From Patescibacteria group bacterium (GTDB taxonomy: Bacteria; Patescibacteriota; UBA1384; XYA2-FULL-43-10; 1-14-0-10-43-13): DNA of 64,000 nucleotides. The notes beneath the pieces are model-generated. The model had not been told where the DNA came from and searched no databases. It saw nothing but the letters and a program-made list of their open reading frames with translations. The position numbers were made by a program, and so were the translations under genes. The stretch is taken from the NCBI GenBank assembly GCA_041671645.1, contig JBAZBD010000001.1, forward strand, positions 671,234 through 735,233. Direction: 5' to 3'. Below are positions 1 to 64,000 of the stretch, in pieces (positions within the stretch are counted from its first letter, which is position 1; each line of letters begins with the position of its first letter).

Positions 1-909
1 ATAACTTCTCTGATTTCCAAATTGTGGCGCTTGGCCACTTCGAAGTCGTTCGGATCATGAGCTGGGGTAATCTTGACTGCGCCTGTGCCAAACTTGGGAT
101 CAACATAATCGTCAGCAACGACTTTAATCTTCGCCTTACCCAAGACTGTTTCGATCTCGATTTCTTTGCCAACGTATTCCTTATATCTGGCGTCGCTTGG
201 ATTGACTGCAACGGCAGTATCGCCAAATTTCGTCTCTGGACGAACGGTAGCCAAGACGAGAGGGCCATACTTTATATAGTAAAGCGGATCGACTTGCTCT
301 TCATATTTAACTTCCAAATCAGACAATGAGGTTTGATGTTTGGTACACCAGTTGACCGGGCGAGAGGCGCGATAGGCCAAGCCATCATTATATAGATCAA
401 CAAAAGTCTGATAGACAGTGGCTATAATGTCAGGGTCAAGGGTAAATTTGCCTCTTTCCCAATCGCAAGAAGCACCGAGACGTTTGAGCTGAGACTCCAT
501 TACCTCTTTGTTCTTAAGCGTAAACTCGAGTGTTGCCTTGTAGAGCTCCTCCCTGGACATGTCGAATCGGCTTTTGCCCTCTTTTTCCAATTTCTTCTCA
601 AATACAACCTGGGTTTCAAATCCTGCATGGTCTGCCCCTGGTAGCCAGAGAGCGGCCTTGCCACTGAGCCTAGCAAATCGGATCATCAAGTCTTCAATCG
701 TGATGAAAACGGCATGGCCGAGATGGAGTGAACCGTTGGCGTTGGGCGGCGGCATTATAATAGAATAGGGCTCGCCGTCAGGATTGACCTCCGGCTTGAA
801 ATAGCCCGATTCCTCCCACATTTTGTAGAGTTCGGTTTCGACTTGATTGTGATCGTATGCTTTGGCAATTTCTTTCATACTATTTTTATACCAGAAAGAG
901 GAACGCATT
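1..909 (-). CDS. valS: valyl-tRNA synthetase, N-terminal part (runs off the window start)
   Basis: Manual reverse translation is continuous from 909 to 1. Class I HIGH motif PPPNANGSLHLGHA, plus WLPGADHAG and KFGTGAVKITPAHDPNDFEVAKRHNL, all typical of ValS. No stop inside the window. Confidence 0.85.
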
Positions 910-987
910 TCCACAATTACAAATTAAACAGAAATTCAAAATCTTCCAAGACATCAAAGTTGCTCGACAACACCATATTGAGACCTG

Positions 988-1506
988 TTATTCGGAAATA
1001 GCGCTATGCTTTTCTTTGATCATATCGGGGTAGCCAAGACCAGAGACAACATTTTCTTCATTAATGCCCAGTTTCTGGACAATCTCGTTGAGTATAGACT
1101 GGTCTGGAGCTTCAATCTCAACAAACTCGCCCAAGCCGTCAACTTTATCTAACAATATCTCGGCTTCCATAAAATTATATTTTGTTCTTTCTTTTTGGAC
1201 TTTTACCTCAAAAGGAAACCCTAGCTTCTCAAGAATTTCCTGAGTAAGCGACGCATCGCCGACCACGGTTTCCCATTCATTTGTCTGAAGGTCATCTACT
1301 ACTTCATGATACGCTAGCTCACCACTTTTTTCATTTTGATCAAATCGGATACGCAAATATTTAGTTCGTGCTTGCTCCTGCGGCACATTGAAGTAATAAT
1401 CAATGGTCGTTTTCAGGCCCTTTTTCTCGGCTCCCAATGACTCGACTGTGTCCTTAAGCTCTTCATAATTATCTATCTTGAATTTTCTTTCAATCTCTAC
1501 ATTCAT
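988..1506 (-). CDS. CYTH-domain protein (CyaB/class IV adenylate cyclase-like triphosphate tunnel metalloenzyme)
   Basis: N-terminal EIERKF (ExExK) CYTH signature; about 170 aa, the usual size for stand-alone CYTH proteins. Confidence 0.65.
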   Translation of the reverse strand: MNVEIERKFKIDNYEELKDTVESLGAEKKGLKTTIDYYFNVPQEQARTKYLRIRFDQNEKSGELAYHEVVDDLQTNEWETVVGDASLTQEILEKLGFPFEVKVQKERTKYNFMEAEILLDKVDGLGEFVEIEAPDQSILNEIVQKLGINEENVVSGLGYPDMIKEKHSAISE

Positions 1507-1557
1507 TTTTATTTCTCCTTATGATTTAATCTCAATATTAAATCTTTTTGACAAATA

Positions 1558-1590
1558 AATAAACCCCCGCCAAAGGCGAGGGTTTTGTAA
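1558..1590 (-). terminator. GC-rich hairpin between the Tmk-like gene and the CYTH gene
   Basis: aaacccccgccaaaggcgagggtttt: stem ccgcc/ggcg nested in aaccc/gggtt, with flanking T/A runs. Confidence 0.4.
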
Positions 1591-1607
1591 GTAGTTGCAA
1601 TCGGCGG

Positions 1608-2150
1608 TTAGCCGATCATGTTGAAAATTTTCTGCGCAACTTCATCTGCGCTAAGCAAAGTGGTATCGATAATGTTACCGCAATAGCGGGGCAACATTAG
1701 ATCAACCTCGCGGAGGAGATCAATCTTTTCATCAGTATCTGACAAATAACCTCTGCTATAGAGTCGTTGTAGACGCACCTCCTCGGCGGCCTGTAGGCAG
1801 AAGTAATGGTCAGGCTGGACGATTGGTAATTTTGAGATATCGACAATGTCGACATCAACTCCCATCGCCTTATGAAAACATAACGTCGATATCAAATATC
1901 GATCGCAAACAACTGGACCGCTTTGGAGTAATCTTTCGATTTCTTCCGATGCAACCACATTGCAATTGAGATAAAACAGATATCTGACGAGTGGAGCGAT
2001 CCCCTCGCCATCGTAATATGCCCGCTGCCCAATCATTGGCCCGAACGGAGTTTTGATGAGCGTGGCGCCCATCAAATCGGCAAGAAGTTTCGCTACTGTA
2101 CTCTTGCCAGTACCGTCGATGCCTTCGATGGCAACCATTTTATTCGGCAT
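1608..2150 (-). CDS. thymidylate-kinase-family (d)NMP kinase, paralog 1
   Basis: P-loop IEGIDGTGKST and DRY-type motif VCDRYLIST. ATG at 2150 (MPNKMVAIEG) chosen; ATGs at 2159 and 2138 are alternatives. Ends 11 nt inside the upstream greA-like ORF. Confidence 0.7.
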   Translation of the reverse strand: MPNKMVAIEGIDGTGKSTVAKLLADLMGATLIKTPFGPMIGQRAYYDGEGIAPLVRYLFYLNCNVVASEEIERLLQSGPVVCDRYLISTLCFHKAMGVDVDIVDISKLPIVQPDHYFCLQAAEEVRLQRLYSRGYLSDTDEKIDLLREVDLMLPRYCGNIIDTTLLSADEVAQKIFNMIG

Positions 2151-2634
2151 GATCGTCATCCCCCGGTTGAATCCGCGCAATAACAATTTCTTTCTTGCCA
2201 AGCTTGAATTCATGATACTTTTTTTGGTGAATCAGGGCCTCACCCAAAGGTGACATGTTGGAGATGACCATAATTTTGCCGATTGTTGTCTCCACTTCCA
2301 GCCCCCCTACTTGCTCGGATGAAATATAGACGATTTTCTTGGAACCATCCGAATAGCCCAGAAAAACGATACAGCCGATTTCTACAGTACCATCACCGGC
2401 AATGCCTTCCTGTATTTTTTTGCGAAGTTCGTCGGCGGCTGCAATATAGTTTTGCTTGAAACCATCAGCAGCTGCAGCCTCGCGAGAGAAATCCTCCCGA
2501 TAAGTATCATATCGGGACTCGTTTCTCGTCTGCGAGGTGAGCACTCCCTCTACGGCGCTATCGACATGACCCTGGAAATCCCCTACTTTTCGAAGCAAGG
2601 CTTCCAGGATTTCATTAACAACTTTTATCCACAT
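2140..2634 (-). CDS. greA: GreA/GreB-family transcription elongation factor
   Basis: C-terminal FKBP-like domain ...GKIMVISNMSPLGEALIHQKKYHEFKLGKKEIVIARI aligns with the GreA C-terminus (ISVNSPIARGLIGK...EVEFEVIKV). N-terminal part is coiled-coil-like; 164 aa. Confidence 0.6.
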   Translation of the reverse strand: MWIKVVNEILEALLRKVGDFQGHVDSAVEGVLTSQTRNESRYDTYREDFSREAAAADGFKQNYIAAADELRKKIQEGIAGDGTVEIGCIVFLGYSDGSKKIVYISSEQVGGLEVETTIGKIMVISNMSPLGEALIHQKKYHEFKLGKKEIVIARIQPGDDDHAE

Positions 2635-3544
2635 AATTTACCCCTTCGCCCAGAGACATTATCTCTTCGAGCTGTTTTGATTTGCAGAACTCACTTAACC
2701 TGAAGTGAGACATTGAGTCGGTACGGTGTAAGCAAAGACGAACATAAAGCTCGCCGTCGATTGACTCTACCCGAGTGTTATAGAAACCCTCGAGACATGG
2801 AAGATTGCAGCCAGTGCACATAGTAGTGAGACGCTGGTTGCCAATTAGTTTCACTGTAATTTTGCCCATTTTCGTGTCGTAAACCTTTCTGGTTTCGCTC
2901 GAACCGAGACTTTCGATAGTCTCCCTCCGATTGGCCTGGATAGATTCAAGGACGACGTCAATGTTTTGAAGTGATCTGTCTGAGCCAAGGATGTTTAGAA
3001 GTCGAATATCGACGTCAAATTCACTCAACTGATTAATCACTTCGAGGGCTAACTCGGGGTCATCCCCGACGACTGTGTTCACTTTTGTAAAGATACCCAG
3101 CCTACTGCTTTCTGCGATGTTGTGGATGAGCCGGTCTATTTGTCTTTGGGATAGTGATCTATCCTCATGACCCTGGATTTTGGCCCATTCCGTCGAACGA
3201 AGGGTATGAAACGAGAAATTCACATTATCAAGCCCGGTTGCCGAAAGGGAAGTTAAAATTCTGGAGTTGAACTGACCATTTGTGGTCAAAGAGCAAGCCA
3301 GATCGTGTGATCGCACCAAACCGACCATTTCTGGAAGATCACGATGCAGGGTTGGTTCTCCACCCGTAATATGAAATTTTGAATATCCATATTGGCAGGC
3401 GAAATCGGTCAGCGTGTGAATTTGTTCGATTGTCATCGGCATGCTTACAGCACTACCTTCGCGATGGCAGAAGAAACAATTTAGATTGCAATCATTGATT
3501 ACTTTCGCACGCAAAATTCGGTCTTTAGTTGTTCTAACGTTCAT
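2615..3544 (-). CDS. MoaA-like 'twitch' radical SAM enzyme
   Basis: CNLNCFFCH (CxxxCxxC) near the N-terminus and GGEPTLH. C-terminal CTGCN...DGELYVRLCLH resembles the MoaA auxiliary-cluster segment (CxxCx13C ... DGKLrpCLF). Confidence 0.7.
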   Translation of the reverse strand: MNVRTTKDRILRAKVINDCNLNCFFCHREGSAVSMPMTIEQIHTLTDFACQYGYSKFHITGGEPTLHRDLPEMVGLVRSHDLACSLTTNGQFNSRILTSLSATGLDNVNFSFHTLRSTEWAKIQGHEDRSLSQRQIDRLIHNIAESSRLGIFTKVNTVVGDDPELALEVINQLSEFDVDIRLLNILGSDRSLQNIDVVLESIQANRRETIESLGSSETRKVYDTKMGKITVKLIGNQRLTTMCTGCNLPCLEGFYNTRVESIDGELYVRLCLHRTDSMSHFRLSEFCKSKQLEEIMSLGEGVNYVDKSC

Positions 3545-3764
3545 AGGTCACCTCTTTTTTCAAAGTACTAGCTACATGCATTCCGTTGGAAATGATATAA
3601 CTCCAATTTATCTCAATTACTTGAAATATGAATGTTACTGTGGCGAAAAGTGTGAAAGAAAATTGATAAATCTCTTTCGGTCGAAGGGTATCGCTCTGAA
3701 TCTTTCTGACGATTCCCTTGGATAATGATACTTCTCTTCCTGAGAATATTGGGCCAACAACTTA

Positions 3765-4028
3765 TTAGTTGATAACAAGTTTTGTCGGCTTGATTAGGGT
3801 TACAAGATGTGCACGAAAATTTTCAATTTCGGCGGCACTGTAATTGCCAATCAGGGTGACCGTAGTCATCCCATCATCGCTGAATTTCACAGAAATATTG
3901 AGATTTCTCATATTCGCTGCTCCATCGATGAATATTTTCGCTCTGCCTGCAATATAAAGTTTGCACTTTTTGCAGTACAGGCCTTCTCCAGGAAACACGT
4001 GGCGACATTTCATTTCATTTCCCTCCAA
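3765..4028 (-). CDS. small zinc-ribbon protein (hypothetical)
   Basis: MKCRHVFPGEGLYCKKCKLY carries two CxxC pairs; 87 aa; sits inside the rSAM/HD operon. Confidence 0.4.
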   Translation of the reverse strand: MEGNEMKCRHVFPGEGLYCKKCKLYIAGRAKIFIDGAANMRNLNISVKFSDDGMTTVTLIGNYSAAEIENFRAHLVTLIKPTKLVIN

Positions 4029-4154
4029 TCAAGAAATTAACTATTTATAACATAAACAGAGCTCTAAGTCAAACGAATGAGCTCACTCTTTCCGTTCACT
4101 GAAATAATTTGCGACATAAAAATCCCCCTGCGAGTGCAGAGGGATGGAAAATTA

Positions 4155-4823
4155 CTAAACCTTTTTGAGGTGTTTCAAGAAATCTAGCCGTTGTTCGGCC
4201 AGATTGAGAGTTTGGTGAAGATTATAGGCAAAACGTATCTGATAATCTTCTGGGATGAACCGAGTGCCTTCTTCCATCTTCTCACGGAAAGTGCCAAGAG
4301 TTTCTTCGCACTTAATGATTTCCTTAGCAACGTCTCCGTTGTAAGGGTCTAGATGGTTGACCTTTCGGTCAAGCACGCGAATGGGTAAAAGCTCCCACCA
4401 CTGCTTGGCAGCCTCGAGAAAACGAGGGTAATATAATTCGCGGTGGCGTTTCTCCTCCAAAGGGATGGAAAGAGCGTGGATGCCAAAGGCGATCTGCGGC
4501 CCGTATTTGGGTCCGAAGAATTCAGCAATATAATCTCTGCTAATGCAGATTATTGAGCCATCTGGCCCTCTGAGTTTGCCGTCTTCTTCGAAGTCATGGC
4601 CAATGGCAACGCATTGCGCCAGAAATGATAAACCGAAAACCATTGATTCCTGGCCAACTGCCAGTGAATGACCAACAGCTTTTCGACCGTCACGACGAGG
4701 ATTGAACAAGACTTCGTCAGCGAAGCCAGCAGTCCTCTGGATCAGTCCATAAGCCTCTCCGGAGAGCGCCAATAAACTGATCTTAGTAATGTAGTTGTTG
4801 AATTCTGGAAGTGTCACATACAT
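4155..4823 (-). CDS. HD-domain phosphohydrolase, YfbR-like 5'-deoxynucleotidase family (tentative)
   Basis: His then HD with proper spacing: RKAVGHSLAVG ... AIGHDFEEDG; overall resemblance to the YfbR pattern (VAEHS...LLHDxxE). Confidence 0.45.
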   Translation of the reverse strand: MYVTLPEFNNYITKISLLALSGEAYGLIQRTAGFADEVLFNPRRDGRKAVGHSLAVGQESMVFGLSFLAQCVAIGHDFEEDGKLRGPDGSIICISRDYIAEFFGPKYGPQIAFGIHALSIPLEEKRHRELYYPRFLEAAKQWWELLPIRVLDRKVNHLDPYNGDVAKEIIKCEETLGTFREKMEEGTRFIPEDYQIRFAYNLHQTLNLAEQRLDFLKHLKKV

Positions 4824-4990
4824 CGTGCGCTCTCCTTTTTCGAACGTTCGAGGGATAGATTGTCAAAGTGCTACTTTAAGCAATAAGTAAATAAGCAAAT
4901 AAGCAGGTAAGTTATTCCGAACAACTAATGATAATCTCGGATTAGTGATTCGTAATTAGTTAAATTCTGATTCGTATGAACCGCAGCTAC

Positions 4991-5024
4991 AAAAAAATGA
5001 CCCAGTGGGTCATTTCATTTTTTG
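4991..5024. terminator. palindromic hairpin flanked by A and T runs (possibly bidirectional)
   Basis: aaaaaaATGACCCAGTGGGTCATttcatttttt: near-perfect 17-nt palindrome between an A-run and a T-run. Confidence 0.6.
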
Positions 5025-5286
5025 CGCAGTCTGCCGCAGTCATCCTTCATGTTTTGGCCGGCCTTATCGGCTGGCAGGCCTGCCTCATCGGCTGGCAGGC
5101 ACAAAGTGGTGTCCAAGTATTGTTTGTACTTAAACAGCTTGTGCTTTTCTCTTGACATGTTCTAACTATAGTATTTCAATGCGGTATAGTTGTCAATAGG
5201 TATAGTTTTGTCTTCTCTCTGACTAATTAAAATAACCGCCGCCGATGCCCTAGAGAGGGTTGTCGACGACGGTTGAGCAATCAATT

Positions 5287-5883
5287 CTATTGACCGGAAA
5301 GCTTTCGAAGCTCGCCGAGAACTGATTCGACCAAACTGGTTTGAGTTTCCGAGCCACTCTTGGGGGTTGGTATTCCCCTGGTTGTCGCTGCACTCTTCCA
5401 ATAACAGTCGATAAATACATCTTTTCCGGTACATTCGGTCGCATTTTCAAACCATGTGTTGCGATTTGAGTCATAAATCCTGAAAGTCCCATCGCCGTTA
5501 TCCTTGAGATAAAGATAAGCCCCGTTCTTCTCGGCAAAACCAAGAAGTTCATTGCTCGAGTAGATATGGTTGCTATTTGCATCATCGAAGACACAGATAG
5601 CGTAAAGGCTGCGCACTCCTGAAGGAGGCAGAGGAATCGACCACTTGACGTCCTGCCAATCATTCGAAGACACTGGTATCGATGCCGATGAATACGTAGC
5701 GAAAGAGCTGCCTCCGTCATAGAGAAGTCCAATCCGCGGCTTGGTTGCGTTAGAATGAATATTTGCAACTCCTCGAAGCATCGGTTTTGGGGCGCCTCCT
5801 CCTCCGCACCCGCTGAAGAGGAACATTACAGCCATCGCTGCCAGGGCGATGGTCAGGGACGAAAGAGCGATGTGCTTAAGCAT
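5287..5883 (-). CDS. lipoprotein (hypothetical)
   Basis: MLKHIALSSLTIALAAMAVMFLFSGCGGGG is a signal peptide with lipobox LFSGC followed by a Gly-rich linker. Local GC is higher than the surroundings. Confidence 0.6.
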   Translation of the reverse strand: MLKHIALSSLTIALAAMAVMFLFSGCGGGGAPKPMLRGVANIHSNATKPRIGLLYDGGSSFATYSSASIPVSSNDWQDVKWSIPLPPSGVRSLYAICVFDDANSNHIYSSNELLGFAEKNGAYLYLKDNGDGTFRIYDSNRNTWFENATECTGKDVFIDCYWKSAATTRGIPTPKSGSETQTSLVESVLGELRKLSGQ

Positions 5884-6354
5884 CTCTACTCTCCTTTGAA
5901 TGTAGTTTGCTATTGCGAAGTGAAATCTTTCGCTCGCGAATCTGGCTACACAGTACAACATTATCACGTCCTAGTCAAGTAATTTGCTCGGCATATACGA
6001 AAACCGGCGCGCCAATATGGCACGCCAAGCATTCATTCGTAAATGGCAGAAATAAAAAATCAGTCCGAAGATTGATTGTATGTTTCAAACCATTTATATG
6101 GTTTCTAGAGATTTCATTTAGATGAATCTGCCTGAAATTTCCGAGCTGACAGTGGCTAGCATTTTGTCAACTTTGCTAGTTTAGCATCACATATCGAGAC
6201 CGTCAAAGTTAATTTTGAGCACAAGATTTTATTATTAACGTAAACTGTGGATAGATTCATCTGATGAATCAAACAACAATTCTCTCGTCAAGTGATTGTA
6301 AATGTATACGATATCTTGTACATTACATTTATATATTAATAAATCCTTTTTCCT

Positions 6355-7164
6355 ATGGAAAAAATGGACCAAGCCTCCTTCCGCAAGGAGCACCGCTCGA
6401 GAAATTTGGGGCTCCTAACCGAAGAGGAGCAGACAAAGATCAACAATACTACATTGCTCATTGCTGGTTGTGGTGTCGGCTCACAGATCGCTCTCTCTGC
6501 TGTTCGAATCGGGTTTGAAAATTTTATACTCGTCGATGGCGATACGGTAGAATTATCCAACAATAATAGACAAGGCTACAGCTGGCGCGATGTTGGACGT
6601 TACAAAGTCGATGCCCTTGCTCACAAAATCAAGGCGATCAATCCACATGCCCACATTCGCAAATATCCAATCTTTATAACTGTTGATAACGCGGCCAAAA
6701 TATCTCGCAAGGCTGATATCGTGGTCGACTCTATCGACCCAGACGCGGCCCAAGCGGTGATAGCTCTGCATAGAGCCGCCAAAAAATTTCATCACACAGT
6801 GATCCAGCCCACAGACGTCGGTTGGGGCGCCATGCTTCAGATCTTCACTCCCGATAGCATTTCATATGAAGAAATGATCGGTCTCAATCCCCGAACTCCT
6901 CTCGACAAGATTGATAATGAGGAAGCATTCACAAAATTCATCGATTTTTTTATGAAATTGATGCCTCCTTATGTACAAAAAGTCGCCTTAGATGTAGCGG
7001 AAGGACGACAAGCGCATTATCCACAACCAATCTCGGCTAGTTATATTTTGGCTGCTATGACAGTGGTAGCGGCCAAAAGAGTTGCCCTGGACTTGCCAGT
7101 TAGAGTTGCTCCTGACTATATCTCCTTTGACCCAAATACGATTTTGATCCCAGATGAAAAATAA
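6355..7164 (+). CDS. ThiF/MoeB/HesA-family E1-like adenylyltransferase
   Basis: Rossmann/E1 motif LLIAGCGVGSQIALSAVRIGFENFILVDGDTVELSNNNRQ; 269 aa with no rhodanese domain; overlaps the downstream MFS gene by 11 nt. Confidence 0.75.
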   Translation: MEKMDQASFRKEHRSRNLGLLTEEEQTKINNTTLLIAGCGVGSQIALSAVRIGFENFILVDGDTVELSNNNRQGYSWRDVGRYKVDALAHKIKAINPHAHIRKYPIFITVDNAAKISRKADIVVDSIDPDAAQAVIALHRAAKKFHHTVIQPTDVGWGAMLQIFTPDSISYEEMIGLNPRTPLDKIDNEEAFTKFIDFFMKLMPPYVQKVALDVAEGRQAHYPQPISASYILAAMTVVAAKRVALDLPVRVAPDYISFDPNTILIPDEK

Positions 7165-8470
7165 ATATAATCTGACCCTGATAATTACCGCTTTGGCGGT
7201 AGCCGATTTCTTGGGTGCTATCGACAGCACCGCACTTAATGTTGCCTTGCCCAAAATTACGAGCACTCTCCATATTTCGATTACAACTGCCCAATGGCTG
7301 CCAAACGCCTTCACTCTTGCCTTGGTCGCCCTCCTGATATTCATGGGGAAGCTCGGCAGCAAGATAGGAACTAAAAAATTGTATCTGATCGGACTCGGTG
7401 TATTTGGCATAAGCTCCCTAATACTTGGGTTCACAAACAATATCCCTCTTTTAATTTCTCTCCGTGCGATCCAAGGTATTGCTACCGCCATACTATATAC
7501 GATGCCGATGATTATTATCGCTAATCTCTGGAAGGAGCGAGAGAAAGCATTCGCAGTCACCTCCGCAACATTTGCGGGCGGTATGCTTGTCGGGCCAGTT
7601 CTCGGTGGCATGCTGGCGAATTTGGATTTTGGTAGTTTCTATGGCTGGCATTTAGTTTTTCTAATCAATGTTCCGCTTGTGATCGTTGGCTTGATCATCG
7701 CCGCCAAATACATTCCAGAGATTCCAAAAGTCGAGCAAAAGATAGATTTTGGCAGTATGCTGATCCTATCATCGGCTCTAGCTATCATCGTTCTCTCGTT
7801 TGCCCAAATCAGTAGATACTATTTGATCTTAGGAGCCTTACTTTTGATTGTCTTGTATTTCTACCAACGCAAGATCAAAAATTCGCTTGTCGACTTTCAC
7901 TTATTCCAGAATCAAACTTTTACCGCAGCCAATGTCCTGAGTTTCACATCTATGGTCTCTCTCATTGGAATGTCATTCGTCCTTACCTTCTACCTTCAGG
8001 ATATATTGAAATGGAATTCGCTCCAGGCAGGCTTGGCCCTAATCCCAGTACCAGTAATCACGGGAATATTCTCTGGCATTGGTGGTCAGCTCAAGAGTTG
8101 GCGAGTTGGCGGATTCTTGAGTGCAATATTAATTCTCCTCGGCCTCGCTTTCTTGACTAGGATCGATCCTTCAGTTTCATACGCTGCTGGCATTTTGCCA
8201 GGGCTGGCCTTGGTTTCTGCCGGTAGCGGATTTCTCATGACCTCAATATTTGCCGCAATTATTGGCTCTGCGCCTACAGAAAATTCCGGGAGCGCCTCAG
8301 GGATTCTCAATACTCTTCAGCAAATGGGAGCCCTCATCGGCATCGCCATCATCGCCTCTATCACACTCGAGTACCGACTGGCGTTCACAGTCCTTACGGG
8401 TTGTGGTATCATTGGACTAATATCCGCATTTTTTATTAAGAATAGACAAATTAATACAAGAATTGAGTAA
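7154..8470 (+). CDS. MFS transporter, DHA2/EmrB-QacA-like drug:H+ antiporter family
   Basis: Multiple predicted TM helices with MFS signature AVADFLGAIDSTALNVALPKI; 438 aa. Confidence 0.75.
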   Translation: MKNKYNLTLIITALAVADFLGAIDSTALNVALPKITSTLHISITTAQWLPNAFTLALVALLIFMGKLGSKIGTKKLYLIGLGVFGISSLILGFTNNIPLLISLRAIQGIATAILYTMPMIIIANLWKEREKAFAVTSATFAGGMLVGPVLGGMLANLDFGSFYGWHLVFLINVPLVIVGLIIAAKYIPEIPKVEQKIDFGSMLILSSALAIIVLSFAQISRYYLILGALLLIVLYFYQRKIKNSLVDFHLFQNQTFTAANVLSFTSMVSLIGMSFVLTFYLQDILKWNSLQAGLALIPVPVITGIFSGIGGQLKSWRVGGFLSAILILLGLAFLTRIDPSVSYAAGILPGLALVSAGSGFLMTSIFAAIIGSAPTENSGSASGILNTLQQMGALIGIAIIASITLEYRLAFTVLTGCGIIGLISAFFIKNRQINTRIE

Positions 8471-10019
8471 AATGGAAGAACCAAAAAAACAACCAACAAT
8501 GGCAGAAATAATGGCTGACTACGATAAAGCTATGGCATTTTTATCCCAAACTCCCGCAGAGGTATGGGAAGGAATCTCCGAGAAGACAGCGCTAGGTGTC
8601 TTCAAAGAGACCGCAGGGTCTATTCCAGCATATGGTCAAATACTAAAAAAGAATTCTGTCGACCCTGAAAAAATTACTAGTATGGCTGATTTTCATAATC
8701 TGCCAATAATTGACAAATATAACTATATAAATAAATTTTCTTTCGACGAGACTAACACTGTCAAGCCAGGAAACCATTTTTATAGTTTTACACTAAGTTC
8801 TGGGACTATAGATGAGCCAACAATCTGGCCAAGATATTATGATTGGGAAGAGTCATTACCCAGCCAGTTTGATATGTATATGAGCCTCTATTGGGGATTT
8901 AGAGACAAGTCGACCCTATTTATTAATGCCTACTCGCTTGGATGCTGGACTGCTGGTTGGACAGTAAACGTACTTGGGAGAGAGTTGACTCAGAAACGCA
9001 ATATGACGCTAGCAACCTGCGGCGCCGATCTCGACAGTATCGTCTACACTATTAAGAAATTATCAAAATATTATGACCAAACGGTTATTTGGTCATACCC
9101 CACCTTTGCTCGAACGATATTGGAACGGCTAGAAATAGAAGGTATCAACATCAGAAAGTTAAATCTTAAGCTTTTTATCGCCGGGGAGCATCACACCATT
9201 GAGTGGAAACACTACGTCAACAAATTAATCTCTGGTGATGAGTCGAAACTCACTGACATCATGGAGGGTTATGGTACCTCAGATGGTGGGATGATCGGCC
9301 TGTCTTCGGCCTTTAGCACTCTTGTGAGGGAGCTTTCCTATACGGATAAAAAATTGTGTGAAGATCTGTTTGGTAGGGATGACTGCGTTCCTTCTCTATT
9401 CCAATATTTTACCAGCACCTACTATATGGAGGAGCAGAATGGCGAAGTGATATTCACGACAAAAGCCACCACCCCCTTAATTAGATACAACATTCACGAT
9501 CGTGGAGGTGTTATAAAATTCAGAGAGATGGAGCAAAAACTCGCCGAGCATGGCTATGACTATAAAAAGATCCTCAAGGAAAAGGGCTTCTCAGCAGAGA
9601 GCATTTGGCAGCATCCATTCTTGTTTTGCTTTGGCAGGCGTGATGACACGATCGCAATTGCAGGGGTAAAGATCTACCCAGAGCAGATTGCCCCAGCAAT
9701 TTTCTCTGGAAAAATGAATGATGTTCATAACTTCAAATTAATACTCTCCTTTGACAAGCAGCAGAAACACGCCTTTGAGATCGCCCTTGAGTTGAAAGAT
9801 GGCAAAAAACATAAGCATGAAGCTGTGAGGACACTTGAACGCAAATATCACGACTTGATTACCGCCGAGTTGAGTCGGAACAATACAGATTACTATGACC
9901 TTGTGAAGATCGAAGGCAAGGGAGCTGACCCAGAAATCAGCATTTACGAATTTGGAACTGGTCCATTCTCTGGTGATCTGCGAAGGACTAAACCGAGAAT
10001 GGTCGTTCGAGAGTCATAG
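8463..10019 (+). CDS. ANL-superfamily adenylate-forming enzyme, GH3 / F390-synthetase (PaaK)-like
   Basis: SSGTIDEPTIW (P-loop-like SSGT), EGYGTSDGG, and LIRYNIHDRGGV resembling the GH3 YRYRvGDv motif; 518 aa. Confidence 0.6.
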   Translation: MSKMEEPKKQPTMAEIMADYDKAMAFLSQTPAEVWEGISEKTALGVFKETAGSIPAYGQILKKNSVDPEKITSMADFHNLPIIDKYNYINKFSFDETNTVKPGNHFYSFTLSSGTIDEPTIWPRYYDWEESLPSQFDMYMSLYWGFRDKSTLFINAYSLGCWTAGWTVNVLGRELTQKRNMTLATCGADLDSIVYTIKKLSKYYDQTVIWSYPTFARTILERLEIEGINIRKLNLKLFIAGEHHTIEWKHYVNKLISGDESKLTDIMEGYGTSDGGMIGLSSAFSTLVRELSYTDKKLCEDLFGRDDCVPSLFQYFTSTYYMEEQNGEVIFTTKATTPLIRYNIHDRGGVIKFREMEQKLAEHGYDYKKILKEKGFSAESIWQHPFLFCFGRRDDTIAIAGVKIYPEQIAPAIFSGKMNDVHNFKLILSFDKQQKHAFEIALELKDGKKHKHEAVRTLERKYHDLITAELSRNNTDYYDLVKIEGKGADPEISIYEFGTGPFSGDLRRTKPRMVVRES

Positions 10020-10036
10020 AAATTTAGGAGGGAAAC

Positions 10037-11692
10037 GTGGGGATTGTTTATATTACTGCCGCTTCTCTAGTGTGCATACTAGGTATAATTATTGGGTATG
10101 CAGTATACCGAGCAAATAAAAATAAACTAGACAATAAACTGTTTAGTATTTTTGCGTTTATCACATCTGCATGGATCATTGTCGATTTTAGCCTTTACCT
10201 GACCCAGCTGTCGGCATATCAGACTGCCCTTAACCGCTTTAACCTAGCCGTTATCACTGCGATGGTCTTCTTCCTAGCTTACTTTGTTACTATCTTCCCG
10301 GAAAGAATTTTCCCAATCAAAAAATGGATGGTCTGGCTTTTCGCAAGCATAAATAGCGGGATAATTATTATCACACTATTTTCTAATAAAATTATCCGTT
10401 TTGCCTTCATGGAAAGTTACGGATCTAACTTTGAGTCAGGAAGTTTGTTTAATTTATTCGCTGTTAATGTATCTATTGTCGCACTATATGCAGTTGCCAT
10501 TTTAATAATCAAGTACATAAAATTAGGTAGTGAGCAAAAGAAACAAATTAAGTACATGTTGTATGGGATTGGACTCCTGTCTATTCTGAATCTTATTTTC
10601 AACCTGCTTATTCCAATGCTAACTCACAGCTTTGTGTACGCAAGGTTTGGAACGTATTCTTCCTTGTTTTTTATAATATTCACTGCGTATGCGATATTAA
10701 AGACACAGTTGTTCGACGTTAAAGTAATTATTACAGAAGCAGCTGTTGTAGTAATAAATGTCATCTCTGCGATTGAAGTATTTACTTCGGGCTCCCTTTC
10801 GGAAGGCGCATTGCGGAGCGTGTTACTAATCGTACTTGCCTCTGGTAGCGTCTGGTTAGTCAAATCGGTAAAAAGGGAAATCCAGCAGAGAAAAGAAATT
10901 GAAAAGCTGGCCGAGGAGCTCAAGGAAGCCAATGAACACCTTAAGGAAGTGGACAAGCTGAAGGACGACTTTTTGAGCATGGCAAGTCATGAATTAAATA
11001 CGCCTATCGCCGCCATTCAGGGTTATCTTTCCATGATCTTGGTCGAGGGCCTCGGTGGCAAGATACCAGACAAGGCCAGAGGCTTCCTCAACAGCGTATT
11101 CGAGTCAGCCAAACGACTCGGTAACATGGTCAAGGATCTGCTCAACGTTTCTCGCATTGAGTCTGGCCGTATCCATATTATCTGGGAGCAGAAGCCGATC
11201 GAAGATGTGATTAATCAGGCCGTCACTGAGGTGATGTCCAAGGCACTTGAAGCCAAACATTCTCTCACTTTCGAAAAGCCAAAACACAAGATGCCATCTA
11301 CTTGGTTTGATGTGACTAGGATCACTGAGGTATTGATCAATATTATTGGCAACGCCATCAAATATACCGATCCAGGCGGGAAAATAGTGGCTCGCGTAAT
11401 GAACGATGACCAGAAGATCGTCGTCTCAGTCCAGGACAACGGCCGAGGTATTCCGAAGGACAAACAAACTGGCGTCTTCGAGAAATTTACTCAGGTTGAC
11501 GTGCTAAAAGACCAAGTCAAGGGCACCGGCCTTGGAATGTACATCTCCAAGAAATTTATCGAGCTCCAAAAAGGCAAAATCTGGTTTACCTCCGAGGGCG
11601 AAGGCAAAGGTACAACATTCTTTTTCACAATGCCGATACTGAAAGAGAAGCCTCACGACCCACACGAAGGCGAAGACGCCGTACTGCACTAG
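10037..11692 (+). CDS. membrane-bound sensor histidine kinase
   Basis: N-terminal multi-TM region; H-box SHELNTPIAAIQGY; HATPase_c G-boxes (DNGRGIP, GTGLGMYISKKF). GTG start with upstream aggaggga. Confidence 0.8.
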   Translation: MGIVYITAASLVCILGIIIGYAVYRANKNKLDNKLFSIFAFITSAWIIVDFSLYLTQLSAYQTALNRFNLAVITAMVFFLAYFVTIFPERIFPIKKWMVWLFASINSGIIIITLFSNKIIRFAFMESYGSNFESGSLFNLFAVNVSIVALYAVAILIIKYIKLGSEQKKQIKYMLYGIGLLSILNLIFNLLIPMLTHSFVYARFGTYSSLFFIIFTAYAILKTQLFDVKVIITEAAVVVINVISAIEVFTSGSLSEGALRSVLLIVLASGSVWLVKSVKREIQQRKEIEKLAEELKEANEHLKEVDKLKDDFLSMASHELNTPIAAIQGYLSMILVEGLGGKIPDKARGFLNSVFESAKRLGNMVKDLLNVSRIESGRIHIIWEQKPIEDVINQAVTEVMSKALEAKHSLTFEKPKHKMPSTWFDVTRITEVLINIIGNAIKYTDPGGKIVARVMNDDQKIVVSVQDNGRGIPKDKQTGVFEKFTQVDVLKDQVKGTGLGMYISKKFIELQKGKIWFTSEGEGKGTTFFFTMPILKEKPHDPHEGEDAVLH

Positions 11693-11804
11693 ATAACGTC
11701 AGAAATGGATGGCCCCGAAGGGGACCCCTTGGGTCAGATTTAACAGATAACTGATAACCCCATGCGGCCTTCCTACTTCGTTCATTCGGTGATAAAATTG
11801 TACT

Positions 11805-12620
11805 ATGACACGCAAGATATTTTCTTTTATCGTTGGATTTTTGGCTTTTATTGTATTGCTTCTTTTCTTCTTGGCATTGAATTTCAAAATTGCCCTCTCT
11901 GACCCGGGCAAGATTTCTAGATATATCAAGAATTCGGGCGCAAGTGAGTTGATTATCAGCTACATCAAAGAGAATTTGGTTGCCACCAACAATGTATCTC
12001 TCTCTGAGGGCACGAATCTGGAGATTGTGAACGAGAGCATCACGACAGAGCTAATTAATCCGCTAATAGACGAAGCGGTTCTCCGCACCAGCTTAGCGCT
12101 AAATGATCCTAGCCCAGAAAATTTGAAATTTGACCTCACGTACGACACTTCAAATCAGACAGTTTTTCCTACAAGCACTGTCTTTACCAAAACCGTGGAT
12201 CTGCGCAACAACCAATACTTTTTAATCCTGGCCAATTTGAATTTATATCTTTATATTCTAGGCGGCGCATCTCTGGCGCTAATACTGATTACCCTATTGA
12301 TATTGAAGGACACGCAGGACAGAATCGCTTTCGCTGGTCGTTTTCTGGTCGTATTGAGCCTTGCAATCGCTCTCGTATATCTGGCCCTAGTCTACCTGGC
12401 CCCGAGTTACGTCCGAAATGCCTTCAGTCTGACTGGGTTTGCCAGCGACGCCAGACTAGCCAACGCGATGAAGAAAATATGGATTTTCTCGGTAGAGAAG
12501 CAATTCGCATTATATTTTGCCGAATTTCTTGTCTTCTTTGTTTCTGGCGGAGTGCTCGGCTATCTGGGTGGGATGTTTCGAAGATTACCATTAGGCGAAA
12601 AAATGGAGATCAAGATATGA
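11805..12620 (+). CDS. membrane protein (hypothetical)
   Basis: Several hydrophobic helices; overlaps the next gene by ATGA. Confidence 0.5.
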
Positions 12621-13453
12621 AAGATTATTCATACGGTGTCATACCAATTTTCCACAAGATAATAGGCCAAGAGCCTCATTTTTTGTTGGTAGAACAGGGT
12701 GGCAAGTTTTGGAGTTTCCCCAAGGGCCACAAGGAGGATGAAGAATCTGATGTTGAGGCGGCCAAGCGGGAACTTTTCGAAGAAGCTGGGATTGCTGGCG
12801 GTGAATTGATTGAAGACAAAACTTTCAGTGAGCATTATACATATTCACAAGATGGCACCGATCTTGATAAAACTGTCACTTTCTATCCATATTTCTCGAA
12901 TCAATTCTTCCCGATAATCGACAACAAAGAGATCACCAATTTCAAATGGGTGACGTATGAAGAGGCCAAGAAAACTTTAAAATTCAAGGAAACTCTAGAT
13001 ATTTTGACGGAGGCTTATAATTGGCTTCAGGGTGAAGGAAAAGATGCTTATTTAGGGACAGAATCGACGCCCAGAAGAGTTCACGCTGATTCGCTCAAGG
13101 CCGCGATCAAAAGAGATGGTAAATATTTGCTCATAATGGACCATCATGGCAATTGGGAATTACCTGGTGGCAAGATCGAGGCCGGAGAGACGGTGGAAGA
13201 GGGATTAAGGCGAGAGTTTCGAGAAGAGACCGGTAGCACAGACCTAAAAACTGGTGAAGAAATAGGGACTTTTGATCTGACAGTCGATTACGGCCTGGCA
13301 GTATATGATTTTAGCATTCACATTTACCTTTGCTCTAGCGATATTGAGAACATCAAACTCAGCCACGAGCATCAAGACTCAGGCTGGTTTGATATAGATG
13401 AAATCAAAAATCTTCCGATGAAAGAGGGCTACAGAGAAATACTTACTCGCTAA
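12617..13453 (+). CDS. tandem Nudix hydrolase (two Nudix domains)
   Basis: Two Nudix boxes: [23 protein letters not shown] and [23 protein letters not shown]. Start set at the internal ATG ([10 protein letters not shown]) because of the ATGA overlap. Confidence 0.75.
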
Positions 13454-14072
13454 AGGTCATACGTTTGTAGACCGCTCTGGTCGCTTCAACATCTCTCTTG
13501 CAATACTTATAGATCTCTTCTGATTTGCCATCGAGGAAATATTTGTAAACCTTGGAGCCATCGATCCCCGCTTCTTTGGGCGAAGCGATACCGAGACAGA
13601 TGGTCAATTTGTGTAAGCTGACGCCCATAGCGCCCCATTTTTCCCACTCCTTCATCGTGTCAAATATCGGCTCGGAGCGATAACGAGCGAAGTTGAGCTG
13701 GCGACTTGGGCGAATCCGGTGGATGACAGAGCGCTTGTAGATGAAACGAAGGTCGAACTCCATAATGTTATGGCCGACAAAGGTGTCGACGTCCTTGGCA
13801 ATGGCCCAGAATTTGGTCAAGATATCTTTTTCATCGCCAGATAAGCACTGGATCTCGCCGTCGTCTATCCCATAACAAATGCAGAGAATTCGGCCAAATT
13901 CACCCTGGAATGAGGTATTCTCGAAGAATTGCTGGAATTCGTTCTCCCCTTTTTTGGTCGGAGCTGAGGATTTCCGTCGCGCGTCTTCCCAAAACATTTT
14001 GATGGTTTCAATTTTGTCGCCATCGGCCGGCAGTGTCTCAATATCCAAAAACATTTTCATGAAAGTCTCCAA
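13443..14072 (-). CDS. DEDDy 3'-5' exonuclease, PolB-exonuclease-domain-like stand-alone protein
   Basis: Exo I FLDIETLP, Exo [14 protein letters not shown], Exo [12 protein letters not shown]. Confidence 0.65.
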
Positions 14073-14206
14073 ATCTTTACAAATTTACTAATTGAATACA
14101 AATATTACAAAAGTTAAATAATTTTGTTGCTTAGGATTATGTAATAACAAATTTCTAATTTGTATATTTGCAGAAGATTTGTAATTTTGTAATCTTTCGG
14201 TAACTA

Positions 14207-14764
14207 TTAATAATTCTCAACAAATAATTCGTAATACGACTGTGGATGATCGCAAGCTGGGCAAATGTCTGGCGCCTTGGGACCTTTGTGGATATAGCCA
14301 CAATTTCGGCATTTCCAATAGACTTCGCCATCTTTTTCGAAAACAATATCGCCGTCAACGTTGGCCTTCAATTTGAGATATCTCTTCTCATGCTGCTCTT
14401 CGACCTCTCCAAGTTCGGTAAACACTTTAGCCTCGTCCTCGAAACCTTCTTCTTTCGCCGTCTTGGCAAAGTCCGGATACATTTTGGATGTCTCGTAATG
14501 CTCACCTGCGGCGGCGGCGGCTAGATTTTCGCTAGTAGACTTGACCATAGGGAAATCGTAATTTTCAAGTGTTGAACTCTCCCCGCCCTTAAGTAGTTTC
14601 ATCAATCTTTTGGCGTGCTCTTTCTCATTGTCAGCAGTCTCCAAGAAGATAGCTGAGATCTGTTCAAAGCCCTCTTTCTTGGCCTGCGAGGCGAAATAAG
14701 TGTACTTGTTGCGGGCCATGCTCTCTCCGGCGATCGCGCGGAGAATGTTTTTTGGTGTTTCCAT
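14207..14764 (-). CDS. rubrerythrin
   Basis: Ferritin-like ExxH pairs (NEKEHAKR, EEQHEKRY) and C-terminal rubredoxin-like CRNCGY...CPACDHP. Confidence 0.85.
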   Translation of the reverse strand: METPKNILRAIAGESMARNKYTYFASQAKKEGFEQISAIFLETADNEKEHAKRLMKLLKGGESSTLENYDFPMVKSTSENLAAAAAGEHYETSKMYPDFAKTAKEEGFEDEAKVFTELGEVEEQHEKRYLKLKANVDGDIVFEKDGEVYWKCRNCGYIHKGPKAPDICPACDHPQSYYELFVENY

Positions 14765-14779
14765 TTTGATCCTTCTTTA

Positions 14780-15142
14780 TTATTTTTTTTCGTCGATAAC
14801 TTCAGTCACGTCTTCTTCCAAAGTTTTTTCCCTCGAAAGCAACTCGGTTATGCGGCTCTCGATATGACCTATTCTACTCTCAAAATAGCCTTTTGCCAGT
14901 ACACCGAAGCAGAAGATTACCAAGGGGATGCTTATGAGTGAAAATACAGCCGTCATTATTTTGGAAAAGTCATGAGTCGGCACGAGATCGCCAAAGCCAA
15001 CCGTGGTGATCGTCATTACCGTAAAATAAAAGGCATCGACATTGCTCCAACCTTCGGTGTGGTGGTAAAACCAAGTGCCGGATAGAAACAAAATAGCTAG
15101 CACGATCACAACGCTAAAAATTCCAACACTCTTTTTCTTCAT
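14780..15142 (-). CDS. two-TM potassium channel (KcsA-like)
   Basis: Selectivity filter TTVGFGD between two hydrophobic helices; start set at the internal MKKKSVGIF. Confidence 0.7.
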   Translation of the reverse strand: MKKKSVGIFSVVIVLAILFLSGTWFYHHTEGWSNVDAFYFTVMTITTVGFGDLVPTHDFSKIMTAVFSLISIPLVIFCFGVLAKGYFESRIGHIESRITELLSREKTLEEDVTEVIDEKK

Positions 15143-15430
15143 AATTCTCCTTATGTTTACTCTCCAATTATAGCAGATAAATATCAAAATACAGCACCTA
15201 ATAATTGACAGCTTCTCCTGATTGCTGTATAGTATTAAGGTTTTGGTGCCCAAATTCTACCTGCAAGGAGGTCTGACATGACCTTGATCATGTGAGGGGC
15301 TCCCCCAGTGCGGTCACTGACGACTACTGGGCACACCGGTTGGGGGACCCCGATATTATCCAACTCTACCACGCCCCGGCTTTTGCCGGGGTTAATTCTT
15401 TGTCCGAAACATGGACAAATCATCATTTTT

Positions 15431-15440
15431 TTGTTATAAT
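15431..15440 (+). promoter_or_regulatory. -10-like TATAAT box just upstream of the inferred RNase P RNA 5' end
   Basis: ttgtTATAATtatca; TATAAT at 15435-15440, inferred 5' end of the RNA at about 15446. Confidence 0.3.
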
Positions 15441-15486
15441 TATCAAGCTCAAAGCCAATCAGATAGCAGCCCCTCACCCTTGATGC

Positions 15487-15743
15487 TATAATCGAGATAT
15501 GCATTATCTCTATTTATTGCAAAGTGAGACAGACAAGTCTTTATACATTGGCCAGACATCGGATTTAAAAGTTCGATTATGCGATCATAACTCGGGTAAA
15601 AATCAATCAACAAGATTGAAGAAACCTTGGAAATTGATTTATTACGAAGCATATCTCGATCCAAGCCTGGCAATCAAACGTGAACGGCAATTGAAAAGAT
15701 TCGCCAAATCGTATGCAATGTTGAAGAAAAGAATAGGCTTGTA
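15487..15743 (+). mobile_element. insertion in the RNase P RNA P3 loop that carries a GIY-YIG ORF (homing-endonuclease-like)
   Basis: A perfect 17-bp inverted repeat (the P3 stem) immediately flanks an 81-codon GIY-YIG ORF, and the stop codon abuts the 3' stem arm. No group-I-intron core is evident. Confidence 0.4.
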
Positions 15744-15744
15744 G
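15499..15744 (+). CDS. GIY-YIG nuclease-domain protein (YhbQ/UPF0213-like), paralog 1
   Basis: YLYLLQSETDKSLYIGQTSDLKVRLCDHNSGK ... PWKL matches the GIY-YIG core. Confidence 0.7.
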   Translation: MHYLYLLQSETDKSLYIGQTSDLKVRLCDHNSGKNQSTRLKKPWKLIYYEAYLDPSLAIKRERQLKRFAKSYAMLKKRIGL

Positions 15745-16205
15745 CATCAAGGGTGAGGGGAGGAAAGTCCAGGCACCATAGAGCAGGACGCTCGTTATAA
15801 ATGAGCAGGCAGTAATGTCTGAGAACAGCGCAACAGAAAATAAACCGCCCCTCACCCTTTGTGGACAAAAAATCCGAGATTCGGATTTTGACGCAAGTCA
15901 GTCCATGAAGGGTGAGGGGTAAGGGTGAAATCGTGCTCCGATGTTAAATTCGGAGTCTCGCAATCGTTGGATTGTTGAGAGGGTAAGAGCCCACGCGTTC
16001 GTATGGCGACATACGTCTGTGGCAAGCCTCGTTTGGTGCAAGTGGGGTGGACCGTTTGAATTAATGTCTGCTCGACAGATTCAAAAGGCCCTCACGCTTA
16101 GATAGATTGCTGTCCAAAACAGAACCTGGCTTATGCTTGACTTTGAGCAAAACAAGACTATAATTCTTATATATCACCCTGATTGAAGTAATTTGTGGCC
16201 CATAA

Positions 16206-16262
16206 CGTTCCGAGTAATTGGAACGGGGTAACACCTCAACTTCCGTTGGGGTGTTTTATTTT
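16206..16262 (+). terminator. hairpin plus T-run downstream of RNase P RNA
   Basis: aacacc tcaacttccgttgg ggtgtt ttatttt. Confidence 0.35.
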
Positions 16263-16326
16263 CATTGACAAATTTATCAATTTATTATATAGTTTCGTAA
16301 ATCTACAAAAAGGTTGGTACAGACTT

Positions 16327-16896
16327 ATGGTTAAAAATTTAACTCCTCAAGATCAGCTTGTGGAGATCGCGCGCTCTATCCTTCTCTTGGACCCGGTTCG
16401 TGCCACGGTTTATGATTGGATTGGTCTCGAAGATCGATTTGAGCAGTTGGTTCAAGAGATAGTTGAGAAAAATGTGATCTTGAAGTTTGAGACTATCGAA
16501 GAATGCCAGAAATTTTGCGAGCTAATCACACTGGCAAGTTGTAAGGTTTATGTTCTGGTGTGGTATCCATTGATCACAGAATTTATGATCAATGTCGGCA
16601 TAGATTATCTCCTTGCCCAAGACAGTAGCCAGGCAATTGTGTTGACATGCGCCACTGCATTATCAGTCTGGCCTGAATGTGCTGATTGGAGTATCGAGAC
16701 TCTTGAGGGAATAGTGCTGGTTAATTCGGCACGGCTCAATGAGAAGCCTCCGATTTCACCCCTTGATTTTGTCACTGATACTCGGCGGCTTTATCAGCAG
16801 AACAAATGCGATGATTTTCCACTCAATTTTGAACAATTTCTGGCCTCTTTGCCGAAATGCAAACAAAAGCTAATCAAGAAACCGGTTTTCAATTAA
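16327..16896 (+). CDS. hypothetical protein
   Basis: ORF 16195-16896 with start set at the internal MVKNLTPQDQ; no recognisable motif. Confidence 0.4.
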   Translation: MVKNLTPQDQLVEIARSILLLDPVRATVYDWIGLEDRFEQLVQEIVEKNVILKFETIEECQKFCELITLASCKVYVLVWYPLITEFMINVGIDYLLAQDSSQAIVLTCATALSVWPECADWSIETLEGIVLVNSARLNEKPPISPLDFVTDTRRLYQQNKCDDFPLNFEQFLASLPKCKQKLIKKPVFN

Positions 16897-16997
16897 ATCA
16901 ATTTATCCCCCACTGCTCTCACGCAGTGGTTTTTATTTTCACGAATTAATCTTATTGAAATAACGCTCATTTTAGGTTAAAATTAAGCGAAATGTGA

Positions 16998-17007
16998 TCG
17001 GGGATCG
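16998..17007 (+). repeat. direct repeat copy of the tRNA-Gln 5' end (tcggggatcg)
   Basis: Identical 10-mer at 16998-17007 and 17331-17340 brackets the GIY-YIG ORF. It is followed by two hairpins (gctgtgtc-atac-gacacagc; ccctgtc-gaat-gacaggg) and no matching 3' acceptor strand. Confidence 0.6.
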
Positions 17008-17058
17008 CTGTGTCATACGACACAGCCCTGTCGAATGACAGGGTCTAATTCATTTTTC

Positions 17059-17325
17059 ATGTATTATCTTTATATATTACATTTGAGAAAAGTTAATAAG
17101 CTTTATACTGGTTCAACCCAAGATCTGAAGAATAGGCTTTCTGAGCATCTTGCGAATAAAGTGTTATCGACAAAGAATCGTGATCCCGAAATCATACACT
17201 TTGAGACATACAAACTCAAAAGTGATGCGTTGAGGAGAGAAAAATTCCTTAAAACCACCGAGGGCAAAAGATTGCTTCGACAACAATTAAGAGATATTTT
17301 GATTTCGATAGATTATATTGATTGA
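17059..17325 (+). CDS. GIY-YIG nuclease-domain protein, paralog 2
   Basis: MYYLYILHLRKVNKLYTGSTQDLKNRLSEH; ends 6 nt before tRNA-Gln. Confidence 0.65.
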   Translation: MYYLYILHLRKVNKLYTGSTQDLKNRLSEHLANKVLSTKNRDPEIIHFETYKLKSDALRREKFLKTTEGKRLLRQQLRDILISIDYID

Positions 17326-17330
17326 TATAT

Positions 17331-17404
17331 TCGGGGATCGTCTAATGGCAGGACAGCGGCCTTTGAAGCCGTGAATCATGGTTCGAATCCATGTCCCCGA
17401 GCCA
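17331..17404 (+). tRNA. tRNA-Gln (anticodon UUG)
   Basis: Manual cloverleaf: acceptor TCGGGGA/TCCCCGA, D stem gtct/ggac, anticodon stem gcggc/gccgt, loop cTTTGAa giving anticodon TTG, T arm CATGG-TTCGAAT-CCATG, discriminator G, encoded CCA. Confidence 0.8.
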
Positions 17405-17543
17405 AAATAAAAGCGCCAAGAAATTGGTGTTTTTATTTTGGACATGGATTAGAACGGGAAGGGGTCGGGAAACGGAAGTTTCCCGTGTAGGAAAAAACTA
17501 AAAACCGTGGGTTTTTAGAAGCGAAGGATGAGCGCTCGAGATC

Positions 17544-17559
17544 CCATGTCCCCGAGCCA
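17544..17559 (+). repeat. duplicated tRNA-Gln 3' end (ccatgtccccgagcca), att-like
   Basis: 16-nt exact copy of 17389-17404 lying 155 bp downstream. Each copy is followed by a hairpin plus T-run (17410-17440 and 17562-17600). Confidence 0.6.
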
Positions 17560-17663
17560 AGAAAAACGCTCAACTATAAAGTTGGGCTTTTTTCTTGGTT
17601 AAAAGCAACAAGATTGACAAATATTGACTTCCAGCCTAATATGAGCTCAAACCAAGCACGGCG

Positions 17664-18164
17664 TTGTTTGGAATTCGTACAAAGGGGGTCATCAATATGA
17701 ACCCTAACAAATTGCTGGAATTAATCCAGACCACAGGCCGCGTCATGGCCGGACATCCTGATCATCTCGGCGATCTGAAAAGTTTTGCTGAGCAACTTTT
17801 CAAGGAGCATACTGAGGCAGAAAACCAGCCGATTTTACTCGCTGGATGGGAAAGAAAGGCTGACGGCTTTGAAGGTGATGATATTTCCGGCGACCGCGAA
17901 ACATTGGGCTTGGGTCTGCTGAGAGCGAAGATGGACGTCTGTTTCGATACTGAAAACCACGTCTACGCAACTTTTCCAAATCAGACTTCTGACACCGTTT
18001 CGACCGTAATCGAAGTCTGGGAATGGGTCTCGGACGGGGGCAAGAAGGCTGTATTCCTGGTCTTTGAAATCAACGAATACAACGGTGTCGTCGGTCTGGA
18101 CAACCGTCCAGGATCTGATACAACATGGCGGGTCGCTGCTATCCGCGTCATCAACCTTATATGA
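17664..18164 (+). CDS. hypothetical protein
   Basis: 166-aa ORF (possibly starting at MNPNKLLEL); GC higher than the window average. Confidence 0.4.
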   Translation: MFGIRTKGVINMNPNKLLELIQTTGRVMAGHPDHLGDLKSFAEQLFKEHTEAENQPILLAGWERKADGFEGDDISGDRETLGLGLLRAKMDVCFDTENHVYATFPNQTSDTVSTVIEVWEWVSDGGKKAVFLVFEINEYNGVVGLDNRPGSDTTWRVAAIRVINLI

Positions 18165-18174
18165 GGAGAACGCC

Positions 18175-18351
18175 ATGTTGAAGAAAACAGTACGCGTCAT
18201 CTTGGCGCTCCTGATCGGCTGGCTGTACCTAAATTACTTTTCAGAGTCATTCGACCAGATTTCGGCGAATTTCGCCGACAACCCACCCAAAATTTCCGAA
18301 GGATTCTTCGATCCTTCATCGATGGAGAACAACAATTTATTCCCGCCTTAA
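18175..18351 (+). CDS. small membrane protein (hypothetical)
   Basis: MLKKTVRVILALLIGWLYLNYF is a TM helix; 58 aa; the stop codon abuts the repeat copy. Confidence 0.35.
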   Translation: MLKKTVRVILALLIGWLYLNYFSESFDQISANFADNPPKISEGFFDPSSMENNNLFPP

Positions 18352-18404
18352 CCAGAGCAAGCCTGCTCTGGTATTTTATTGCCGGCCAAATGTGCCAGAG
18401 TTAA
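18348..18404 (+). repeat. about 58-bp direct repeat, copy 1 (contains a terminator-like hairpin)
   Basis: ttaaccagagcaagcctgctctggtattttattgcc..ccaaatgtgcc; hairpin ccagagca-agcc-tgctctgg followed by tatttta. Confidence 0.7.
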
Positions 18405-18442
18405 ATAAAAGTGGGCGGCTCGCGATGAGCCGCCCTGATAAA

Positions 18443-19186
18443 TTATTTTCCGTCATCGAATTGCATCGAGTCTGGATCCTCTCGTCCCATGCACATGATT
18501 CTATAGATTTTATTTGGAAAATCTTCATTTAGATAGACAGCGTACACCGGAGGATCTTCATCAGTGTATCCATGCCGTGTACGCTCATGGCAATATTCCA
18601 ATATATTTTCCAAGTCCTTATCAGTAGAGTCGCGGAAAGTCGATGCAAGTACTCCATCAGTGCCATAATATCGCACTTTGAGACTGACTCGCCTACTCTC
18701 TCTGTCGAAAGTACTGATCCTTCTGGTCAGAACAGCGGGCACAAACCCGCCAATGTTCCACCACCTTAGAATCCATACTTCGTCTCGATGGACTATCCGG
18801 GACTTTTTTCCGCGGATAAAATACCATAACATCACGCCATCAAGATCTTTGTCTGGCTGTCTTGGTGCTGATTGCGTTACAGCGCGGATGGTACGCCAGC
18901 CCAAGATAGACCACATCAACAAAATTAACGCTACTATCGATGCATCTGCACCGCAGAAAAGACAATATTGCATCAAAATATTATTGATGCAGTAGCCAGC
19001 AGTTGCGGCTGCTCCGCCAGCAATTGCTGAACGGATATCGGTCTTGTACTCTCTTCTCTTGTGAAAGTACCCAGGCCCCAGATCCATCTGACGGCCCCAT
19101 ATCTTCAGAATTGGCAATGCCACCCCGAAGAACACGCAAACTAGGAAACCCAGCCAATTTATGGCTGTTCCAATAATAATCCACAT
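18443..19186 (-). CDS. membrane-anchored hypothetical protein
   Basis: N-terminal TM helices (MWIIIGTAINWLGFLVCVFFGVALPIL) followed by a soluble domain with no recognisable motif. Confidence 0.4.
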   Translation of the reverse strand: MWIIIGTAINWLGFLVCVFFGVALPILKIWGRQMDLGPGYFHKRREYKTDIRSAIAGGAAATAGYCINNILMQYCLFCGADASIVALILLMWSILGWRTIRAVTQSAPRQPDKDLDGVMLWYFIRGKKSRIVHRDEVWILRWWNIGGFVPAVLTRRISTFDRESRRVSLKVRYYGTDGVLASTFRDSTDKDLENILEYCHERTRHGYTDEDPPVYAVYLNEDFPNKIYRIMCMGREDPDSMQFDDGK

Positions 19187-19363
19187 AAGTACCTCCTTCC
19201 TTGCTGATTTGAAAATGGGACAAGATGGTCCGATCAGCAAGTGAGCTTGTGGTAAAAACACCATAACACAAAAATTATGTGATTTAAATCGTGAGATTTG
19301 AGTTTAGATCCCTTGAATAGATAGTGCCTTTATTGTATAAATATGGCAGAGGAGGGTTGAAAA

Positions 19364-19693
19364 ATGACCCTAAAAGTTAAGGTGCCTTTTATGGCACTTG
19401 GTCTGGTAGTATTTTTCCAGATATGGCTTTGGCTCAGTACAATATTGTATATATCGCCAAAGGTTCAAACGCTAATTATTTGCTTGGCTGCAATTGCGAT
19501 CATGCTTCTAGCGCTTAAGATGCATTATCGCGCGGATCAACCGTGGGGACCCTTCATTGACGCTGCGTGTTGGGGATCCATACTTACTGTGCTTTTGGTA
19601 GGGGGAGTGAAAGGCTTCGCTCTGTGGACTCCGTGGATAAAGTTGATTGTCTCTCTGCCACCGTCCGGAAACGGCGCATATGCGTTTTACTAA
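19364..19693 (+). CDS. small membrane protein (hypothetical)
   Basis: Three hydrophobic segments; 109 aa. Confidence 0.35.
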   Translation: MTLKVKVPFMALGLVVFFQIWLWLSTILYISPKVQTLIICLAAIAIMLLALKMHYRADQPWGPFIDAACWGSILTVLLVGGVKGFALWTPWIKLIVSLPPSGNGAYAFY

Positions 19694-19730
19694 ATGCCAA
19701 AATTTCGCACAATTGTGCATTCCTTCACAC

Positions 19731-19790
19731 TTAACCAGAGCAAGCCTGCTCTGGTATTTTATTGCCTACCAAATGTGCCCATGAGTTCTG
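19731..19790 (+). repeat. about 58-bp direct repeat, copy 2
   Basis: cttaaccagagcaagcctgctctggtattttattgcctaccaaatgtgccc, two mismatches versus copy 1. Confidence 0.7.
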
Positions 19791-20199
19791 CTTCGGCCAC
19801 GATATGGCCTTCGGCCGCCGCCATGAAATCGTCACGGCCGGATTGGTTGTCGAGATCGATAGTAGTGTCGAGAGCGTATAGGTGAAAAGTATAATGATGA
19901 ACTCCGCTTGGCGGACATGGGCCCTGGTAGCCCTCTCCTCCAGAGCTATTAATTCCTTCGACTGCTCCTTCTGGCACTCCGCCCTGTTCGAGATCAGTCA
20001 ACTCTGGCGAGATATTCCAGACCAGCCAGTGAGTCCAGACACCGTCAGGCGCATCTGGGTCTTCCATCATCAAAGCCAGACTTTCTGCCTCCTCTGGTAC
20101 ATCGTCAAAGAAAAAATTTGGATTGATATTCAAGCCGTCACAGGTAAATTTCTCAGGAATACCGCCCTCATTTTCGAAATCAATAGATCCAAAATTCAT
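19759..20199 (-). CDS. YbhB/YbcL-family phosphatidylethanolamine-binding protein (PEBP/RKIP-like)
   Basis: DPDAPDGVWTHWLVWNI ... YQGPCPPSGVHHYTFHLYALD is the PEBP signature. Confidence 0.75.
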   Translation of the reverse strand: MNFGSIDFENEGGIPEKFTCDGLNINPNFFFDDVPEEAESLALMMEDPDAPDGVWTHWLVWNISPELTDLEQGGVPEGAVEGINSSGGEGYQGPCPPSGVHHYTFHLYALDTTIDLDNQSGRDDFMAAAEGHIVAEAELMGTFGRQ

Positions 20200-20215
20200 T
20201 TTGCCTCCTCCAATA

Positions 20216-21391
20216 TTATTTTGCTGCCCTTTTGACTGCTTCGCTGACTGACTGAACTACTCCTCGGTCTAGCGGACTCGGGATTATATTCTCTTCGCTT
20301 GGATTCTCGACATAATTAGCCAATGCCATGGCTGCGGCCAGAAGCATTTGGTCGGTAATCCTCTCCGCGTTTGCATCGAGCGCTCCGCGAAATATTCCGG
20401 GGAAAGCCAAGACGTTATTGATCTGATTGGGGAAATCAGATCTTCCTGTTGCCACAACACGAGCGCCAGCACCTTTGGCCACGTTTGGATCAATCTCGGG
20501 CGTTGGGTTGGCCATGGCGAAGACGATCGCGTCCTTGGCCATCGAGGCAACCATTTCCTGATTTAACAAATTTGGTGCCGAGACTCCGATGAAGACATCT
20601 GCATTTCGGATTACTTCTTCGAGTCTGCCTGGCGTCTGATTGTCTGTGATTTTTGCTAGTTCTAATTTTTCTGGAGATAAGCCTGGCCGATCGAGATTAA
20701 TGGAACCTTGTCGATCCACAACAATAATTTGTGCTCTGCTCTCCGAATAATCAAGTAATATTTTAGTTATCGCTGTTCCGGCCGCGCCAGCGCCAGAGAT
20801 AACAATTTTGACATTTTGGATGTCTTTGCCCACCACTTTGAGCGCATTGATGAGACCGGCCAACACAACCACGGCTGTGCCATGTTGATCGTCATGCATG
20901 ACTGGGATACCAATATCTTGCAATCTTCGCTCGATTTCAAAACAGCGTGGGGCGGAAATATCTTCCAGATTGATCGCGCCAAAAACTGGTGCGATGTTTT
21001 TCACACTTCGTATGATCTCTTCGGTGTCCTGGGTCGCCAAACAGATCGGGAAGGCATCAAGACCAGCAAATTCAGCCATGAGCAAGGCTTTGCCTTCCAT
21101 CACCGGAATAGCTCCCTCCGGGCCGATATTGCCAAGGCCGAGAACGGCGCTGCCGTCAGAAACGATGGCGACAGAGTTACGCTTGATTGTCAGTGTCTTG
21201 GCTAGAGATTTGTCCTCTGCGATGGCGAGAGAAACTTTGGCAATTCCAGGAGTATAGAAAGTTGAGAGATCGTCTCTAGTTTTGACCTCAACATTTGGGA
21301 TTATTTTCAATACATTTTTCTTTTTTCTGGCGTCTATCGACGCTTGTCCATAATCAATCATATAACTCCAAAATTCTTTAATAGTTCGCAT
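20216..21391 (-). CDS. maeA: NAD(P)-dependent malic enzyme (short form)
   Basis: Malic-enzyme N-terminal domain and NAD-binding GAGAAGTAI; PEGAIPVMEGKALL; about 390 aa with no PTA domain. Confidence 0.8.
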   Translation of the reverse strand: MRTIKEFWSYMIDYGQASIDARKKKNVLKIIPNVEVKTRDDLSTFYTPGIAKVSLAIAEDKSLAKTLTIKRNSVAIVSDGSAVLGLGNIGPEGAIPVMEGKALLMAEFAGLDAFPICLATQDTEEIIRSVKNIAPVFGAINLEDISAPRCFEIERRLQDIGIPVMHDDQHGTAVVVLAGLINALKVVGKDIQNVKIVISGAGAAGTAITKILLDYSESRAQIIVVDRQGSINLDRPGLSPEKLELAKITDNQTPGRLEEVIRNADVFIGVSAPNLLNQEMVASMAKDAIVFAMANPTPEIDPNVAKGAGARVVATGRSDFPNQINNVLAFPGIFRGALDANAERITDQMLLAAAMALANYVENPSEENIIPSPLDRGVVQSVSEAVKRAAK

Positions 21392-21503
21392 CATAAGATT
21401 AGCACAAATTAGGTCAAATGGCATATCCTTGCTCTGCTCGTAATAATCTGATTAATTTCAGATATAATATATATAACTTTACAAAATAAACGGAACGAAT
21501 CGA

Positions 21504-22112
21504 ATGAAAAATATTGAAGTTGAAGTACGCGGCATGCTGCCCAAAGAAAAAGTAGAGCGGCTTAAAACTTTATTCGCCAAAGATGGGAGGCTCAAAGAAT
21601 CCAAAAAACGTTTGCTAATAGATTATTCTTCATTTATTCCGGGCCAAGAGCTCGGAGACAGGGACAGGGATATCCGCCTCCGAACTACCAATGGCCAGCC
21701 CGAAATAATTGTCAAACTTGGCAATTGGGGAGTGGACGAGCGTAGAGAAGAAATCTCTATCAAGACAGAGGAGGGCAGCTTCGAGGAGCTAGTCAAAGCT
21801 TTTGCTGCCATGAACATGAGAAAAGGGATGATGGCTATCAGAGAGAGTGAAGTCTACGATTATAAAGGCATTGAGTTCGCTATCGTGACTGTACCAAACC
21901 ATAGCTACTATTTCGAGGCCGAGAAGATGTCAACCGAGGAAAATTCGAAGCAGGCTTACCAAGAAATTCTGGAAGTTTGCAAAGATTTGGGCCTAGAGCC
22001 GTTTGACCAGAAGGGATTTCTGGACTATATCGATCTTCTCAATAAGGAAGCCAACCAGGTTTTTGATTTTGAAAAGTACACGCCAGGATACTTCGATAAG
22101 TTCTTGATCTAA
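21504..22112 (+). CDS. CYTH-domain protein, paralog 2
   Basis: N-terminal IEVEVRG (ExExR/K-like CYTH start); size and pattern resemble the 988-1506 gene. Confidence 0.5.
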   Translation: MKNIEVEVRGMLPKEKVERLKTLFAKDGRLKESKKRLLIDYSSFIPGQELGDRDRDIRLRTTNGQPEIIVKLGNWGVDERREEISIKTEEGSFEELVKAFAAMNMRKGMMAIRESEVYDYKGIEFAIVTVPNHSYYFEAEKMSTEENSKQAYQEILEVCKDLGLEPFDQKGFLDYIDLLNKEANQVFDFEKYTPGYFDKFLI

Positions 22113-22184
22113 AAATTTTTCGTGCTAATCATCTGCCAAGAACTATTTTTTGGTGGCGGATTGGACGCTATAGCGTGATAACCG

Positions 22185-23396
22185 CTACTTTCGGCCAGTA
22201 GATTCATTCGGCAGATTTATTGTATGACCTAACGCTGAATGCCCGGAAGCGTTGAACTCAATAATAGCTTCTTTAAGCTTCTTGATGCCGGTTATTAATT
22301 CATCATCTTTATAAGTGGCGAAACCAAATCTCAAATATGTCCTGAAATGGTTGCTGTCTCCGGCACATTTAATGCCAGGAACAAATACGATGCCCTTTTT
22401 GTCCTTTGCAAATTGCCTAAATTTGTCATCGGCAATCAGATCTTCTTTTAGATCGGTCCAAATATAGTAACCCCCGGCAGGGGTACGAAAGCTAGACTTG
22501 GGAAAAATATCCCTTAATTCTGTAACAAGTTCTTTTTGCTTTCTCTTTAGAAATTTAACCCAGATTTCGATGATCATATTCATATCTTGATTCTGGATAA
22601 TCCCCTCCATTAATCTCGCCGATATGGGGTTAAAACCGCCTGAACTCTGTACGTATCCACTTTCGGAAATTTTCTCAATAACGGATTTCTCTGCCTCTAT
22701 CCACCCAAGCCTTACTCCTGGACCGAATATTTTTGAAAATGATCCGATGTTAATTATTCTGCCCAAATCCTTTGACAAAATATCGTCATATTCTATTTCT
22801 GCAAAATTGAGATATTTATAGACGTTATCAACTAAGAGCCAGGTGTTCTTGTTTTCTTTGATTATTTCAACCAATTTTCTAGCCCTATCCTTACTCATAC
22901 ACACGCCTGTTGGATTCTGGAAGAAAGGCGTGACATGGATGAATACATTTTCTTCATGAGGAATAGTTCGTAGATGCGACAAAATCATATCCACCGAAAT
23001 ACCCTCCGAGTCCATATCTGCGAAATGCAAACTGAGGTTTAATTCTTTAAATAAGTCTATCATAGGAAAATAGGTCGGTCGCTCCATGATTACTGATGCC
23101 CTGCCTCCAGAAAGCGAGATGATTGATAAGAGAATCCCATGTGTCGCGCCGTTGGTAATAAATAGATTCTCTGGATTCAGAATTCTTCGCTCTTTACCCC
23201 CAATAAAATTTGCGAGTATTCTCTTAAATCTTGGATAGCCTGAAGAGAATCCATATTGTAGAAGATTCGGATCTTTTTCCTTTGATAAATCAAGAGACAT
23301 TTGGTTGATTATTCTCGAAAATGGAAGTACTGAAACACAGGGTAACCCCGCGCTGATATGTATTCTATCGTGTATATCAAACATTTCGTATGACAT
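22185..23396 (-). CDS. PLP-dependent aminotransferase, class I/II
   Basis: SFSKIFGPGVRLGW (Schiff-base Lys in SFSK); about 400 aa. Confidence 0.75.
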   Translation of the reverse strand: MSYEMFDIHDRIHISAGLPCVSVLPFSRIINQMSLDLSKEKDPNLLQYGFSSGYPRFKRILANFIGGKERRILNPENLFITNGATHGILLSIISLSGGRASVIMERPTYFPMIDLFKELNLSLHFADMDSEGISVDMILSHLRTIPHEENVFIHVTPFFQNPTGVCMSKDRARKLVEIIKENKNTWLLVDNVYKYLNFAEIEYDDILSKDLGRIINIGSFSKIFGPGVRLGWIEAEKSVIEKISESGYVQSSGGFNPISARLMEGIIQNQDMNMIIEIWVKFLKRKQKELVTELRDIFPKSSFRTPAGGYYIWTDLKEDLIADDKFRQFAKDKKGIVFVPGIKCAGDSNHFRTYLRFGFATYKDDELITGIKKLKEAIIEFNASGHSALGHTINLPNESTGRK

Positions 23397-23527
23397 GCTG
23401 CTTATTTCATTAATAATCTAGATTTCGGTAATAAGGTTATCTTTTATTTTAATGGTACTTTAACATATTTACTCGACAAATGTGTACATTAAAAAAGGCC
23501 TCCTAGATAGGCGGCCTTGCGATTGAT

Positions 23528-24856
23528 TTATTTTTTGACTTCGATTTCGAGGACGTAGACCCCAAGGGCCTCACGTTCTTCTGAGTAAATCTCTCGAAGT
23601 AGCCAGAGGACCTGATCCCAATTTTTGTCTGGGACAATCTTGGTGTGATCCTCCACATTCAGCATCTCTTCAAAGTCACCGTAGACACGAACGTCTTTCA
23701 CATGGATCACGCTCTGCTCTGTGCTGGAAGCAAGGAGAATGTCCTCGCCCGGTCGGATAGTTTTGATATTATCATACCCAACACGCACTTCGATGGTTTT
23801 CTGGCCAGACGTAATTTGTCTTAAGAGATGGTTCTTTACTCTTATGGTTCTCACTGTATTCCCTCCAACTTTGAAACTCCACTGCTGTGTCACCTTTCGT
23901 GGATGATATGCAGCAGGCATTGCGGCATCCAAGCTCCAACCAAGCTTTTGTAAGACAATCGTCTCTTCTACACCCGGCACGATATGGATATAAAGCTTGT
24001 GTCCATATGCCGAAAGAACGAATGGTAGGTCTCGGAGCAGAGCGATCATTGCGCAGATATTGTTCGCGCACAGAGGCATGACCTTGATCGGTTCTCCCTT
24101 TTTGGGTGTTGCTCCCGCAACGCCCAAAACATTGTTCTCTCGATCAACAGCGACATACACCAATTTGTATTTTGTGTTAATGTCGCCAGTACCACGTCTG
24201 TAGTACCCTTCAAAAAGCGAGCCGACCCAAGAATCATCAATACCGTTAAAACACGACTTTAGATTTTCAAGGATCAACTTGCGTACCTGGTCTTCGTGTC
24301 TCAGCTCCATTGGAATTACCGAGATATTTAACGCTTCCTCGATATCACAGCTTGATGTGTCCGCAATAAGCTTGTAGAGCATCGTCTCAACAATCCCAAT
24401 CTTGTAGTGACTGTCAGACTCACCAGCGATCAGATAACCTTTCCTGAGGAAAAAACCCAGAGCTAAAGTATTCTGTTTTGCAACAGTGCAGTAAATCTGC
24501 CTCGCACCGTTGGATTCGGCATACTCTTCTGCTTTCGCGAGAAGCTGGCTACCATAACCTTTGGTCGAGCGGAAATGTGGCGATACGATCAGCGGACTGA
24601 TTTTGTACGTACCCTGTCTCTTGCCAACCACATGAACCATCCCGACAACTTCGTCGTCGACGCAACCGACAAACATTTTCTGTTCTTTGGAGAAATGTCC
24701 GATAGCATCAACCCCACCGGAAATGTGGGTCTGAAAAATCCGCTCGGCATGCGACGTATGGTCGCCACCGTAGTAAGGTTCGAGTGCTTCTTTCATCAAC
24801 TCGATAACAGTTTTAAGGTCAGCACTTATCGCTTCCCTTATGCAAAGTTCGGCCAT
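23528..24856 (-). CDS. GNAT-GNAT-ASCH fusion protein
   Basis: N-terminal GNAT (RSTKGYGSQLLAKAEEYAESNG), a second GNAT-like middle domain, and a C-terminal ASCH/PUA-like domain (LLRQITSGQKTIEVRV...VIHVKDVRV). Start set at MAELCIRE. Confidence 0.6.
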   Translation of the reverse strand: MAELCIREAISADLKTVIELMKEALEPYYGGDHTSHAERIFQTHISGGVDAIGHFSKEQKMFVGCVDDEVVGMVHVVGKRQGTYKISPLIVSPHFRSTKGYGSQLLAKAEEYAESNGARQIYCTVAKQNTLALGFFLRKGYLIAGESDSHYKIGIVETMLYKLIADTSSCDIEEALNISVIPMELRHEDQVRKLILENLKSCFNGIDDSWVGSLFEGYYRRGTGDINTKYKLVYVAVDRENNVLGVAGATPKKGEPIKVMPLCANNICAMIALLRDLPFVLSAYGHKLYIHIVPGVEETIVLQKLGWSLDAAMPAAYHPRKVTQQWSFKVGGNTVRTIRVKNHLLRQITSGQKTIEVRVGYDNIKTIRPGEDILLASSTEQSVIHVKDVRVYGDFEEMLNVEDHTKIVPDKNWDQVLWLLREIYSEEREALGVYVLEIEVKK

Positions 24857-25000
24857 GTACAGCCTCCTTCGTCTGTCGCTAACCATGCTTTGGTTTGAGC
24901 GACTGGAAACTCCCTTGCGGGGTAACATTCTTATAACATAAGAAACTAATTTAGTCAACAAAAAAATCCTCCCTCTTGCCCTGCTACGGATAGTACATTT

Positions 25001-25336
25001 CTACAATAGTGCGATCTTGATGCCTACTACGCCGAGACTTGACTCCTGTTTCGGAGTGTAGAATTCATATAATTCGGCAAGAAAATTTTGCTTGTCCGAG
25101 CCCCCTACCGCTGCTACTCCAACTTGATCAATTAGTTCGGCGAAAGTCTTACTGTATATTAGTTCAGTTACTTTAACTCTAAAAATATCGTGGCTTTTGA
25201 CATTCTCGAAATCTATAAAATCGCCAGCCTTGATCATCTTACGTTTCTCGTCAAAAAGACGGCACTCTATGCTTTTCTCGCCCGATGCGATTTTTTTGAA
25301 GTATTTTGGTTGCAGGCTCATCTTGTGATCTGGCAT
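25001..25336 (-). CDS. ASCH-domain protein
   Basis: LQPKYFKKIASGEKSIECRLFDEKR matches the ASCH N-terminal motif; 111 aa. Confidence 0.6.
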   Translation of the reverse strand: MPDHKMSLQPKYFKKIASGEKSIECRLFDEKRKMIKAGDFIDFENVKSHDIFRVKVTELIYSKTFAELIDQVGVAAVGGSDKQNFLAELYEFYTPKQESSLGVVGIKIALL

Positions 25337-25356
25337 AATAATTCCATGTTTAGCTG

Positions 25357-28182
25357 CTAATTTAGAAGTTTGGCCAGATATTGGCCGGTGTATGATGCTT
25401 TGACTTTTACGATCTCTTCTGGCGTGCCAGTGGCAACTATCTGACCGCCGCCATCCCCACCTTCGGGACCCAGATCGATGATATGATCGGCTGATTTGAT
25501 AACATCGAGGTTGTGTTCGATCACCAAGACTGTGTTACCTTTGTCGACCAGAGCTTTGAGCACTCCGATCAGCTTGTTGACGTCTTCGAAATGAAGGCCG
25601 GTCGTCGGCTCGTCTAGGATGTAAAAAGTCTTGCCTGTGCCACGGTGAGCCAATTCAGAGGCTAGTTTGATCCTCTGGGCTTCACCGCCGGATAAGGTCG
25701 TAGCTGGTTGGCCCAGTCTGATGTAGCCAAGACCAACTTCAGAGAGGACGCTCAATTTTTGATAGATTTGAGGAATATTTTTGAAAAATTGCGTCGCTTC
25801 GTCTACCGTCATAGCCAAAATATCAGCAATGTTCTTGCCTTTGAAGTGAATATCGAGCGCTTCGGAGTTGTATCTCTTGCCTTTGCACTCTTCACAAGTG
25901 ATATAAACGTCTGGTAGGAAATGCATCTCTATCTTGATCACGCCCTCGCCACGGCATTTCTCGCATCTTCCGCCTTTGACATTAAAGGAGAAGCGGCCAG
26001 CTTTGTAACCGCGAATTTTGGCCTCAGAAGTAGCGGCAAATAGATCACGAATGAGATTGAAGACTCCAGTGTAGGTGGCTGAATTTGACCTTGGGGTCTT
26101 ACCAATCGGAGATTGGTCGATATCGATCACTTTGTTTAGATACTCCAGCCCTTTGATCTCTTTGAATTGGCCTGGCTCTACTTTGGCATGGTGAAAAACT
26201 TTGGACATATGCTTGGCCAAGATATCGTTGATCAGAGTAGATTTACCCGATCCAGAGACGCCAGTGACGCAGGTGAAAGTATTTAGTGGAATCTTAGCAG
26301 AAACATCTTTCAGATTATTCTCGGTCGCACCAATAATTTCAACAAATTCGCCACTGCCTGGTCTGCGAATTTTTGGAATTGTAACCTTCTTCTTACCGGA
26401 GAGATATTGACCAGTGATTGATTCGGGACAGGCCATGATTACTTCAGGGCTTCCTTCAGCTACAATTTTTCCCCCGTGCTCCCCTGCTCCAGGTCCGACA
26501 TCAATGACCCAATCAGCTGATTTGATCGTATCTTCGTCGTGCTCAACCACGATCACAGTATTACCAAGATCACGCAGGTTGTTCAGGGTTGCGAGCAATC
26601 TGTTGTTGTCTCGCTGATGCAAACCAATCGAAGGCTCGTCCAGAATATAGAGGACTCCCATCAACCCTGAGCCGATTTGGGTAGCCAATCGGATACGTTG
26701 AGCTTCGCCACCAGCTAGAGTGGCGGCGCTTCGGTTGATAGTGAGATAGGACAATCCAACATCTTCCAAAAATTGGAGTCTCTGCATGATTTCTTTGGTG
26801 ATCAGATTGGCAATCTGTTTCTCATTTGGTGTGAGTTTGCCATCAATCTCTTTGAAAAAAGCGATTGATTTGCTGATAGTCATATCCGAAAGAGTCGAGA
26901 TATTTGTGCCATATATTTTGACCCCCAAAACCTCACGTCGAAGTCTGGCTCCACCACATATCGGGCATTTCTTGACGATCATATACTTCTCGATCTCGGT
27001 CTTGATATAGTCGGAATCAGTTTCCTTATATCTGCGTTCCATATTTGGTATGACACCTTCATACTTTGTTTCATACCCACCAACATTGAAAATTTCCTCT
27101 CCTGCACCAAACAAAATCAGGTTGAGCGAATCTTTCGAAAGTTTTCCGACAGGTATATTTAAATCGACGCCGTACTTCTCTGCCGCTTTTTCCATAGTGC
27201 GAAAATACCAACCTGGATGACCGATATTACGTGACCATGGTCTGATTGCGCCCTCGCTCAGTGTCAATTTGGGGTTTGGCAATATCAGATGTGGCTCGAT
27301 CTCTGACTTGACGCCCAGGCCCTGACAATGCTTGCAGGCACCGTGAGGTGAGTTAAAAGAGAATGAGCGGGGCTGGATTTCTGGCATCGAAATTCCGCAA
27401 TCAGGGCAGGAGTGTTGCTCAGAAAATGATTGATCTGTTTCTTTTTCGAAATCAAAAATAATAATCTTGCCGTTTGATTCTTTCAGCCCCTTCTCGATCG
27501 AATCATAAAGTCGGCTTTTGGTCGAATCATCAATATTATCAGCTTCCAATATCACGCGGTCGACTACAATTTCTATATTGTGACGTTTGTTCTTGTCAAT
27601 TTCTTTGTTCTCCGCCTCTTCGAGGTCCATGATGGTGCCGTCGATCCGGATACGAGAAAAGCCAGATTTCAAGATTTTGGCGAAGACATCTTTGTGCTCG
27701 CCCTTCTTGTCCTCGACTACTGGCGCCAAGACGGCCAGGCGACGAGTCTGGGTATTTTCTCTGATAATAGTATCGACAATTTGGCCAACGGTTTGCTTGA
27801 CCACTGCTTTGCCACATTTCGGACAGTGGATGATGCCAACTCGTGCGAATAGGAGACGATAATAGTCATATATTTCGGTGATAGTGCCGACAGTAGAGCG
27901 AGGATTGCGAGAAGCGGATTTCTGATCTATCGAGATGGCTGGTGAAAGACCTTCGATACTATCAACGTCTGGCTTTTCCATCATGCCGAGAAACTGTCGT
28001 GCATAAGAAGAGAGCGACTCAACATATTTGCGCTGTCCCTCTGCATAAATCGTGTCGAAAGCAAGGGAGGATTTACCTGAACCGGAAAGGCCGGTAATCA
28101 CGACAAACTTATCTCTCGGAATTTCGAGCGAGACATTTTTCAAATTGTGTTCCCTTGCACCGGTAATTTTTATATTATGCAT
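25357..28182 (-). CDS. uvrA: excinuclease ABC subunit A
   Basis: Two ABC ATPase modules ([29 protein letters not shown] twice), zinc-finger CxxC pairs, 941 aa. Confidence 0.95.
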
Positions 28183-28417
28183 GGAAATAATGGATTACGA
28201 ATTATTCAAATTACGAATGTTTATTCTTATCAATGCTCCGTACTGCTTCGCAGGTGAAAATTGATCCGCAAAATTATACCACTCTCAGTCAAGTATTTCA
28301 ATCGTGGCCTCCTTTCGCCCACCTTGCGGATGAAATTGCTTGCATTTTTTTGCGTTTTATTTATATAGTAAGAAAAGCAATCGATAACAAAAAAATATTT
28401 ATAAATAGGAGCAAGTT

Positions 28418-28888
28418 ATGGAGAACAACATCGACACCATCATCGGCGTCAATGTGACGCTAAAGGGCAACCTTTATAACAAAGGTTCGATCCAAGTCAA
28501 CGGCAGTGTCGAGGGGGAAGTGAAGAGTGATGAGAACATTGTGATTGGCGATTCAGCCAAGATCAAAGGCCCAGTCATCGCCAAGAAGATAGAAGTTTCC
28601 GGCGAAGTTATCGGCACTATCGAAGCTTCTGAGAAACTTGAGATCAATCCGACAGGCAGAATCGTTGGAGATTTGAAGGCCAAAACTTTGATTATCAAAG
28701 AAGGCGCTGCTTTTGTTGGCAAGAGCTTGATGCCAGCTACTTCTGCCGCAGGAGACACTGAGGCCAAGAAAGACGCCAAGGACGAAGAAACTGAGAAGGA
28801 TTCAGCCACAAACGTATTTGAAGAAGAGAGCAAATTAGCCGACAAACCAGAATCTTCCGACAAGCTAGGCTTCTTTAGCAAAAAATAA
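28418..28888 (+). CDS. bactofilin (CcmA-like cytoskeletal protein)
   Basis: Beta-helical repeat pattern (VNGSVEGEVKSDENIVIGDSAKIKGPVIAKKIEVSGEVIG...) with an acidic, Lys-rich tail. Confidence 0.75.
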   Translation: MENNIDTIIGVNVTLKGNLYNKGSIQVNGSVEGEVKSDENIVIGDSAKIKGPVIAKKIEVSGEVIGTIEASEKLEINPTGRIVGDLKAKTLIIKEGAAFVGKSLMPATSAAGDTEAKKDAKDEETEKDSATNVFEEESKLADKPESSDKLGFFSKK

Positions 28889-28918
28889 TTAATTCAAGTT
28901 CGCCTTCAATTTTCTGTT

Positions 28919-28950
28919 TTGAGATTTGAATTTTGAATTTTGAATTTTGA
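28919..28950. repeat. 8-bp tandem repeat (TTTGAATT)x4
   Basis: gatttgaattttgaattttgaattttgaa. Confidence 0.8.
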
Positions 28951-28953
28951 ATA

Positions 28954-29724
28954 ATGTACTATTATATTTTCGATATCAAGAGATGCAAGAATAAGACACT
29001 CGTAACTGACATCAAAAGCTACTTGTCTTCTCTTGGCATTTCCGGAGAATTTACCTATCCTTCGGCCGCCTACACCACCGAGGAGCTTGTCGACTTGGGC
29101 ATCTCCAAGAAATATAACACTATCGTCGGAATCGGCAGTGATGATTTGGCGAATTCGATTGCCAGTCGCCTTTGCGGGCGACAAGAAGCGATGGGTATGA
29201 TTCCGCTCGAAGCTTCGGCCGAGCTCACCGCCCTTATCGGAGCGAAAACCTGGCGCGAAGGCGCGGAGAACCTAAGATATCGCAAGATTACCACTATGAA
29301 AATAGGCAAAACCGCAAATGGTAGCGGATTTTTGACTGATTTGGAGTTGGCGTTGAAGGGACCGACTGAGATAACGATCGAATTTCGAGATTATATGGTC
29401 CAGGCTAAGGTAACCAAACTGGTTATCTCTAACTTCAACCCTGAAATTACGAAGATCGGACCAGACTTTCTCGATGTCGTATTCGAAAGTGTTGCTCCAG
29501 AACAAAATATGCTCTCTAGAATTGGAAATTTTCTCGGCATGGGCAAAGATGACCACAAAAGCAGTTTTTCCCTTTTTCGAGGCCGCTCACTCCGACTTTT
29601 CACAAGCTCTCAGATTCCGCTCGCCTCAAAGGGCCACGCGATAGCCAAAACTCCTCAGTTGGTCGAGAGCTCAGACGAAGATTTGCGTTTAATCATCGGC
29701 AAAAAGAGTGTCATCCTAGAATAA
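28954..29724 (+). CDS. hypothetical protein (weak DAGK/NAD-kinase-like GGDGT remnant?)
   Basis: TIVGIGSDDLANSIASRL; no firm assignment. Confidence 0.35.
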   Translation: MYYYIFDIKRCKNKTLVTDIKSYLSSLGISGEFTYPSAAYTTEELVDLGISKKYNTIVGIGSDDLANSIASRLCGRQEAMGMIPLEASAELTALIGAKTWREGAENLRYRKITTMKIGKTANGSGFLTDLELALKGPTEITIEFRDYMVQAKVTKLVISNFNPEITKIGPDFLDVVFESVAPEQNMLSRIGNFLGMGKDDHKSSFSLFRGRSLRLFTSSQIPLASKGHAIAKTPQLVESSDEDLRLIIGKKSVILE

Positions 29725-29787
29725 AATCTCCCGTACTCAAGAAAAAGGAAACTTATCAGGCGAAAAAGAAAAAAGCTATTACTCATT

Positions 29788-30564
29788 GTGTTCGCTTCCC
29801 TGACTGTCGTGGTTCTGGCAGTTTTGACGATTTTGTTTTTGAGATGGCGCGAAGCGCGTGAAATTCCAAAGACCGAAACGATACCTGCAGGAACAGAACA
29901 AATTGTTTATCCAGCCCCTGCGGCTCCTTACCCGGAGCCAAGCACCACGAACGAGTCGGCCCCAGCTCCAAGAGTTGCGGAGGTAAAAACAACGGCAAAG
30001 CCAGCGAAGGTCCTACTCGGAGTCCCCTTCACCTCTCAAGCGCCAAAATCTGTCTGGGACGCTCTGCATGAAGATGCCTGCGAAGAAGCGAGCCTGATCA
30101 TGGCCCACCGTTATATCGATGGCACTGAGATCGAGAGCATTGATTCTGCCGACCAAGAAATTAATGATCTGATTAAATTCGAGGAGTCCAAAGGGCTTGG
30201 CACGAGTATCACGCTCGAAGAGCTCAATAATATTGCAAAAGAATATTATGGCATGAATTCCGGCCAGATTGTTCCCAACGTAACAAGCGACATTCTGAAG
30301 GACCAGCTAGCCGAGAGCAAAGTAATCATCCTGCCAGCCGCCGGTAAATTGCTCAATAATCCAAATTTCAAGAACGGCGGGCCGAATTATCACATGTTGG
30401 TGGTAAAAGGATTCGAAAACGGCAACTTCATCACCAACGATCCAGGCACTCGCAAGGGTGAAGGCTATCAGTACACGCCGGAAACGCTGATCGATGCTCT
30501 CCACGATTGGAATCCAGATAATATTCTAAATGGCGAGAAGAATATCCTGGTTTTCGCCAAATAA
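29788..30564 (+). CDS. membrane-anchored papain-like cysteine peptidase, C39-like (Peptidase_C39_2/BtrH-like)
   Basis: N-terminal TM anchor, Pro/Ala-rich linker, then VPFTSQAPKSVWDALHEDACEEASLIMA (Cys) ... GGPNYHMLVV (His). Confidence 0.55.
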   Translation: MFASLTVVVLAVLTILFLRWREAREIPKTETIPAGTEQIVYPAPAAPYPEPSTTNESAPAPRVAEVKTTAKPAKVLLGVPFTSQAPKSVWDALHEDACEEASLIMAHRYIDGTEIESIDSADQEINDLIKFEESKGLGTSITLEELNNIAKEYYGMNSGQIVPNVTSDILKDQLAESKVIILPAAGKLLNNPNFKNGGPNYHMLVVKGFENGNFITNDPGTRKGEGYQYTPETLIDALHDWNPDNILNGEKNILVFAK

Positions 30565-30780
30565 ATAATCATTAGTAAATGATCAAAGATCAATGGTCAA
30601 TTATTCCCAAAGGGACCCTTTTAGGGCAATTAAGTATCAATTTCAAAAATTAAGAAATTAATCACTTCGATGCTTAGATGATCATTGATACTTGAGCGTT
30701 GATACTTCCTAAGAAAATATTGACCTATGCCAAGTTTTGTGCTATTTTAGTGTTGTATTAAGAATAAAAAGGAGTCCAGT

Positions 30781-31302
30781 ATCAAACCACGGTTTCTTCG
30801 TGCCAATAGACAAATTCGTTTTTCACCCATAATTGTGATCGACGACGAAGGCACGAACCTTGGAACTTTGTCCCTCGACCAGGCCTTAGCCATCGCGAAT
30901 GAAAAAGGCCTTGATCTCGTTGAGATCAATCCTACAAATCGTCCACCGATCTGCAAAATTATGGACTTCGGCAAGTATAAGTACGATTTGGCCAAAAAGG
31001 AAAAAGAGAGTCGGGCAAAGCACAAGGAAACAGAGCTGAAGGAGATACGACTTACTTTTAAGATTGGCGACCACGATCTGGAATACAAAGCCAAACAGGC
31101 GAATGGATTCATTGCAGATGGCGACCAAGTCAAAGTTTCGATGAGACTTCGCGGCCGAGAAAACGCCCTTGGCGAGATCGGATTAGGGGTATTTGCTAAG
31201 TTCGCCGAGATGGCCAACCTTTCGTATGAGAGAAACCCAGTTCGAGCAGGCAATCAGATCGTTGGAATGCTCGTCGTGAAAAAAGAAGTTAAGCAATCAT
31301 AA
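30781..31302 (+). CDS. infC: translation initiation factor IF-3, with a non-AUG (AUC/AUU-class) start
   Basis: ANRQIRFSPIIVIDDEGT ... GLDLVEINPTNRPPICKIMDFGKYKYD is the IF3 N- and C-domain pattern. The frame is open back to a TAG at 30748 with no ATG. ATC at 30781 lies 6 nt after aaaaaGGAG; ATT at 30757 is an alternative. Confidence 0.8.
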   Translation: MKPRFLRANRQIRFSPIIVIDDEGTNLGTLSLDQALAIANEKGLDLVEINPTNRPPICKIMDFGKYKYDLAKKEKESRAKHKETELKEIRLTFKIGDHDLEYKAKQANGFIADGDQVKVSMRLRGRENALGEIGLGVFAKFAEMANLSYERNPVRAGNQIVGMLVVKKEVKQS

Positions 31303-31317
31303 AGATTTAAAAATATT

Positions 31318-31500
31318 ATGAAATTAAAAACACACAAAGCAACAATCAAAAGAGTCAAGACTAGCGCAACTGGTAAGCTTTTACGAGTCAAATCAGCCAA
31401 GAGCCATCTTCTCTCCCACAAGGCCAATCCTACAAAGACTGACTTGGTTGTCGCTCACGCAGATCAGAGACGAGTCAAGAGATTGACTCCTTATAGCTAA
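31318..31500 (+). CDS. rpmI: 50S ribosomal protein L35
   Basis: MKLKTHKATIKRVKTSATGKLLRVKSAKSHLL, 60 aa, basic. Confidence 0.8.
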   Translation: MKLKTHKATIKRVKTSATGKLLRVKSAKSHLLSHKANPTKTDLVVAHADQRRVKRLTPYS

Positions 31501-31517
31501 ATTCTTTTGGAGAAAAA

Positions 31518-31859
31518 ATGAGAGTCAAAACTGGCGTCGTCAGACGAGCCAAACACAACAAAATGTTAGCAAAGACCAAGGGCTTCCAAGGACGCCGAAG
31601 GTCAGTTTATAAACTTGCCAAGCAAGCCGTTCTTAAAGCTGGCGTTTACGCTTACCGTGATCGTAAGGTCAACAAGCGCAACTTCCGCTCACTTTGGATC
31701 GTCCGCATCAACGCAGGACTTCAAAGCTTCGGCATTTCATACTCTCAGTTCATCAACAAGCTTCTGAAAGCAAACATCACACTCAATCGCAAATTCCTAG
31801 CTGATCTCGCTACCAACCACCCAGCTGAATTCGAAGCAGTGGTCAAAAAAGTCAAATAG
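31518..31859 (+). CDS. rplT: 50S ribosomal protein L20
   Basis: MRVKTGVVRRAKHNKMLAKTKGFQGRRRSVYKLAKQAVLKAGVYAYRDRKVNKRNFRSLWIVRINA. Confidence 0.9.
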   Translation: MRVKTGVVRRAKHNKMLAKTKGFQGRRRSVYKLAKQAVLKAGVYAYRDRKVNKRNFRSLWIVRINAGLQSFGISYSQFINKLLKANITLNRKFLADLATNHPAEFEAVVKKVK

Positions 31860-31867
31860 TCGCACTA

Positions 31868-31903
31868 TAAAAAAATCCTCGGACAATGTCTGGGGATTTT
31901 TTG
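31868..31903 (+). terminator. rho-independent terminator after rplT
   Basis: aaaaaaATCCTCggacaatgtctgGGGGATtttttg. Confidence 0.55.
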
Positions 31904-31936
31904 AATAAAAAAACAATCATTTTTTACTTGTAACTG

Positions 31937-31965
31937 TTGACAACATCTCTAGATTATTGTATAAA
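31937..31965 (+). promoter_or_regulatory. near-consensus sigma70 promoter
   Basis: TTGACA (31937-42), 17-nt spacer, TATAAA (31960-65); GAGGAGGT Shine-Dalgarno at 32007-14 before the ATG at 32022. Confidence 0.5.
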
Positions 31966-32021
31966 TTAGAGTCACGGAAACGGCGGTTAGGCCGACTGTT
32001 TATCGTGAAGAGGAGGTCGAT

Positions 32022-32759
32022 ATGACCATTGAAAATTTAACAGACAGAATATGTCTGCAAGAAATCCTGCTGAAGCGACTGCTGTTAGAGCACGATCGCC
32101 CAGAGTTGCAAAGAGTGCCGGCGATTGAATACGCTTTAAGTCTTTTGGCATACAGGTACCATACGGATGATATTGCTTTAAGCATTATCTATGTTGAGCG
32201 TTCCCATCACACACCGGTCGCATCTTTGGCCAACAACATTGCGCAAGCTTTCCTGTTTATGTCTCAAAACAAGCGCGGACTCGGCGCGACGAAAGATTTT
32301 TGCAAGAAAGACCGTGATAAAGCCCGTGCAATATGGGAGTGTTACGCGGCCACTAAGCAAGCCAGAACGATGAACGCCCTCTACGGAACAATTACTGGCA
32401 TTGGATACGGCGCCCATGATCCTGTCGCAATTGGGTCGAAAATAATCCAGGTATTCGGTGGAGAATGGCGCGATTGGGGTGATTCCAGTAACAGTTTTTT
32501 TTCTATCGTAAAATTGCCATGGGGCAGTATTGACCTTGTCAAAATTGGCGATGGCATGAAATGCAGTGAAAGCGTAATCACCTTCGGCACACAGATGAAC
32601 ATGGAAAGTGTCTTTGACAGCTTACGTCTTCTTGATGTTAACCCAGCGAGACAACAGGAAACCAAATCGGGGCAGCAAATAATTTGCTTTTCCTTGACGG
32701 TCGAATATACCAATGATCTCTTCGACCGTCTCTACTTCCGTATTGTCTCCTTGCCCTGA
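32022..32759 (+). CDS. hypothetical protein
   Basis: 245-aa ORF with a strong Shine-Dalgarno and no recognisable motif; GC slightly elevated. Confidence 0.45.
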   Translation: MTIENLTDRICLQEILLKRLLLEHDRPELQRVPAIEYALSLLAYRYHTDDIALSIIYVERSHHTPVASLANNIAQAFLFMSQNKRGLGATKDFCKKDRDKARAIWECYAATKQARTMNALYGTITGIGYGAHDPVAIGSKIIQVFGGEWRDWGDSSNSFFSIVKLPWGSIDLVKIGDGMKCSESVITFGTQMNMESVFDSLRLLDVNPARQQETKSGQQIICFSLTVEYTNDLFDRLYFRIVSLP

Positions 32760-32883
32760 CCGTAAAAATTACCGTTCTGTGCCAAATTTGGCACGGGGAT
32801 CCGAGACGCTGCACAAAGCAGCGTTCCGCCCCTTTTATCTCAAATCGTTGAGCTAATAGGTAGCGAGAGATCTACTTTTTAAA

Positions 32884-32916
32884 AAATCCCCTGAGATTAT
32901 CGGGGGATTTTTTGTA
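32884..32916. terminator. bidirectional terminator
   Basis: aaaaaAATCCCCtgagattatcGGGGGATTtttt. Confidence 0.65.
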
Positions 32917-32929
32917 TCAAGATAAGTAA

Positions 32930-33529
32930 TTATTTTTTGACTTGAAATTTGTCACCGTGACCAGGAATTATATAGTCTGCGACTGCGAGAATTTTCTTCC
33001 GGCTTTCGTCGTAATCGACTAAATTATTTGCCAGTGGTGGATTCACTTCCATATCGGCAAAACTTTCATCGGCCATGGCATCGCCAGCGATGACAATGTT
33101 TCCCTCGTCAGTGTTTACTAGCACTGAGATGTGATCTTCGGTGTGGCCTGGAGTTAGCAGTATCGAAACATCTTTGGCAATTTCCGTCCCATCGATAATC
33201 TCAGATCTCTGTACGCTTTTCTCCTTTGGAATATGGTATTGGCCGATATAATCTTTCCTGAGTTTGCAGAATATCTTGGCGTTTTCAAACAAATATGTGT
33301 TGACCACGTGGTCCAAATGCATATGGGTCAGAATGACGATGTCGATCTGATCGGGAGTTAGGTTCTCCTTGGCCAATGCCGCAATTAATTCATCTTTGTC
33401 TCCGAAATAGCCCGCGTCGACAAGGATATTTTGGTCCGACTTGATAAGCGTCGTAGTTGAGCCAATCCGAAGTTTACCTTCTATCGCCTTGCCATGAACA
33501 CCCTGAACTACTATTTTGATCTCTGCCAT
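32930..33529 (-). CDS. metallo-beta-lactamase-fold hydrolase
   Basis: ILTHMHLDH (HxHxDH) and later the PGHTEDH motifs. Confidence 0.7.
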   Translation of the reverse strand: MAEIKIVVQGVHGKAIEGKLRIGSTTTLIKSDQNILVDAGYFGDKDELIAALAKENLTPDQIDIVILTHMHLDHVVNTYLFENAKIFCKLRKDYIGQYHIPKEKSVQRSEIIDGTEIAKDVSILLTPGHTEDHISVLVNTDEGNIVIAGDAMADESFADMEVNPPLANNLVDYDESRKKILAVADYIIPGHGDKFQVKK

Positions 33530-33530
33530 A

Positions 33531-33923
33531 TTACTTTTTTTCCTTGCCCCAAATGATTAGAAGTACGAACATAAAACCGATAGTAATTAGAACATCAGCA
33601 ATATTGAAAACAGTCAGATGGAAAAACGGGATATAATCGACCACTCCACCGAATATGGCGCGCTCTATCAGATTGGTAACCACTCCCACCGAGATCAATA
33701 TTTTTGGCAAAACTGGTAGCGACTTTGATCGGACAAGTAGCGCTACAGCCAATATCAGAACCAGAATTACTGAGATAAATGCGATTGGTCCCTGCCAAAA
33801 GCCGAGATAGAAACTATTGTTGAGGCTTCCGAGGTTAAATTTGAATATTGAGAAATCGATCAACAAAAGCGCCGCGATATAGCACGGTATTGAGACGAAT
33901 AAATTAACGTTCTTTTTTGGCAT
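33531..33923 (-). CDS. lspA: lipoprotein signal peptidase (signal peptidase II)
   Basis: Four TM helices; GGVVDYI and FNIADVLI motifs. Confidence 0.7.
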   Translation of the reverse strand: MPKKNVNLFVSIPCYIAALLLIDFSIFKFNLGSLNNSFYLGFWQGPIAFISVILVLILAVALLVRSKSLPVLPKILISVGVVTNLIERAIFGGVVDYIPFFHLTVFNIADVLITIGFMFVLLIIWGKEKK

Positions 33924-34245
33924 TATTCTGGCATGTTACACAAAGATCAGCGTAAGGCATAATTTTCAGTCTTCCTGTCTCTATCTCGTCTCCGCACTTG
34001 GCACATTTACCATATGCGCCGCTATCAATTGATTTGAGCGCTTTGTTGATTTTCTTCAACACTACTTCGAGCTGGTCATCAACGGCCATACTATTCTCGA
34101 AATCAGTCAATTCCTGGGTGTTGTCATCGCTAATATCACCGTAGTCAGGGTATTTCTTGAGCTTTTTGATCTGCTCAGCAATACGCTCTTTTTCGGCTAG
34201 CATCGCTTCTTTTTGCTTCTCGATATATTGTTCTGTTGGTTTCAT
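33904..34245 (-). CDS. DksA/TraR-family C4 zinc-finger protein
   Basis: Coiled-coil N-terminus and CAKCGDEIETGRLKIMPYADLCVTC. Confidence 0.65.
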   Translation of the reverse strand: MKPTEQYIEKQKEAMLAEKERIAEQIKKLKKYPDYGDISDDNTQELTDFENSMAVDDQLEVVLKKINKALKSIDSGAYGKCAKCGDEIETGRLKIMPYADLCVTCQNNAKKER

Positions 34246-34973
34246 TTCGATCTCCTGATTTTATGGCCGAGTATCTTGGTCCAAAGATAAATGGCGCCGA
34301 TAATAAAAATTGCTAAACTGATGATTTGACCAAATGAAATTGGGCCCAGAATCTTAGAGTCATCTCGCCAAAAATCAATAATGAATCGAAGCCCACCGTA
34401 CATGGTGATCATGGTGTAAAAAAGTGTACCGTCGGTCTTGAACTTCTTTTTCATGGTGACAAATAAAGTCACGAGGATCAAAATTAGGGCCAGACATTCA
34501 TAGGCTGGGACTGGAATCTGATGATTGAGACTTAATTTTGAAAAAGTTCTGATACCGGAATACTCCCCCGCCATCAGATTGCCAATCCTGCCGAAGAAAA
34601 GGCCAGCGGCAAAAGCAACTGCATAGATATCGAGCCATTTCAGGATATTTTCCTTTTGGGCCTTGATCAGAAGGGCGAAGACAGCTCCGCCGACAATGAA
34701 ACCACCGTAGGAGACAAGGCCGCCGTCCCAAAGATAAAAGATTTCTTTGAGCGATTGAAATTGTTCGTGATAAAGCACGAAATATGTAATCCTAGCGCCA
34801 ATAATTCCAGCCAAGACAGAATAGACGATGTTGTCAAAAAGAAATTCTGTATTGTAGCCCTTGTACTTGGCAAGTCGATAAACGAGCAAACTACCGATCA
34901 GGATGCCCAAAACAGCCAGCACGCCATGTGTATAAAGACTAAATTGCCCGATTGTGAATAATATTGGATACAT
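34242..34973 (-). CDS. lgt: prolipoprotein diacylglyceryl transferase
   Basis: Multi-TM protein with Lgt signature GRIGNLMAGEYSG. Confidence 0.8.
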   Translation of the reverse strand: MYPILFTIGQFSLYTHGVLAVLGILIGSLLVYRLAKYKGYNTEFLFDNIVYSVLAGIIGARITYFVLYHEQFQSLKEIFYLWDGGLVSYGGFIVGGAVFALLIKAQKENILKWLDIYAVAFAAGLFFGRIGNLMAGEYSGIRTFSKLSLNHQIPVPAYECLALILILVTLFVTMKKKFKTDGTLFYTMITMYGGLRFIIDFWRDDSKILGPISFGQIISLAIFIIGAIYLWTKILGHKIRRSK

Positions 34974-35155
34974 AAGAGAAAAATTATTAATTCTTAATCT
35001 TTAATTCTTAATCAATTTTTAAGTTCTAATACCAAATTATTAAATTAGAATTAAATTAGAAATTAGCAATTATTAATTATAAATTGTTTGGTAGCTATAT
35101 TATATCTTGCTGTTGACCCGCTATGTCAAGTCTTGATAGAATCTAAATATCAAAA

Positions 35156-35860
35156 ATGACAAATGAGGAACTAAAAAAAGAGTTGAACTCCGAGATCTTG
35201 AATGACTTAAGCACCGAGGTCAATCCAAAAAAAGATATCTTGGACCTAGTGATTGACCTGGTCAAAACCGGAGTCGTCGTTTTCGTGGTGGCCTTCTTGC
35301 TCCGCTATTTCGTAATCCAGCCTTTCCTTGTTGATGGCCAGTCGATGATGCCAAATTATCATCACAAAGAGTATATCCTGACCGAAAAATTATCTTATAT
35401 GACTGGAGAGCCAAGGCGTGGCGATGTGATCGTCTTCCGCTATCCTCGCAACCCTAGCGTCAGCTACATCAAGAGAGTGATCGGGCTGCCTGGTGAGACG
35501 GTTAGAATCGCGAACAACAAAATTACAATCGTAAATTCTACAAATCCGAGCGGAATGGTGCTGACTGAGGACTATATTCCTGCTGATTTTAAGACCAAAA
35601 CTTACGACAACGGCGACAGCAAATCTGCCTTTGAGAAGACCTTGCAAGAAAAAGAGTATTTCGTCATGGGCGACAATAGAGAACATTCTTCTGACTCTCG
35701 TGAGTGGGGCGTATTACCAAAAACTCTAATTACCGGCAGAGCCTGGCTCACCCTGATGCCGCTAGATCGCATCAAAATTCATGAAAGAATCACCTACAAG
35801 ACGAGTATATCGTATATTTCAAATCGATTATCGCTTCTTGCTTCGAACTCTACCAAGTAA
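35156..35860 (+). CDS. lepB: signal peptidase I
   Basis: N-terminal TM, GDVIVFRYP, SYIKRVIGLPGETV, GDNREHSSDSREWG (S26 boxes). The C-terminal tail overlaps der on the opposite strand. Confidence 0.8.
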   Translation: MTNEELKKELNSEILNDLSTEVNPKKDILDLVIDLVKTGVVVFVVAFLLRYFVIQPFLVDGQSMMPNYHHKEYILTEKLSYMTGEPRRGDVIVFRYPRNPSVSYIKRVIGLPGETVRIANNKITIVNSTNPSGMVLTEDYIPADFKTKTYDNGDSKSAFEKTLQEKEYFVMGDNREHSSDSREWGVLPKTLITGRAWLTLMPLDRIKIHERITYKTSISYISNRLSLLASNSTK

Positions 35861-37168
35861 ATGAGTATCAATATAGATCGGAACTCCATTCATCGGGACG
35901 ACGTCTCTGATGCGATTTTCTAGATAACGAACTTGAGTGTAATGAGGGACTTTCTTGGCTGAAACCACGATTTCAAATTGAGGAGGAGTGCTTCTTTTCT
36001 GATTGAGTTTCTGGATATCTTGAAGCTGAGGATTGGATTGCTTGGAAAGTTCGATGATCTCATCCAATAACTCCTGTGGGACTATGGTATTTCTGTTCTC
36101 GGCCACTGCTACGACCTGAGTTAGGAGCGAGTTGATATTGACCTCATCTTGAGCAGAGATAAAGACTATTGGAAGCCATGGCGCAAAATTGAGTTTTCGC
36201 TGGAGAATCCAGATCGTCTTGGCCATATATTCTTGCTGGTCTCCTGGGATCAAGTCAATCTTGTTTACTGCCAAGATAATGCCCTTGCCCCACTCTTTGG
36301 CGTTGCCAAGAATGTTGGCGTCCAGAGCGACTAATCCCTCGCTAGCATCGATGACCAGTATGGCAACATCACAATTCTTGAGTGCTCTCTCGGCGCGAAT
36401 GACGCTAAAAGATTCGATCGTGTCATGGCCAACCTTGCCAGGTCTACGGATACCAGCGGTATCAGAAATTTGAATATTCTTGCCTTTGTGAAAAAAGCTG
36501 ACATTGACACTGTCGCGAGTAGTCCCGGCTTCTGCCGAAACAACCGCTCTTTTTTCGCCAATAATAGTGTTGAGCAGAGTAGATTTGCCTACATTTGGTC
36601 GCCCGATTATAGCGAGGCTAATATCATAATTAGTATGAACTTTGGCTGGTACTGTCTCATCGTCTTTCAACTCTTTGGCAATAACATCGAGAAGATCACC
36701 GGAGCTTTTGCCAGAAATAGCGGAGACAGGAATAGGATTCTGAAAGCCGAGGCGCTTGAATAGATCAATTGATTCGAGACGAGAAACATTATCAACTTTG
36801 TTGACGACCAGAAGCACCTTCTTGCCGCTTTTCTTCAGTCTGCGAGCGACTTCCTTGTCCTTCTGATTGTCTGGCTCGTTCCAGTCGACGATGAAAAGGA
36901 TGAGATCGGCGCTTTCGATAGCAGTATCGACGCCATCTTGGATTGAGAGATCAATCTCCTTCTTGGTCCCTGATTCGATACCAGCTACGTCGATGAGGGT
37001 GAATTCTTCGCCCTGCCAGTTGACCTCACCATAAAGACGGTCCCTGGTCGTGCCAGGAATCGGAGCTTCAATAGCTACGCGTTTGCCGCATAGACGATTG
37101 AACAGCGTAGATTTGCCAACGTTTGGTCGGCCGATCACCGCTACAATTTTTTGGTTTTCTTTCTCCAT
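35828..37168 (-). CDS. der: ribosome-biogenesis GTPase Der/EngA
   Basis: Two G domains ([12 protein letters not shown] and [16 protein letters not shown] twice, NKxD twice) plus a KH-like C-terminus; start set at [11 protein letters not shown]. Confidence 0.9.
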
Positions 37169-37247
37169 TGTTGATTGACTATAACATAAATATACAAAAA
37201 ATGGTAGCACTTACGTACTACCATTTTTTCTTTTATCGAGTTAACGA

Positions 37248-37589
37248 TTAGCGTCTGTCGCCGAAGCGATTTCCGCCACTGTTTCTAGAGTCTCTACCAC
37301 CACTGCGGTCGCCAGATGGGCGCTCAGTTTGTGGACGAGCAATACTTACGAAAATAGTTCTACCGTCAACTTCGGTGTTGTTGGTAAGCTCAATAGCCTT
37401 TTCGGCCATTTCTTTGTTGGCAAGGGTAACGAAACCAAAGCCACGTGATTTTCCGGTAAAACGGTCCATCACAACACGAGCTTCAACGACCTCAACTTCT
37501 GGAAGTGAACTAAAAACATCTAAAAGCTTAGCATCGTCGATGTTGTAACTAAGATTACCGACGAAAAGCTTGTTGTCTTCTTCTCTCAT
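37248..37589 (-). CDS. RRM-type RNA-binding protein with RGG tail
   Basis: RNP2 KLFVGNL and RNP1 RGFGFVT; C-terminal RSGGRDSRNSGGNRFGDRR. Confidence 0.8.
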   Translation of the reverse strand: MREEDNKLFVGNLSYNIDDAKLLDVFSSLPEVEVVEARVVMDRFTGKSRGFGFVTLANKEMAEKAIELTNNTEVDGRTIFVSIARPQTERPSGDRSGGRDSRNSGGNRFGDRR

Positions 37590-37778
37590 AATAGGATCCT
37601 TTCATTTATAAAAATCGACCTTGTTTGTCTGGTCTCAGCCGACTAATTCTCCAAAATCCCATTAGAGCCTAAGCGAGTAGTTTCAAACTTGCACATATCA
37701 TAGCACAAATGATGGAAAAAAGATAGGGGTTAGAGTCTAAAAACTGGAATTTGCGTCCGACTTTGCTATACTCATGTC

Positions 37779-39746
37779 ATGATTGTAAACGTAATACCAG
37801 AGGTCAAGGTTGGTGGAGAGATGGAGAGCTTCTCCTATTTGGTTCCCGAGGAGCTAGAGGGAGAGATACGAATCGGCTCAGTCGTCTCTATCCCTTTTGG
37901 TAATCGTAAGATTCGAGGCGTTGTCGAAGGGACGACGGAACACGGAGCAAACAATACTAAGTATGAAATAAAATCGTTAATTTCAGTTGACCCGAATATC
38001 ATTTTCACTGAAAAATACATAAAAATCGCCAAATGGATATCATCATACTATTTATGTAGTTTGGGCGAAGCAATCGAACTATTCCTCCCGCCGATGATGA
38101 AAAAACCGCGCCCAGGAGCACAGGTTGAAAGTTCAAAGTCCAAAGTCAAAAGTCCGATTGAATTAACAAATGAGCAGCAGGAAATATTTGAAAAACTGAA
38201 ACTAAGCCTGAATTCAAAAGCGAAAAAACATGCTCTGATCCGTGGAATTACTGGATCGGGGAAAACAGAAATTTATATTAAATTAGCCGAGGAAACATTA
38301 CAACTTGGGAAGCAGGTCATAGTATTGGTACCAGAGATTATTTTGACTCCCCAAACTGTCGAGCGCTTCCAAAAAACTTTTGGCGACCAAATTACCCTGA
38401 TGCACCACAATCTCTCGAAATCGGAGAAATTCAATTGTTATTTTGATTTTTATACTGGGAAGAAGCCGATTATTGTTGGACCACGATCTGCTTTGCTAAT
38501 CCCCTGTCCCAACATCGGGCTTATTATCATCGATGAAGAACAGGAAGATTCCTTCAAACAAGATCAAAATCCACGTTACCACGCTGTCACACTGGCCGAG
38601 AAAATCGCTGAGGCTACAGGCGCACAGCTCCTCCTCGGTAGCGCCACGCCCAAAATTGAAACGTTCCACAAGGCGAAAACGGGACAGTTTGATCTTTTCG
38701 AATTGACCGAACGGTACAACTCCGCCAAATTGCCTCCAGCAGAGATCGTGGACTTAAGGAATGAACTCCGGACTGGCAACAACTCCCCGATCTCAGAGAA
38801 GCTTCGCCAAAGCATAGAAGATATTTTGGAGAAGAAAAAACAGATTCTTCTCTTCCTAAATCGTCGCGGTACATCCACCTTCGTCTCTTGCCGAGATTGC
38901 GGACACGTGATAATATGCAAAAATTGCTCCATCCCACTTATCTATCACCTTTATGGCCAGAAAAGTGAGTTGAATTGCCACCACTGTGATTTTCGCCAAG
39001 ATGTCCCGATTACCTGTCCAAAATGCCACAGCCCAAAGATCAAATTTTTTGGCTCTGGGATTGAGAAAATTGAGACAGAGATCAGGAAGTTGTTTCCCCT
39101 TGCCAGGGTAGCCAGAGTAGACGCCTCAACGATCAAATCGAAGACCGACTACGAAAAGTTTTATCTCTCGTTCAAGAATCATGAGATCGATATCGCCATA
39201 GGTACGCAGATGATCGCCAAGGGCTTGGATATTCCAGGAGTTGACCTGGTCGGGATTGTTTCGGCTGATACCGGTCTCCACCTGCCATATTATCGAGCGA
39301 GCGAAAAGTCTTTTCAAATCCTGACTCAGGTCTCGGGCAGAAGCGGACGCAGAGGAGTGGCCGGCAAGACGATACTCCAGACCTACTGGCCCGAAGCCAA
39401 GCCGATTATTGACGCCAGCCTTCATGATTACCAAACCTTTTATAAGGATGAGATCGCGGAGCGTGAAAAGCATAATTATCCCCCCTTCCAGCATTTGATC
39501 AGAATAATTTCTGAGGACGAAAGCAGCGGAAAAGCAATCGAAAAGATTAGAAAAGTGGCGGCGGAATTAGCCAAAAACAAATTATCCTTCATCGGTCCTG
39601 GCGCTTGTTTCTATGAACGTCTTCACAACAAATTTCGCTTTCACATCATCGTCAAAGTCGACAAGCTTCCAGATCAAAGATTGCACGAAGTGGCAAAACT
39701 TTTTCCCCACCTCGTATGGGACGTCGACGCCGTAAATTTGTTATAA
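37779..39746 (+). CDS. priA: primosomal protein N' (replication restart helicase)
   Basis: Walker A GITGSGKTE, DExx DEEQEDSF, zinc-binding CRDCGH...CKNC...CHHC...CPKCH. Confidence 0.9.
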   Translation: MIVNVIPEVKVGGEMESFSYLVPEELEGEIRIGSVVSIPFGNRKIRGVVEGTTEHGANNTKYEIKSLISVDPNIIFTEKYIKIAKWISSYYLCSLGEAIELFLPPMMKKPRPGAQVESSKSKVKSPIELTNEQQEIFEKLKLSLNSKAKKHALIRGITGSGKTEIYIKLAEETLQLGKQVIVLVPEIILTPQTVERFQKTFGDQITLMHHNLSKSEKFNCYFDFYTGKKPIIVGPRSALLIPCPNIGLIIIDEEQEDSFKQDQNPRYHAVTLAEKIAEATGAQLLLGSATPKIETFHKAKTGQFDLFELTERYNSAKLPPAEIVDLRNELRTGNNSPISEKLRQSIEDILEKKKQILLFLNRRGTSTFVSCRDCGHVIICKNCSIPLIYHLYGQKSELNCHHCDFRQDVPITCPKCHSPKIKFFGSGIEKIETEIRKLFPLARVARVDASTIKSKTDYEKFYLSFKNHEIDIAIGTQMIAKGLDIPGVDLVGIVSADTGLHLPYYRASEKSFQILTQVSGRSGRRGVAGKTILQTYWPEAKPIIDASLHDYQTFYKDEIAEREKHNYPPFQHLIRIISEDESSGKAIEKIRKVAAELAKNKLSFIGPGACFYERLHNKFRFHIIVKVDKLPDQRLHEVAKLFPHLVWDVDAVNLL

Positions 39747-39786
39747 TTTAGCTTACTAGAAAAATATATTTGTCGAAAGTAAAAAT

Positions 39787-41118
39787 ATGAAACTAGATAT
39801 CTTCAAAAATGGATCCCCAATACTTCGCACACCCACAGAAACGGTGACTGATTTTGACATGGAACTCCAGAAAACTATAGACGATATGATCGAGACGATG
39901 AGGGGCGCCAACGGAATCGGCTTGGCCGCACCACAGATCGGTAGCTCGAAGAAATTATTGGTCTGCGAATTTGCAGGAGATGAAGAGAGCAAGATTCCGG
40001 CTGTCCCGCTAACTGTCCTTTGCAACCCCGAAATTGTTCAATCGTCAGACGAACTAAAAAATATGGTCGAGGGCTGCCTTTCCTTCCCTGGTATGGAGTT
40101 GATCGTGAAAAGACCGAAAAAGGTGAAGGTGAAGGGCTTTGATAGATATGGCGAACCGATCGAGATCGAAGCTGACAATTTGTATGCTCGAGTGCTACAG
40201 CACGAGATCGATCATCTAAATTGCACCCTTCTGGTCGACCATCTAGAGGAAGTTGACGTTATTTTTATCGGCACTGGCACGCTCGGCGTCCCTGCGCTCA
40301 ATGCCCTAGCAACAGACCCGCAATATCGCATCAAACTTGTCATCACCGGTGAAAATCTTGCCGTCTCAAGAACTCATGCCGACAACATCAACCCAATCGA
40401 GGAAACTGCCAAGAAATACAAGATCCCAATTCTCAAGACCAAGAATATCAAGGATCCTGAAACAATTGAGAAAATCAAAGCGACTAAGCCAAAAATTGGC
40501 ATTATGGCTGATTTTGGTCAGATCGTCAGCGAGGAGATTCTCAACATTCCAGAGTTTGGCATCATCAATATTCATCCTTCACTACTTCCTAAATACCGTG
40601 GACCCTCTCCAATCCAGCAACCGATTCTGGACGGCGTCAAAACTACTGGCGTAAGTCTGATACTAACGGCGAAGAAAATGGATGCTGGCGACCTTGTTTC
40701 TCAAACTATTGTGAAACTTCAAGGTTCGGAAACTTCTACTATTCTGAAGAACTTCCTGGCCGAAGTCGCTGCAACGCAACTTCTGAATTCCCTGCCCTAC
40801 TATATCGCTGGCGACTTGAAGCCTGAGCCACAGGGAGAGAAGCGGATCAGCTATACCCGCCTTTTCACGAAGGAGGATGGCCTTGTCACCGAAACAACTC
40901 CAGCAGTAGAGGTTGAGAGGAAAATTCGCGCTTTTGACGCTTGGCCCAAGGTCTACACTATGGTCAAGGGCAAGAGAGTCCAGCTTCTCTCTTCACATTT
41001 CGATAAAGAAAATAATTTCTTCATCGACCGAGTCAAACCAGAGGGCAAAAGTGAGATGAGTTATGAAGACTTTGTCCGAGGTTATCATACCGAAATCAAA
41101 TTCTCTGAATCGCGTTGA
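39787..41118 (+). CDS. def-fmt: peptide deformylase - methionyl-tRNA formyltransferase fusion protein
   Basis: Residues 1-155 carry the Def motifs GIGLAAPQIG, EGCLSFPG and QHEIDHLNC. Residues 157-443 are Fmt (VIFIGTGTLGVPALNAL; NIHPSLLPKYRGPSPIQ). Single uninterrupted ORF. Confidence 0.8.
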   Translation: MKLDIFKNGSPILRTPTETVTDFDMELQKTIDDMIETMRGANGIGLAAPQIGSSKKLLVCEFAGDEESKIPAVPLTVLCNPEIVQSSDELKNMVEGCLSFPGMELIVKRPKKVKVKGFDRYGEPIEIEADNLYARVLQHEIDHLNCTLLVDHLEEVDVIFIGTGTLGVPALNALATDPQYRIKLVITGENLAVSRTHADNINPIEETAKKYKIPILKTKNIKDPETIEKIKATKPKIGIMADFGQIVSEEILNIPEFGIINIHPSLLPKYRGPSPIQQPILDGVKTTGVSLILTAKKMDAGDLVSQTIVKLQGSETSTILKNFLAEVAATQLLNSLPYYIAGDLKPEPQGEKRISYTRLFTKEDGLVTETTPAVEVERKIRAFDAWPKVYTMVKGKRVQLLSSHFDKENNFFIDRVKPEGKSEMSYEDFVRGYHTEIKFSESR

Positions 41119-41175
41119 CATAATGCTCTTATTTTGTTATTCTAATCAGAGAAATTTAAGTTTTTTAGGAAAAAA

Positions 41176-41709
41176 ATGTTGAAAATCAGACTTACCAGAG
41201 TCGGCAAAAAGAATAGCCCGGCTTACCGTGTCGTAGTCGCAGAGCAGAAAAAAGCTGTTCAGCGCAAATTTATTGAAATCTTGGGTAATTACAACCCAGT
41301 TCTCAAACCAAAACAGCTTGTTATCGACAAAGAGCGAGCACTTTTTTGGATGAGCCAGGGCGCTCAGCCTTCTGACACCGTCAACAATTTGATGGTTGAT
41401 CTTGGCATTTTGTCCAAGGACAAGAAAATCAAAAAGGTTTTCGGCAAAGCCACCAAGAAAAAGGACGAGGGCAAGGAGCCAGAAGCTCCTAAAGCCGAAG
41501 AAGCAGTCGTAACAGCCGAGAGTGCCGAAGAAGCAGCTGCCGAAACTCCTGCAGAAGAAGCCCCAGCCGAAGAATCCAAGGCTGAAGAACCAGTTGTTGA
41601 AGAGCCAGTTGCTCCAGAAACTCCAGTTGAGGAAACTCCAGCCGAGGAACCAGTTACTGAAACCGAAGCTCCTGTTGAAGAATCTCCTGAAGATTCTGTT
41701 GAAAAATAA
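41176..41709 (+). CDS. rpsP: 30S ribosomal protein S16 with a long acidic Pro/Ala/Glu-rich C-terminal extension
   Basis: MLKIRLTRVGKKNSPAYRVVVAEQKKAVQRKFIEILGNYNP (S16 core, about 80 aa) followed by about 95 aa of PAEE/APEE-type repeats. Confidence 0.85.
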   Translation: MLKIRLTRVGKKNSPAYRVVVAEQKKAVQRKFIEILGNYNPVLKPKQLVIDKERALFWMSQGAQPSDTVNNLMVDLGILSKDKKIKKVFGKATKKKDEGKEPEAPKAEEAVVTAESAEEAAAETPAEEAPAEESKAEEPVVEEPVAPETPVEETPAEEPVTETEAPVEESPEDSVEK

Positions 41710-41777
41710 ACAAACTTTCCGTACAATAGAGCCATTAAGTAATATTTTTACACCGAAACCCGTGTAGAAAGGAAAAT

Positions 41778-42128
41778 GTGGAAGCAGATCAGAAATTTGT
41801 TGAAGATCTAGTCAAATCAATCGTCGAAAATCCAGGAGACGTTAGCACTGAAAGAACGATCGACGAAAGAGGTGTCCTTATCAAACTCAATGTCAATCCT
41901 GAAGACATGGGCAAAATCATTGGCAAAGAGGGCAAAACTGCCAAAGCTATCAGAACTTTACTTCGTGTTTTCGGCGCTAAATCAAACTCAAGACTAAACT
42001 TGAAAATTGTTGAGCCAGAAGGATCCGAGAGACCAGAGAGATCAGAAACTGCTAGCGAAGATCAAGACGACGTTGAAGATGCTACCAAAAGCGCTTTGGA
42101 CGACGTTCCAAACGACGTATTGGCCTAA
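41778..42128 (+). CDS. KH-domain RNA-binding protein (UPF0109/YlqC-like)
   Basis: GVLIKLNVNPEDMGKIIGKEGKTAKAIRTLL; conserved position between rpsP and trmD; GTG start; acidic tail. Confidence 0.75.
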   Translation: MEADQKFVEDLVKSIVENPGDVSTERTIDERGVLIKLNVNPEDMGKIIGKEGKTAKAIRTLLRVFGAKSNSRLNLKIVEPEGSERPERSETASEDQDDVEDATKSALDDVPNDVLA

Positions 42129-42230
42129 ATACAAATTGAATTTTATAAGAGTCGCCACAACTCTTACCATCCCAAAGATGGTTTGATGTGGCGATTTTCT
42201 TTTTTCAATAATTATTAATCGATATAAACT

Positions 42231-42902
42231 ATGAAATTTGACATTATTACACTGTTCCCTGAAATGTTCGTCGGCCCCTTCTCGGAGTCCATTTTGAAGA
42301 AGGCCCAAAACAAAGACCTGATCAAAATTAATTTTCACAATCTAAGAAATTGGGCTACTGACGCTCATGGCACCGTCGATGATACTCCATATGGCGGAGG
42401 TGCCGGCATGGTCTTGAAAATAGACGTAATGGACAAGGCGCTGGAAGCAGTCAAAAGTGACAAAGCTGAAGGCTCAAAAGAGAAAATTATTTTGCTATCG
42501 CCAAAAGGGCGAAGATTGAACCAAGATATCGTCAGAGACTTAGCCCAGTATGACCGTCTAATCCTGCTCTGCGGGCATTATGAGGAGTTTGACGAGCGTA
42601 TACGGGAGAATCTAGTTGATGATGACATCTCGCTCGGAGACTTCGTCCTGACGGGTGGAGAGATCCCAGCCATGGCGCTAGTTGATTCTGTCTCTCGTCT
42701 CGTACCAGGGGTGCTGAAAGAAGGATCTCCAGACGAAGAATCCTTCATGCAAAAGGATGAATCAGACAATTTCCTGCTCGAATACCCTCAATACACTAGG
42801 CCAGTAGAATACAAAGGTTGGAAAGTGCCAGAAGTCTTGCAATCCGGCAATCATGGCGAGATCGACAAATGGCGAGATCAAAACCGTCAAAAAGCTGAAT
42901 AA
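42231..42902 (+). CDS. trmD: tRNA (guanine37-N1)-methyltransferase
   Basis: MKFDIITLFPEMF ... SPKGRRLNQDIV ... LLCGHYEEFDERI ... ISLGDFVLTGGEIPAMAL. Confidence 0.9.
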   Translation: MKFDIITLFPEMFVGPFSESILKKAQNKDLIKINFHNLRNWATDAHGTVDDTPYGGGAGMVLKIDVMDKALEAVKSDKAEGSKEKIILLSPKGRRLNQDIVRDLAQYDRLILLCGHYEEFDERIRENLVDDDISLGDFVLTGGEIPAMALVDSVSRLVPGVLKEGSPDEESFMQKDESDNFLLEYPQYTRPVEYKGWKVPEVLQSGNHGEIDKWRDQNRQKAE

Positions 42903-42989
42903 ATTCACTTTTTGGGCACAAAAAATCCCCAATGAAGGGGTAGGCGGGTCTCCGCGCATGTAACATGCTTGGAGACCCTCTGAAATTAT

Positions 42990-43229
42990 CTACGTTGTGA
43001 CTGAGACGGCATATTTGCCGCTTTCTGGTGCTCTACGAAGCCATGTAATCGCTGCTCGATGGCCAGTTCCTACAGGACAATTGCGGACGACTGCTCCGTC
43101 GTTGAGGATTTTAACGCCAATGACGCCAAATTCCTGCACACAGGCTTCGATCCGTGAGACTGCCGTCTCTGCTGACATTGGCTGACTACCGTCAAGCCCT
43201 GCCAACAATTTCTTCTTTTTGTCTGCCAT
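42990..43229 (-). CDS. hypothetical small protein (uncertain; region could instead be structured RNA)
   Basis: 79-aa ORF in a locally GC-rich segment with no recognisable motif; flanked by long hairpins. Confidence 0.25.
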   Translation of the reverse strand: MADKKKKLLAGLDGSQPMSAETAVSRIEACVQEFGVIGVKILNDGAVVRNCPVGTGHRAAITWLRRAPESGKYAVSVTT

Positions 43230-43486
43230 TTGATTGGCTCCTTTGGGGGTAGAATGCTCCCTAACTTGATCCTTGGGGGATCGCCTTAGAAAGACTAGGC
43301 AAAGCTAATATCTAGCTCTGGACTAGCCTCACTAAATGCAGTATTATTACTACACAATATTTTTGGAATATTTGCAATTATACTGTTTATTAGTCTTTTT
43401 GTCAAGAGTACCGAACAAACATCGAATAAAATGATTGGATCCCCGGATCATGGCTAGCGCCTGTCCGAGGATGACAACTAAATAAT

Positions 43487-45463
43487 ATGGCCATGGAACA
43501 TCCTTTTAAAATTCATTCCGATTGGAAACCTGCCGGCGATCAGCCGGAAGCGATTTTGGCATTGACCGAAAATCTGAAAAAGGACGTGAAACATCAGACC
43601 CTTTGGGGTGTGACAGGAAGCGGCAAGACCTTCACCATGGCCAATGTGATCCAAAATGTGCAGAAGCCTACTCTAGTGATCGCACACAACAAAACTCTGG
43701 CCGCACAGCTAGCCGATGAGTTTCGCGCCTTCTTCCCAGAAAATGAAGTCCATTATTTCGTTTCGTACTATGATTATTATCAGCCAGAAGCCTATATTCC
43801 CCATTCCGATACCTATATCGAGAAGGATTCCTCGATCAATGATGAGATCGATCGCCTTCGCCACGCCGCCACCCACGCGCTACTGACCCGCAAAGACGTC
43901 ATCATCGTCGCCTCAGTTTCCTGCATCTACGGTATTGGTAGCCCAGAATTCTATCTATCGGAAAATTTCAGCTTCGAGGTCGGTCAAAAGATAAATCGCA
44001 ATGAATTCTTGCAGAAACTAAATACTCTGCGTTACGAACGCAACGATATTGATCTCAAGCGCGGAACATACCGCCTTCGCGGCGACGTCCTGGAGATCCT
44101 GCCGGCCTATGCCAATAATTCTATCCGAATTGAGTTTTTTGGCGATACAGTCGAGAAAATTTCAGAGGTTGACTGGGTCACTGGCGCACAAATGAAGGAT
44201 CTGACTGAATTTGATGTTTTCCCGGCTACTCACTTCCTGACCCCGCCAGAATTGCAGAAAAAAGCGATCGAACAGATCAAGAATGATTTGGAGATCCAAG
44301 TTGCCAGATTCAAGAAAGAGGGCAAGCCACTCGAGGCCGAGAGGATCGAGCAGAGGACAAATTTTGATATTGAGATGATCGAACAGACCGGGAGTTGCTC
44401 CGGAATTGAGAATTATTCTCGTTATTTTGATGGTCGCAAAGCGGGAGAGCCAGCCACCACCCTAATTGACTACTTCCCCGAAGATAAATTGATCTTCATC
44501 GACGAATCCCACATGACCGTGCCACAGATCGGCGCAATGTTCGAAGGCGACCGCGCCAGGAAAGATAAATTGGTCGAATACGGCTTTCGTCTACCGTCCG
44601 CCTATGACAATCGTCCGCTCCGCTGGCCAGAATTCTACAAGAAAATCGACCAAGCCATCTATGTTTCGGCTACTCCAGGTAAATACGAGATGGAGAAAAC
44701 TGCTGACAATATTATTCGTCAATTCATCCGTCCGACAGGACTGCTCGACCCAATTATCGAGATAAGGAAAACGAAAGGCCAGATTGATGATCTGATGGCT
44801 GAGATCGCCAAGACGACGGCCAAGGGCCAGAGGGTCCTCGTCACGACGCTAACCAAGAGAATGGCCGAAGAGCTCTCAGATTATCTAACGGATAAGGGAA
44901 TTAAGGTCGCCTATCTCCACTCCGATATTATTACGCTAGAGAGGCTAGAGATATTACACAAATTACGACTTGGCAAATTTGATGTCCTGATCGGGATCAA
45001 TTTGCTCAGAGAAGGACTCGACCTGCCGGAAGTCTCTCTGGTCGCCATACTAGATGCTGACAAAGAAGGATTTCTCCGTAGCAAGACTAGCCTGATCCAG
45101 ACCATGGGCCGCGCCGCCCGTCATGTTGACGGCCGAGTTATAATGTACGCTGACGTCGAGACCGATTCGATGAAAGCGGCCATTGCCGAAACAACAGCAC
45201 GCCGCGAGGTTCAGGAAAAATATAATCAGGACCATGGAATCACCCCAATCAGCATTTCGAAATCTGTCGCCCCAGAGAAGATAGAGGAGGAGAAGGAATT
45301 GTCAGAAATCGAACACGATTTTGCCAGATTGCCAAAAAGTGAAAAGAAAAGGGTCGTGGCCGATATTCAAGTAAGAATGCTAGCGGCGGCCAAGAACCTG
45401 GAATTTGAGCGTGCAGCAGAGCTTCGCGACCAAATTACCTTCTTGGAGGCCCAAATCCGCTAA
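43487..45463 (+). CDS. uvrB: excinuclease ABC subunit B
   Basis: GVTGSGKTFTMA, helicase motifs, and the C-terminal UVR domain ...AAELRDQITFLEAQI. Confidence 0.95.
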   Translation: MAMEHPFKIHSDWKPAGDQPEAILALTENLKKDVKHQTLWGVTGSGKTFTMANVIQNVQKPTLVIAHNKTLAAQLADEFRAFFPENEVHYFVSYYDYYQPEAYIPHSDTYIEKDSSINDEIDRLRHAATHALLTRKDVIIVASVSCIYGIGSPEFYLSENFSFEVGQKINRNEFLQKLNTLRYERNDIDLKRGTYRLRGDVLEILPAYANNSIRIEFFGDTVEKISEVDWVTGAQMKDLTEFDVFPATHFLTPPELQKKAIEQIKNDLEIQVARFKKEGKPLEAERIEQRTNFDIEMIEQTGSCSGIENYSRYFDGRKAGEPATTLIDYFPEDKLIFIDESHMTVPQIGAMFEGDRARKDKLVEYGFRLPSAYDNRPLRWPEFYKKIDQAIYVSATPGKYEMEKTADNIIRQFIRPTGLLDPIIEIRKTKGQIDDLMAEIAKTTAKGQRVLVTTLTKRMAEELSDYLTDKGIKVAYLHSDIITLERLEILHKLRLGKFDVLIGINLLREGLDLPEVSLVAILDADKEGFLRSKTSLIQTMGRAARHVDGRVIMYADVETDSMKAAIAETTARREVQEKYNQDHGITPISISKSVAPEKIEEEKELSEIEHDFARLPKSEKKRVVADIQVRMLAAAKNLEFERAAELRDQITFLEAQIR

Positions 45464-45503
45464 CCTTGACTTTGAGCGTCATTTTGGCTATTATAACGAA
45501 GCA

Positions 45504-45824
45504 ATGAATCATCAAGAGCTTTATAAATTGTTGGTCACGGTGCAGAAAAACGTTCGTTGCCCTCAGTGTGGCAAACAGTACGATTTTGCTTCAATCCAGA
45601 TTCGTGGCATCGTCGACACAATTCTCTTTCTTGAGCTCAATTGTTCGAGCCACATGCCCCTCCTTGCCACAGTCACCTTGAGCAAACAATCGCCCAAGAT
45701 CAAGACTGGCGTTGAGAGCAAAGTCAGCTCAGACGACGTGATCGAAACATACCGATTCCTGAAGGATTGGAACGGATCATTTGCCGAAATATTTAACGAA
45801 AAAATAGATAACAATAAGGAATAG
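45504..45824 (+). CDS. hypothetical zinc-ribbon protein
   Basis: MNHQELYKLLVTVQKNVRCPQCGKQYDF; start set at the internal ATG to avoid overlapping the uvrB end. Confidence 0.4.
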   Translation: MNHQELYKLLVTVQKNVRCPQCGKQYDFASIQIRGIVDTILFLELNCSSHMPLLATVTLSKQSPKIKTGVESKVSSDDVIETYRFLKDWNGSFAEIFNEKIDNNKE

Positions 45825-45827
45825 AAA

Positions 45828-46511
45828 ATGTCAGAAGAATTCAAACTAAAAGTAGAAATCAGAAGCGAGAAACCAAACATTACTCGCAAGAATAACAAAA
45901 TTCCAGCTATCGTCTACGGTAAACACGTCGATCCTATTGCTGTAGCTATCGACAAGCTCGAGTTTGAGCGCATCTTCCGACATGCTGGTACTTCTCATTT
46001 GATTGAGATGACCGCCGGAGATCAAAAATTCAAAACTTTGATTAACGACTTTCAGAAGCACCCCGTGACTGGTCAAATTTTGCATATTGATTTCACTAAG
46101 ATCAATATGAAAGAGAAAATCCGCGCCGAGGTCCCTCTCAAATTTGTCGGCGAATCCAATGCTGTCATCAATCTTGAAGGTTCTCTCATCAATCCAATCG
46201 ATGCTATCGAAATTGAATGTTTGCCAGCCGACCTTCCTGCTGAAATTGAAGTTGATATCGCTGTGCTTGACGACTTCGAGAAGAATATCAAGATTTCCGA
46301 CTTGAATATCCCTGCCGGTGTCGAAGTTCTCTCTGACGTCGAAGAAGTGATCGCATTTGTCCAGGAGCCAAGAAGCGAAGAAGAGCTTGAGGCCCTGAAC
46401 GAAGAAGTGGTTGAAGATGTTAGCGCAATCGAAGTTGAGAACAAGGGCGAGGACGCTCCCGTTGAAGAGGGCGCAGCCGAAGAGAAATCTGAAGACAAAA
46501 AAGAAGAGTAA
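45828..46511 (+). CDS. rplY: 50S ribosomal protein L25 / general stress protein Ctc, with acidic tail
   Basis: KLKVEIRSEKPNITRKNNKIPAIVYGKHVDPIAVAIDKLEFERIF...HIDF. Confidence 0.8.
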   Translation: MSEEFKLKVEIRSEKPNITRKNNKIPAIVYGKHVDPIAVAIDKLEFERIFRHAGTSHLIEMTAGDQKFKTLINDFQKHPVTGQILHIDFTKINMKEKIRAEVPLKFVGESNAVINLEGSLINPIDAIEIECLPADLPAEIEVDIAVLDDFEKNIKISDLNIPAGVEVLSDVEEVIAFVQEPRSEEELEALNEEVVEDVSAIEVENKGEDAPVEEGAAEEKSEDKKEE

Positions 46512-46524
46512 ATATTTCGCACTA

Positions 46525-46553
46525 AATACAAAAAATGCTCCGCAAGGGGCATT
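46525..46553 (+). terminator. terminator after rplY
   Basis: aaaaaATGCTCCgcaaGGGGCATttttt. Confidence 0.55.
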
Positions 46554-46603
46554 TTTTGGTGGACAAAGATTAAATATTATGTTAACGTATCGCCATCATC
46601 ATA

Positions 46604-46906
46604 TTGATCGTGATCGGTCTCGATCAACTAGGGGGGCACCAAGTGGATGATTTAAAATTTGGACATAGAGTTAGGGTCAGAGTCCTTGGATTCCTCGAGG
46701 GAGTAAAAATCCCAGAAGAGTTTCAGGAGGCTCGACAGATCGGCCGTTATGGCAAGATTGTTGGTTTCGTCAGCGGTTATGGCGGGAACGTCTGCATAGT
46801 CCAAATGGGCGACACCTGCCAACGCGGGTATTTCTCCCGTCATGAGCTGGGAGAGACCTTCCACGAATCTTCTCCAGAATCAAGATGGTTCGACAAATCG
46901 GCCTGA
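46604..46906 (+). CDS. hypothetical protein (low confidence)
   Basis: 100-aa ORF with an alternative start; no motif. Confidence 0.25.
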   Translation: MIVIGLDQLGGHQVDDLKFGHRVRVRVLGFLEGVKIPEEFQEARQIGRYGKIVGFVSGYGGNVCIVQMGDTCQRGYFSRHELGETFHESSPESRWFDKSA

Positions 46907-46974
46907 TGGCCGAATTAATTACACGCTCCGTAGAATCAATTTCCGCGGAGCGAATTTTATTAGTACTCGACTAA

Positions 46975-47550
46975 TTATTTTGAGATCAGTTCTAGCTTCG
47001 ATAATAATATGCGTTCATTCCCAAATCCTGTATTTTCATAGAGTGCGATGGCGTCGATCGTAGATTTCTCATCAAAATCCCTATCGGCTAAATATCGTTT
47101 TATTTCGGTAAATTTTTCTTCAGTAACATCGTTGTAGGCAAGAGTGACGTGCGGATCAAATGCCCGAGCTTGCTGAGCAGGAAAGGCATTGAACTGGAGT
47201 AACTTTCGATTAATACCTGATAGCTCGGCTCCCTTCGCCACATCAACCGTCGCTACATAAGGATTTTTGGCTGTTCCCCCGACGATAGCATTATCAAAAA
47301 ATTTGAAACCGCTCAGGACAACTTGGATAGGGCCAATTGGCGAAATAAATTCTTTAAATTGGGAGATCATGTCTGCGATCTTATCTGACGGCACGATAAG
47401 ACCAGGACGCAACGTCACATGTGGCGGCCAACTTAATGCTTCGCGCACATCAAATTTTTCAGCGATTTCAGCGCGTAATTCCTGAAGACGGTCGCTTGTT
47501 TCTTCCGAGAATAGCCCGATAACTGCAATATTTTTCTGCTCTGTGCCCAT
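46975..47550 (-). CDS. 2H-phosphoesterase / 2'-5' RNA ligase (LigT-like)
   Basis: Two HxT/S motifs: PHVTLRPG and PHVTLAYN. Confidence 0.75.
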   Translation of the reverse strand: MGTEQKNIAVIGLFSEETSDRLQELRAEIAEKFDVREALSWPPHVTLRPGLIVPSDKIADMISQFKEFISPIGPIQVVLSGFKFFDNAIVGGTAKNPYVATVDVAKGAELSGINRKLLQFNAFPAQQARAFDPHVTLAYNDVTEEKFTEIKRYLADRDFDEKSTIDAIALYENTGFGNERILLSKLELISK

Positions 47551-47678
47551 AATTATATCTCTATTTTTAATTGAATACGGTAGTTTACTTAGCGACTTCT
47601 TGTTTTTGAATGATTTATTTGCGTATAATAACCACTGCTAGTATAGCAAATTATTAATTACTATTATATTCGCTAAAT

Positions 47679-48713
47679 ATGAATTTCTATATCAAAGTTT
47701 TCGGCTGTCAGTACAACGAATGGGACAAGACACGTCTCGCTTTTGTTTTGAATAAATTTGGTCTGACGGAATCATCAGAAGAAAGTGCCGAGATTGTTTT
47801 CCTGTTAAATTGTTCTGTTCGCAAAACTGGCGTTGACCGAGCTCTCGGCTTCGCACGGAATTTTATCGATCAGAAGAAGAAGGTCGTAGTTACTGGCTGC
47901 GTCCTCGAACCCGACAAGAAAAGATTCCTGGAAAAGGGCGCCATACTTTGGGACGGCAAAGACTTTTCAAAATTGAATGAAGCTTTGAAATTAGAACCTA
48001 CAGATGAATTACAAACTAAAAACTATGAACTAAAAACTAGCCTGGTTCCCATCATGACCGGCTGCAACAATTTTTGCTCATACTGCGCCGTGCCATATAC
48101 TCGTGGCCGAGAAGTTTCACGATCGGTTGAAGACATATTAAATGACGTTCGCCGCGCTGTTGAAGCAGGAGAAAAAGAGATCGTTTTGCTTGGACAAAAC
48201 GTGAATTCTTATTCAAATGACTTTGCTAAATTGCTAGAACAAGTAAACGCGATTCCTGGTGATTTTAAAGTCAAATTTACCAGCAATCACCCCAAAGATA
48301 TGTCTGACGATATTATCGAGGCGGTCGCAACTCTGCCCAAAATTGCTAAAGAAATTCATCTCCCTCTACAATCCGGCAGTAACAAAGTATTACAGAGTAT
48401 GAATCGTCCGTACACCCGAGAGCAGTATCTCGATTTGGTAAGTAAAATCAAAAAACGTATTCCAGAGATTAGAATTACGACCGATTCAATAATTGGTTTC
48501 CCGACCGAAACGGAGGAAGATTTTGAGCTAACAGTCGACGTTTATAGACAAGTCGGCTTCGCCCAAGCGTTCAATAATAAATATTCGCCCCGCGAAGGGA
48601 CTAAGGCTTGGGAGCTAGGTGACCCGATCCCTTGGGCCGAGAAACAACGCCGCTGGCGTGTGCTCAACGACATAAGCTACCAAAAGAGCGAAAAGCCAGC
48701 TATTGCATTATAG
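47679..48713 (+). CDS. radical SAM methylthiotransferase, MiaB/RimO-like (short, no obvious TRAM domain)
   Basis: N-terminal MTTase Cys triad (VFGCQYNE..., LLNCSVR..., VTGCVLE) and radical SAM CNNFCSYCAVPYTRG. Confidence 0.7.
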   Translation: MNFYIKVFGCQYNEWDKTRLAFVLNKFGLTESSEESAEIVFLLNCSVRKTGVDRALGFARNFIDQKKKVVVTGCVLEPDKKRFLEKGAILWDGKDFSKLNEALKLEPTDELQTKNYELKTSLVPIMTGCNNFCSYCAVPYTRGREVSRSVEDILNDVRRAVEAGEKEIVLLGQNVNSYSNDFAKLLEQVNAIPGDFKVKFTSNHPKDMSDDIIEAVATLPKIAKEIHLPLQSGSNKVLQSMNRPYTREQYLDLVSKIKKRIPEIRITTDSIIGFPTETEEDFELTVDVYRQVGFAQAFNNKYSPREGTKAWELGDPIPWAEKQRRWRVLNDISYQKSEKPAIAL

Positions 48714-48760
48714 ACTATTTTGTGATATAATATATTATATTCAAGCTCGGAGGAGGTACT

Positions 48761-48901
48761 TATGAGCTTAGTTTACACATTGGTCGCATGCGCGGCCATG
48801 TTCCTGGCCTTCACCCATTTTATGGGCGGAGACCTCAAAGTCTTTGGCGAGTTTGCCAGAGACACTGCTGAAGATTTCAGCAAATTTTTCAGGAGAGGCT
48901 A
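48761..48901 (+). CDS. small hydrophobic protein (46 aa), unannotated short ORF
   Basis: GGAGGAGGT Shine-Dalgarno 5 nt before the ATG; MSLVYTLVACAAMFLAFTHFMGGDLKVFGEFARDTAEDFSKFFRRG; followed by hairpin gcgccccag...ctggggcg plus a T-run (48918-48958). Confidence 0.45.
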
Positions 48902-48960
48902 AGCCTCTCCGCAACTAGCGCCCCAGACATTTATGTACTGGGGCGTTATTCTTTTTTAGA

Positions 48961-49746
48961 TCATTTCAAGAACTCTATTACTTCATCCAAATATTGATCA
49001 ACCATATCCGGTCGCGCAAGATCGTGATTGCCGTCCCTGACCTCTAGCAATCGAATATTGCTTGGTATTTTGTCATTGCTGGCCATGGGGACGACTTCAT
49101 CAGACAAGCCGTGAATGATCAAAATATTTTCTGGCTTGGCGGTTTGTAGAAATTGTTGGTAATCCATTTCCGAATTTTCAGATAGATAACCACTATCGAG
49201 ATAGTGTTCTTTTCTCATTTGATGATCAAGTCGACAGTTGTTCTGAAACGCAGCTTCGTCCAAATAATGTTCATAGTTTGACCACTCTATTTTCTGATCT
49301 TTCAGTTCTGATTGTACGAAGAAATAACGAAGAAGTTTTTGTTGGTTCAGCCCCGGGGCGAGTAAAATTAGTTTGCCCAGAGTATCAGGATTTTCTTGAT
49401 TAAATTTGAGGGCAACGCATGCTCCCAGACTGTGAGCCACAACAGAAACATTTTTGATGTTGGTACAATTTGATTTGAGCGCCATAATGGCCGAATTTAG
49501 TTCCCCAACCATTTTGGCAACGGTTATTTTTGAAAAGTCACCATCCGAAATGCCAGCCCCAGCGAAATCTAAACGAAACGAGACAGCCTGATCCTTCAGT
49601 CGATCAACAATATTTTTAAATCTCATCCTAACTGTGCTGCCCTCAAACCCGTGGAGGAAAATAACGGCTCGGTCAGAATTAGCTTCGTCGACGATGCCAC
49701 GCAATAACTCGCCATCTTGGTTTTTGAATTCTAATAGCTTTGCCAT
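48961..49746 (-). CDS. alpha/beta hydrolase
   Basis: Nucleophile elbow VVAHSLGACVAL (GxSxG); HGFEGS; a later His. Confidence 0.7.
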   Translation of the reverse strand: MAKLLEFKNQDGELLRGIVDEANSDRAVIFLHGFEGSTVRMRFKNIVDRLKDQAVSFRLDFAGAGISDGDFSKITVAKMVGELNSAIMALKSNCTNIKNVSVVAHSLGACVALKFNQENPDTLGKLILLAPGLNQQKLLRYFFVQSELKDQKIEWSNYEHYLDEAAFQNNCRLDHQMRKEHYLDSGYLSENSEMDYQQFLQTAKPENILIIHGLSDEVVPMASNDKIPSNIRLLEVRDGNHDLARPDMVDQYLDEVIEFLK

Positions 49747-49747
49747 A

Positions 49748-50935
49748 TTATTTGGTTATTTCCTTGACCAATTCGTGAATGCCGATTTGACCCTTGTCGC
49801 CCTCGCCGTATTTGCGAACAGCCACTTTGTCGGCCTCGATTTCTTTGTCACCAATCACTAACATATATGGAATCTTTTGCATCTCTGCTTCGCGGATTTT
49901 CTTGCCAACTGATTCGGTCCTAACGTCAATTTGGACTCTGACGTCCTGGCCTGCCAATTCTTTCCTAATCTTCTCAGCGTATTCGTTGTGGCGATCAGCA
50001 ATTGGTAGAACAATCGCTTGAACGGGAGAAAGCCAAGTAGGTAGCGCTCCACCAGTTTGCTCTAGCAGTATGGCAATAAATCTCTCAACTGATCCCAAAA
50101 TTGCTCGGTGGATCATAACTGGATGCTTTTTCTCACCCTTTTCGTCGACATAATTGGCGTCGAGTCTCTCAGCCATGGCGAAGTCTAGCTGGATCGTGCC
50201 CAATTGCCAGCTTCGACCAAGCGCATCTTTGACGTGAAAATCAATCTTCGGGCCGTAAAATGCACCATCGCCTTTGTTGATTTTGAATTCAACTTTTTTG
50301 GATTTCAGGGCCTTTTCCAGCCCGCCCTCTGCCTTGGTCCAAACTTCATCACTTCCGATCGATTTCTCTGGTCTGGTAGAGAGTTCAACTCTGATATCCG
50401 TAAAGCCATAACGATGATAAGTTTCGAATACGAAATCAATCAATTTGGCAATTTCCTTCTCGATATGGTTGTCATCACAATAGATGTGCGCATCATCTTG
50501 TGTAAAATTTCGAAGACGCAATAGTCCGTTGACCTCGCCTGCCTGCTCGTAGCGAAAAACTGTGCCAAATTCGGCCAATTTGATCGGCAAATCTTTGTAC
50601 GAGTGGATTTCTTCGTTAAAGATCATGAGTGATCCTGGACAGCTCATCGGCTTCAAGCACCATTTTGGCTTGTCGAGCTCCTTTTCATTGCCGACAAAGA
50701 ATAATTTTTCGTGATAGTTGTCGAAATGTCCGCTAGTTTTGAGTGTCTCAGTGCTGATAATCGAGGCAGATTTGATCTCTTTGTACCCGTCAGCAGTAAG
50801 ATGTTTTTGCAAATCTGCGAGGATCACATTGAACAGTGTCAATCCTTTGGGCCACCAATAAACAACTCCTGGCACCTTCTCGTCAAAACTAAACAGTCCC
50901 AATTCTCGCCCCAATGCTTTGTGGTCGCTTTCCAT
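49748..50935 (-). CDS. thrS: threonyl-tRNA synthetase, catalytic plus anticodon-binding core only (no N-terminal TGS/editing domains)
   Basis: Starts at the DHRxLGxELxLF-equivalent (DHKALGRELGLFSF); class II motifs, HRAILGSVERFIAILLE, C-terminal anticodon-binding domain; only 395 aa. Confidence 0.8.
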   Translation of the reverse strand: MESDHKALGRELGLFSFDEKVPGVVYWWPKGLTLFNVILADLQKHLTADGYKEIKSASIISTETLKTSGHFDNYHEKLFFVGNEKELDKPKWCLKPMSCPGSLMIFNEEIHSYKDLPIKLAEFGTVFRYEQAGEVNGLLRLRNFTQDDAHIYCDDNHIEKEIAKLIDFVFETYHRYGFTDIRVELSTRPEKSIGSDEVWTKAEGGLEKALKSKKVEFKINKGDGAFYGPKIDFHVKDALGRSWQLGTIQLDFAMAERLDANYVDEKGEKKHPVMIHRAILGSVERFIAILLEQTGGALPTWLSPVQAIVLPIADRHNEYAEKIRKELAGQDVRVQIDVRTESVGKKIREAEMQKIPYMLVIGDKEIEADKVAVRKYGEGDKGQIGIHELVKEITK

Positions 50936-50970
50936 AATTTCCTCATGTCATTCCTGCGAAAGCAGGAATC

Positions 50971-51264
50971 TTAAATAATATTTTTATATAAGTCATCCCA
51001 GTCGGGATTTTCTTTTTCTATTAATTCAATCTTCCAATCTCTCTTCCAACGTTTCAATTTCTTTTCTCTCTCGATCGCAGATAACGGATTGTCGTACTCT
51101 TCAAAATGTACCAACTTATCTATAAAATATCTGCTCGTGAAACTCTCTTTGTCATACTTGCCCTTGTGGAAATAAATCCTTCTTTTGAGATTATTCGTAA
51201 CCCCGACGTACAAAACTCCGTCTTTCTTGCTGGCTAATATGTAAGTGTAATACTTCTTTCCCAT
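50971..51264 (-). CDS. GIY-YIG nuclease-domain protein, paralog 3
   Basis: YYTYILASKKDGVLYVGVTNNLKRRIYFHKGK. Confidence 0.65.
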   Translation of the reverse strand: MGKKYYTYILASKKDGVLYVGVTNNLKRRIYFHKGKYDKESFTSRYFIDKLVHFEEYDNPLSAIEREKKLKRWKRDWKIELIEKENPDWDDLYKNII

Positions 51265-51477
51265 CTTGCCCCTGAAGATCCCTGGTCAAGCCAGGGATGA
51301 CATTATAAAAAGACTAGTACATTTGGGAGCCCTCATTTGAGGTCGGTTCCATCCCAGTTTCTAATCTTAATTTCCTCATTCGCTTGAGATTGCGCCAAGT
51401 CTCGCTGGATGGTGGCCAGGTCAACGACTTGGATAACTTATCTAGATAATACCATTATTTGGAAAAAAGTAAATATT

Positions 51478-51930
51478 TTATTGCATGAACATTTCGGTCG
51501 CACCTTCGGGTAAGTGGACATCGCGAATTTTGCCTCTGATCATCGCCTCCCAACAAGGCTGGCAACACCACCAATGTCCCCAGAGATAGACGTCTGCCCC
51601 CTCGGTATCGATGCCCGCCTCGATCGCTTTGTTCACAACCAAAAGTTCGGAGTGGCCCTCCTGTTCGCAAATTTCCTTGCAGAGATGATAATCAGTCCCA
51701 GTCTTGCTTTTTGCAACTACCCTGGGGCAAACTTCGACTAATTTGCCAGCGTTGGTCGAAGTCATTAAAACTTTGCCGTTTTTGACCAACACTGCACCGG
51801 TCGGCTGTTTGCGACAGCCGGTCTTCTCGGTCGCTTTCTTGGCCGCTAGGATGAACGGATTATCGACCGCCACATATTTGATCTCTCTGCCTTCAGGCAG
51901 ATAGGGGCAATTGATTTTTTTCTTCGTCAT
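51478..51930 (-). CDS. cytidine/deoxycytidylate deaminase-family protein (dCMP deaminase-like)
   Basis: HSELLVVNKAI (HxE) and CQPC zinc ligands in WWCCQPCWEAMI. Confidence 0.65.
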   Translation of the reverse strand: MTKKKINCPYLPEGREIKYVAVDNPFILAAKKATEKTGCRKQPTGAVLVKNGKVLMTSTNAGKLVEVCPRVVAKSKTGTDYHLCKEICEQEGHSELLVVNKAIEAGIDTEGADVYLWGHWWCCQPCWEAMIRGKIRDVHLPEGATEMFMQ

Positions 51931-52621
51931 TTTTTTCTGTTTTTATCGGTGCATCTGGAACTTCTACGAGATAATTCTTCTTGATTTTGTCGACTGCACC
52001 ATCTCGAAGAAGGTTAATTTCATCGTGCGGATCAAATTTGTAGTCTAGCTGATAGCCTTCGACACCCTGATATTTTGGCTTGGAAAGGCCATGTTCCTCC
52101 GCTTCTTTGACCGTGATATCATGCTCCATGGTCTGGAAGACGAGCTGTGCGATTCTCTCGCCGGGATAAATTCTGATTTTCTGAGTCTTGGTCATGTTGA
52201 AAACTGGAATCATGAGAGAGCCAGAGAAATGAGGGTCGATAATGCCTGATTCGATCGAGATGCCACGACGAGTAGTCGAACTCCGAGGGTAGAGAGTGGC
52301 CATGATCCGACCGGAGTTGATATTGATCTTCTCGAGAGTCGAAATGAGGATGAATTCACCCGGAAGTAATTCGAAGGTTTGGCCGGGCTTCAGGTGCAGG
52401 ATATCTAGAACTTCGCTTTTCACCTCGTTGTTCAAATGATCAACCATCAATTCTGTCCGGCCTTCTTCGCTGAAAGACCAAGTCTTGGGGATAAAGAAGT
52501 TGGAGCCGACGCGAACATCAATTGCGGCTGGTTGAAGTTGAAATTGGTCAACTCCTGGCTCAAAAGTTAGCTCGCCCTGGCTGATAGATTTGATAATTTC
52601 ACTCTTTGTCAGAATTCCCAT
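51893..52621 (-). CDS. dCTP-deaminase-fold (dUTPase superfamily) protein lacking the catalytic Glu; candidate dCTP/dUTP pyrophosphatase
   Basis: Aligns with E. coli Dcd (AIDVRVG; RSSTTRRGISIESGIIDPHFSGSLMIPVFN against [32 protein letters not shown]). The Glu of VLEF is replaced by Pro. About 60 aa of C-terminal extension. Confidence 0.6.
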   Translation of the reverse strand: MGILTKSEIIKSISQGELTFEPGVDQFQLQPAAIDVRVGSNFFIPKTWSFSEEGRTELMVDHLNNEVKSEVLDILHLKPGQTFELLPGEFILISTLEKININSGRIMATLYPRSSTTRRGISIESGIIDPHFSGSLMIPVFNMTKTQKIRIYPGERIAQLVFQTMEHDITVKEAEEHGLSKPKYQGVEGYQLDYKFDPHDEINLLRDGAVDKIKKNYLVEVPDAPIKTEKNDEEKNQLPLSA

Positions 52622-53132
52622 AGTTCACTCCGTATTTTAATAATACCGTTTGATTTGCTTTTTTGACGCTCTTCAAATGCAGATTAACATCTCTTTTGAC
52701 GTCGGACAATATTCTCATGCCAAAACCGAATATCTTGGGCTCTACTGTAATCCAGAGCTCATCGATAAGTTGCTTGTCGAAGAAAAGACTATTAATCATG
52801 CTTCCGCCGCCAATGAATACTTTCTTGAATCCCCGCTTTTTCAAATTTTTTAGTACCTCAGCTGGAGGCGTGTTGACCACAAACTCGAGCAAACCCGGTT
52901 TCTCTAATTTTTTGTCCTCCGGGTTCATAGTCATGACATAATTGAGACGACCTGGAAGTGGCCTGTCGCCAAAGGTGGCGAAGGTGTTGCGGCCAAAGAC
53001 AATGGCGCCGCCCTTTTTCGTTTCTGCGACGAAGAACTGTTTGTCTTCCTTCGAGGTCCAATTGGCGGTGTGATCCTTGTCATGAGCGATCACTCCGTCC
53101 AGAGACTCAGCCATAATAATTATTGTTTTCAT
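52599..53132 (-). CDS. dihydrofolate-reductase-superfamily protein (RibD_C-like)
   Basis: MKTIIIMAESLDGVIAHDKDHTANW ... VFIGGGSMINSLF; overlaps the thyA-like gene by 4 nt. Confidence 0.65.
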   Translation of the reverse strand: MKTIIIMAESLDGVIAHDKDHTANWTSKEDKQFFVAETKKGGAIVFGRNTFATFGDRPLPGRLNYVMTMNPEDKKLEKPGLLEFVVNTPPAEVLKNLKKRGFKKVFIGGGSMINSLFFDKQLIDELWITVEPKIFGFGMRILSDVKRDVNLHLKSVKKANQTVLLKYGVNYGNSDKE

Positions 53133-53959
53133 AATGCGATTTTCATTTTTTTAACTGCTGCTTTGGGATTGTATTGACTGCTTAAGATTTCAAATATTTC
53201 CATAATCAGTGATTCATCGCCTGCCATCGCTCGATCGAGCCAATCTGCCTTGGGCTCAAATACAATGGGGGGATGAGAATTTACCCGATTGAGAAGTTCG
53301 TGTGCTTGAGCATAATGATTTTCATAGATGTGAGCGTTGGAAACGGTATGGGTATAGACACCTGGCTTCACTCCCAATTTGGCGGCTAATAGATACTGAA
53401 GTAATGCAAAGCCAGCGGTGTCGTGAGGACAGCCCAACATCATGTCGTTTGAACGAACGACCGAATGAAGGTGGAGTTTGTTGCCGATAATATTGACGGT
53501 GAAAGTGTATGGACAGGGCACATTTTTCTTCTTGGTGCCGCTCGATAGCCCATCATCAGCTGGGTCCCAGGTCACCACCACTCCATGGCGAGATGAAGGA
53601 TCCTTTTGTAGTAATGTAACCAGATCGGCAATCTGATCACGGCCAAAGGCGTGACGCCAACGATAACCGTAGGCCGCCGCCACTGTCCCGTCTTCCTCCA
53701 AGAAGTCGTCCCAAATCTTGGTGTATTTGTCCAAGAACTCGTCCGGCCTCTGTCCCCCTGAGAGATACCAGACCATTTCAGCCACGAATATTTTGATCGG
53801 GATTTTGCGCAAAGTCAGAATTGGAAAGCCAAAATCAACTTGAAAAGTGAGTCCTGGCACCGCCTTGGTCTTGAGACCCGTGCGGACATTCAACTCTTCA
53901 ATGCCTTCGTTCATCACTCTGGCGATTGCGTTTTGGTAGACCTTGTCAAACTGTGTCAT
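53129..53959 (-). CDS. thymidylate-synthase-family enzyme with Asp at the pyrimidine-specificity position (predicted dCMP 5-methylase/hydroxymethylase rather than canonical ThyA)
   Basis: Aligns end to end with E. coli ThyA (RWRHAFG, DQIADLVTLLQKDPSSRH, catalytic Cys in VPCPYTF, RSNDMMLG). The segment LGLPFNIASYALL of TS reads LGCPHDTAGFALL here, so Asn177 is replaced by Asp. Confidence 0.75.
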   Translation of the reverse strand: MTQFDKVYQNAIARVMNEGIEELNVRTGLKTKAVPGLTFQVDFGFPILTLRKIPIKIFVAEMVWYLSGGQRPDEFLDKYTKIWDDFLEEDGTVAAAYGYRWRHAFGRDQIADLVTLLQKDPSSRHGVVVTWDPADDGLSSGTKKKNVPCPYTFTVNIIGNKLHLHSVVRSNDMMLGCPHDTAGFALLQYLLAAKLGVKPGVYTHTVSNAHIYENHYAQAHELLNRVNSHPPIVFEPKADWLDRAMAGDESLIMEIFEILSSQYNPKAAVKKMKIAL

Positions 53960-54523
53960 TTATTTCTCGCCCAATTCTAATATTATTTTGTCGATCTTCT
54001 GATAAAGATCGTCGAAGTTACCCGAGTTGTCAATTTTCCGATCGGCCATAGCGGTTGTCAAGTCGATCTGGGGAGCGTTATTGGCACCAGACTTTTCCTG
54101 CTCCTCTTTCGCAACCAAATCATCAATCGTTTTGATCGCGTCATCCTCGCCACCTTTGTTCCTCGCCTGCATGCGCTGAAAACGTATCTCTATTGGCGCA
54201 TATATTTCCCAAAGTTCAAAATCAGGGCTTTTTTTCAAAGCTTCAACTTCGCCAGTTTGGCGAACAGCCGGGACGACCCAATCGCCGCCAGTTTCGTTTA
54301 TTTTTTTGAGAGCTTGTTCCGCCAAGTATCCCGTCCCGAACTCGGCACGTAATTCGTTGCCTTTTTGTAGTAAATTTTCACGAATTAATTCTTTGCCTTC
54401 CGCTCGCAAATGGTCACGAATTATATCTGAAAGAGAAACACGTTTATATCCCTTTTTCTCAACTAAATAATCACCCACTGTGTCTTTGCCGCCAGCAAAC
54501 CAACCTGTAATTCCGATAATCAT
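53960..54523 (-). CDS. P-loop nucleotide kinase with GxxxxGKDT Walker A (T4 gp1 dNMP-kinase-like; tentative)
   Basis: MIIGITGWFAGGKDTVGDYL compared with T4 gp1 MKLIFLSGVKRSGKDTTADFI; 187 aa; abuts the thyA-like start. Confidence 0.5.
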   Translation of the reverse strand: MIIGITGWFAGGKDTVGDYLVEKKGYKRVSLSDIIRDHLRAEGKELIRENLLQKGNELRAEFGTGYLAEQALKKINETGGDWVVPAVRQTGEVEALKKSPDFELWEIYAPIEIRFQRMQARNKGGEDDAIKTIDDLVAKEEQEKSGANNAPQIDLTTAMADRKIDNSGNFDDLYQKIDKIILELGEK

Positions 54524-54565
54524 ATTTTCCTTATTACTTTATAGACTTTACGAACTTTATGAACT

Positions 54566-55810
54566 TTATGACTCAACCCCAGGGACCGGGAACTTCGTCG
54601 CCATTTCTTTGACCTCAGCTTTGACTTCGGCCAATTTCTCGGCCTTGTCCATATTCTCTGCCACTATATTAAACATTTCGGCGATTCTCTGCATCTCGGC
54701 CACGCCCATGCCACGAGTAGTCAACGCGGCTGTCCCCACTCGAATGCCCGAAGCAATTTTGGGCGGATTGGGATCTGCCGGCACTCCGTTTTTGTTGACT
54801 GTAATACCAGCTTCGTGAAGAGCGTACTCAAAATCCTTGCCGGTCAGATTTTTGTTTCGTAAATCAACTAATACCAGATGATTGTCCGTCCCGCCAGTGA
54901 CCAGCTCAAAATCAAAGGATTGGAGGGTCTTGGCAAAGGCTTGCATATTCTCCAGTACCTTGCCGATATATTCTTTGAAATCTGGGCGCAGTGCCTCGCC
55001 AAATGCGACCGCTTTGGCCGCGATGACGTGCTCGAGCGGCCCGCCCTGGAGCATGGGGAAGACGGCTTTGTCGATCTTCTTGGCCAGCTCCTCGTCATTG
55101 GTCATAATAATCCCACTTCGAGGCCCGCGCAAGGTTTTGTGAGTGGTGGAAGTTACAATGTCGGCAATTCCGATTGGTGACTCATGATATCCAGTCGCGA
55201 CCAAGCCAGCGATATGGGCGATGTCAGCGATCAAAACAGCGCCGACTTCATCAGCTATCTCCCTGAATTTCTTGAAATCAATTGCGCGAGGATAAGCTGA
55301 GTAGCCGCACATGATCACTTTTGGCTTGACTTCGAGGGCGATTTCTCTGATCTTGTCATAATTCAATCTGCCAGTCTCGGGATCAATGCCGTAAAAGTGG
55401 GAGGTGAACCATTTGCCGGAAAATGAAACCTTGGCGCCGTGGGTCAAATGTCCCCCCGCGTCCATGGCTTGGCCGAGAATAACGTCGCCTGGTGATGCCA
55501 CAGCGGCGTAAGCGGCCATATTGGCAGAGGAGCCGGAGTGCGGCTGGACATTGGCAAAGTTGCAACCAAAAAGCTTCTTGAGCCTATCGATCGCTAGAGA
55601 TTCGGCCTGATCGACGCATTCGCAACCGCCATAATATCGAGAAGCAGGATAACCTTCGGCGTATTTGTTGGTCAATATCGATCCCGTTGCCTCCAATACG
55701 GCTTCTGAAGCGTAGTTTTCCGAAGCGATCATCTCAAGTCCTTCGACTTGGCGCTTTTTTTCGCACTCGATAATTTCAAATATTTCTTTGTCTGATTCTT
55801 TTAAATTCAT
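54566..55810 (-). CDS. glyA: serine hydroxymethyltransferase
   Basis: LIASENY-like IASENYAS, PLP-Lys region TSTTHKTLRGPRSG, full-length conservation. Confidence 0.95.
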   Translation of the reverse strand: MNLKESDKEIFEIIECEKKRQVEGLEMIASENYASEAVLEATGSILTNKYAEGYPASRYYGGCECVDQAESLAIDRLKKLFGCNFANVQPHSGSSANMAAYAAVASPGDVILGQAMDAGGHLTHGAKVSFSGKWFTSHFYGIDPETGRLNYDKIREIALEVKPKVIMCGYSAYPRAIDFKKFREIADEVGAVLIADIAHIAGLVATGYHESPIGIADIVTSTTHKTLRGPRSGIIMTNDEELAKKIDKAVFPMLQGGPLEHVIAAKAVAFGEALRPDFKEYIGKVLENMQAFAKTLQSFDFELVTGGTDNHLVLVDLRNKNLTGKDFEYALHEAGITVNKNGVPADPNPPKIASGIRVGTAALTTRGMGVAEMQRIAEMFNIVAENMDKAEKLAEVKAEVKEMATKFPVPGVES

Positions 55811-55905
55811 AAAAATCCTTGTGATTGTCATCCTGAACTTGATTCAGGATCTAGATTATTTGGTAGGTTCCGGATCAAGTCCGGAATGACATTCTTCGCC
55901 TCAAC

Positions 55906-56556
55906 TCATAGGTCCTCGCTTTTGATCTCACTTTTCAGCTCATCTAGAAAAACTTTTGTAAAATTGTATCTTTTCTCAGCAATTTCCTTCGAATATGGGA
56001 AGTTCAGATTTTCGTATTTTTGAAGAGGCCCTCGGTCTAGAGCGTCTACAAAGCTGTGATTTAGCCAGACTTCCTTTGACTCCGGCACAGGTTCGTCATT
56101 CACAATTGGATAGCCTCTCTCGCCATAATAATAGGCGATTCTACTGATCCCGATCGCTCCCATCGATTCCAGACGGTCTGCGTCCTGTAAAATCTTTGTC
56201 TCGACATGGTTAGTCTCTTCTCCGTCATGACCCCAAGCATAATTATCATGCAGACGAATCGCTTCCAATACGTCATCCATTTTGGCAGGAGGGAAACCGA
56301 GCTCAGGCAACCATTTTTTGGCGATTTCCATACTGTACTTAAAATGATGCTTGTCATCATCTTCATGATTTTTGTATCCGATATCGTGAAGCAAAACTGC
56401 TGCAACTAAAATCTCTTCATCGCAAGCAATATTTTTTGAGATTTTAATTGCAATATCTTTGACCCTTTCCAAATGATAAAAATCGTGGCAAGCGGTGTAG
56501 CCTTTCAAATATTCTTTGATCTTCTTTTCTAATTTGTCTTGCCAATCATATTTCAA
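55906..56556 (-). CDS. HD-domain phosphohydrolase
   Basis: H...HD...D: CHDFYHLERV, LLHDIG, DADRLE. Confidence 0.7.
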   Translation of the reverse strand: MKYDWQDKLEKKIKEYLKGYTACHDFYHLERVKDIAIKISKNIACDEEILVAAVLLHDIGYKNHEDDDKHHFKYSMEIAKKWLPELGFPPAKMDDVLEAIRLHDNYAWGHDGEETNHVETKILQDADRLESMGAIGISRIAYYYGERGYPIVNDEPVPESKEVWLNHSFVDALDRGPLQKYENLNFPYSKEIAEKRYNFTKVFLDELKSEIKSEDL

Positions 56557-57239
56557 ATCAATTCCTTCTTTACAATCTCAAAAACCTTCTCTGATATCTC
56601 TTCAATCGGCAAAATCTTGTCGTCAACTGCGCAATCAATTTTACGCCATTCTGGGTACCTATCTGCTAGCCAAAGATATGTTTTTTCGACTTCAAGCAAA
56701 TACTCGCTGTTGCTTTCGTGGATATCTCTTTTTGCGTCAGTATAACTTCTTTTGGCCTTCTGATCGACTAGAATCTGGCCAATCTTGAAAGGGACATAAA
56801 GATAAACAACCAGATCAGGCTTTGGGATATTGAAAACATGGTATTCCAATTCGTAAAGCCAATCTAGAAATTTCTGGCGTTCTTTTTCATCTGGAAACAG
56901 CGCGCCAGAGAAAGCCATGTTTGATTGCACGTAACGATTTGAGACAATGATCTTGCCCGCGCTCAAATCATTCCGCATCTTCTCAGACACCTCGTAACGA
57001 TCGCCTGCGTACATTAGAGAGATTAGATATGGCGAAATTTGTTTGGTTGTTCCAAATTCGCCATTGAGATATCGTCCCACCATCTTGCCAAAGAATGTCT
57101 CTGTGTACTGGGGGAAATCATAATAGGCGATCGAGTGGCCCAGGCTTTTCAACTTTTCAACTAAAATATCAGACTGCGTCTTCTTGCCCGCTCCGTCAGA
57201 TCCGTCAATGACGATAAAAGTTCCTTTTTGTTTTGCCAT
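56553..57239 (-). CDS. tmk: thymidylate kinase
   Basis: FIVIDGSDGAGKKTQ P-loop, SNRYVQSNMAF (DRY-type); 228 aa; 4-nt overlap with the HD gene. Confidence 0.8.
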   Translation of the reverse strand: MAKQKGTFIVIDGSDGAGKKTQSDILVEKLKSLGHSIAYYDFPQYTETFFGKMVGRYLNGEFGTTKQISPYLISLMYAGDRYEVSEKMRNDLSAGKIIVSNRYVQSNMAFSGALFPDEKERQKFLDWLYELEYHVFNIPKPDLVVYLYVPFKIGQILVDQKAKRSYTDAKRDIHESNSEYLLEVEKTYLWLADRYPEWRKIDCAVDDKILPIEEISEKVFEIVKKELI

Positions 57240-57242
57240 GGT

Positions 57243-57539
57243 TTAGTCGTTATTTTTTAATAATGCACTCAGCTTATTTTGCAGATCGTCCAAACGAAAT
57301 GATTCGTGAATTTCGGCTTCAGAATATCTACCTTTTTGTTCAGCAGCCGCGTCGATAATGTCGATTCTCTTCTGCGCCTCTTCGATGATCATGCCTATCA
57401 GATTTGGTCTGATTCGAGCGAGTTTGATAATCGGAGCAACGTTCCAAGACATCTCAAAGTCATTAAGCAATTCCGAAATATCAATTCGTTGATAATCCTC
57501 TTTCATCGGCCTCTGTTCTGTCGGTTCGCCCTCTGCCAT
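57243..57539 (-). CDS. hypothetical protein
   Basis: 98 aa, acidic, no motif; operonic with tmk and the mazG-like gene. Confidence 0.4.
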   Translation of the reverse strand: MAEGEPTEQRPMKEDYQRIDISELLNDFEMSWNVAPIIKLARIRPNLIGMIIEEAQKRIDIIDAAAEQKGRYSEAEIHESFRLDDLQNKLSALLKNND

Positions 57540-57540
57540 T

Positions 57541-57912
57541 TTAGCTCTCCAATTCTTTGCGCTCTTTGTCGGTTTGTCGATTAATATTCATCTCGTGGTC
57601 GTATTTGTCAGGATAGCGAGTCTTCAATTTACGAATATTCTTGTCCCAAATATCTTCGAAAGAAACACCCAATTCATCGGCCAAAATAGCCAGGTACCAC
57701 ATTACATCTCCCGCTTCCTCAACCAAATTGATCTTGTCGAGCGGTTTTTCGTAAATTTTTGTCTTCTTAACCGCCGACATGAGCTCGCCCGCTTCGGTCA
57801 CAATGCCATAAACAGCATGCTCGATCCGAGGTGACAAATCCCGAAAGGCAGGAAAAGCGTATGGTTTTGACTCTGTCCTCTTGGCATTCTCAATATATTC
57901 TTTTGGTGTCAT
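57541..57912 (-). CDS. MazG-like all-alpha NTP pyrophosphohydrolase
   Basis: VTEAGELMSAV and EEAGDVMWYLAILADELG, the EExx[ED] pattern of the MazG/HisE family; 123 aa. Confidence 0.65.
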   Translation of the reverse strand: MTPKEYIENAKRTESKPYAFPAFRDLSPRIEHAVYGIVTEAGELMSAVKKTKIYEKPLDKINLVEEAGDVMWYLAILADELGVSFEDIWDKNIRKLKTRYPDKYDHEMNINRQTDKERKELES

Positions 57913-58228
57913 CTTGGCTCCGTTACTTATGTGTCGACGAAAAAAGCGCGCATCTCGCCGCTTCTTTGTTTTTATTTTTGCTTGCCATCCATAGCCTTGC
58001 GCGTAGGATGGTTTGGTTTAAGTTTAGACCAATTCCCAGAAAGTGTCCAACGATCTTTTCCACATATATTTTCGTATGAATATGGTCGATCGACGAGAAT
58101 CATACGAATGATGAAGATCTCCATGCTATCTATAATTTTCATTTTTTGTTGTTTGGCTCTAAGACTCGGCTCTAAGCGTTGAAAAAAAAGCCATAATTTG
58201 ATATTATAGCAAAGTAAAAGTCCGCTGC

Positions 58229-58305
58229 GCGCCCATAGCTCAGTTGGTTAGAGCGCCTCATTGACGTTGAGGAGGTCAGAGGTTCGAATCCTCTTGGGCG
58301 CACCA
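58229..58305 (+). tRNA. tRNA-Val (anticodon GAC)
   Basis: Acceptor GCGCCCA/TGGGCGC, D arm GCTC-AGTTGGTTA-GAGC, anticodon stem CCTCA/TGAGG with loop TTGACGT, T arm AGAGG-TTCGAAT-CCTCT, disc A, CCA. Confidence 0.85.
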
Positions 58306-58384
58306 TAAAAAAATCATCACCCTCCTTCGTTAAAACTACGGACGGCAGGCAGTGGTGATTTTTTTATGAGAATATTTAATAGAA

Positions 58385-59179
58385 TTATTTTTTACTCAGG
58401 GCTGATTTTATGATCGGAGTGATCGCTTCGCAAATCGATTTATTTGCGCAGATGACAAAGTATTCACTTCCGAAAGAACGATCGGAAACCTCGTCGAAAT
58501 ATAATATAACTGCGCCGGCCTCCTCTGCAATCAATTTGCCGGCCGCATAATCATATATTTCGGTGGCACTATTGACCAAGACCTCGACTCGGCCCAAGGC
58601 AATGAGGGTACAGTCAACCGCTATGGACCAGTTTTCCATCCAGCGCTTGATGCCTATTTGGTCGAAGGCAATCCGAAATTTGCTAATTTGTTCTCGTGAG
58701 CCCTCATAGCCGGTAGTGTGACAAATTGTAGAATTGGCCAATATCCCTTCGTTGCTGGTCTGGATCTTCTTGCCGTCCATCCAGGTGCCCTGGCCCTTTT
58801 CGGCCCAGAAGGTCTCTCCCGTGATCGGCTGGTGGATGACGCCAAAGATTACTTCTCCTTTGTGGGCCAAAGCGATCGAGACACCAAAATTTGGGATGCC
58901 AAGGAAAAAGTTGTTGGTGCCATCGAGCGGATCGATAATGAACTCATATTCCGAGCCCTTGGCAATCTTGCCGGCCTCCTCCGAATAGATATTGTAATCA
59001 GGAAATTCACGCTCCAAAATCTCAAGTATTACTCTCTCCGAACCAAGATCTGCCTTGGTCCGAAAGTTAGCAGCCATGCCCTTGTCCTCCAACTCAAGAG
59101 CTTCGCCAAAATACTCCTTGACGATTTTCCCGCCAGCCTCCGCCGCTTCGATAATAATTTTGTATTTTTCTGTAATCAT
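58385..59179 (-). CDS. inositol monophosphatase-family protein (SuhB/CysQ-like)
   Basis: IDPLDGTNNF and WMDGKK motifs. Confidence 0.8.
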   Translation of the reverse strand: MITEKYKIIIEAAEAGGKIVKEYFGEALELEDKGMAANFRTKADLGSERVILEILEREFPDYNIYSEEAGKIAKGSEYEFIIDPLDGTNNFFLGIPNFGVSIALAHKGEVIFGVIHQPITGETFWAEKGQGTWMDGKKIQTSNEGILANSTICHTTGYEGSREQISKFRIAFDQIGIKRWMENWSIAVDCTLIALGRVEVLVNSATEIYDYAAGKLIAEEAGAVILYFDEVSDRSFGSEYFVICANKSICEAITPIIKSALSKK

Positions 59180-59185
59180 AATAGG

Positions 59186-59260
59186 TGGTGGTCGCTACTG
59201 GATTTGAACCAGTGGCTTCCTCAATGTGAATGAGGCACTCTACCGCTGAGTTAAGCGACC
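59186..59260 (-). tRNA. tRNA-Val (anticodon CAC)
   Basis: Reverse complement folds: GGTCGCT-TA-ACTC-AGCGGTAG-AGT-G-CCTCA-TTCACAT-TGAGG-AAGCC-ACTGG-TTCAAAT-CCAGT-AGCGACC-A-CCA. Confidence 0.8.
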
Positions 59261-59299
59261 ATGGTGCGACGCTGAGCGTCGCTTTCACCACGCTTAGCG

Positions 59300-59373
59300 T
59301 GGTGGACCTACCGAGAATCGAACTCGGGACTCAGCAATGCGAATGCCGTGTTAAACCACTTAACTATAGGCCC
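59300..59373 (-). tRNA. tRNA-Ala (anticodon CGC)
   Basis: Reverse complement: GGGCCTA ... anticodon loop TTCGCAT, T arm CCGAG-TTCGATT-CTCGG, acceptor with a G3:U70 wobble (Ala identity element), A, CCA. Confidence 0.7.
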
Positions 59374-59429
59374 ATCTATGTTTTACAAGGCTGATTCTAA
59401 CAAATTATAGCCGGTTGAACAAGAAAAAA

Positions 59430-59457
59430 TCCTCCAGCAACGGAGGATTTTCCCAAT
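59430..59457. terminator. hairpin plus T-run
   Basis: aaaaaATCCTCCagcaacGGAGGATttt. Confidence 0.5.
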
Positions 59458-59550
59458 TTGATATCTGGATCCCGGATCAAGAGCCAAAGGAGCCGAGGGT
59501 TACCCTTTGGGTCTTCCCTTCGGGTTCCGGGATGACAATAAGCCGTCAGT

Positions 59551-59811
59551 CTACCTGGCGTTTTCTAAAATAGTTTTAGTTTTCTCGATAAAACCGCCCA
59601 TGAAAGGTGCAAAATCAACGCGGTTGAGAACATAGGCTAGACCCGAAATAACGATGGCGGCACCGATGGAAGCGCCGAGACCGGCGATAATGCCGCGACC
59701 AAAAACGTAGTACCATTTGTTTAGCTTGAGACTTTTACTAAGCAATTTATTATTTAAATCAATTTTGTCCATTGAATTTTCGGGGATCTTGTCGTTTGCC
59801 ATATGACCCAT
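59551..59811 (-). CDS. small membrane protein (hypothetical)
   Basis: One long hydrophobic segment, GIIAGLGASIGAAIVISGLAYVL. Confidence 0.4.
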   Translation of the reverse strand: MGHMANDKIPENSMDKIDLNNKLLSKSLKLNKWYYVFGRGIIAGLGASIGAAIVISGLAYVLNRVDFAPFMGGFIEKTKTILENAR

Positions 59812-59903
59812 TCGTTAATTAGTACATCATTATTGTACTTTTAATTTTGCAATCCGACAAATTGTACCCAATGGGGTTGATTCAAGAAATGACGGCAGAA
59901 CCG

Positions 59904-60494
59904 TCATTTTTTCTTAACTGTAATCTTTTGCGCTTTCTTCGGCTCAGCTTTTGGCACTGTGATCGAGAGAATGCCGTCTTTCATTTCGGCCTCTGCTTTA
60001 TCGGCAACTACTTCGGCTGGCAAAGTGAAACTCCGCTCAAACCTGCCCGTATGGCTCTCTTTATAATAATAGTGCTCTTCGTTATCGGAATATTCGCCCG
60101 CGATCGTCATCACATTGTCCATGATCTCGACATTGATATCTTCCTCTTTCATCCCTGGCAATTCTACTCTGACCACGATAGCATCTTTGGAATCTAGAAT
60201 ATCAATTTTTGGTGTTAGGCTTTGCGGATTCGGCGCGGCGAAACCATCGCGTGACTCGTCAATCAATATCTTTTCTATTTCATGTTCAAATTCAAAAATA
60301 TCTTCGAAGGCGGTATCAAAAAATTGGCAGAGCGAAACTGCCAGCGGCAGAGAAGGCATTGAGCGCCCCGACTCGAGCGAAATTATTGATTGGCGAGAAA
60401 TGCCGAGATGTTCGGCTAGCGCTTCCTGAGAGAGATCGCGCTTCTTGCGCCAATCCTTAATCCTGATTTCAATTGGAAAATCTTTGTCATCCAT
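59904..60494 (-). CDS. XRE-family HTH fused to an Hsp20/alpha-crystallin domain
   Basis: N-terminal LSQEALAEHLGISRQSIISLESGRSMPSL (Cro/C1 HTH); C-terminal AIVVRVELPGMKEEDINVEI...GRFERSFTLP...DGILSITVPK (sHSP ACD). Confidence 0.8.
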   Translation of the reverse strand: MDDKDFPIEIRIKDWRKKRDLSQEALAEHLGISRQSIISLESGRSMPSLPLAVSLCQFFDTAFEDIFEFEHEIEKILIDESRDGFAAPNPQSLTPKIDILDSKDAIVVRVELPGMKEEDINVEIMDNVMTIAGEYSDNEEHYYYKESHTGRFERSFTLPAEVVADKAEAEMKDGILSITVPKAEPKKAQKITVKKK

Positions 60495-60542
60495 GACATA
60501 AATGTAAAGTAGACTTTACATTATGTCAAGACCTGACTCGTT

Positions 60543-61157
60543 CTATTTGATGTTTTCAATAGTGACTGAGTCCATCTTGTCGCCAACTGCGATGTTCTTG
60601 ACGACGTCCATGCCGCCAGTCACTTGACCAAAGAGGCTGTAGCTCTTGGGCAAACTTGGCTGATCTTCGAGACAGATGAAGAATTGTGAGCCATTGGTAT
60701 CGGGGCCAGAGTTCGCCATAGCAACGGTGCCAGCTAAGTATTCACCGACAACTGGCTCATCTGGGAATTTATAGCCTGGTCCACCGCTTCCAGTGCCAGT
60801 CGGATCGCCACCCTGAATTACAAAATTTGGCACGACTCGGTGAAAAATTAGCCCATCATAATATTTCTGATCGGCCAGGTAGACAAAATTGCTCACTGTC
60901 TTGGGCGCCTTGTCAGCATAAAGCGTAAATTCGATCGTACCTTTGGTCGTCTTGATCACTGCCTTCTTGTCCGCGATTTGGCTCTGGTCCAGAGCACCAG
61001 GAAATTGATAAGTACTCACTTTGCTCTCCTTATTTTCGTTAGTTATTTGTTGTTGATTGTCTTCATTTTTGGCTGGGGCAATAGTCTTCTTGGGCCAGAG
61101 AAAATATCCTCCGATCAGGATAATGATAATGACGGAAAAAAAGATAAATTTCTTCAT
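60543..61157 (-). CDS. ppiB: cyclophilin-type peptidyl-prolyl isomerase with N-terminal membrane anchor/signal
   Basis: FHRVVPNFVIQGGDPTGTGSGGPGY ... NGSQFFI. Confidence 0.9.
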   Translation of the reverse strand: MKKFIFFSVIIIILIGGYFLWPKKTIAPAKNEDNQQQITNENKESKVSTYQFPGALDQSQIADKKAVIKTTKGTIEFTLYADKAPKTVSNFVYLADQKYYDGLIFHRVVPNFVIQGGDPTGTGSGGPGYKFPDEPVVGEYLAGTVAMANSGPDTNGSQFFICLEDQPSLPKSYSLFGQVTGGMDVVKNIAVGDKMDSVTIENIK

Positions 61158-61315
61158 ACTTCGTCTTTCCTTTGATTAAGCTGAACTCAACTATAATAAT
61201 AGAGATCATGAAGTTTAGTCAATGCTAAATCCCTCTCCGATTGACAATGAGGCTCAATTTTGTTATGATAAATTCATACCATTAAGTACTATCCCGAGGG
61301 GATTTTTTATTTATT

Positions 61316-63151
61316 ATGAAAAACGAACAAATCAGAAACGTTGCTATTATCGCCCACGTTGACCACGGCAAAACCACTCTTGTCGACGGATTTTTGAAGC
61401 AATCCAAAACTTTTCGCGAAAATGAAGCTGAAATGGGTCAAGACTTGATCATGGACTCCAACGATCAGGAACGTGAACGCGGCATCACAATCCTGGCCAA
61501 AAACACTGCTATCAATTATAAAAGTGTCAAAATCAACATTATCGACACTCCTGGCCATGCTGACTTTGGTGGTGAAGTAGAGCGTACTCTCAATATGGCA
61601 GACGGTGCCGTACTCGTCATCGATGCTCAAGAGGGCCCGATGCCTCAGACCAAATTTGTGCTGAAGAAAGCACTCGAACTTGGCCTCAAGGTGATTGTAA
61701 TTATCAACAAAATCGACAAGGCAAACGCTGATATCCCAGCCACTATCGACAAAACATATGACCTCTTCCTCGAGATGGCAACCAAAGACGACCAGCTCGA
61801 TTTTCCAATTTTCTACGCTATCGGACGCGAAGGCAAAGCTTGGGCCGAACTGCCAGATGACGAAAGCCAACCAGCTGATCTTTCCCCTATCCTCGACGCA
61901 ATTGTCGAATCAATTCCAGCGCCGGAGGGAGACGTCGAGGGCGGCTTCCAGATGGTGATCTCCGCACTCGCACAGGACAGCTTCATCGGCAAGTATTCGA
62001 TCGGTCGTATCACTCGTGGAATCGCCAAGACCAACATGCCAGTAGCATTGATCAACGAAAATGGCATTATCGAGAGTGGCCGAATGGAAAAAATCTATGT
62101 CAACTCTGGACTCAAAAAAGTTGAGGTCTCTGAGGCTGTGGCTGGAGATATTATCTCCGTGGCCGGACTAGCCAAAGCGACTATCGGCTACACTATTGCC
62201 GACAAAGAAAATCCTGAAGCCCTTCCATCCATCGAAATCGAAGAGCCAACCCTCTCAATCTCGATGTACGCCAATACTTCCCCATTTGCTGGTCGTGAAG
62301 GCAAATTTGTGACTGCAAGACAATTGCTTGATCGAATTCAAAGAGAGCTAGAAACAAATATCTCGATGAAATATCGACTCGGCGACGACAGCACCTATAT
62401 TATCTCTGGCCGTGGCGAGCTCCACCTCTCTGTCTTCATCGAAACCCTTCGCCGCGAAGGATTCGAACTTCAGGTTGGCAAACCACAGGTCATTACGAAA
62501 GTAATTGATGGCACTGTTTGCGAACCAGTCGAAGAATTGACCGTAGACGTTCAAAACGATTTTACCAGCTCTGTGATTAGCGAAATTTCTCAACGTCGTG
62601 GCATCCTCCACAATCAGATGGAAAACGCGGATGGCACGACTAGACTCGTGTTTGAGATTACGACTCGTGGCACACTCGGACTTCGTAACACTTTGCTTAC
62701 GCTTTCCAAGGGTACTGCTATCACCAACACGATGTTCCTCCGCCACCAACCAATCGGCGCCAAAATTCCGAAAATGAGAAACGGCGTTTTGATCGCCTAC
62801 TCTTCTGGCAAGGCCGTTGGATTTGGTCTCAATATTGCTCAGCAACGTGGCACAACTTTCATCCATCCAAATACAGAAGTTTACGAAGGTATGATCGTCG
62901 GTCAGAATCAGCGTGAGGACGACCTTGAGATTAACGTAACAAAAGAAAAACAATTGACCAACATGCGTGCTTCTAGCGCTGATGCGATCACAGTGCTCAC
63001 TCCTCCGACTATCTTCTCGCTAGAGCAGTGCATCGACTTCCTCGAAGACGATGAACTACTCGAAGTAACACCAAAAAGTTTGCGCCTCCGCAAGAAACAT
63101 TTGGACTCCGGTAGCCGCAACAAGGCTAGAAAATCTGCAGGCCAATCCTAA
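61316..63151 (+). CDS. typA: translational GTPase TypA/BipA
   Basis: AHVDHGKTT, DTPGHADF, NKID; EF-G-like domain order; 611 aa. Confidence 0.95.
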   Translation: MKNEQIRNVAIIAHVDHGKTTLVDGFLKQSKTFRENEAEMGQDLIMDSNDQERERGITILAKNTAINYKSVKINIIDTPGHADFGGEVERTLNMADGAVLVIDAQEGPMPQTKFVLKKALELGLKVIVIINKIDKANADIPATIDKTYDLFLEMATKDDQLDFPIFYAIGREGKAWAELPDDESQPADLSPILDAIVESIPAPEGDVEGGFQMVISALAQDSFIGKYSIGRITRGIAKTNMPVALINENGIIESGRMEKIYVNSGLKKVEVSEAVAGDIISVAGLAKATIGYTIADKENPEALPSIEIEEPTLSISMYANTSPFAGREGKFVTARQLLDRIQRELETNISMKYRLGDDSTYIISGRGELHLSVFIETLRREGFELQVGKPQVITKVIDGTVCEPVEELTVDVQNDFTSSVISEISQRRGILHNQMENADGTTRLVFEITTRGTLGLRNTLLTLSKGTAITNTMFLRHQPIGAKIPKMRNGVLIAYSSGKAVGFGLNIAQQRGTTFIHPNTEVYEGMIVGQNQREDDLEINVTKEKQLTNMRASSADAITVLTPPTIFSLEQCIDFLEDDELLEVTPKSLRLRKKHLDSGSRNKARKSAGQS

Positions 63152-63231
63152 AAAATTATTAGATCTACAAAGCAAAAATCGCTTCACAGGAAGCGGTTTT
63201 TGTGTTATAAGTGCTACAAGAGGTGAGGACA

Positions 63232-63972
63232 ATGAAAATTGATTTTGGCATTCTTGCAGGCGGCGATGGAAAACGTTTGAACGCTGGCATTCCAAAAGCC
63301 TGGGTGACCATAGGCGGTCAATCAATCCTGAGCCGCGTTTATTACGAAATTCCGCCCTTGGCGAACAAAATATTTGTTGTTGGCCATGACGATCGGAGAG
63401 TCGACATTCTCGGACTTGGCGAGAAAAGTGTTTGGGTCCAGAAAACCGGCAAGTATATCAGCGATTTATTTGCCATCGTGAACAGTTCTGATGCTGACTT
63501 GCTTATCGTTATCAACGCAGATGCAGTGTTGGTGACTGAGGAAAATCTGGATCATTTAGTTTGGGTGCTGGGTAGCTTTCCTGATTGCGGGGTGGTTTGG
63601 CCAGCCGTGCCAATCGACGAATGTTTTCCTGAGGCCGGTGGCAGACGATACATTCCGGGGAGCAAAAGCTTGGCTCGGGGAAATGTCTTCGCTTTCCGAC
63701 CGAAGATGGTCCGTATGCATGAGAAAATCATCAAGCGTATGGAAGAAAATCCCACTTTCGGCGAAGTTATCGCCTTGGGTCTGGGGCTATGCCTCCGCTA
63801 CGCCACACGCAGTCTCAAGCCGCACCACGTGGCCGAACGGCTCGGACTTTTGTTCGGGTGCAAGGCCTTTATAGCACAAATGTCGACACCGGAGTTTGCC
63901 TTCGACGTCGATCATCCAAAAGACCGAGTGACCGCACTCGAAATCTTGCGCAAGCAAGGTCGTATAAAGTAA
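63232..63972 (+). CDS. nucleotidyltransferase (MobA/GlmU-N-terminal-like NTP_transferase fold)
   Basis: GILAGGDGKRL matches the LAGGxGxRL motif; GC higher than the window average. Confidence 0.55.
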   Translation: MKIDFGILAGGDGKRLNAGIPKAWVTIGGQSILSRVYYEIPPLANKIFVVGHDDRRVDILGLGEKSVWVQKTGKYISDLFAIVNSSDADLLIVINADAVLVTEENLDHLVWVLGSFPDCGVVWPAVPIDECFPEAGGRRYIPGSKSLARGNVFAFRPKMVRMHEKIIKRMEENPTFGEVIALGLGLCLRYATRSLKPHHVAERLGLLFGCKAFIAQMSTPEFAFDVDHPKDRVTALEILRKQGRIK

Positions 63973-64000
63973 CCCAAGATGGCTCAGTCAGCCATCTTTT

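What the first reader, a model, noticed from the sequence alone, without database searches (positions are those of the whole stretch)
988..4823. Second nucleotide-handling module: CYTH, Tmk-like kinase, GreA, MoaA-like twitch radical SAM, Zn-ribbon protein and a YfbR-like HD nucleotidase
Six consecutive minus-strand genes combine a triphosphate-tunnel CYTH enzyme, a thymidylate-kinase-family kinase (a paralog of the tmk at 56.5 kb), a MoaA-type radical SAM enzyme with the C-terminal auxiliary-cluster cysteines, and an HD 5'-nucleotidase-like protein. MoaA chemistry (GTP 3',8-cyclisation) is normally part of molybdopterin synthesis, and no moaC/D/E/mog-type genes are visible here. MoaA is the closest relative of viperin, and prokaryotic viperins typically sit beside nucleotide kinases. 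A MoaA/viperin-like enzyme embedded among kinase, NTP-tunnel and nucleotidase genes may therefore make a modified nucleotide for defence, signalling or DNA/RNA modification.
Basis: inference. Interest (0 to 1): 0.6.

Follow-up and report, generated by a model that had tools for sequence, protein, structure and literature searches.

The report
Radical-SAM nucleotide cassette with Gre factor
A 3.2-kb accessory cassette combines a MoaA/AbmM-like radical-SAM enzyme, a nucleotide kinase, a triphosphatase and its own Gre-type RNA-polymerase factor; this set recurs in many uncultured bacteria and one phage, is not in the papers or family libraries I searched, and probably makes a toxic nucleotide analogue.

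Summary
The six minus-strand ORFs exist, but the unit is different from the one proposed. A related genome has the same flanks with the HD gene directly next to ValRS. Window ~905-4085 is therefore a 3.2-kb insertion holding a small Zn-ribbon ORF, the radical-SAM gene, a Gre-like gene, a Tmk-like kinase and CYTH.

The HD protein is a backbone gene of RelA/SpoT-Mesh1 (HD_4) type, not YfbR-like. The radical-SAM enzyme is not MoaA. It scores 129 bits against a cutoff of 325, has a fourth invariant auxiliary-cluster Cys, keeps only one of the R266/R268 pair, and has no GG tail. Its C-terminal motif is shared with AbmM.

The "GreA" is a full-length Gre/Gfh1-family paralogue and the most faithful partner. 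It is present, or replaced by canonical GreA plus a TFIIS-type protein, in 17 of 18 non-actinobacterial loci, and is fused to the enzyme in one relative. Searching from the Gre side, 12 of 13 loci carry a radical-SAM gene and 11 a Tmk-like kinase. In Actinobacteria, 72 of 72 loci pair the enzyme with CYTH.

My best reading, which is inferred, is a viperin- or thmABC-like nucleotide-analogue system. The kinase would feed substrate, CYTH would hydrolyse triphosphates, and the Gre factor would couple the system to RNA polymerase. I found no description of it.

The parts
905..4085 (.). Accessory cassette (an indel relative to a related genome). It holds the five genes listed below.
   Evidence: blastn of L125 against the window aligns L125 5232-5875 to window 4837-4194 and L125 5965-6860 to window 896-1. 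Only 90 bp lie between these in L125. Junction sequences were compared. I found no flanking direct repeats, integrase or transposase.
2615..3544 (-). Twitch radical-SAM enzyme (309 aa) of a MoaA/AbmM-like clade. The CxxxCxxC motif is at C19/C23/C26. Four invariant C-terminal Cys are at C243, C246, C250 and C271, in the motif CxxC-x3-8-C-x-EG[FY]Y..R...C.
   Evidence: PF04055 1e-15. moaA_archaeal 129.5 bits against a cutoff of 325; viperin 62 against 180. Invariant columns. Alignments with MoaA. PDB sequence matches to MoaA and AbmM. Foldseek on the model of the relative P0004: MoaA 3.9e-14, AbmM 3.2e-9. The RBS AGAGGTG precedes the ATG.
2140..2634 (-). Gre/Gfh1-family paralogue (164 aa). It has an N-terminal coiled coil with the conserved motif S40-R-Y-D43-T at the position of the Gre tip, and a C-terminal GreA/GreB domain. 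Its start overlaps the radical-SAM stop by 20 nt.
   Evidence: PF01272 E 1.3e-3 for this copy. Relatives L001, L004 and L024 pass the Pfam cutoff. The family profile A8 matches Gfh1 2etn 2e-8 (residues 16-154 of 157), GreA 1grj and GreB 2p4v. It is fused to the radical-SAM enzyme in P0004. Co-occurrence counts.
1608..2150 (-). Tmk-family NMP kinase. The P-loop is GIDGTGKST and the DRY motif is present. The ORF is open to 2213, but the likely start is the ATG at 2150, with GGGGG 9 nt upstream. That start overlaps the Gre-like stop.
   Evidence: PF02223 1e-17; TIGR00041 62.6 bits, below the cutoff of 83.25. PADLOC PDC-M51B 7.9e-25 and VakA 3.3e-13. PDB thymidylate kinases at 4e-7. Start codon context.
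1561..1585 (-). GC-rich hairpin (11 bp stem) followed by ATTTATTT, lying between the kinase and CYTH. It looks like a terminator or attenuator.
   Evidence: Consensus scan and sequence. This is a pattern match only.
988..1506 (-). CYTH / triphosphate-tunnel metalloenzyme (172 aa) with a complete catalytic set: E4, E6, K8, R52, R54, E77, R107, D120, E130 and E132.
   Evidence: PF01928 5e-20. Invariant columns in A3. The profile is closest to archaeal TTMs 1yem, 2dc4 and Saci_0718 7ns8 (about 1e-26) and further from class IV adenylate cyclases (3e-12). The RBS AAGGAG is present.
3765..4013 (-). Small ORF (82 aa from the ATG at 4013; the ORF is open to a TTG at 4028) with CxH...CxxC at its N-terminus. 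It lies inside the inserted segment. Function unknown.
   Evidence: GGAGGG lies 8 nt upstream of the ATG and a TATAAAT-like box lies further upstream. No Pfam, NCBIfam or PADLOC hit. No homologue in any locus. AF2 mean pLDDT 59. Whether it codes for a protein is not shown.
4155..4823 (-). NOT part of the cassette. This is a flanking backbone gene for a divergent RelA/SpoT-Mesh1-type HD (HD_4) hydrolase, with motifs H52, H76-D77, E80-D81 and D152-R153.
   Evidence: No direct family hit. An exhaustive search found 23 relatives. 15 of 21 hit PF13328 HD_4. The profile matches RelA/SpoT hydrolase domains at 1.7e-29 and Mesh1/SAH at 1e-13. The gene is present at the same place in L125, which lacks the cassette. 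A terminator hairpin at 4145-4122 is conserved in L125.

Best explanation
Window ~905-4085 is an accessory five-gene cassette. It is not part of molybdenum-cofactor synthesis.

What is shown:
- Its core is a twitch radical-SAM enzyme of a MoaA/AbmM-like clade.
- In many lineages this enzyme is genetically locked to three kinds of partner: an NMP kinase, a tri- or diphosphate hydrolase (CYTH, or NUDIX in one fusion), and a Gre/Gfh1-family factor of the RNA-polymerase secondary channel.

What is inferred, as the most likely mechanism:
1. The kinase phosphorylates a nucleoside monophosphate to supply the enzyme.
2. The radical-SAM enzyme abstracts a ribose hydrogen from the nucleoside di- or triphosphate and produces a sugar-modified nucleotide analogue. 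This would be a viperin-type dehydrated nucleotide, an AbmM-type thio-sugar nucleotide, or something similar. Its fully Cys-ligated auxiliary cluster would serve as an electron conduit or as the sulfur donor.
3. CYTH hydrolyses the triphosphate, either to release the product or to keep the producer's own nucleotide pool safe. The NTPase ThmC plays that protective role in the 4'-thiothymidine cluster.
4. The Gre-like factor connects the system to the cell's multi-subunit RNA polymerase. Most probably it stimulates excision of analogue-terminated 3' ends. The producer's polymerase would then survive, while polymerases without such a factor (phage single-subunit polymerases, competitors) would be poisoned.

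Whether the analogue is used against phages (defence) or against other cells (antibiotic) is not resolved.
For: Accessory status:
- The syntenic relative L125 has HD-like directly followed by ValRS, with no cassette.

Conserved linkage with changed gene order:
- L001-3 have rSAM-Gre-Tmk-CYTH.
- L004-6 have MTase-CYTH-rSAM-Gre-Tmk.
- L007-11, L013-16, L024, L034, L062, L089, L126 and L128 are further arrangements.

Fusions:
- rSAM-Gre in P0004.
- NUDIX-rSAM in P0020.
- rSAM-Tmk in L146.

Each role is filled by unrelated families in different loci:
- Kinase: Tmk, ADK, AAA_18 or AAA_33.
- RNAP factor: two Gre subtypes, or canonical GreA plus a TFIIS-type Zn-ribbon protein.
- Hydrolase: CYTH or NUDIX.

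Counts:
- Of 18 distinct non-actinobacterial loci, 17 have a Gre or TFIIS-type factor, 15 a kinase and 13 a hydrolase (my hand tally).
- Searching from the Gre side, 12 of 13 well-flanked metagenomic loci carry a radical-SAM gene and 11 carry a Tmk-like kinase.
- In genome loci of actinobacterial type, 72 of 72 have CYTH within 300 bp.

Evidence for a nucleotide substrate:
- Residues aligned with MoaA R17, K69, K163 and R192 are kept. The role of R17 is documented in PMC9026282. The roles of the other three are from memory.
- The closest characterised relatives are MoaA, AbmM, BlsE and viperin.

Precedents:
- thmABC is a radical-SAM enzyme plus a nucleoside kinase plus an NTPase. It makes 4'-thiothymidine, and the NTPase alone confers self-resistance (PMC12691670).
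- TFIIS excises chain-terminating analogues from Pol II, whereas the single-subunit POLRMT is sensitive (PMC3499576).

Conflict context:
- The kinase matches PDC-M51B and VakA. PDC-M51A matches the B12 radical-SAM enzyme that replaces the MoaA-like one in L164.
- L126 lies next to PDC-S21/SIR2. L004 lies next to SocA and an integrase.
- One genuine phage carries Tmk-rSAM-Gre.
Against: - No substrate, product or activity has been measured. Every step of the mechanism is an inference.
- In Actinobacteria the rSAM-CYTH pair has no Gre factor or kinase nearby. The Gre link is therefore not universal for the enzyme family.
- Several Gre-linked loci, including the phage, lack CYTH.
- Many contexts are housekeeping genes or two-component systems rather than defence islands.
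- The best PDB match of the Gre-like family is Gfh1, which inhibits RNA polymerase rather than stimulating cleavage. Only one acidic tip residue (D43) is invariant.
- A fusion of an enzyme with its 'immunity' protein is not what one would predict first.
- Phage carriage is rare: one contig in IMG/VR.
- The AF2 model of the fusion gave no usable interface.
Confidence: 0.4

Rival explanations
1. Alarmone or second-messenger system acting on RNA polymerase. The radical-SAM enzyme, kinase and CYTH would make a signalling nucleotide, with CYTH acting as a class IV-type cyclase or as the off-switch. The Gre-like factor would be its receptor or co-effector in the RNAP secondary channel, as DksA is for ppGpp. 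The output would be a regulatory change in transcription, not poisoning.
For: - The window CYTH just passes the cyaB model: 61.8 bits against a cutoff of 57.95.
- HisKA_7TM histidine kinases or response regulators lie near the cassette in L002, L007, L009, L011, L012 and L128, and in the window at 10037-11692.
- In Actinobacteria the rSAM-CYTH pair sits beside NsdA-family or WhiJ-like regulators and anti-sigma-like HATPase_c_2 genes. Within 3 kb, 44 loci have NsdA-family, 23 have WhiJ-like and 30 have HATPase_c_2 genes.
- The best structural relative of the Gre-like family is the regulator Gfh1.
- A RelA/SpoT-type HD hydrolase lies next to the cassette in the window.
Against: - The HD gene is a backbone gene, present without the cassette in L125.
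- The CYTH family is much closer to archaeal triphosphatase-type TTMs than to the solved class IV cyclases: about 94 bits against 49.
- The histidine kinases may reflect shared synteny among related CPR genomes.
- The kinases match families associated with defence.
- A radical-SAM step in making a messenger has no precedent that I know of.
Confidence: 0.15
2. Enzyme-substrate pair. The radical-SAM enzyme would post-translationally modify the conserved tip motif (S-R-Y-D-T) of the Gre-like factor, much as tip residues of EF-P, eIF5A and EF2 are modified. The kinase, methyltransferase and CYTH would supply or process the modifying group. The modified factor would then act on RNAP.
For: - Translational coupling of the radical-SAM and Gre genes, and a natural fusion of the two.
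- S40 and D43 are invariant, exactly at the position of the Gre tip.
- Twitch/SPASM radical-SAM enzymes often act on peptides. SuiB and SkfB are among the structural neighbours.
- The Gre-like subfamily is almost never found without a radical-SAM gene.
Against: - 72 of 72 actinobacterial-type loci have the enzyme with CYTH but no Gre-like protein.
- The same Gre-kinase pair occurs with unrelated radical-SAM families, namely B12-type and viperin-like. That is hard to reconcile with one specific protein modification.
- L007/L008 have canonical GreA plus a TFIIS-type protein instead.
- The NTP-contacting residues of MoaA are conserved.
- NMP kinases, NUDIX and CYTH all point to a small nucleotide as substrate.
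Confidence: 0.12
3. A genuine MoaA (GTP 3',8-cyclase) acting in molybdenum-cofactor biosynthesis, with unrelated neighbours.
For: - The best NCBIfam hits are the three MoaA models.
- JGI annotates the protein as cyclic pyranopterin phosphate synthase.
- The best Foldseek hit is MoaA.
- A ThiF/MoeB-like gene lies 2.8 kb away.
Against: - Its scores are far below all MoaA cutoffs: 129.5 against 325, 111.7 against 231, and 96.4 against 284.
- No PF06463 match is listed for this subfamily, whereas most of the annotated MoaAs in the same search carry one.
- A fourth invariant Cys is inserted after CxxC, only one of R266/R268 is kept, and there is no C-terminal GG. The criteria come from PMC9026282.
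- The gene is absent from a syntenic relative.
- Its conserved partners are a kinase, a Gre factor and CYTH, never moaC, moaD or moaE.
- The ThiF gene belongs to a separate conserved ThiF-MFS-PaaK-like cluster that is present without the cassette.
Confidence: 0.02
4. A canonical prokaryotic viperin (pVip) with its kinase, producing ddhNTP.
For: - PADLOC pVip models match the N-terminal core at 7e-20.
- The kinase matches VakA.
- One Gre-linked locus (L154) has a radical-SAM enzyme whose best hit is viperin.
Against: - viperin_w_prok scores 62 bits against a cutoff of 180, and the match covers only residues 15-159.
- MoaA models score twice as high.
- The protein has a twitch auxiliary-cluster domain. 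As far as I recall, solved viperins have no such cluster.
Confidence: 0.04

Closest known systems
MoaA (GTP 3',8-cyclase; PDB 1tv7, 2fb3)
   Same: - Radical-SAM core plus a C-terminal twitch domain carrying a second Fe-S cluster.
- It is the best hit in NCBIfam, in the profile-to-PDB search and in Foldseek.
- The equivalents of R17, K69, K163 and R192, and the GGEPT and TTNG motifs, are kept.
   Different: - Far below the family cutoffs.
- No PF06463 match.
- An insertion after CxxC adds a fourth invariant Cys and the EGFY motif.
- Only one of R266/R268 is retained.
- No C-terminal GG.
- No Moco genes nearby, and the gene sits in an accessory cassette.
AbmM (albomycin thiosugar radical-SAM enzyme; PDB 8wm2)
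   Same: - It is the best single-sequence PDB hit: 1.2e-15 over the N-terminal half.
- It shares the extended C-terminal motif CxxC-x5-C-x-E...R-x-C-L.
- Foldseek gives TM 0.63 normalised to the target.
- In its pathway AbmM works alongside the nucleoside kinase AbmG (PMC12691670). This cassette likewise pairs its enzyme with a kinase.
   Different: - Only about 60-90 bits of similarity, and the middle of the protein does not align.
- AbmM sits in a large Streptomyces siderophore-nucleoside cluster.
- No CYTH or Gre factor is mentioned for that cluster in the one paper I could read (PMC12691670); I did not inspect the cluster itself.
- Whether this enzyme also donates sulfur from its cluster is unknown.
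- The primary AbmM papers were not available to me.
thmABC, the minimal 4'-thiothymidine gene cluster of Photorhabdus (PMC12691670)
   Same: - The same functional triad: a radical-SAM enzyme, a nucleoside or nucleotide kinase, and a nucleoside triphosphatase.
- The triphosphatase was shown to confer self-resistance.
- It is a small mobile unit whose flanks differ between species.
   Different: - The paper describes ThmC only as a nucleoside triphosphatase and does not name its family.
- There is no Gre-like factor.
- Its target is DNA replication, not transcription.
Prokaryotic viperins with associated kinases (pVip/VakA), and PADLOC candidate system PDC-M51
   Same: - The same logic: a radical-SAM enzyme acting on an NTP, next to an NMP kinase.
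- The kinase here is a strong PDC-M51B and VakA match.
- The variant loci L164 and L169 have a PDC-M51A-like B12 radical-SAM enzyme together with the same kinase, CYTH and Gre genes.
   Different: - The radical-SAM enzyme is neither a viperin nor PDC-M51A-like.
- The CYTH and Gre-like proteins match no PADLOC model.
- As far as I know, PDC-M51 is a candidate system that has not been tested.
Gre/Gfh1 family of RNAP secondary-channel factors, and TFIIS
   Same: - The profile matches Gfh1 over nearly its whole length, and GreA and GreB over roughly their C-terminal two-thirds.
- The conserved motif lies where the catalytic acidic tip (D41/E44 of GreA, from memory) sits.
- TFIIS is documented to excise nucleotide analogues.
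   Different: - The tip motif is S-R-Y-D-T (or S-E-T-W-H-D-N in subtype 2), instead of the D-L-S-E-N-A-E-Y I recall for GreA.
- The gene is always encoded with a radical-SAM enzyme and a kinase, and is once fused to the enzyme.
- RNAP binding and activity are untested.
OxsA/OxsB (oxetanocin A): a B12 radical-SAM enzyme plus an HD phosphohydrolase acting on deoxyadenosine phosphates (from memory)
   Same: A radical-SAM enzyme paired with a nucleotide phosphohydrolase to make a nucleoside analogue. It resembles the B12 radical-SAM + CYTH variants L164 and L169.
   Different: Different enzyme families, and no kinase or Gre factor. This comparison was not tested here.

Membership tests
MoaA (GTP 3',8-cyclase) | Score above the curated NCBIfam equivalog cutoffs | tested here: not met
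   TIGR02668 129.5 against 325.25; NF001199 111.7 against 231; TIGR02666 96.4 against 284.05.
MoaA (GTP 3',8-cyclase) | C-terminal Mob_synth_C domain (PF06463) | tested here: not met
   Not hit in Pfam. Not listed for P0001-P0028, but listed for most of the annotated MoaAs from P0030 onward.
MoaA (GTP 3',8-cyclase) | Auxiliary cluster held by three Cys, leaving one Fe free to bind GTP N1 (PMC9026282) | tested here: not met
   Four invariant Cys (C243, C246, C250, C271). C250 lies in a family-specific insertion. That C250 ligates the cluster is inferred, not shown.
MoaA (GTP 3',8-cyclase) | Strictly conserved R17, R266 and R268 | tested here: not met
   The R17 equivalent (R12) is kept. Only one Arg (R258) remains in the R266/R268 region. 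The other position is E260, or Y in the actinobacterial subtype. Criterion.
MoaA (GTP 3',8-cyclase) | C-terminal GG motif (bacterial and eukaryotic MoaA) | tested here: not met
   The C-terminus is ...VNYVDKSC, and the tails are variable across the family. Archaeal MoaA also lacks GG, so this feature is weak on its own.
MoaA (GTP 3',8-cyclase) | Genome encodes the rest of the Moco pathway | not testable with these tools
   Only the 64-kb window is available. No moaC, moaD or moaE was seen next to any of about 150 family loci. The gene is absent from the syntenic relative L125.
Viperin / pVip | Score above the viperin_w_prok cutoff, with a match over the full length | tested here: not met
   62.3 bits against 180, covering residues 15-159 only. 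PADLOC pVip 7e-20 covers the N-terminal core only.
AbmM-like twitch radical-SAM clade (informal) | CxxC-x(3-8)-C-x-E ... R-x-C-L C-terminal motif, plus a MoaA-like core | tested here: met
   The motif is present in the window protein, in all family members, and in 8wm2 (CGTCRDAARCMEQ...FRPCL). No curated definition of this clade exists.
CYTH / triphosphate tunnel metalloenzyme | Pfam gathering score, the ExExK motif, and the conserved basic and acidic tunnel residues | tested here: met
   72.5 bits against 23.2. E4, E6, R52, R54, E77, R107, D120, E130 and E132 are invariant in 18 sequences.
Class IV adenylate cyclase (CyaB) | TIGR00318 cutoff, and cyclase rather than hydrolase activity | tested here: inconclusive
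   The window copy scores 61.8 against 57.95. The Streptomyces partner scores 46.8, below the cutoff. The family profile is closer to archaeal TTMs (about 94 bits) than to the solved cyclases (about 49 bits). Activity cannot be tested here.
dTMP kinase (Tmk) | TIGR00041 cutoff, P-loop and DR[YH] motif | tested here: inconclusive
   The Pfam family threshold is passed (64.8 against 27), and the P-loop GIDGTGKST and the DRY motif are present. The equivalog cutoff is not met (62.6 against 83.25). The protein is closer to PDC-M51B (85.7 bits). Substrate unknown.
GreA/GreB/Gfh1 family | C-terminal GreA_GreB domain (PF01272) above the gathering score | tested here: inconclusive
   The window copy scores 19.1 against 26.9. 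Relatives L001 (32.7), L004 (35.3) and L024 (34.0) pass.
GreA/GreB/Gfh1 family | N-terminal coiled coil with an acidic tip, and full-length homology | tested here: met
   The profile A8, built without any canonical GreA, matches Gfh1 residues 16-154 of 157 at 2e-8. AF2 shows two long helices followed by a beta domain, at low confidence. D43 is invariant at the tip. Whether it stimulates cleavage cannot be tested here.
   No such hit. The family members hit HD_4 (15 of 21), and the profile matches RelA/SpoT, Mesh1 and SAH structures.
RelA/SpoT-Mesh1 HD hydrolases (HD_4) | The H...HD...ED...DR.HN motifs, and profile similarity | tested here: met
   R44, H52, H76, D77, E80 and D152 are invariant, and R153 is nearly so. 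The profile matches hydrolase domains at 1.7e-29. The window protein itself is too divergent for a direct Pfam hit.

The most novel reading that the evidence does not exclude
This would be a 'poison nucleotide plus polymerase antidote' system. A variable radical-SAM enzyme (MoaA/AbmM-like, viperin-like or B12-type), fed by an NMP kinase, makes an RNA chain terminator or another transcription poison. A dedicated Gre-type (or TFIIS-type) transcript-cleavage factor, encoded in the same operon, keeps the producer's own multi-subunit RNA polymerase running. Gre-family factors would then act as immunity proteins, and this modular family would be widespread in CPR bacteria and present in at least one phage.
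Probability: 0.25. Interest if true: 0.85.

Novelty: new variant of a known kind. Interest (0 to 1): 0.7.

Why it matters
- It would define a new subfamily of nucleotide-directed twitch radical-SAM enzymes. There were 403 tblastn-confirmed relatives among 185,579 species genomes (the search pattern may also admit some true MoaAs), and all 80 that I inspected carry the family motif. The subfamily has no curated model, and JGI annotates the window protein as a cyclic pyranopterin phosphate synthase (MoaA).
- It would link small-molecule nucleotide chemistry to the RNA-polymerase secondary channel through a dedicated Gre paralogue. I found no description of such a link.
- If the Gre factor is an immunity protein, that would explain how cells tolerate their own chain-terminating nucleotides. 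This question is also open for viperins. It would also give Gre and TFIIS factors an ecological role that was previously only a speculation (PMC3499576).
- The products could be new nucleoside analogues of antibiotic or antiviral interest.
- The actinobacterial rSAM-CYTH pairs, which sit next to NsdA-family and WhiJ-like regulators, are a tractable entry point in cultivable Streptomyces.

Tried and rejected
1. Word-indexed homologue searches with the Gre-like and HD-like proteins returned essentially only the query. I replaced them with locus-derived alignments and the exhaustive representative search.
2. I tried AF2 on paired rSAM+Gre rows taken from other loci. Docking of the tip into the active site could therefore not be judged.
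3. AF2 on the Zn-ribbon ORF gave mean pLDDT 59. I ran no fold search because it would be meaningless. BLASTP found no similarity to the TFIIS-type protein of L007.
4. Rfam found nothing in 1-7000. I found no flanking direct repeats at the insertion beyond an 8-mer, no integrase and no transposase.
5. The promoter and terminator scans are at background level. Only the two strong hairpins are worth noting.
6. Literature searches for CYTH + radical SAM, for GreA + radical SAM + thymidylate kinase, and for MoaA-like defence found nothing relevant. The 'GreA' hits in PMC7159879 were the word 'great'. The primary AbmM and AbmG papers are not held.
7. I considered the neighbouring ValRS as a possible resistant-target copy, as in clusters for aaRS inhibitors. 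I rejected this because ValRS is at the same place in the relative that lacks the cassette.
8. I considered the ThiF/MoeB-like gene at 6355-7164 as a Moco link. I rejected this because it belongs to a separate conserved ThiF-MFS-PaaK-like cluster.
9. A scan of viral contigs with the Gre-like profile found only the one phage already known.
It was redone with A9.

Full report
**1. What is in the sequence**

The six minus-strand ORFs are at the coordinates given. Family scans gave the following results:

| ORF | Length | Result |
|---|---|---|
| 988-1506 | 172 aa | CYTH: PF01928 5e-20; TIGR00318 61.8 bits against a cutoff of 57.95 |
| 1608-2213 | 201 aa | Tmk family: PF02223 1e-17; below the dTMP-kinase equivalog cutoff (62.6 against 83.25); PADLOC PDC-M51B 7.9e-25 and the viperin-associated kinase VakA 3.3e-13 |
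| 2140-2634 | 164 aa | Only a sub-threshold match to the GreA/GreB C-terminal domain (E 1.3e-3) |
| 2615-3544 | 309 aa | Radical SAM; best hits are the MoaA models, all far below cutoff (129.5 against 325) |
| 3765-4028 | 87 aa | No hit at all |
| 4155-4823 | 222 aa | No hit at all |

- The radical-SAM, Gre-like and kinase genes overlap one another. The likely kinase start is the ATG at 2150, which has a GGGGG box 9 nt upstream.
- A strong hairpin separates the kinase from CYTH, and another follows the HD-like gene.
- Downstream of CYTH lies the 5' end of a class I aminoacyl-tRNA synthetase gene. I read it as ValRS. Its counterpart in L125 hits the tRNA-synt_1 family.

**2. The unit is a five-gene insertion, and the HD gene is not in it**

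The only close relative of the HD-like protein is P0123 (66-68% identical). It lies on a contig from a related genome, L125.

- L125 has the same order: PaaK-like, MFS, ThiF, a small protein, HD-like.
- In L125 the tRNA-synthetase gene then follows 54 bp after the HD-like stop codon.
- At the DNA level, L125 aligns to window 9697-5476, 4837-4194 and 896-1. Only 90 bp lie where the window has 3.3 kb.
- The HD terminator hairpin and the ValRS promoter region are recognisable on both sides of the gap.

So ~905-4085 is an accessory segment. It holds the small Zn-ribbon ORF, the radical-SAM gene, the Gre-like gene, the kinase and CYTH. I found no repeats, integrase or transposase that would explain how it moved.

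**3. The HD-like protein**

- An exhaustive profile search found 23 relatives.
- Of 21 aligned members, 15 hit Pfam HD_4.
- The family profile matches RelA/SpoT hydrolase domains at 1.7e-29, and Mesh1 and small alarmone hydrolases at about 1e-13.
- The motifs RR-G-x5-H, LHDxxEDG and DRxHN are conserved.

It is therefore a divergent hydrolase of (p)ppGpp-hydrolase type. It is not YfbR-like, and it belongs to the backbone of the genome.

**4. The radical-SAM enzyme is MoaA-like but is not MoaA**

- The window comes from a Patescibacteria MAG, on a contig of 867,751 bp.
- The protein has about 27 full-length relatives in CPR-type metagenomes, none with a listed PF06463 match. Most of the annotated MoaAs further down the same list carry one.
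- The family has these invariant residues: R-x-K, CxxxCxxC-H-x-EG, H-x-TGGEPT, TTNG, N156 and R181. It also has the C-terminal block C243-x2-C246-x3-8-C250-x-E-G-F-Y-x-x-R258-x-E...R-L-C271.
- Compared with MoaA (CxxC-T-R-x-R...C), an insertion adds a fourth invariant Cys. Only one of the two arginines that bind guanine O6 remains, and there is no GG tail.
- A review of MoaA states that its auxiliary cluster has three Cys, with GTP N1 as the fourth ligand. It also states that R17, R266 and R268 and the GG motif are essential (PMC9026282).
- Residues aligned with MoaA R17, K69, K163 and R192 are retained. This fits a nucleotide substrate. The triphosphate-binding role of the last three is from memory.
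- Against solved structures, the single sequence matches 8wm2 best (1.2e-15, N-terminal half), then BlsE, then MoaA. The family profile matches MoaA (7.9e-29) and 8wm2 (1.7e-24). The 8wm2 match includes a second stretch over the C-terminal motif CGTCRDAARCMEQ...FRPCL.
- Foldseek on a confident model of the relative P0004 (pLDDT above 90 for about 10-300) ranks MoaA first. It identifies 8wm2 as AbmM.
- AbmM is the albomycin enzyme that swaps the furanose oxygen for sulfur, using an Fe-S cluster as the donor (PMC12691670).

**5. The enzyme family is large, and it is always paired with CYTH in Actinobacteria**

- A scan of one genome per species found 403 tblastn-confirmed relatives. Of the 80 best loci, 72 come from Streptomyces, Nocardia, Amycolatopsis, Actinomadura, Kribbella and similar genera, plus Thermoactinomyces.
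- All carry the four-Cys motif, as CxxCRFNNxxDCxEG[YF]YG[VI]R...GVCIQRMDL.
- All 72 have a CYTH gene within 300 bp on the same strand. It lies downstream in 47 and upstream in 25.
- Neither the enzyme nor the CYTH partner reaches any specific NCBIfam model.
- Within 3 kb of the enzyme, 44 loci have an NsdA-family TPR/HTH regulator, 30 an anti-sigma-like HATPase_c_2 gene, 23 a WhiJ-like HTH_31-DUF5753 gene and 17 a DUF6879 gene.
- No Gre-like gene or Tmk-like kinase lies nearby in these loci.
- The CYTH family has a complete catalytic set. It is closest to archaeal triphosphate-tunnel enzymes, including Saci_0718, and further from class IV cyclases.

**6. Outside Actinobacteria the constant partner is a Gre-type factor**

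The cassette recurs with changed gene order:

- L001-3: rSAM-Gre-Tmk-CYTH.
- L004-6: MTase-CYTH-rSAM-Gre-Tmk, beside SocA and an integrase.
- L009-11: Gre-Tmk divergent from MTase-CYTH-rSAM.
- L013-16, L024, L034, L062 and L089: further arrangements.
- L126: beside a PDC-S21/SIR2 gene.
- L128: an ADK-family kinase replaces Tmk.

The Gre-like proteins are of two subtypes. One has the tip motif S-R-Y-D-[TS] and the other S-E-T-W-H-D-N. L007 and L008 instead have a canonical GreA plus a protein with an N-terminal Zn ribbon and a TFIIS-type C-terminal ribbon carrying an RADEG loop.

Three natural fusions tie the components together:
- rSAM-Gre in P0004.
- NUDIX-rSAM in P0020.
- rSAM-Tmk in L146.

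By my hand tally, 17 of 18 distinct non-actinobacterial loci have a Gre or TFIIS-type factor, 15 have an NMP kinase (Tmk, ADK, AAA_18 or AAA_33) and 13 have CYTH or NUDIX.

A profile of the Gre-like family, built without any canonical GreA, matches Gfh1 over residues 16-154 of 157 (2e-8), and also matches GreA and GreB. The conserved motif aligns with the tip of the coiled coil.

**7. The reciprocal test from the Gre side**

- A metagenome scan seeded with the SRYD Gre-like motif gave 54 loci, of which 49 are distinct.
- Thirteen of these have at least 2 kb on both sides. Twelve of the 13 carry a radical-SAM gene, 11 a Tmk-like kinase and 4 a CYTH. The exception is a weak partial hit.
- The radical-SAM partner varies. 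It is MoaA/AbmM-like in most loci, viperin-like in L154, and B12-binding in L133, L164 and L169. L179, L181 and L182 have MoaA-like proteins that have lost CxxxCxxC but keep the C-terminal cluster motif.
- The B12 enzyme of L164 matches PADLOC PDC-M51A, and the kinases match PDC-M51B at up to 3e-32.

The Gre-kinase pair thus behaves as a constant module serving exchangeable radical-SAM enzymes.

**8. Phage carriage**

One IMG/VR contig (L093, which is the same as L184) has Tmk-rSAM-Gre between the terminase genes and the portal gene. It is the only viral contig found with this Gre subtype.

**9. How it most likely works**

Shown:
- Accessory status.
- Conserved linkage, including fusions.
- Intact catalytic motifs in all four proteins.
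- Kinship to enzymes that act on nucleotides.

Inferred, by analogy with two documented systems:
- The thmABC cluster is a radical-SAM enzyme, a nucleoside kinase and an NTPase. It makes 4'-thiothymidine, and the NTPase alone protects the producer (PMC12691670).
- TFIIS removes chain-terminating ribonucleotide analogues from Pol II, whereas the phage-type POLRMT is poisoned. The authors of that study speculated that prokaryotic cleavage factors evolved for the same reason (PMC3499576).

On that basis I propose four steps:
1. The kinase supplies a phosphorylated nucleotide.
2. The radical-SAM enzyme alters its sugar.
3. CYTH (or NUDIX) hydrolyses the triphosphate, for release of the product or for self-protection.
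4. The Gre-like factor couples the system to RNA polymerase, most probably as an antidote.

Three features support a common target in transcription. The radical-SAM partners are exchangeable. The Gre partner is constant. And a Gre-like factor is replaced in one lineage by a TFIIS-type factor.

Weak points:
- Nothing has been measured.
- The actinobacterial loci lack the Gre factor.
- Some Gre-linked loci lack CYTH.
- The closest structural relative of the factor is the inhibitor Gfh1.
- Many contexts are not defence islands.

The rivals are listed with their tests: an alarmone with the Gre factor as receptor, modification of the Gre tip by the enzyme, true MoaA, and canonical pVip.

**10. Novelty**

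- No model in Pfam, NCBIfam or PADLOC captures the radical-SAM subfamily, its CYTH partner or the Gre-like subfamily.
- The searchable library holds no paper that combines CYTH with radical SAM in a relevant way, and none that combines GreA with radical SAM and thymidylate kinase.
- The general logic is known: a radical-SAM enzyme next to a nucleotide kinase, sometimes with an NTPase, making a nucleotide analogue. The known examples are pVip/VakA, PDC-M51, thmABC and AbmM/AbmG.
- The new elements are the four-Cys MoaA/AbmM-like subfamily, its obligate CYTH pairing, and above all the dedicated Gre-type factor.

I therefore rate it as a new variant of a known kind, with high interest for radical-SAM enzymology, transcription and microbial conflict systems.

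Noticed in passing
window 6355-10019 (+); L125 238-3899: A ThiF/E1-like gene, an MFS transporter and a PaaK/F390-synthetase-like adenylate-forming enzyme form a tight cluster with overlapping genes. The cluster is conserved in the related genome that lacks the cassette. Its function is unknown. It might make and export a small adenylated compound.
   Followed up: partly
window 10037-11692 (+); L007 10170-11747; L009 3027-4571; L128 2498-4672: A HisKA_7TM histidine kinase lies within a few kb of the cassette in the window and in three otherwise different CPR loci. Response-regulator genes are also common nearby. I could not tell shared synteny from a functional link.
   Followed up: partly
L007/L008 8859-9215 (-): A bacterial (CPR) contig encodes a 118-aa protein with an N-terminal Zn ribbon and a TFIIS-type C-terminal ribbon (PF01096 1.5e-10). 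The ribbon carries an RADEG acidic loop, as in archaeal TFS and Rpb9. The gene sits next to the Tmk-like gene of the cassette.
   Followed up: partly
L024 7875-9056; L062 7860-9059: Two Saccharibacteria genomes carry the actinobacterial subtype of the radical-SAM enzyme (motif ...GVC[IL]QRMDL). Here it comes with a Gre-like factor and a P-loop kinase. Because Saccharibacteria live on Actinobacteria, this suggests gene transfer between epibiont and host.
   Followed up: no
L179 563-1723; L181 1844-2878; L182 3848-4954: These are MoaA-like proteins next to Tmk and Gre-like genes. They have lost the CxxxCxxC radical-SAM cluster motif but keep the C-terminal CxxC...CxE...C motif. They may be pseudo-enzymes, or Fe-S proteins with a different role.
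   Followed up: partly
window 21504-22112 (+): A second, divergent CYTH-like ORF (202 aa) matches the CYTH family profile at 5e-9.
   Followed up: no
window 55906-57239 (-): An HD-domain gene (PF01966 6e-14) and a Tmk gene (PF02223 2.4e-23) overlap each other.
   Followed up: partly
L013 10066-12380; L015 3871-6332 and 10027-12507: The Saccharibacteria/Patescibacteria versions of the cassette are expanded. They add two NUDIX genes, a uridine-kinase-like gene, a 572-aa protein with no Pfam hit, a second CYTH (L013) and a second Tmk-like kinase (L015).
   Followed up: partly
L017-L092 (for example L017 5584-7498; L032 5216-6596): In Streptomyces and relatives the rSAM-CYTH pair has lower third-position GC (about 0.81-0.88) than other high-GC3 ORFs in the same loci (up to about 0.95-0.97). 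It sits beside NsdA-family or WhiJ-like regulators, DUF6879 and anti-sigma-like kinases. S. albus NRRL B-1811 has two copies (L020 and L053).
   Followed up: partly
L125 5983-8198: In the relative, the class I tRNA-synthetase gene is called as two ORFs (467 and 254 aa). This could be a frameshift or an assembly error.
   Followed up: no
window 12479-13453 (+): A NUDIX protein (PF00293 1.6e-34, domain at residues 213-322) has a ~210-residue N-terminal region with no family hit.
   Followed up: no

Follow-up and report, generated by a model that had tools for sequence, protein, structure and literature searches.

RNase P RNA, an essential ribozyme, is nearly universal and encoded by a single-copy gene. 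Protein-coding insertions are known from 23S rRNA, where some intervening sequences carry an ORF, such as those of the S23p family in Leptospira and Coxiella, and SegB, a T4 Seg protein, lies in the T4 tRNA gene cluster. Small palindromic mobile elements are tolerated in genes as well, among them the Rickettsia palindromic elements, REP sequences with RAYT transposases, and MITEs. No UPF0213/YhbQ or Slx1 nuclease is known to be flanked by inverted repeats or encoded within an RNA gene, nor is an isolated GIY-YIG domain known to act as a transposase. In CPR bacteria, the non-intron insertions of rRNA genes encode GIY-YIG proteins, are located at stem-loops scattered over several sites, and are removed from the transcripts (Tsurumaki et al. 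2024, PMC11270868, and Brown et al. 2015 as cited therein). The intervening sequences of 23S rRNA are cut by RNase III without ligation, and the host RNA works as fragments (PMC11270868).

Here, we analyzed a 64-kb stretch of DNA (the window), in which the RNase P RNA gene (rnpB) is interrupted at the apex of P3 by a small nuclease gene lying inside a perfect inverted repeat. This locus shares the protein family and the clade with the CPR rRNA insertions, and homologs of its ORF reside inside 16S and 23S genes. However, its host is rnpB, so that the definition of a GIY-YIG ORF in an rRNA-gene insertion applies to homologs of the family and not to the window copy, and relatives occur also in tRNA leaders, in a probable riboswitch, and in intergenic DNA. 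As in the 23S intervening sequences, an essential structured RNA is interrupted at the tip of a helix, the ends of the insertion pair in a long duplex (17–22 bp at the P3 apex), the distribution is sporadic, and the host RNA would function in pieces if the insert were cut; the differences are the host, RNase P RNA, the ORF, a GIY-YIG nuclease, and the excision, which is known for 23S and predicted here. The homing endonucleases I-TevI and T4 Seg have the catalytic fold and the location of a selfish gene in or next to conserved RNA genes in common with the window locus, whereas the window protein comes without a DNA-binding domain and without an intron, and the cassettes occupy many unrelated sites and are bracketed by an inverted repeat. 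The UPF0213/YhbQ proteins (PDB 1zg2 and 1ywl) and the nuclease domain of Slx1 consist of the same minimal beta-beta-alpha-beta-alpha domain but are encoded by ordinary chromosomal genes, and Slx1 has in addition a RING domain and a partner, Slx4. With the palindromic elements the cassette shares hairpin repeats, protein-coding and ORF-less versions, and survival inside functional genes without disruption of their product; in contrast, its protein is a GIY-YIG nuclease and not an HUH or DDE transposase, its copy number per genome appears low, and target-site duplications are not evident.

In the literature that we searched (GIY-YIG, intervening sequences, and CPR RNase P RNA insertions), no bacterial rnpB was reported to contain a protein gene. 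In the searched text of PMC11270868, neither inverted repeats nor hairpins nor RNase P are mentioned; hence, it appears not to describe the perfect repeat around the ORF, the co-variation of this repeat with the protein, or derivatives without the ORF.

The RNase P RNA gene is split within P3

The RNase P RNA gene extends over positions 15447–16148 of the forward strand, with the 5′ strands of P1, P2, and P3 (15447–15486) split off by a 257-nt insert (Table 1). The Rfam model RNaseP_bact_a (RF00010) matched positions 15716–16149 on the same strand with 121.2 bits (gathering score 100), all 367 model positions being aligned. The features of a type A RNA, i.e., a score above the RF00010 threshold, the conserved regions CR-I to CR-V, and P4, are all present, and each of CR-I to CR-V aligned downstream of position 15757, as the initial annotation had proposed. 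The model, however, forces P1–P3 into the last part of the ORF, where many of the resulting pairs are non-canonical. Pairing of the 5′ and 3′ strands of P1–P3 with covariation, as expected for RF00010, was obtained only with the upstream segment 15447–15486.

Table 1 Features of the interrupted rnpB locus in the window
Feature	Coordinates	Strand	Basis and remarks
Promoter-like site for rnpB	15412..15440	+	TGGACA-17 nt-TATAAT with upstream TG; 11/12 matches; ends 6 nt before P1
P1 5′ strand	15447..15461	+	Pairs with 16134-16148; 15 nt, 87% complementary
P2 5′ strand	15462..15468	+	Pairs with 16108-16114
P3 5′ arm, left inverted repeat of the cassette	15470..15491	+	Perfect to 15486; core CCCCTCACCCTT; repeat search, fold, P3 call in L015
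TGcTATAAT, extended -10-like motif inside the insert	15484..15492	+	Read from the sequence; 6 nt before the ATG
81-codon ORF, stand-alone GIY-YIG nuclease domain (UPF0213/YhbQ-like, Slx1-like fold)	15499..15744	+	Pfam PF01541, E = 2e-17
P3 3′ arm, right inverted repeat of the cassette	15739..15760	+	Contains the stop codon; repeat search, fold
RNase P RNA core (CR-I to CR-V, P4 to P15; without P18)	15761..16133	+	Rfam alignment
P12 with ORF-less hairpin, same 12-mer core	15848..15919	+	Arms of 19 nt, 89% complementary; native P12 tip GACGCAAGTC enclosed
P2 3′ strand	16108..16114	+	Covariation
P1 3′ strand, 3′ end of the RNase P RNA	16134..16148	+	Pairing, duplex scan, covariation

Several lines of evidence connect the upstream segment to the ribozyme. 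In a duplex scan of the 1200 nt upstream, the best partner of the P1 3′ strand was located 23 nt before the left repeat, ranking first among 1195 positions; the true P1 partner held rank 1 of 1195 in five of seven loci and ranks 19–25 in the remaining two. Chance falls far short of producing such an arrangement. The duplex energy with the 3′ end was −15.2 kcal/mol for the real partner, vs −6.8 kcal/mol for the region chosen by the covariance model and a background mean of −6.3 kcal/mol. Covariation was counted on an ungapped mini-alignment of ten related rnpB genes, in which 84.7% of the cells were paired vs 39–53% in slid controls, values that none of 500 shuffles reached. Changes on both sides were observed for 14 of the 15 pairs of P1 and for all seven pairs of P2, where they are compensatory and 95.7% of the cells are paired. 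The minimum-free-energy fold of the 704-nt precursor contains P1, a P3 of 19 bp, and P12 as proposed. Furthermore, in the ORF-less ortholog L015 (related loci are given here by L numbers) the Rfam model itself labels CCCCUCACUCU/GGGUGAGGGG as P3, the same sequence as the arms in the window.

The TATAAT box noticed earlier about 6 nt before the presumed 5′ end is part of a promoter-like site that ends at position 15440; an equivalent TTGACA/TATAAT site precedes the 5′ strands in L102, L104, and L005. No terminator-like site was found between 15446 and 16148. Altogether, the pairing pattern supports the upstream 41 nt as the true 5′ end of the RNase P RNA. The interruption of rnpB in P3, with the 5′ strands about 300 nt upstream, as suggested in the initial annotation, was thus confirmed by the P1/P2 covariation, the duplex scan, and the P3 call in L015. 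All the elements named in that annotation were recovered at the positions given there.

A minimal GIY-YIG nuclease gene inside an inverted repeat

The two arms of P3 (15470–15486 and 15744–15760) form the perfect 17-bp inverted repeat that had been noticed around a single ORF, and the repeat can be extended to 22 nt at 95% identity with one mismatch. Between the perfect arms lie 257 nt that hold one ORF, and its TAG stop codon (15742–15744), described earlier as touching the 3′ arm, overlaps this arm by one base. Four copies of the 12-mer CCCCTCACCCTT were counted in the entire 64 kb, all of them in P3 and P12, vs 0.21 occurrences expected by chance. The arrangement TATAAT-6 nt-ATG exists also in L002, in L102, and in the flipped copy L012, and is absent in L005, L001, and L007; judged from its sequence, TGcTATAAT could drive a leaderless mRNA of the ORF.

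The GIY-YIG domain spans residues 1–69 of the 81-aa protein and is its sole domain according to Pfam, i.e., there is no DNA-binding domain. In 44 homologs, Y16, R26, H30, E50, R61, E62, and K66 are invariant, among them the catalytic residues Y16, R26, H30, and E62. The ORF is evidently under purifying selection, as judged from a pN of 0.22–0.39 vs a saturated pS of 0.73–1.0. The AlphaFold2 model (pLDDT 93.2) has the strand-strand-helix-strand-helix order of the alpha/beta fold of GIY-YIG domains, and Foldseek matched it to 1zg2, Slx1, the I-TevI catalytic domain, and the N-terminal domains of UvrC, with TM-scores of 0.63–0.70 for Slx1 and 0.58 for the I-TevI catalytic domain. Of the solved structures, 1zg2, Slx1, and the I-TevI catalytic domain came closest; by sequence, the nearest were the UPF0213/YhbQ proteins 1zg2 and 1ywl (E = 2.4e-9 and 3.5e-7). 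Pfam, sequence matches, and fold matches hence all agree with the initial description as a YhbQ-like GIY-YIG ORF. The contig index contained no copy of the exact window protein. Named homologs of the protein come from Yonathbacteria, Yanofskybacteria, and Microgenomates, and relatives of the rnpB from Berkelbacteria MAGs; the assignment of the window bacterium to the CPR (Patescibacteria) is based on these relatives.

ORF-less hairpins in P12 and P3

The same 12-mer core is found in the P12 stem of the window rnpB, where the initial annotation had suspected that the element may have used a pre-existing helix. Such a use would fit L021, L015, and L008, other CPR genomes in which P3 is an uninterrupted hairpin with the same sequence; the P12 copy itself is better described as an ORF-less hairpin. 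The arms of P12 differ little from the P3 hairpin that L008 has in place of a filled helix, and P12 lacks the 12-mer in L002 and L005. A hairpin partner without ORF sharing the core within the same rnpB exists in the window (P12), L079, L023, and L046, and hairpins with identical arms but no ORF were found in different helices of different genomes. The 12-mer in P12 is thus no coincidence but the mark of a hairpin without ORF that belongs to this family of elements.

Comparison of related rnpB loci, which had been proposed as a search for empty sites, revealed P3 alleles that are unfilled or without the ORF, namely L021 with a 3-nt loop and L015 and L008 with 36 and 53 nt between the 12-mers, respectively. 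Together with the filled alleles (window, L002, L005, L012, L020, L102, and L104), this amounts to a sporadic occurrence.

A family of cassettes in CPR bacteria

The same arrangement in P3 was found in independent assemblies (L002–4, L005–6, L020, L025, L041, L079, L102, and L104). The closest homolog of the window protein, P0001 (84% identity), is located in an rnpB P3 on a contig of 518 nt; P0002 (74%), the closest homolog with several kb of sequenced context, lies outside rnpB. For the locus search, the 44-sequence alignment A1 was too divergent and the 14-sequence alignment A2 was used. Homologous ORFs in CPR metagenomes have identities of 44–84% and lie mostly within perfect C-rich/G-rich repeats of 12–24 bp. 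A flanking repeat scoring at least 11 was detected at 61 of the 83 homologous loci; the other 22 ORFs have no clear flanking repeat.

The host sites of the family comprise P3 and other helices of rnpB, 16S and 23S rRNA, the immediate 5′ flank of tRNAs, intergenic DNA, and what is probably a cobalamin riboswitch. Other filled rnpB helices were P12 (L034), a hairpin near P8/P9 (L086), and the P15–17 region (L023 and L046). Rfam confirmed 16S, 23S, and RNase P RNAs and adjacent tRNAs as hosts, all of them on the strand of the ORF. Homologs with 44–61% identity to the window ORF are hosted by 16S and 23S rRNA genes; GIY-YIG ORFs in insertions of rRNA genes are those of L026, L040, L055, L056, L058, L075, L087, and L095. 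In L001 and L103, the cassettes are located before protein genes. At the gathering threshold, Rfam gave no match around the cassettes of L001 and L007; at E ≤ 1, L007 matched the cobalamin riboswitch in its 5′ half only (20.4 bits, E = 0.075), so that the riboswitch context is probable, not proven. These comparisons show a large family of cassettes in CPR bacteria, positioned at the tips of structured-RNA helices and elsewhere. The window cassette belongs to the element family of the CPR rRNA GIY-YIG insertions, with rnpB as a new host.

The cassettes of L001 and L103 are 85% identical over ~293 nt with sharp shared borders at unrelated loci. Cassettes with similar proteins tend to have repeats of the same class (permutation p < 0.0005), each class occurring in several types of host; hence, the type of repeat evidently follows the protein and not the host site. 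From the L001/L103 borders and the repeat class, terminal inverted repeats move with the element, as in transposons and MITEs. A recognized transposase is missing, the GIY-YIG domain being the sole protein. We found no consistent target-site duplication across the loci, and rnpB had none at all. A 7–10 nt duplicate of the 5′ end of the tRNA is present in the tRNA-linked copies and in no others, and some intergenic copies have a 2-nt TG repeat at their flanks.

All rRNA and RNase P hosts to which the protein searches led have the ORF in the orientation of the host gene, a count that is partly built into the method, as for tRNAs just those downstream on the same strand were examined. In L012, the one flipped copy, the ATG is gone and codon 3 is a stop. 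We considered from this copy an insertion in either orientation and dropped the idea, since the ORF is decayed and recombination between the repeats explains the flip more simply. Within the 64-kb window, the P3 repeat is confined to rnpB and thus gives no hint of a recent proliferation. The insertion in P3 is common to several related lineages, and the synonymous sites are saturated; in the lineage of the window, it may date far back and have been passed on vertically.

Origin of the insertion

The explanation that we consider likely is a selfish, hairpin-bracketed GIY-YIG cassette of ~290 nt at the apex of P3, mobile now or formerly and tolerated at helix tips. It is improbable that the cassette is immobile and its nuclease serves the cell in repair, recombination, or RNA processing, being kept in highly transcribed stable-RNA genes simply for expression, with a hairpin that protects only the fold of the host. 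Such a domesticated passenger would fit the strong purifying selection with its saturated synonymous sites, the orientation of the ORF along the host RNA gene with a single, decayed flipped copy, the sharing of the P3 insertion by related lineages, and the restriction of the repeat to rnpB in the 64-kb window. It does not fit the occurrence of the same cassette with sharp borders at unrelated loci, the many different host sites with a repeat that follows the protein, the sporadic occupancy among relatives, or the hairpins without ORF, whose identical arms recur from genome to genome in different helices.

Classical homing, in which a self-splicing intron or a free-standing homing-endonuclease gene would cut the insert-less P3 of rnpB and spread by repair, is very improbable. 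GIY-YIG is a known homing-endonuclease family, the best, albeit weak, NCBIfam match of the protein was "group I intron endonuclease" (E = 0.0095, which falls short of the cut-off), and the P3 site is occupied in several lineages, filled and unfilled alleles coexisting. However, models of group I and II introns found no match even at E ≤ 1, and 257 nt leave no space for a ribozyme beside an ORF that nearly fills the insert, which argues against carriage by a self-splicing intron or an intein. The 81 aa hold the one GIY-YIG catalytic domain, vs 92–97 residues for the chains of the I-TevI catalytic domain alone in solved structures, and no domain for binding a long DNA target. Instead of one conserved insertion site, close homologs with the same repeat occupy, besides P3 of rnpB, unrelated sites before protein genes, next to tRNAs, and inside rRNA, the probable riboswitch, and other helices of rnpB. 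The possibility raised in the initial annotation, a homing endonuclease for the P3 site, is therefore not upheld.

That the RNase P RNA is a contiguous molecule (15716–16149) and the upstream complementarity accidental is hardly credible, as the Rfam alignment, though full-length and above the gathering score without the upstream segment, contains many non-canonical P1–P3 pairs and selects a region pairing with the 3′ end at background level, while covariation in ten genes ties P1 and P2 to the upstream segment, P3 in L015 is placed on the sequence of the window arms, and a promoter-like site precedes the upstream segment; the good model score with P1–P3 wholly downstream, which was to speak against a split gene, does not do so for the same reasons.

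For the hairpin-bracketed cassette, the following course of events can be envisaged. The element would move, or have moved, at the DNA level, helped by its nuclease. Its minimal, Slx1-like domain suggests that a structure (a hairpin or cruciform) or its own repeat may be recognized rather than a long sequence. Insertions would survive only where the hairpin renders them harmless. In rnpB, the repeat does pair and extends P3 by 17–22 bp, and therefore the 41-nt 5′ and 390-nt 3′ segments can still assemble the core of a normal type A ribozyme. The ORF may be expressed from the rnpB transcript, or leaderless from its own TGnTATAAT. The long perfect duplex would be cut by an RNase III-type enzyme, as in the intervening sequences of rRNA. 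By analogy with these, we lean toward such a cut, which would leave a two-piece RNase P RNA held by P1, P2, and P3; retention of the insert as a giant loop of P3 has a chance that we rate somewhat below even. The RNase III signature motif was not found among the ORFs of the window, whose 64 kb are too little to be informative.

Implications for RNase P and the CPR

The ribozyme of the window bacterium would be made either with a 257-nt appendage in P3 or as two pieces of RNA. CPR RNase P RNAs needed lowered thresholds and refolding by hand (Lui et al. 2021). The P3 cassette explains why covariance models fail to detect such CPR RNAs or assign them a wrong 5′ end.

We tentatively suggest, with more doubt than confidence, that the cassettes constitute an unrecognized class of CPR mobile elements of ~290 nt with a structure-specific minimal nuclease gene flanked by perfect repeats that form hairpins, and with ORF-less derivatives, which lodge in segments of precursors that are removed anyway: helix tips of rRNA and RNase P RNA, 5′ leaders of tRNAs, and, in frame, the leader peptides of type IV prepilins. 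Removal would be the task of a double-strand-specific RNase at the helix tips, of RNase P in the tRNA leaders, and of the prepilin peptidase in the prepilin leaders. An association of GIY-YIG with prepilin had no prior description in the literature searched. If this suggestion is true, the RNase P of the window bacterium is a two-piece ribozyme. Independently of this suggestion, the window locus ties the GIY-YIG insertions of rRNA genes in the CPR, so far poorly understood, to one architecture, a hairpin-bracketed cassette found also in RNase P RNA, tRNA leaders, and a probable riboswitch, which provides a concrete hypothesis for how such elements may be tolerated and how a nuclease consisting of the GIY-YIG domain only may find its targets.

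The interrupted RNase P RNA gene

In the Rfam alignment of the RNase P RNA gene (rnpB), the conserved regions CR-I to CR-V were all placed downstream of 15757 with high posterior probability, and the model pushed the 5' strands of helices P1-P3 into the final 45 nt of a GIY-YIG ORF, where non-canonical pairs are abundant. The initial annotation had read helix P3 as interrupted by this ORF, with the true P1-P3 5' strands upstream. The perfect inverted repeat around a single ORF and the TATAAT box just before the inferred 5' end are indeed present (see table). The 12-mer CCCCTCACCCTT occurs four times in the 64 kb (0.21 expected by chance), with one copy per arm in P3 and in P12 and none elsewhere.

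We slid a 22-nt window along the 1200 nt upstream of CR-I and scored each position by its duplex energy against the P1 3' strand. Of the 1195 positions, the best precedes the left repeat by 23 nt (-15.2 kcal/mol, with the background averaging -6.3, sd 2.6), and the region chosen by the covariance model reached only background level (-6.8). P2 gave a like outcome, and in six other loci with the same layout the segment ranked first in four and 19-25 in two. Covariation was assessed in ten rnpB genes, aligned without gaps over 113 columns that comprised the 5' segment, the P3 stem with tetraloop closure, CR-I, the P2 3' strand, CR-V and the 3' strand of P1. Paired cells made up 84.7%, vs 39-53% with the partners slid by one to three columns; none of 500 shuffles reached the observed values on any measure, and two-sided changes affected 7/7 pairs of P2 and 14/15 pairs of P1. 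Rfam's own alignment of the ORF-less locus L015 (a Berkelbacteria MAG contig) takes CCCCUCACUCU and GGGUGAGGGG as the P3 strands, with a 36-nt loop insertion inside P3 and P2 placed just upstream. P1, a 19-bp P3 and P12 all form as proposed in the minimum-free-energy structure calculated for the whole 704-nt precursor, and a site scan of the window found no terminator-like site between the promoter and the rnpB 3' end. Together, these results indicate that rnpB spans 15447-16148 and is interrupted in the P3 loop, in agreement with the initial annotation and against a placement of P1-P3 downstream of 15744.

Features of the rnpB region and of further GIY-YIG ORFs in the window
Feature	Position	Strand	Remarks
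RNase P RNA type A (bacterial)	15716-16149	+	Rfam, 121.2 bits vs gathering score 100; only match in window
Promoter-like site			TGGACA-17-TG-n-TATAAT; strong; ends 6 nt before P1 5' strand
P1 strands	15447-15461 with 16134-16148		15-nt 5' strand, 23 nt upstream of left arm, complementary to very end of Rfam match
P3 arms (cassette inverted repeat)	15470-15486 / 15744-15760		perfect 17 bp; 22 nt with one mismatch
Insert between P3 arms			257 nt; contains one ORF only
TGcTATAAT	15484-15492		6 nt before ATG; common to L002, L102 and L012, not to all family members
GIY-YIG ORF	15499-15744	+	81 codons; Pfam GIY-YIG E = 2e-17; stop codon overlaps right arm
P12	15848-15919		19-nt arms starting with the CCCCTCACCCTT 12-mer
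Possible small RNA	15205-15395		promoter-like TTGACA-17-TATAGT (15205-15233); terminator-like hairpin (15373-15392)
Structured element	16165-16262		~75-95 nt; promoter-like TTGACT-16-TATAAT (16137-16164); terminator-like site (16230-16255)
Second GIY-YIG ORF	17035-17325		96 aa; Pfam E = 8.8e-13
tRNA-Gln	17331-17404		3' end (17389-17414) with 88% duplicate at 17544-17569
Third GIY-YIG ORF	50971-51264	-	97 aa; E = 2.7e-17 to family profile

Filled and unfilled P3 helices in related genomes

Homologues of the ORF derive from the candidate phyla radiation (CPR)/Patescibacteria, among them Yonathbacteria, Yanofskybacteria and the Microgenomates group, and the P3 insertion is repeated in independent assemblies (ENA, JGI, Logan, NCBI). 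P3 carries the cassette, i.e., the ORF with its bracketing repeat, at the homologous loci L002-L004, L005/L006, L102 (protein 84% identical to the window product), L104, L020, L025, L041 and L079, with a near-constant spacing of the 12-mer cores (261-275 nt). Unfilled alleles were sought in one genome per species with the junction GGGTGAGGGGAGGAAAGTCC as query. Empty sites do exist in related rnpB loci: a P3 of the same sequence without ORF occurs in L021 (Campbellbacteria), with just 3 nt separating the 12-mers, and in L015 and L008 (36 and 53 nt). The identical P3 3' strand is native to unrelated Proteobacteria, among others Cupriavidus, Ralstonia and Sneathiella. Such sequences argue that a C-rich/G-rich P3 of this kind is an ordinary pre-existing helix, as had been suggested as a possibility. 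On the Berkelbacteria contig L012, the cassette is flipped relative to rnpB; its ATG is lost and a stop stands at codon 3, the remainder being intact. The simplest reading would be an inversion via recombination between the repeats, then decay.

A cassette family in diverse hosts

Two of the closest homologues with context lie outside rnpB, yet have the same repeat core. At L001 (74% identity), the cassette is just upstream of a protein gene; at L007 (64% identity; 2400-2800), a CCCCTCACCCTT-repeat cassette interrupts a probable cobalamin riboswitch that precedes a DUF4430 protein gene. Rfam recovered the 5' half only of this riboswitch, up to the left repeat and sub-threshold (20.4 bits, E = 0.075), and a B12-box-like AGTCAGAAAACCAGC follows the right repeat. 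These two locations, and the absence of a DNA-binding domain from the window protein, speak against the site-specific homing endonuclease considered initially. An L001-type cassette also precedes pilM at L103; the two share ~85% identity over ~293 nt with sharp borders, GGATCCCTCACCC and GGGTGAGGGAGGAGGGGTAT, and no similarity outside them. The right end GGGTGAGGGAGGAGGGGTAT (L001 2750-2775, L103 975-1000) gives a Shine-Dalgarno-like GGAGG just before the start codons of two different downstream genes, and cassettes of this type may drive or replace their neighbour's translation signals.

A metagenome scan with a 14-sequence alignment yielded 80 further loci (44-61% identity), making 84 with L001, L002, L005 and L007; both flanks were available for 83. 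Inverted repeats with a score of 11 or more flank the ORF at 61/83 loci, and a clear repeat was absent at 22/83. In most cases the repeat is perfect across 12-24 bp, with C-rich left arms such as CCCCTCACCC, CCCCCACACC, CCCCCCACCAC, CCCAGCACC and CCCCGCAC, and the stop codon lies inside or adjoins the right arm. Rfam and BLAST assigned cassettes to 16S rRNA (helix 6: L055, L058, L095; other sites: L056, L075, L087), 23S rRNA (L026, L040, L024), further parts of RNase P RNA (P12: L034; hairpin near P8/P9: L086; P15-17 region: L023, L046) and positions directly 5' of tRNAs (L030, L039, L049, L053, L069, L094). The ORF is on the host strand in every rRNA and RNase P host so placed; for tRNAs the orientation is partly built into the search, in which only downstream same-strand tRNAs were sought. 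Mean protein identity was 57.2% within repeat classes vs 52.1% between them (permutation p < 0.0005), and each class occurs in several host types, which argues that the repeat is part of the cassette and goes where the ORF goes. At the tRNA-linked cassettes, including L033 and L090 with tRNA fragments, the last nucleotides of the right repeat, GGGG(C), are tRNA nucleotides 1-5, and a copy of tRNA nucleotides 1-10 (7-10 nt) stands directly left of the left repeat. This copy has the appearance of a target duplication, or of a tRNA 5' end that was regenerated, and may be a clue to the insertion mechanism.

ORF-less hairpins

The 12-mer shared by P3 and P12 had been taken as a possible sign of a pre-existing helix; all four copies are there, but we reinterpret the P12 copy as an ORF-less hairpin like the P3 of L008. 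Between the P12 arms lie the native P12 tip GACGCAAGTC and a small additional hairpin, and the 12-mer is missing from P12 of L002 and L005. Compared with the L008 hairpin, the right arm GTCCATGAAGGGTGAGGGG is identical and the left arm has two differences, which places the same module in different helices of different genomes. An ORF-bearing cassette together with a same-core ORF-less hairpin in another helix of the same rnpB is recurrent (L079: P3 and P15 region; L023 and L046: P15 region and P18, respectively for cassette and hairpin). Such an ORF-less hairpin may represent a non-autonomous derivative or, alternatively, a cognate but unfilled target for the resident nuclease. L044 (1020-1760) has a complete uninterrupted rnpB with an ORF-less hairpin at its 3' end (arms CCCCCACACCAACTT and AAGTTGGTGTGGGGG, ~85 nt apart); the GIY-YIG ORF then lies outside the hairpin.

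The encoded protein

Across 44 homologues, residues Y16, R26, H30, E50, R61, E62 and K66 do not vary. Non-synonymous differences amount to 0.22-0.39 per site with synonymous sites saturated (0.73-1.0), which indicates that the ORF is maintained by selection. A confident AlphaFold2 model (pLDDT 93.2) has the strand-strand-helix-strand-helix order of GIY-YIG domains. Among solved structures, the closest are BH0048 and EF2693, both UPF0213 proteins, which together with the Pfam match bears out the earlier YhbQ-like assignment, and the nuclease domain of Slx1, a structure-specific endonuclease; more remote are the catalytic domain of I-TevI and the UvrC N-terminal domain. This is a large family, comprising 4218 clusters (50% identity) at E <= 1e-10.

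Many close relatives, known at the protein level, measure 190-514 aa (P0049, P0052, P0053, P0062, P0063, P0065, P0090, P0097). In these, the GIY-YIG domain (residues 1-81) mostly ends KKR.G., as does that of the window ORF; a short linker, GFTLIELL as the prepilin N-terminal methylation motif and the body of a pilin come after it. Since it precedes this motif, the nuclease domain is predicted to be part of a type IV pilin-like leader peptide, upstream of the prepilin peptidase site. We found no literature on such a GIY-YIG-prepilin fusion.

Neighbouring elements

The second, divergent GIY-YIG ORF (37% identity to the first) stops 5 nt before tRNA-Gln, and no C-rich inverted repeat was found there (16998-17404). 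The first 10 nt of this tRNA, TCGGGGATCG, are duplicated at 16998-17007, so the ORF sits between direct repeats. L005 has the identical layout (rnpB, GIY-YIG, tRNA-Gln); L002 has the tRNA without the ORF. The third ORF lies upstream of a threonyl-tRNA-synthetase-like gene, with small separate hairpins on its flanks and no bracketing inverted repeat.

Directly after rnpB we identified a conserved structured element in the order TTGTGGCCC, hairpin, GGGGTAACACC, hairpin, GGGGTGTTTT, whose own promoter-like site overlaps the P1 3' strand; in L002, L005 and L015, too, rnpB is followed by this motif. Rfam gave no convincing match (best BSnc120, 24.5 bits vs gathering score 114). The possible small RNA upstream of rnpB consists of ~140 G+C-rich nt with no convincing ORF and no Rfam match at E <= 1.

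Proposed mechanism and relation to known insertions

As judged from sequence and predicted folding, P3 is closed by the repeat, which leaves the ribozyme core able to fold, the cassette forms a unit found at many helix tips and other sites, and the GIY-YIG ORF is functional as a gene and oriented like its host gene. From the distribution alone, the cassette would be, or would have been, mobile at the DNA level, helped by the putative nuclease. The Slx1-like minimal domain suggests recognition of structure or of its own repeat, not of a long sequence, and surviving insertions would be those made harmless by the hairpin. The ORF might be expressed as part of the rnpB transcript, or as a leaderless message driven by its own TGcTATAAT. 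Retention of the insert in the RNase P RNA has an appreciable, if short of even, chance. Excision, which would leave a two-piece RNase P RNA, is somewhat more likely than not and is favoured because a perfect duplex of 12-24 bp is kept family-wide, beyond what helix closure would need. Transcripts of CPR rRNA genes reportedly lose their insertions, and RNase III cuts 23S intervening sequences with no ligation (PMC11270868).

Non-intron insertions encoding GIY-YIG proteins are on record for CPR rRNA genes, their spread by homing being judged unlikely (PMC11270868). CPR RNase P RNAs are divergent, with helices extended or missing, and are difficult to detect (PMC8172020). The element family described here is the same as in the rRNA genes, but the host is RNase P RNA. 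Among open-access papers and preprints, we came across no bacterial RNase P RNA gene with an ORF in it, and no account of the repeat that brackets the ORF, of its ORF-less derivatives, or of the contexts at tRNAs and the riboswitch. What appears new here is rnpB as a surprising host gene for a known element family, and an architecture previously not spelled out.

Follow-up and report, generated by a model that had tools for sequence, protein, structure and literature searches.

A small GIY-YIG nuclease cassette with a conserved hairpin pair lodged in a tRNA-Gln gene, and its relatives at other tRNA genes

A cassette of about 330 bp sits between nucleotides 10 and 11 of an ancestral tRNA-Gln gene in the window, the term used here for the whole 64-kb stretch of DNA that was analysed, which belongs to a MAG of the Patescibacteria (CPR). 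It is made up of a pair of adjacent hairpins (HH, consisting of hp1 and hp2), six tRNA bases, a short AT-rich spacer, an 88-codon GIY-YIG gene and a fresh copy of tRNA nucleotides 1–10. This fresh copy joins the remainder of the gene, and an intact tRNA-Gln is therefore found 5 nt past the stop codon. The 10-mer upstream of the hairpins is what was originally the 5' end of tRNA-Gln(UUG), and the locus belongs to a large family that occupies at least 12 tRNA species. We consider it fairly probable that this is a promoter-less, homing-like selfish cassette with a UPF0213/Slx1-type nuclease, which rebuilds the tRNA that was split.

Anatomy of the interrupted tRNA-Gln gene

The direct repeat described in an earlier, sequence-only reading of this DNA is exact. 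The sequence TCGGGGATCG is found at 16998–17007 and at 17331–17340, with no further copy in the 64-kb window, so that the concern that the 10-mer might be common by chance does not hold there. The second copy begins the intact tRNA-Gln(UUG), which both ARAGORN and Rfam (62 bits) place at 17331..17404 on the forward strand, rebuilt directly 3' of the ORF. The first copy, here called the stub (16998..17007, forward strand), is the displaced original 5' end, matching tRNA-Gln nt 1–10 exactly, and has counterparts in the Gln relatives. The two tight hairpins reported between the repeat copies are likewise present as two perfect 7-bp stems spanning 17008–17043. On the forward strand, hp1 occupies 17008..17025 (ctgtgtc-atac-gacacag, loop ATAC; family motif RTC-ATNC-GAY) and hp2 occupies 17026..17043 (ccctgtc-gaat-gacaggg, loop GAAT; family motif RTC-GNAT-GAY, which mirrors that of hp1). 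Folded together as RNA they reach -27 kcal/mol (z = -3.5). At 17044..17049 (forward strand), directly 3' of hp2, the bases tctaat are identical to tRNA-Gln nt 11–16 and resume the stub after the hairpins, and an equivalent of 4–7 nt exists in nearly all relatives. The upstream copy therefore comprises 16 nt of tRNA-Gln, split by a 36-nt hairpin insert.

By itself the 10-mer is within chance, with an alignment score of 20 against a shuffled maximum of 22, and a 10-nt match within 500 nt lies inside the shuffled range. We judged the stub to be real because it begins exactly at tRNA nt 1 and recurs in relatives, where it tracks the acceptor sequence. No intron family in Rfam matched at the locus with E up to 10 when a group I intron was considered, and the locus holds an uninterrupted tRNA-Gln, unlike the situation in which a group I intron interrupts the sole tRNA copy. 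Rfam likewise returned no family over the stub and HH, or over the neighbouring element X described below, with E up to 10.

A promoter-like sequence, TTGAAA-17-TAAAAT (16955..16983, forward strand; 10 of 12 consensus matches), ends 14 nt 5' of the stub. The -10-like hexamer is located 13 nt before TCCGAGATCG in an empty locus (L080) and 10 nt before it in a filled one (L019). Because this spacing is comparable in both loci and in the window, where the hexamer is 14 nt before the stub, the stub holds the native 5' position of the tRNA-Gln gene. From its sequence and position, 16955..16983 is presumed to be the native tRNA-Gln promoter, now also driving the cassette, within which no good internal promoter was found. 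Across the family, a promoter-like signal was seen in 6 of 25 loci compared with 6% of controls, and a promoter shared by the whole family was rejected because this enrichment is weak. When the full transcript was folded in silico, the stub paired with the 3' acceptor strand of the tRNA.

Immediately downstream, at 17405..17559 on the forward strand, lies element X, a separate element whose presence does not depend on that of the GIY-YIG cassette. Its parts are a terminator hairpin overlapping the tRNA 3' end (17402–17441), an inverted copy of the tRNA-Gln T-arm (17440–17455), a structured core of about 90 nt and a direct copy of the tRNA-Gln 3' end (17544–17559). The inverted and the direct copy both score above the shuffled null; neither they nor tctaat had been noticed in the sequence-only reading. 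X has no ORF, and its repeat runs from the T-loop to beyond the terminator, which is the classical 3'-side version of such a duplication. The idea that the 3' fragment is the other half of the split gene was rejected, since L095, L096 and L097 have X and the fragment without the GIY-YIG cassette, and since no middle part of the tRNA is there.

The nuclease and the hairpin pair

The gene at 17059..17325 (forward strand) encodes a single-domain GIY-YIG nuclease of the UPF0213/Slx1 kind. Its earlier description as a GIY-YIG gene wedged against tRNA-Gln is borne out by a Pfam match (PF01541, E = 6.7e-13; 49 bits, the cut-off being 22.6). The ORF has 88 codons plus TGA, and the gap from its stop to the start of the tRNA is 5 nt rather than 6. 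Pfam gave no second domain in the 88-aa protein. A total of 243 relatives were retrieved at E <= 1e-3, and the named ones all belong to CPR and share 57–80% identity with the protein of the window. When 38 relatives were aligned, Y5, Y16, G18, R26, H30 and E49 proved invariant, among them the Tyr, Tyr, Arg, His and Glu of the catalytic site, and a basic C-terminal stretch, RREKFLKTTEGKRLLRQQ, is likewise unchanged. All of the family-invariant residues are present in the window protein.

The structure model (pLDDT 94.8) has the order strand, strand, helix, strand, helices, which is that of the GIY-YIG fold, a three-stranded sheet with helices on its flanks. Searched with this model, Foldseek gave the UPF0213 protein BH0048 (1zg2) as the best match, followed by the Slx1 nuclease domain, with I-TevI further off; N-terminal domains of UvrC were also matched. 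Profile comparison against the PDB returned 1zg2 (BH0048) at 9.4e-11 and 1ywl (EF2693) at 1.6e-09. A single domain, a length of 88 aa (range about 80–110) and profile similarity to BH0048 and EF2693 together place the protein in UPF0213/COG2827. The model contains no separate DNA-binding domain, and beyond the core it predicts only a conserved basic C-terminal helix pair. The protein is a stand-alone nuclease of the Slx1/UPF0213 type and is probably active.

The hairpins co-vary strongly. Among 23 aligned hairpin pairs, 99.1% of cells pair, and double-sided changes affect 10 of the 14 base pairs (45 cells), a level that none of 500 shuffles reached. Judged by this covariation, HH is a selected structure. 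Its conserved portions are the apical GTC-ATNC-GAC and GTC-GNAT-GAC; hp2 mirrors hp1, which makes HH two-fold symmetric about a central CG, and in most relatives HH is flanked by CG on both sides. Because of the two-fold symmetry, the orientation of HH is uninformative. Mismatches bear on whether the folding strand is RNA or DNA, and here 10 of the G.T type were counted against 4 of the A.C type, a slight excess of the former. Kissing loops between hp1 and hp2 were considered and rejected, as Watson-Crick complementarity between the variable loop bases was seen in no more than 5 of the 23 pairs.

A T-loop-like loop, TCGAAT, had been assigned to one of the hairpins in the sequence-only reading. 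What is present is a GAAT tetraloop closed by GTC/GAC, whose geometry is not that of a T-loop, and the hairpins are not the tRNA-like minihelix that was to be checked: the 7-bp stem and tetraloop of hp2 cannot be redrawn to give a 5-bp stem and a 7-nt T-loop that G53-C61 closes. A T-loop mimic was also rejected on the grounds that a variable hp2 loop base sits where tRNAs have the near-invariant A58.

A home-made covariance model, whose E-values are rough and whose training set includes the window sequence, found HH once in the window at 59.8 bits, the next match scoring 9.6. Within 126 kb from 17 other loci, HH was found only in L086, which is also the sole ORF-bearing locus among them. The motif is not in Rfam. 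HH also occurs without an ORF: in the T-loop of a tRNA-Ser 3' fragment (L043), as a tandem array 3' of tRNA-Pro (L068) and as one pair in an intergenic spacer (L007).

Relatives at other tRNA genes and empty sites

A protein-based scan with one genome per GTDB species yielded 66 loci, in which 68 ORFs were assessed; it was seeded with the peptide FLKTTEGK and covers that subfamily only, and all loci are from MAGs or metagenome contigs. A tRNA gene on the same strand adjoins 60 of the 68 ORFs, compared with about 2% expected from the tRNA density in the same loci. Together with a first GIY-YIG gene in the window (GIY-YIG gene 1), which is located within the RNase P RNA, in its P3 loop, this bears out the earlier proposal that GIY-YIG mini-genes target structured-RNA genes. 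The tRNA partners include Ser, Arg, Gln, Lys, Asn, Thr, Ile, Cys, Tyr, Met, Pro and Leu. The host MAGs are assigned to Patescibacteria (CPR), Kiritimatiellia, Lentisphaerota, Victivallales, Planctomycetota and Cloacimonadota. Both the protein and HH are absent from the viral contigs of IMG/VR, and a phage origin was rejected for this reason.

Two layouts were identified. In the first, a 5' stub with HH is followed by the ORF and then the intact tRNA. The ATG is here preceded by tRNA nt 1 to k, hp1-hp2 and then nt k+1 to about k+5, and the full arrangement of stub, HH and 4–7 more tRNA bases was present in 31 of 34 evaluable loci. The break point k falls at 7–26, 34–37 or 55–58 (plus the equivalent in long-arm tRNAs), the usual insertion regions being the D-arm region, the anticodon loop and the T-loop. 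The junction is almost always directly 3' of CG, as between TTCG and AATCC in the T-loop, in Arg NCG anticodons, in Ser CGA and Pro CGG, and between GATCG and TCTAAT in tRNA-Gln. The second layout, seen at about 12 loci, is the mirror image, with the intact tRNA followed by the ORF and then by HH and a tRNA 3' fragment. The ORF starts 1–30 nt after the intact tRNA, and its end reads through GGTTCG-hp1-hp2 to a stop codon located in the loop of hp2, which gives tails such as GSPRHPTGRPVE. The proteins of L014 and L025 are sisters, in a neighbour-joining tree that spans 82 residues and is poorly resolved, and are found at the same tRNA-Arg site in opposite layouts.

The closest comparisons come from other tRNA-Gln genes. 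L003, L005 and L006 (70–80% identity) all show a stub, hp1, hp2, a few tRNA bases, the ATG, the ORF and tRNA-Gln, and in each the stub is the acceptor 5' strand of its own tRNA, namely tccggga, tccgaga or tcgggga. With L019 as the fifth, the stub matches the local acceptor strand in all five Gln loci, across three acceptor sequences. More distant relatives at tRNA-Arg copy nt 1–36 up to the anticodon, followed by HH and then nt 37–41. Over the whole family the partial copy is 7–72 nt long and always extends from the tRNA end to the insertion site; since copies elsewhere reach the anticodon loop or T-loop, its length is set by where the insertion occurred. That a small GIY-YIG element is lodged in the tRNA gene, with the repeat as its by-product, as had been proposed, is supported. 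The alternative offered alongside it, a tRNA pseudogene fragment, is also correct, for the upstream copy is one; the two proposals describe the same thing.

Identity between the stub and the intact tRNA ranges from 100% down to about 75%, and the two are identical in most loci. In L040 they differ by compensated changes in the anticodon stem and variable arm, in L028 by a compensated anticodon-stem pair, and in L010 the stub and intact copies are different alleles. Stub and intact tRNA in L040 and L028 are two functional alleles and not a decayed local duplicate, which speaks for import of tRNA sequence at these loci. Remnants of an earlier ORF lie 5' of the stub in L008 and L009, which indicates repeated invasion or tandem duplication, and L068 has tandem units after its tRNA.

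Scanning metagenomes with the body of the tRNA-Gln (nt 8–65) returned 19 loci, of which about 12 are distinct. ORF, stub and HH were found only in L086, which is identical to L019, and in the remaining loci the promoter-like region runs straight into tRNA-Gln. The 189-aa protein encoded upstream in the window had no homologue but itself among 5.8 billion sequences; orthology was for that reason established from the tRNA body and from synteny with RNase P, and several loci do share with the window an RNase P RNA upstream of tRNA-Gln. All four combinations of the two insertions were recovered. The window carries both GIY-YIG gene 1 and the second GIY-YIG gene with stub and HH; L097 and L098 have gene 1 and a clean tRNA-Gln; L019 and L086 lack gene 1 and have the second gene with stub and HH; and L080, L081 and L084 have neither. 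Cassette, stub and HH are thus present or absent together in syntenic loci, independently of gene 1, and the syntenic RNase P to tRNA-Gln loci display a presence/absence polymorphism at one defined site. The comparison of related tRNA-Gln loci that had been called for therefore gives a consistent answer, in that the repeat is present with the gene and absent without it. Further empty tRNA-Gln genes with an identical body exist. No filled and empty pair within one population was found among the loci compared. Gain and loss are inseparable in such presence/absence data, because a deletion between the direct repeats restores a perfect tRNA gene.

Proposed mechanism, rival explanations and known systems

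Our preferred reading is a selfish cassette that spreads in a homing-like manner. Given the position of the promoter and the lack of a good internal one, the cassette would be transcribed from the tRNA promoter, and normal tRNA processing would then separate the mRNA from the tRNA. A break in or at the tRNA gene may be repaired from a cassette-bearing copy, with the flanking tRNA pieces acting as homology arms and the element supplying its own spare part. HH could serve as the cis site of the nuclease, read as a hairpin or cruciform in the way that Slx1-type enzymes read branched DNA, and might also, or instead, be a plug that destroys the target within the stub.

Several observations speak against this reading. 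The putative target is retained in the intact tRNA, and in the case of the T-loop TTCGAA it is common to most tRNA genes; because the intact tRNA keeps its target, a simple sequence-specific homing nuclease would cut the host and many tRNA genes. The protein has only 88 aa and no separate DNA-binding domain, and the left arm in the window, at 10+6 bp, is below the need of ordinary homologous recombination. A variant in which HH and its flanking tRNA bases form a guide-plus-scaffold, as transcript RNA or ssDNA, would have the 88-residue enzyme carry out nucleic-acid-guided homing, and we regard it as a long shot. The GIY-YIG nuclease would bind HH, while the tRNA copy, 10+6 nt long in the window and reaching 72 nt at other loci, would anneal to the cognate tRNA gene and set the cut at the hairpin position. 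If true, this would explain why HH is always at the break point inside the target copy, why the stub tracks the local tRNA and how an enzyme without a DNA-binding domain has a dozen targets.

A classical target-site duplication, as suggested in the sequence-only reading, would have a transposon-like element make a 10-bp staggered cut at the tRNA start. Such an event would leave the exact 10-bp direct repeat seen on both sides of the element, and the CG on both sides of HH fits a 2-nt staggered cut at CG for the hairpins. However, the repeat length varies from 7 to 72 nt and is tied to the site within the tRNA, from whose end it runs; the upstream copy is interrupted by the hairpins and continues 6 nt past them; the copies are different alleles in L040, L028 and L010; and neither terminal inverted repeats nor a transposase are present, HH being at one junction only and the sole gene being GIY-YIG. 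This makes a target-site duplication very unlikely. A site-specific recombinase acting in trans, for which HH would be the recombination site, the tRNA copy an att-type repeat and the GIY-YIG gene cargo or accessory, is quite unlikely. It could draw on the tRNA-regenerating direct repeats, which are typical of integrase-driven elements, on the neighbouring ORF-less X with its 3'-side duplication, and on the symmetry of the HH motif, with two mirrored sites around the central CG. Against it, the ORFs near the cassette, both in the window and in loci with Pfam-called genes, yielded no integrase, HH has a single constant partner in the GIY-YIG gene, and the HH stems vary freely while pairing, unlike a protein-read core site.

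The stub and HH might also serve the host, as an RNA leader or trailer that would govern how the ORF-tRNA transcript is expressed, processed or stabilised, with the nuclease as a domesticated tRNA-linked factor. The strong covariation of the stems, the match of all five Gln stubs to the local acceptor strand, the slight excess of G.T over A.C mismatches and the pairing of the stub with the tRNA 3' acceptor strand in the transcript fold, which points to possible competition, would all be in keeping with this. We nevertheless find a regulatory role unlikely, for one layout has HH 5' of the ORF and the other has it at the 3' end, with the frame passing through it; the cassette is patchy, since of about 12 distinct loci that share an identical tRNA-Gln body 2 carry it; fragments of HH without an ORF are known, as are tandem remnants; and a two-fold symmetric motif is expected of a DNA site. 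Next to no weight can be given to a chance repeat beside an unrelated small gene. Although the shuffling result above would allow it for the 10-nt match alone, the stub-HH-ORF-tRNA layout recurs in dozens of loci, with the stub tracking each local tRNA, and HH, ORF and stub come and go together.

If the reading as a tRNA-rebuilding selfish cassette is true, these loci represent a widespread and apparently undescribed class of selfish elements of about 0.3 kb inside tRNA genes, hosted by CPR and several other phyla with no evident host cost, thanks to the spare gene piece. They would provide the first biological context for the UPF0213/COG2827 mini-nucleases, the cousins of Slx1 in bacteria, whose function is not established, and would account for many of the tRNA pseudogene fragments and unusual C-terminal tails annotated in CPR genomes. 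HH adds a strongly covarying 40-nt DNA/RNA motif, and the compact nuclease with its putative cis site makes a candidate tool. The window would also illustrate two harmless routes into essential RNA genes, loop insertion in the case of RNase P P3 as opposed to partial duplication in the case of the tRNA. In the full-text literature searched, no account was found of GIY-YIG/UPF0213 genes that lie within tRNA genes and are accompanied by hairpins.

Some genomic islands and prophages have tRNA genes as their integration sites and bring along a replacement for part of the gene (att duplication). As with those islands, the tRNA gene here is split and then restored by a copy that the element supplies, which leaves behind a truncated direct repeat, and insertion favours the anticodon loop and T-loop. 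Islands, however, extend over kilobases, integrate by tyrosine integrases and replace the 3' part of the gene, whereas the cassette measures about 0.3 kb, lacks an integrase, can replace either the 5' or the 3' part and has HH at the junction. No tyrosine or serine recombinase was found in the cassette, with its single 88-aa ORF, or among the neighbouring ORFs of the window. The IS200/IS605 elements with their PATE derivatives, and REP/BIME sequences with RAYT, depend on hairpins and are served by HUH tyrosine transposases. They resemble the cassette in combining short conserved hairpins with a very small nuclease gene, in having ORF-less hairpin copies and in their site-specific insertion points. 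They differ in that their hairpins are at both element ends, while those described here are adjacent and at one junction only, and in that a HUH transposase takes the place of the hydrolytic GIY-YIG enzyme.

The best matches in sequence and fold, and in single-domain size, are UPF0213/COG2827 proteins (BH0048, 1zg2; EF2693, 1ywl) and Slx1. Slx1 is structure-specific, acting on flaps, junctions and stem-loops, which fits a conserved hairpin pair as the putative cis site; unlike the cassette enzyme, it works with Slx4 in eukaryotic repair. To our knowledge UPF0213 proteins have not been linked to a tRNA-gene context, to a hairpin partner or to mobility, and no such link was found in the literature searched either.

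The nearest case described from CPR is that of insertion sequences with homing endonucleases, mostly LAGLIDADG, in rRNA genes, which are removed from or tolerated in the RNA (PMC11270868). The host group is the same and the insertions likewise bear endonucleases in structured-RNA genes, but that work concerns rRNA genes and does not treat tRNA genes (PMC11270868). SegB is a free-standing GIY-YIG homing endonuclease in the tRNA gene cluster of phage T4 (PMC2330249). Like SegB and other T4-like Seg genes, the cassette contains an intron-free GIY-YIG gene among tRNA genes that may likewise be inherited with flanking tRNA sequence (PMC2330249), and its CG-flanked junctions fit the 2-nt 3' overhangs made by Seg-type enzymes. 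Seg proteins, in contrast, are two to three times larger and have a DNA-binding domain; their genes lie between genes and not inside one, with no partial gene duplication and no hairpin pair; and they are phage genes, whereas the window protein and HH have no relatives in IMG/VR. A DNA-binding domain, a fixed duplication, an integrase, a HUH transposase and a ribozyme are the defining features of the known systems, and the cassette has none of them; by analogy, it appears to work most like a free-standing homing endonuclease gene such as SegB.

Non-coding element downstream of tRNA-Gln

A second element, which is non-coding and is here named X, lies directly 3' of tRNA-Gln at 17405-17598. In order, it comprises a terminator hairpin at 17402-17441, the T-loop and T-stem of the tRNA copied in inverted orientation (17440-17455), a core, roughly 90 nt long, containing two hairpins, the 3' end of the tRNA copied in direct orientation (17544-17559) and, last, another terminator (17557-17598). 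Comparison of the sequences of relatives revealed compensatory changes in both hairpins of the core, and X has no entry in Rfam. The element is also located 3' of tRNA-Gln in the related loci L019 and L086 (which are identical to each other), L095, L096 and L097, and was found both with and without the GIY-YIG cassette, the nuclease gene accompanied by a hairpin pair and a partial tRNA copy, or stub. Elements analogous to X were identified 3' of Arg, Met, Lys, Ser and Leu tRNAs.

Stubs and hairpins lacking a neighbouring ORF

In relatives L079/L083, L085, L095 and L096, tRNA-Gln stubs without an ORF are positioned approximately 110 nt upstream of the tRNA-Gln of the same locus. These stubs run from nt 1-18 into a hairpin of 30-45 nt, itself unrelated and occupying the D-loop position, and resume with nt 19-25. 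L079 and L085 additionally carry 3' pseudo-copies of tRNA-Gln in which the T-loop holds an insert. In this clade, tRNA-Gln is a hotspot for insertions of several kinds that form duplications.

HH, the conserved pair of adjacent 7-bp hairpins that breaks the stub in GIY-YIG cassettes, was found without a neighbouring ORF in three places: within a tandem array of tRNA-Pro 3' fragments that it interrupts (L068, 2470-2770), in the T-loop of a tRNA-Ser 3' fragment located 3' of an intact tRNA-Ser(UGA) (L043, 4520-4640), and in a plain intergenic spacer (L007, 3978-4019). A lone HH-type hairpin of 18 nt (CCCCGTCGAATGACGGGG) is present in frame at 1809-1826 of L016, within a gene that reads like a gatA-type amidase, and may be a six-codon in-frame insertion.

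Elsewhere in the window, the 443-aa protein encoded at 39787-41118 joins peptide deformylase to both methionyl-tRNA formyltransferase domains and is a def-fmt fusion.

GIY-YIG gene within RNase P RNA

The first GIY-YIG gene of the window (ORF 15499-15744) lies within the RNase P RNA gene (whole region 15445-16149), in its P3 loop, and is enclosed by an extended P3 stem of 19 bp (15471-15489 paired with 15743-15761). The RNA start at 15716 given by the Rfam alignment was rejected, the real start being near 15445. A stem-loop a short way 3' of the RNA (about 16195-16260; gtggccc...ggggtaacacc...ggggtgtttt), kept in L097 and L080, is probably the terminator of RNase P or a processing signal; it is overlapped by the start of a mechanical 233-aa ORF, the called gene being 189 aa. 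P3 is a short hairpin without an ORF in L019 and L080, and L097/L098 carry a GIY-YIG ORF at the same P3 position as the window. In L099 a weak RNase P match begins where the ORF ends. Because this site contains neither a gene duplication nor HH, the P3 insertion is an invasion strategy distinct from that of the tRNA-gene cassette.
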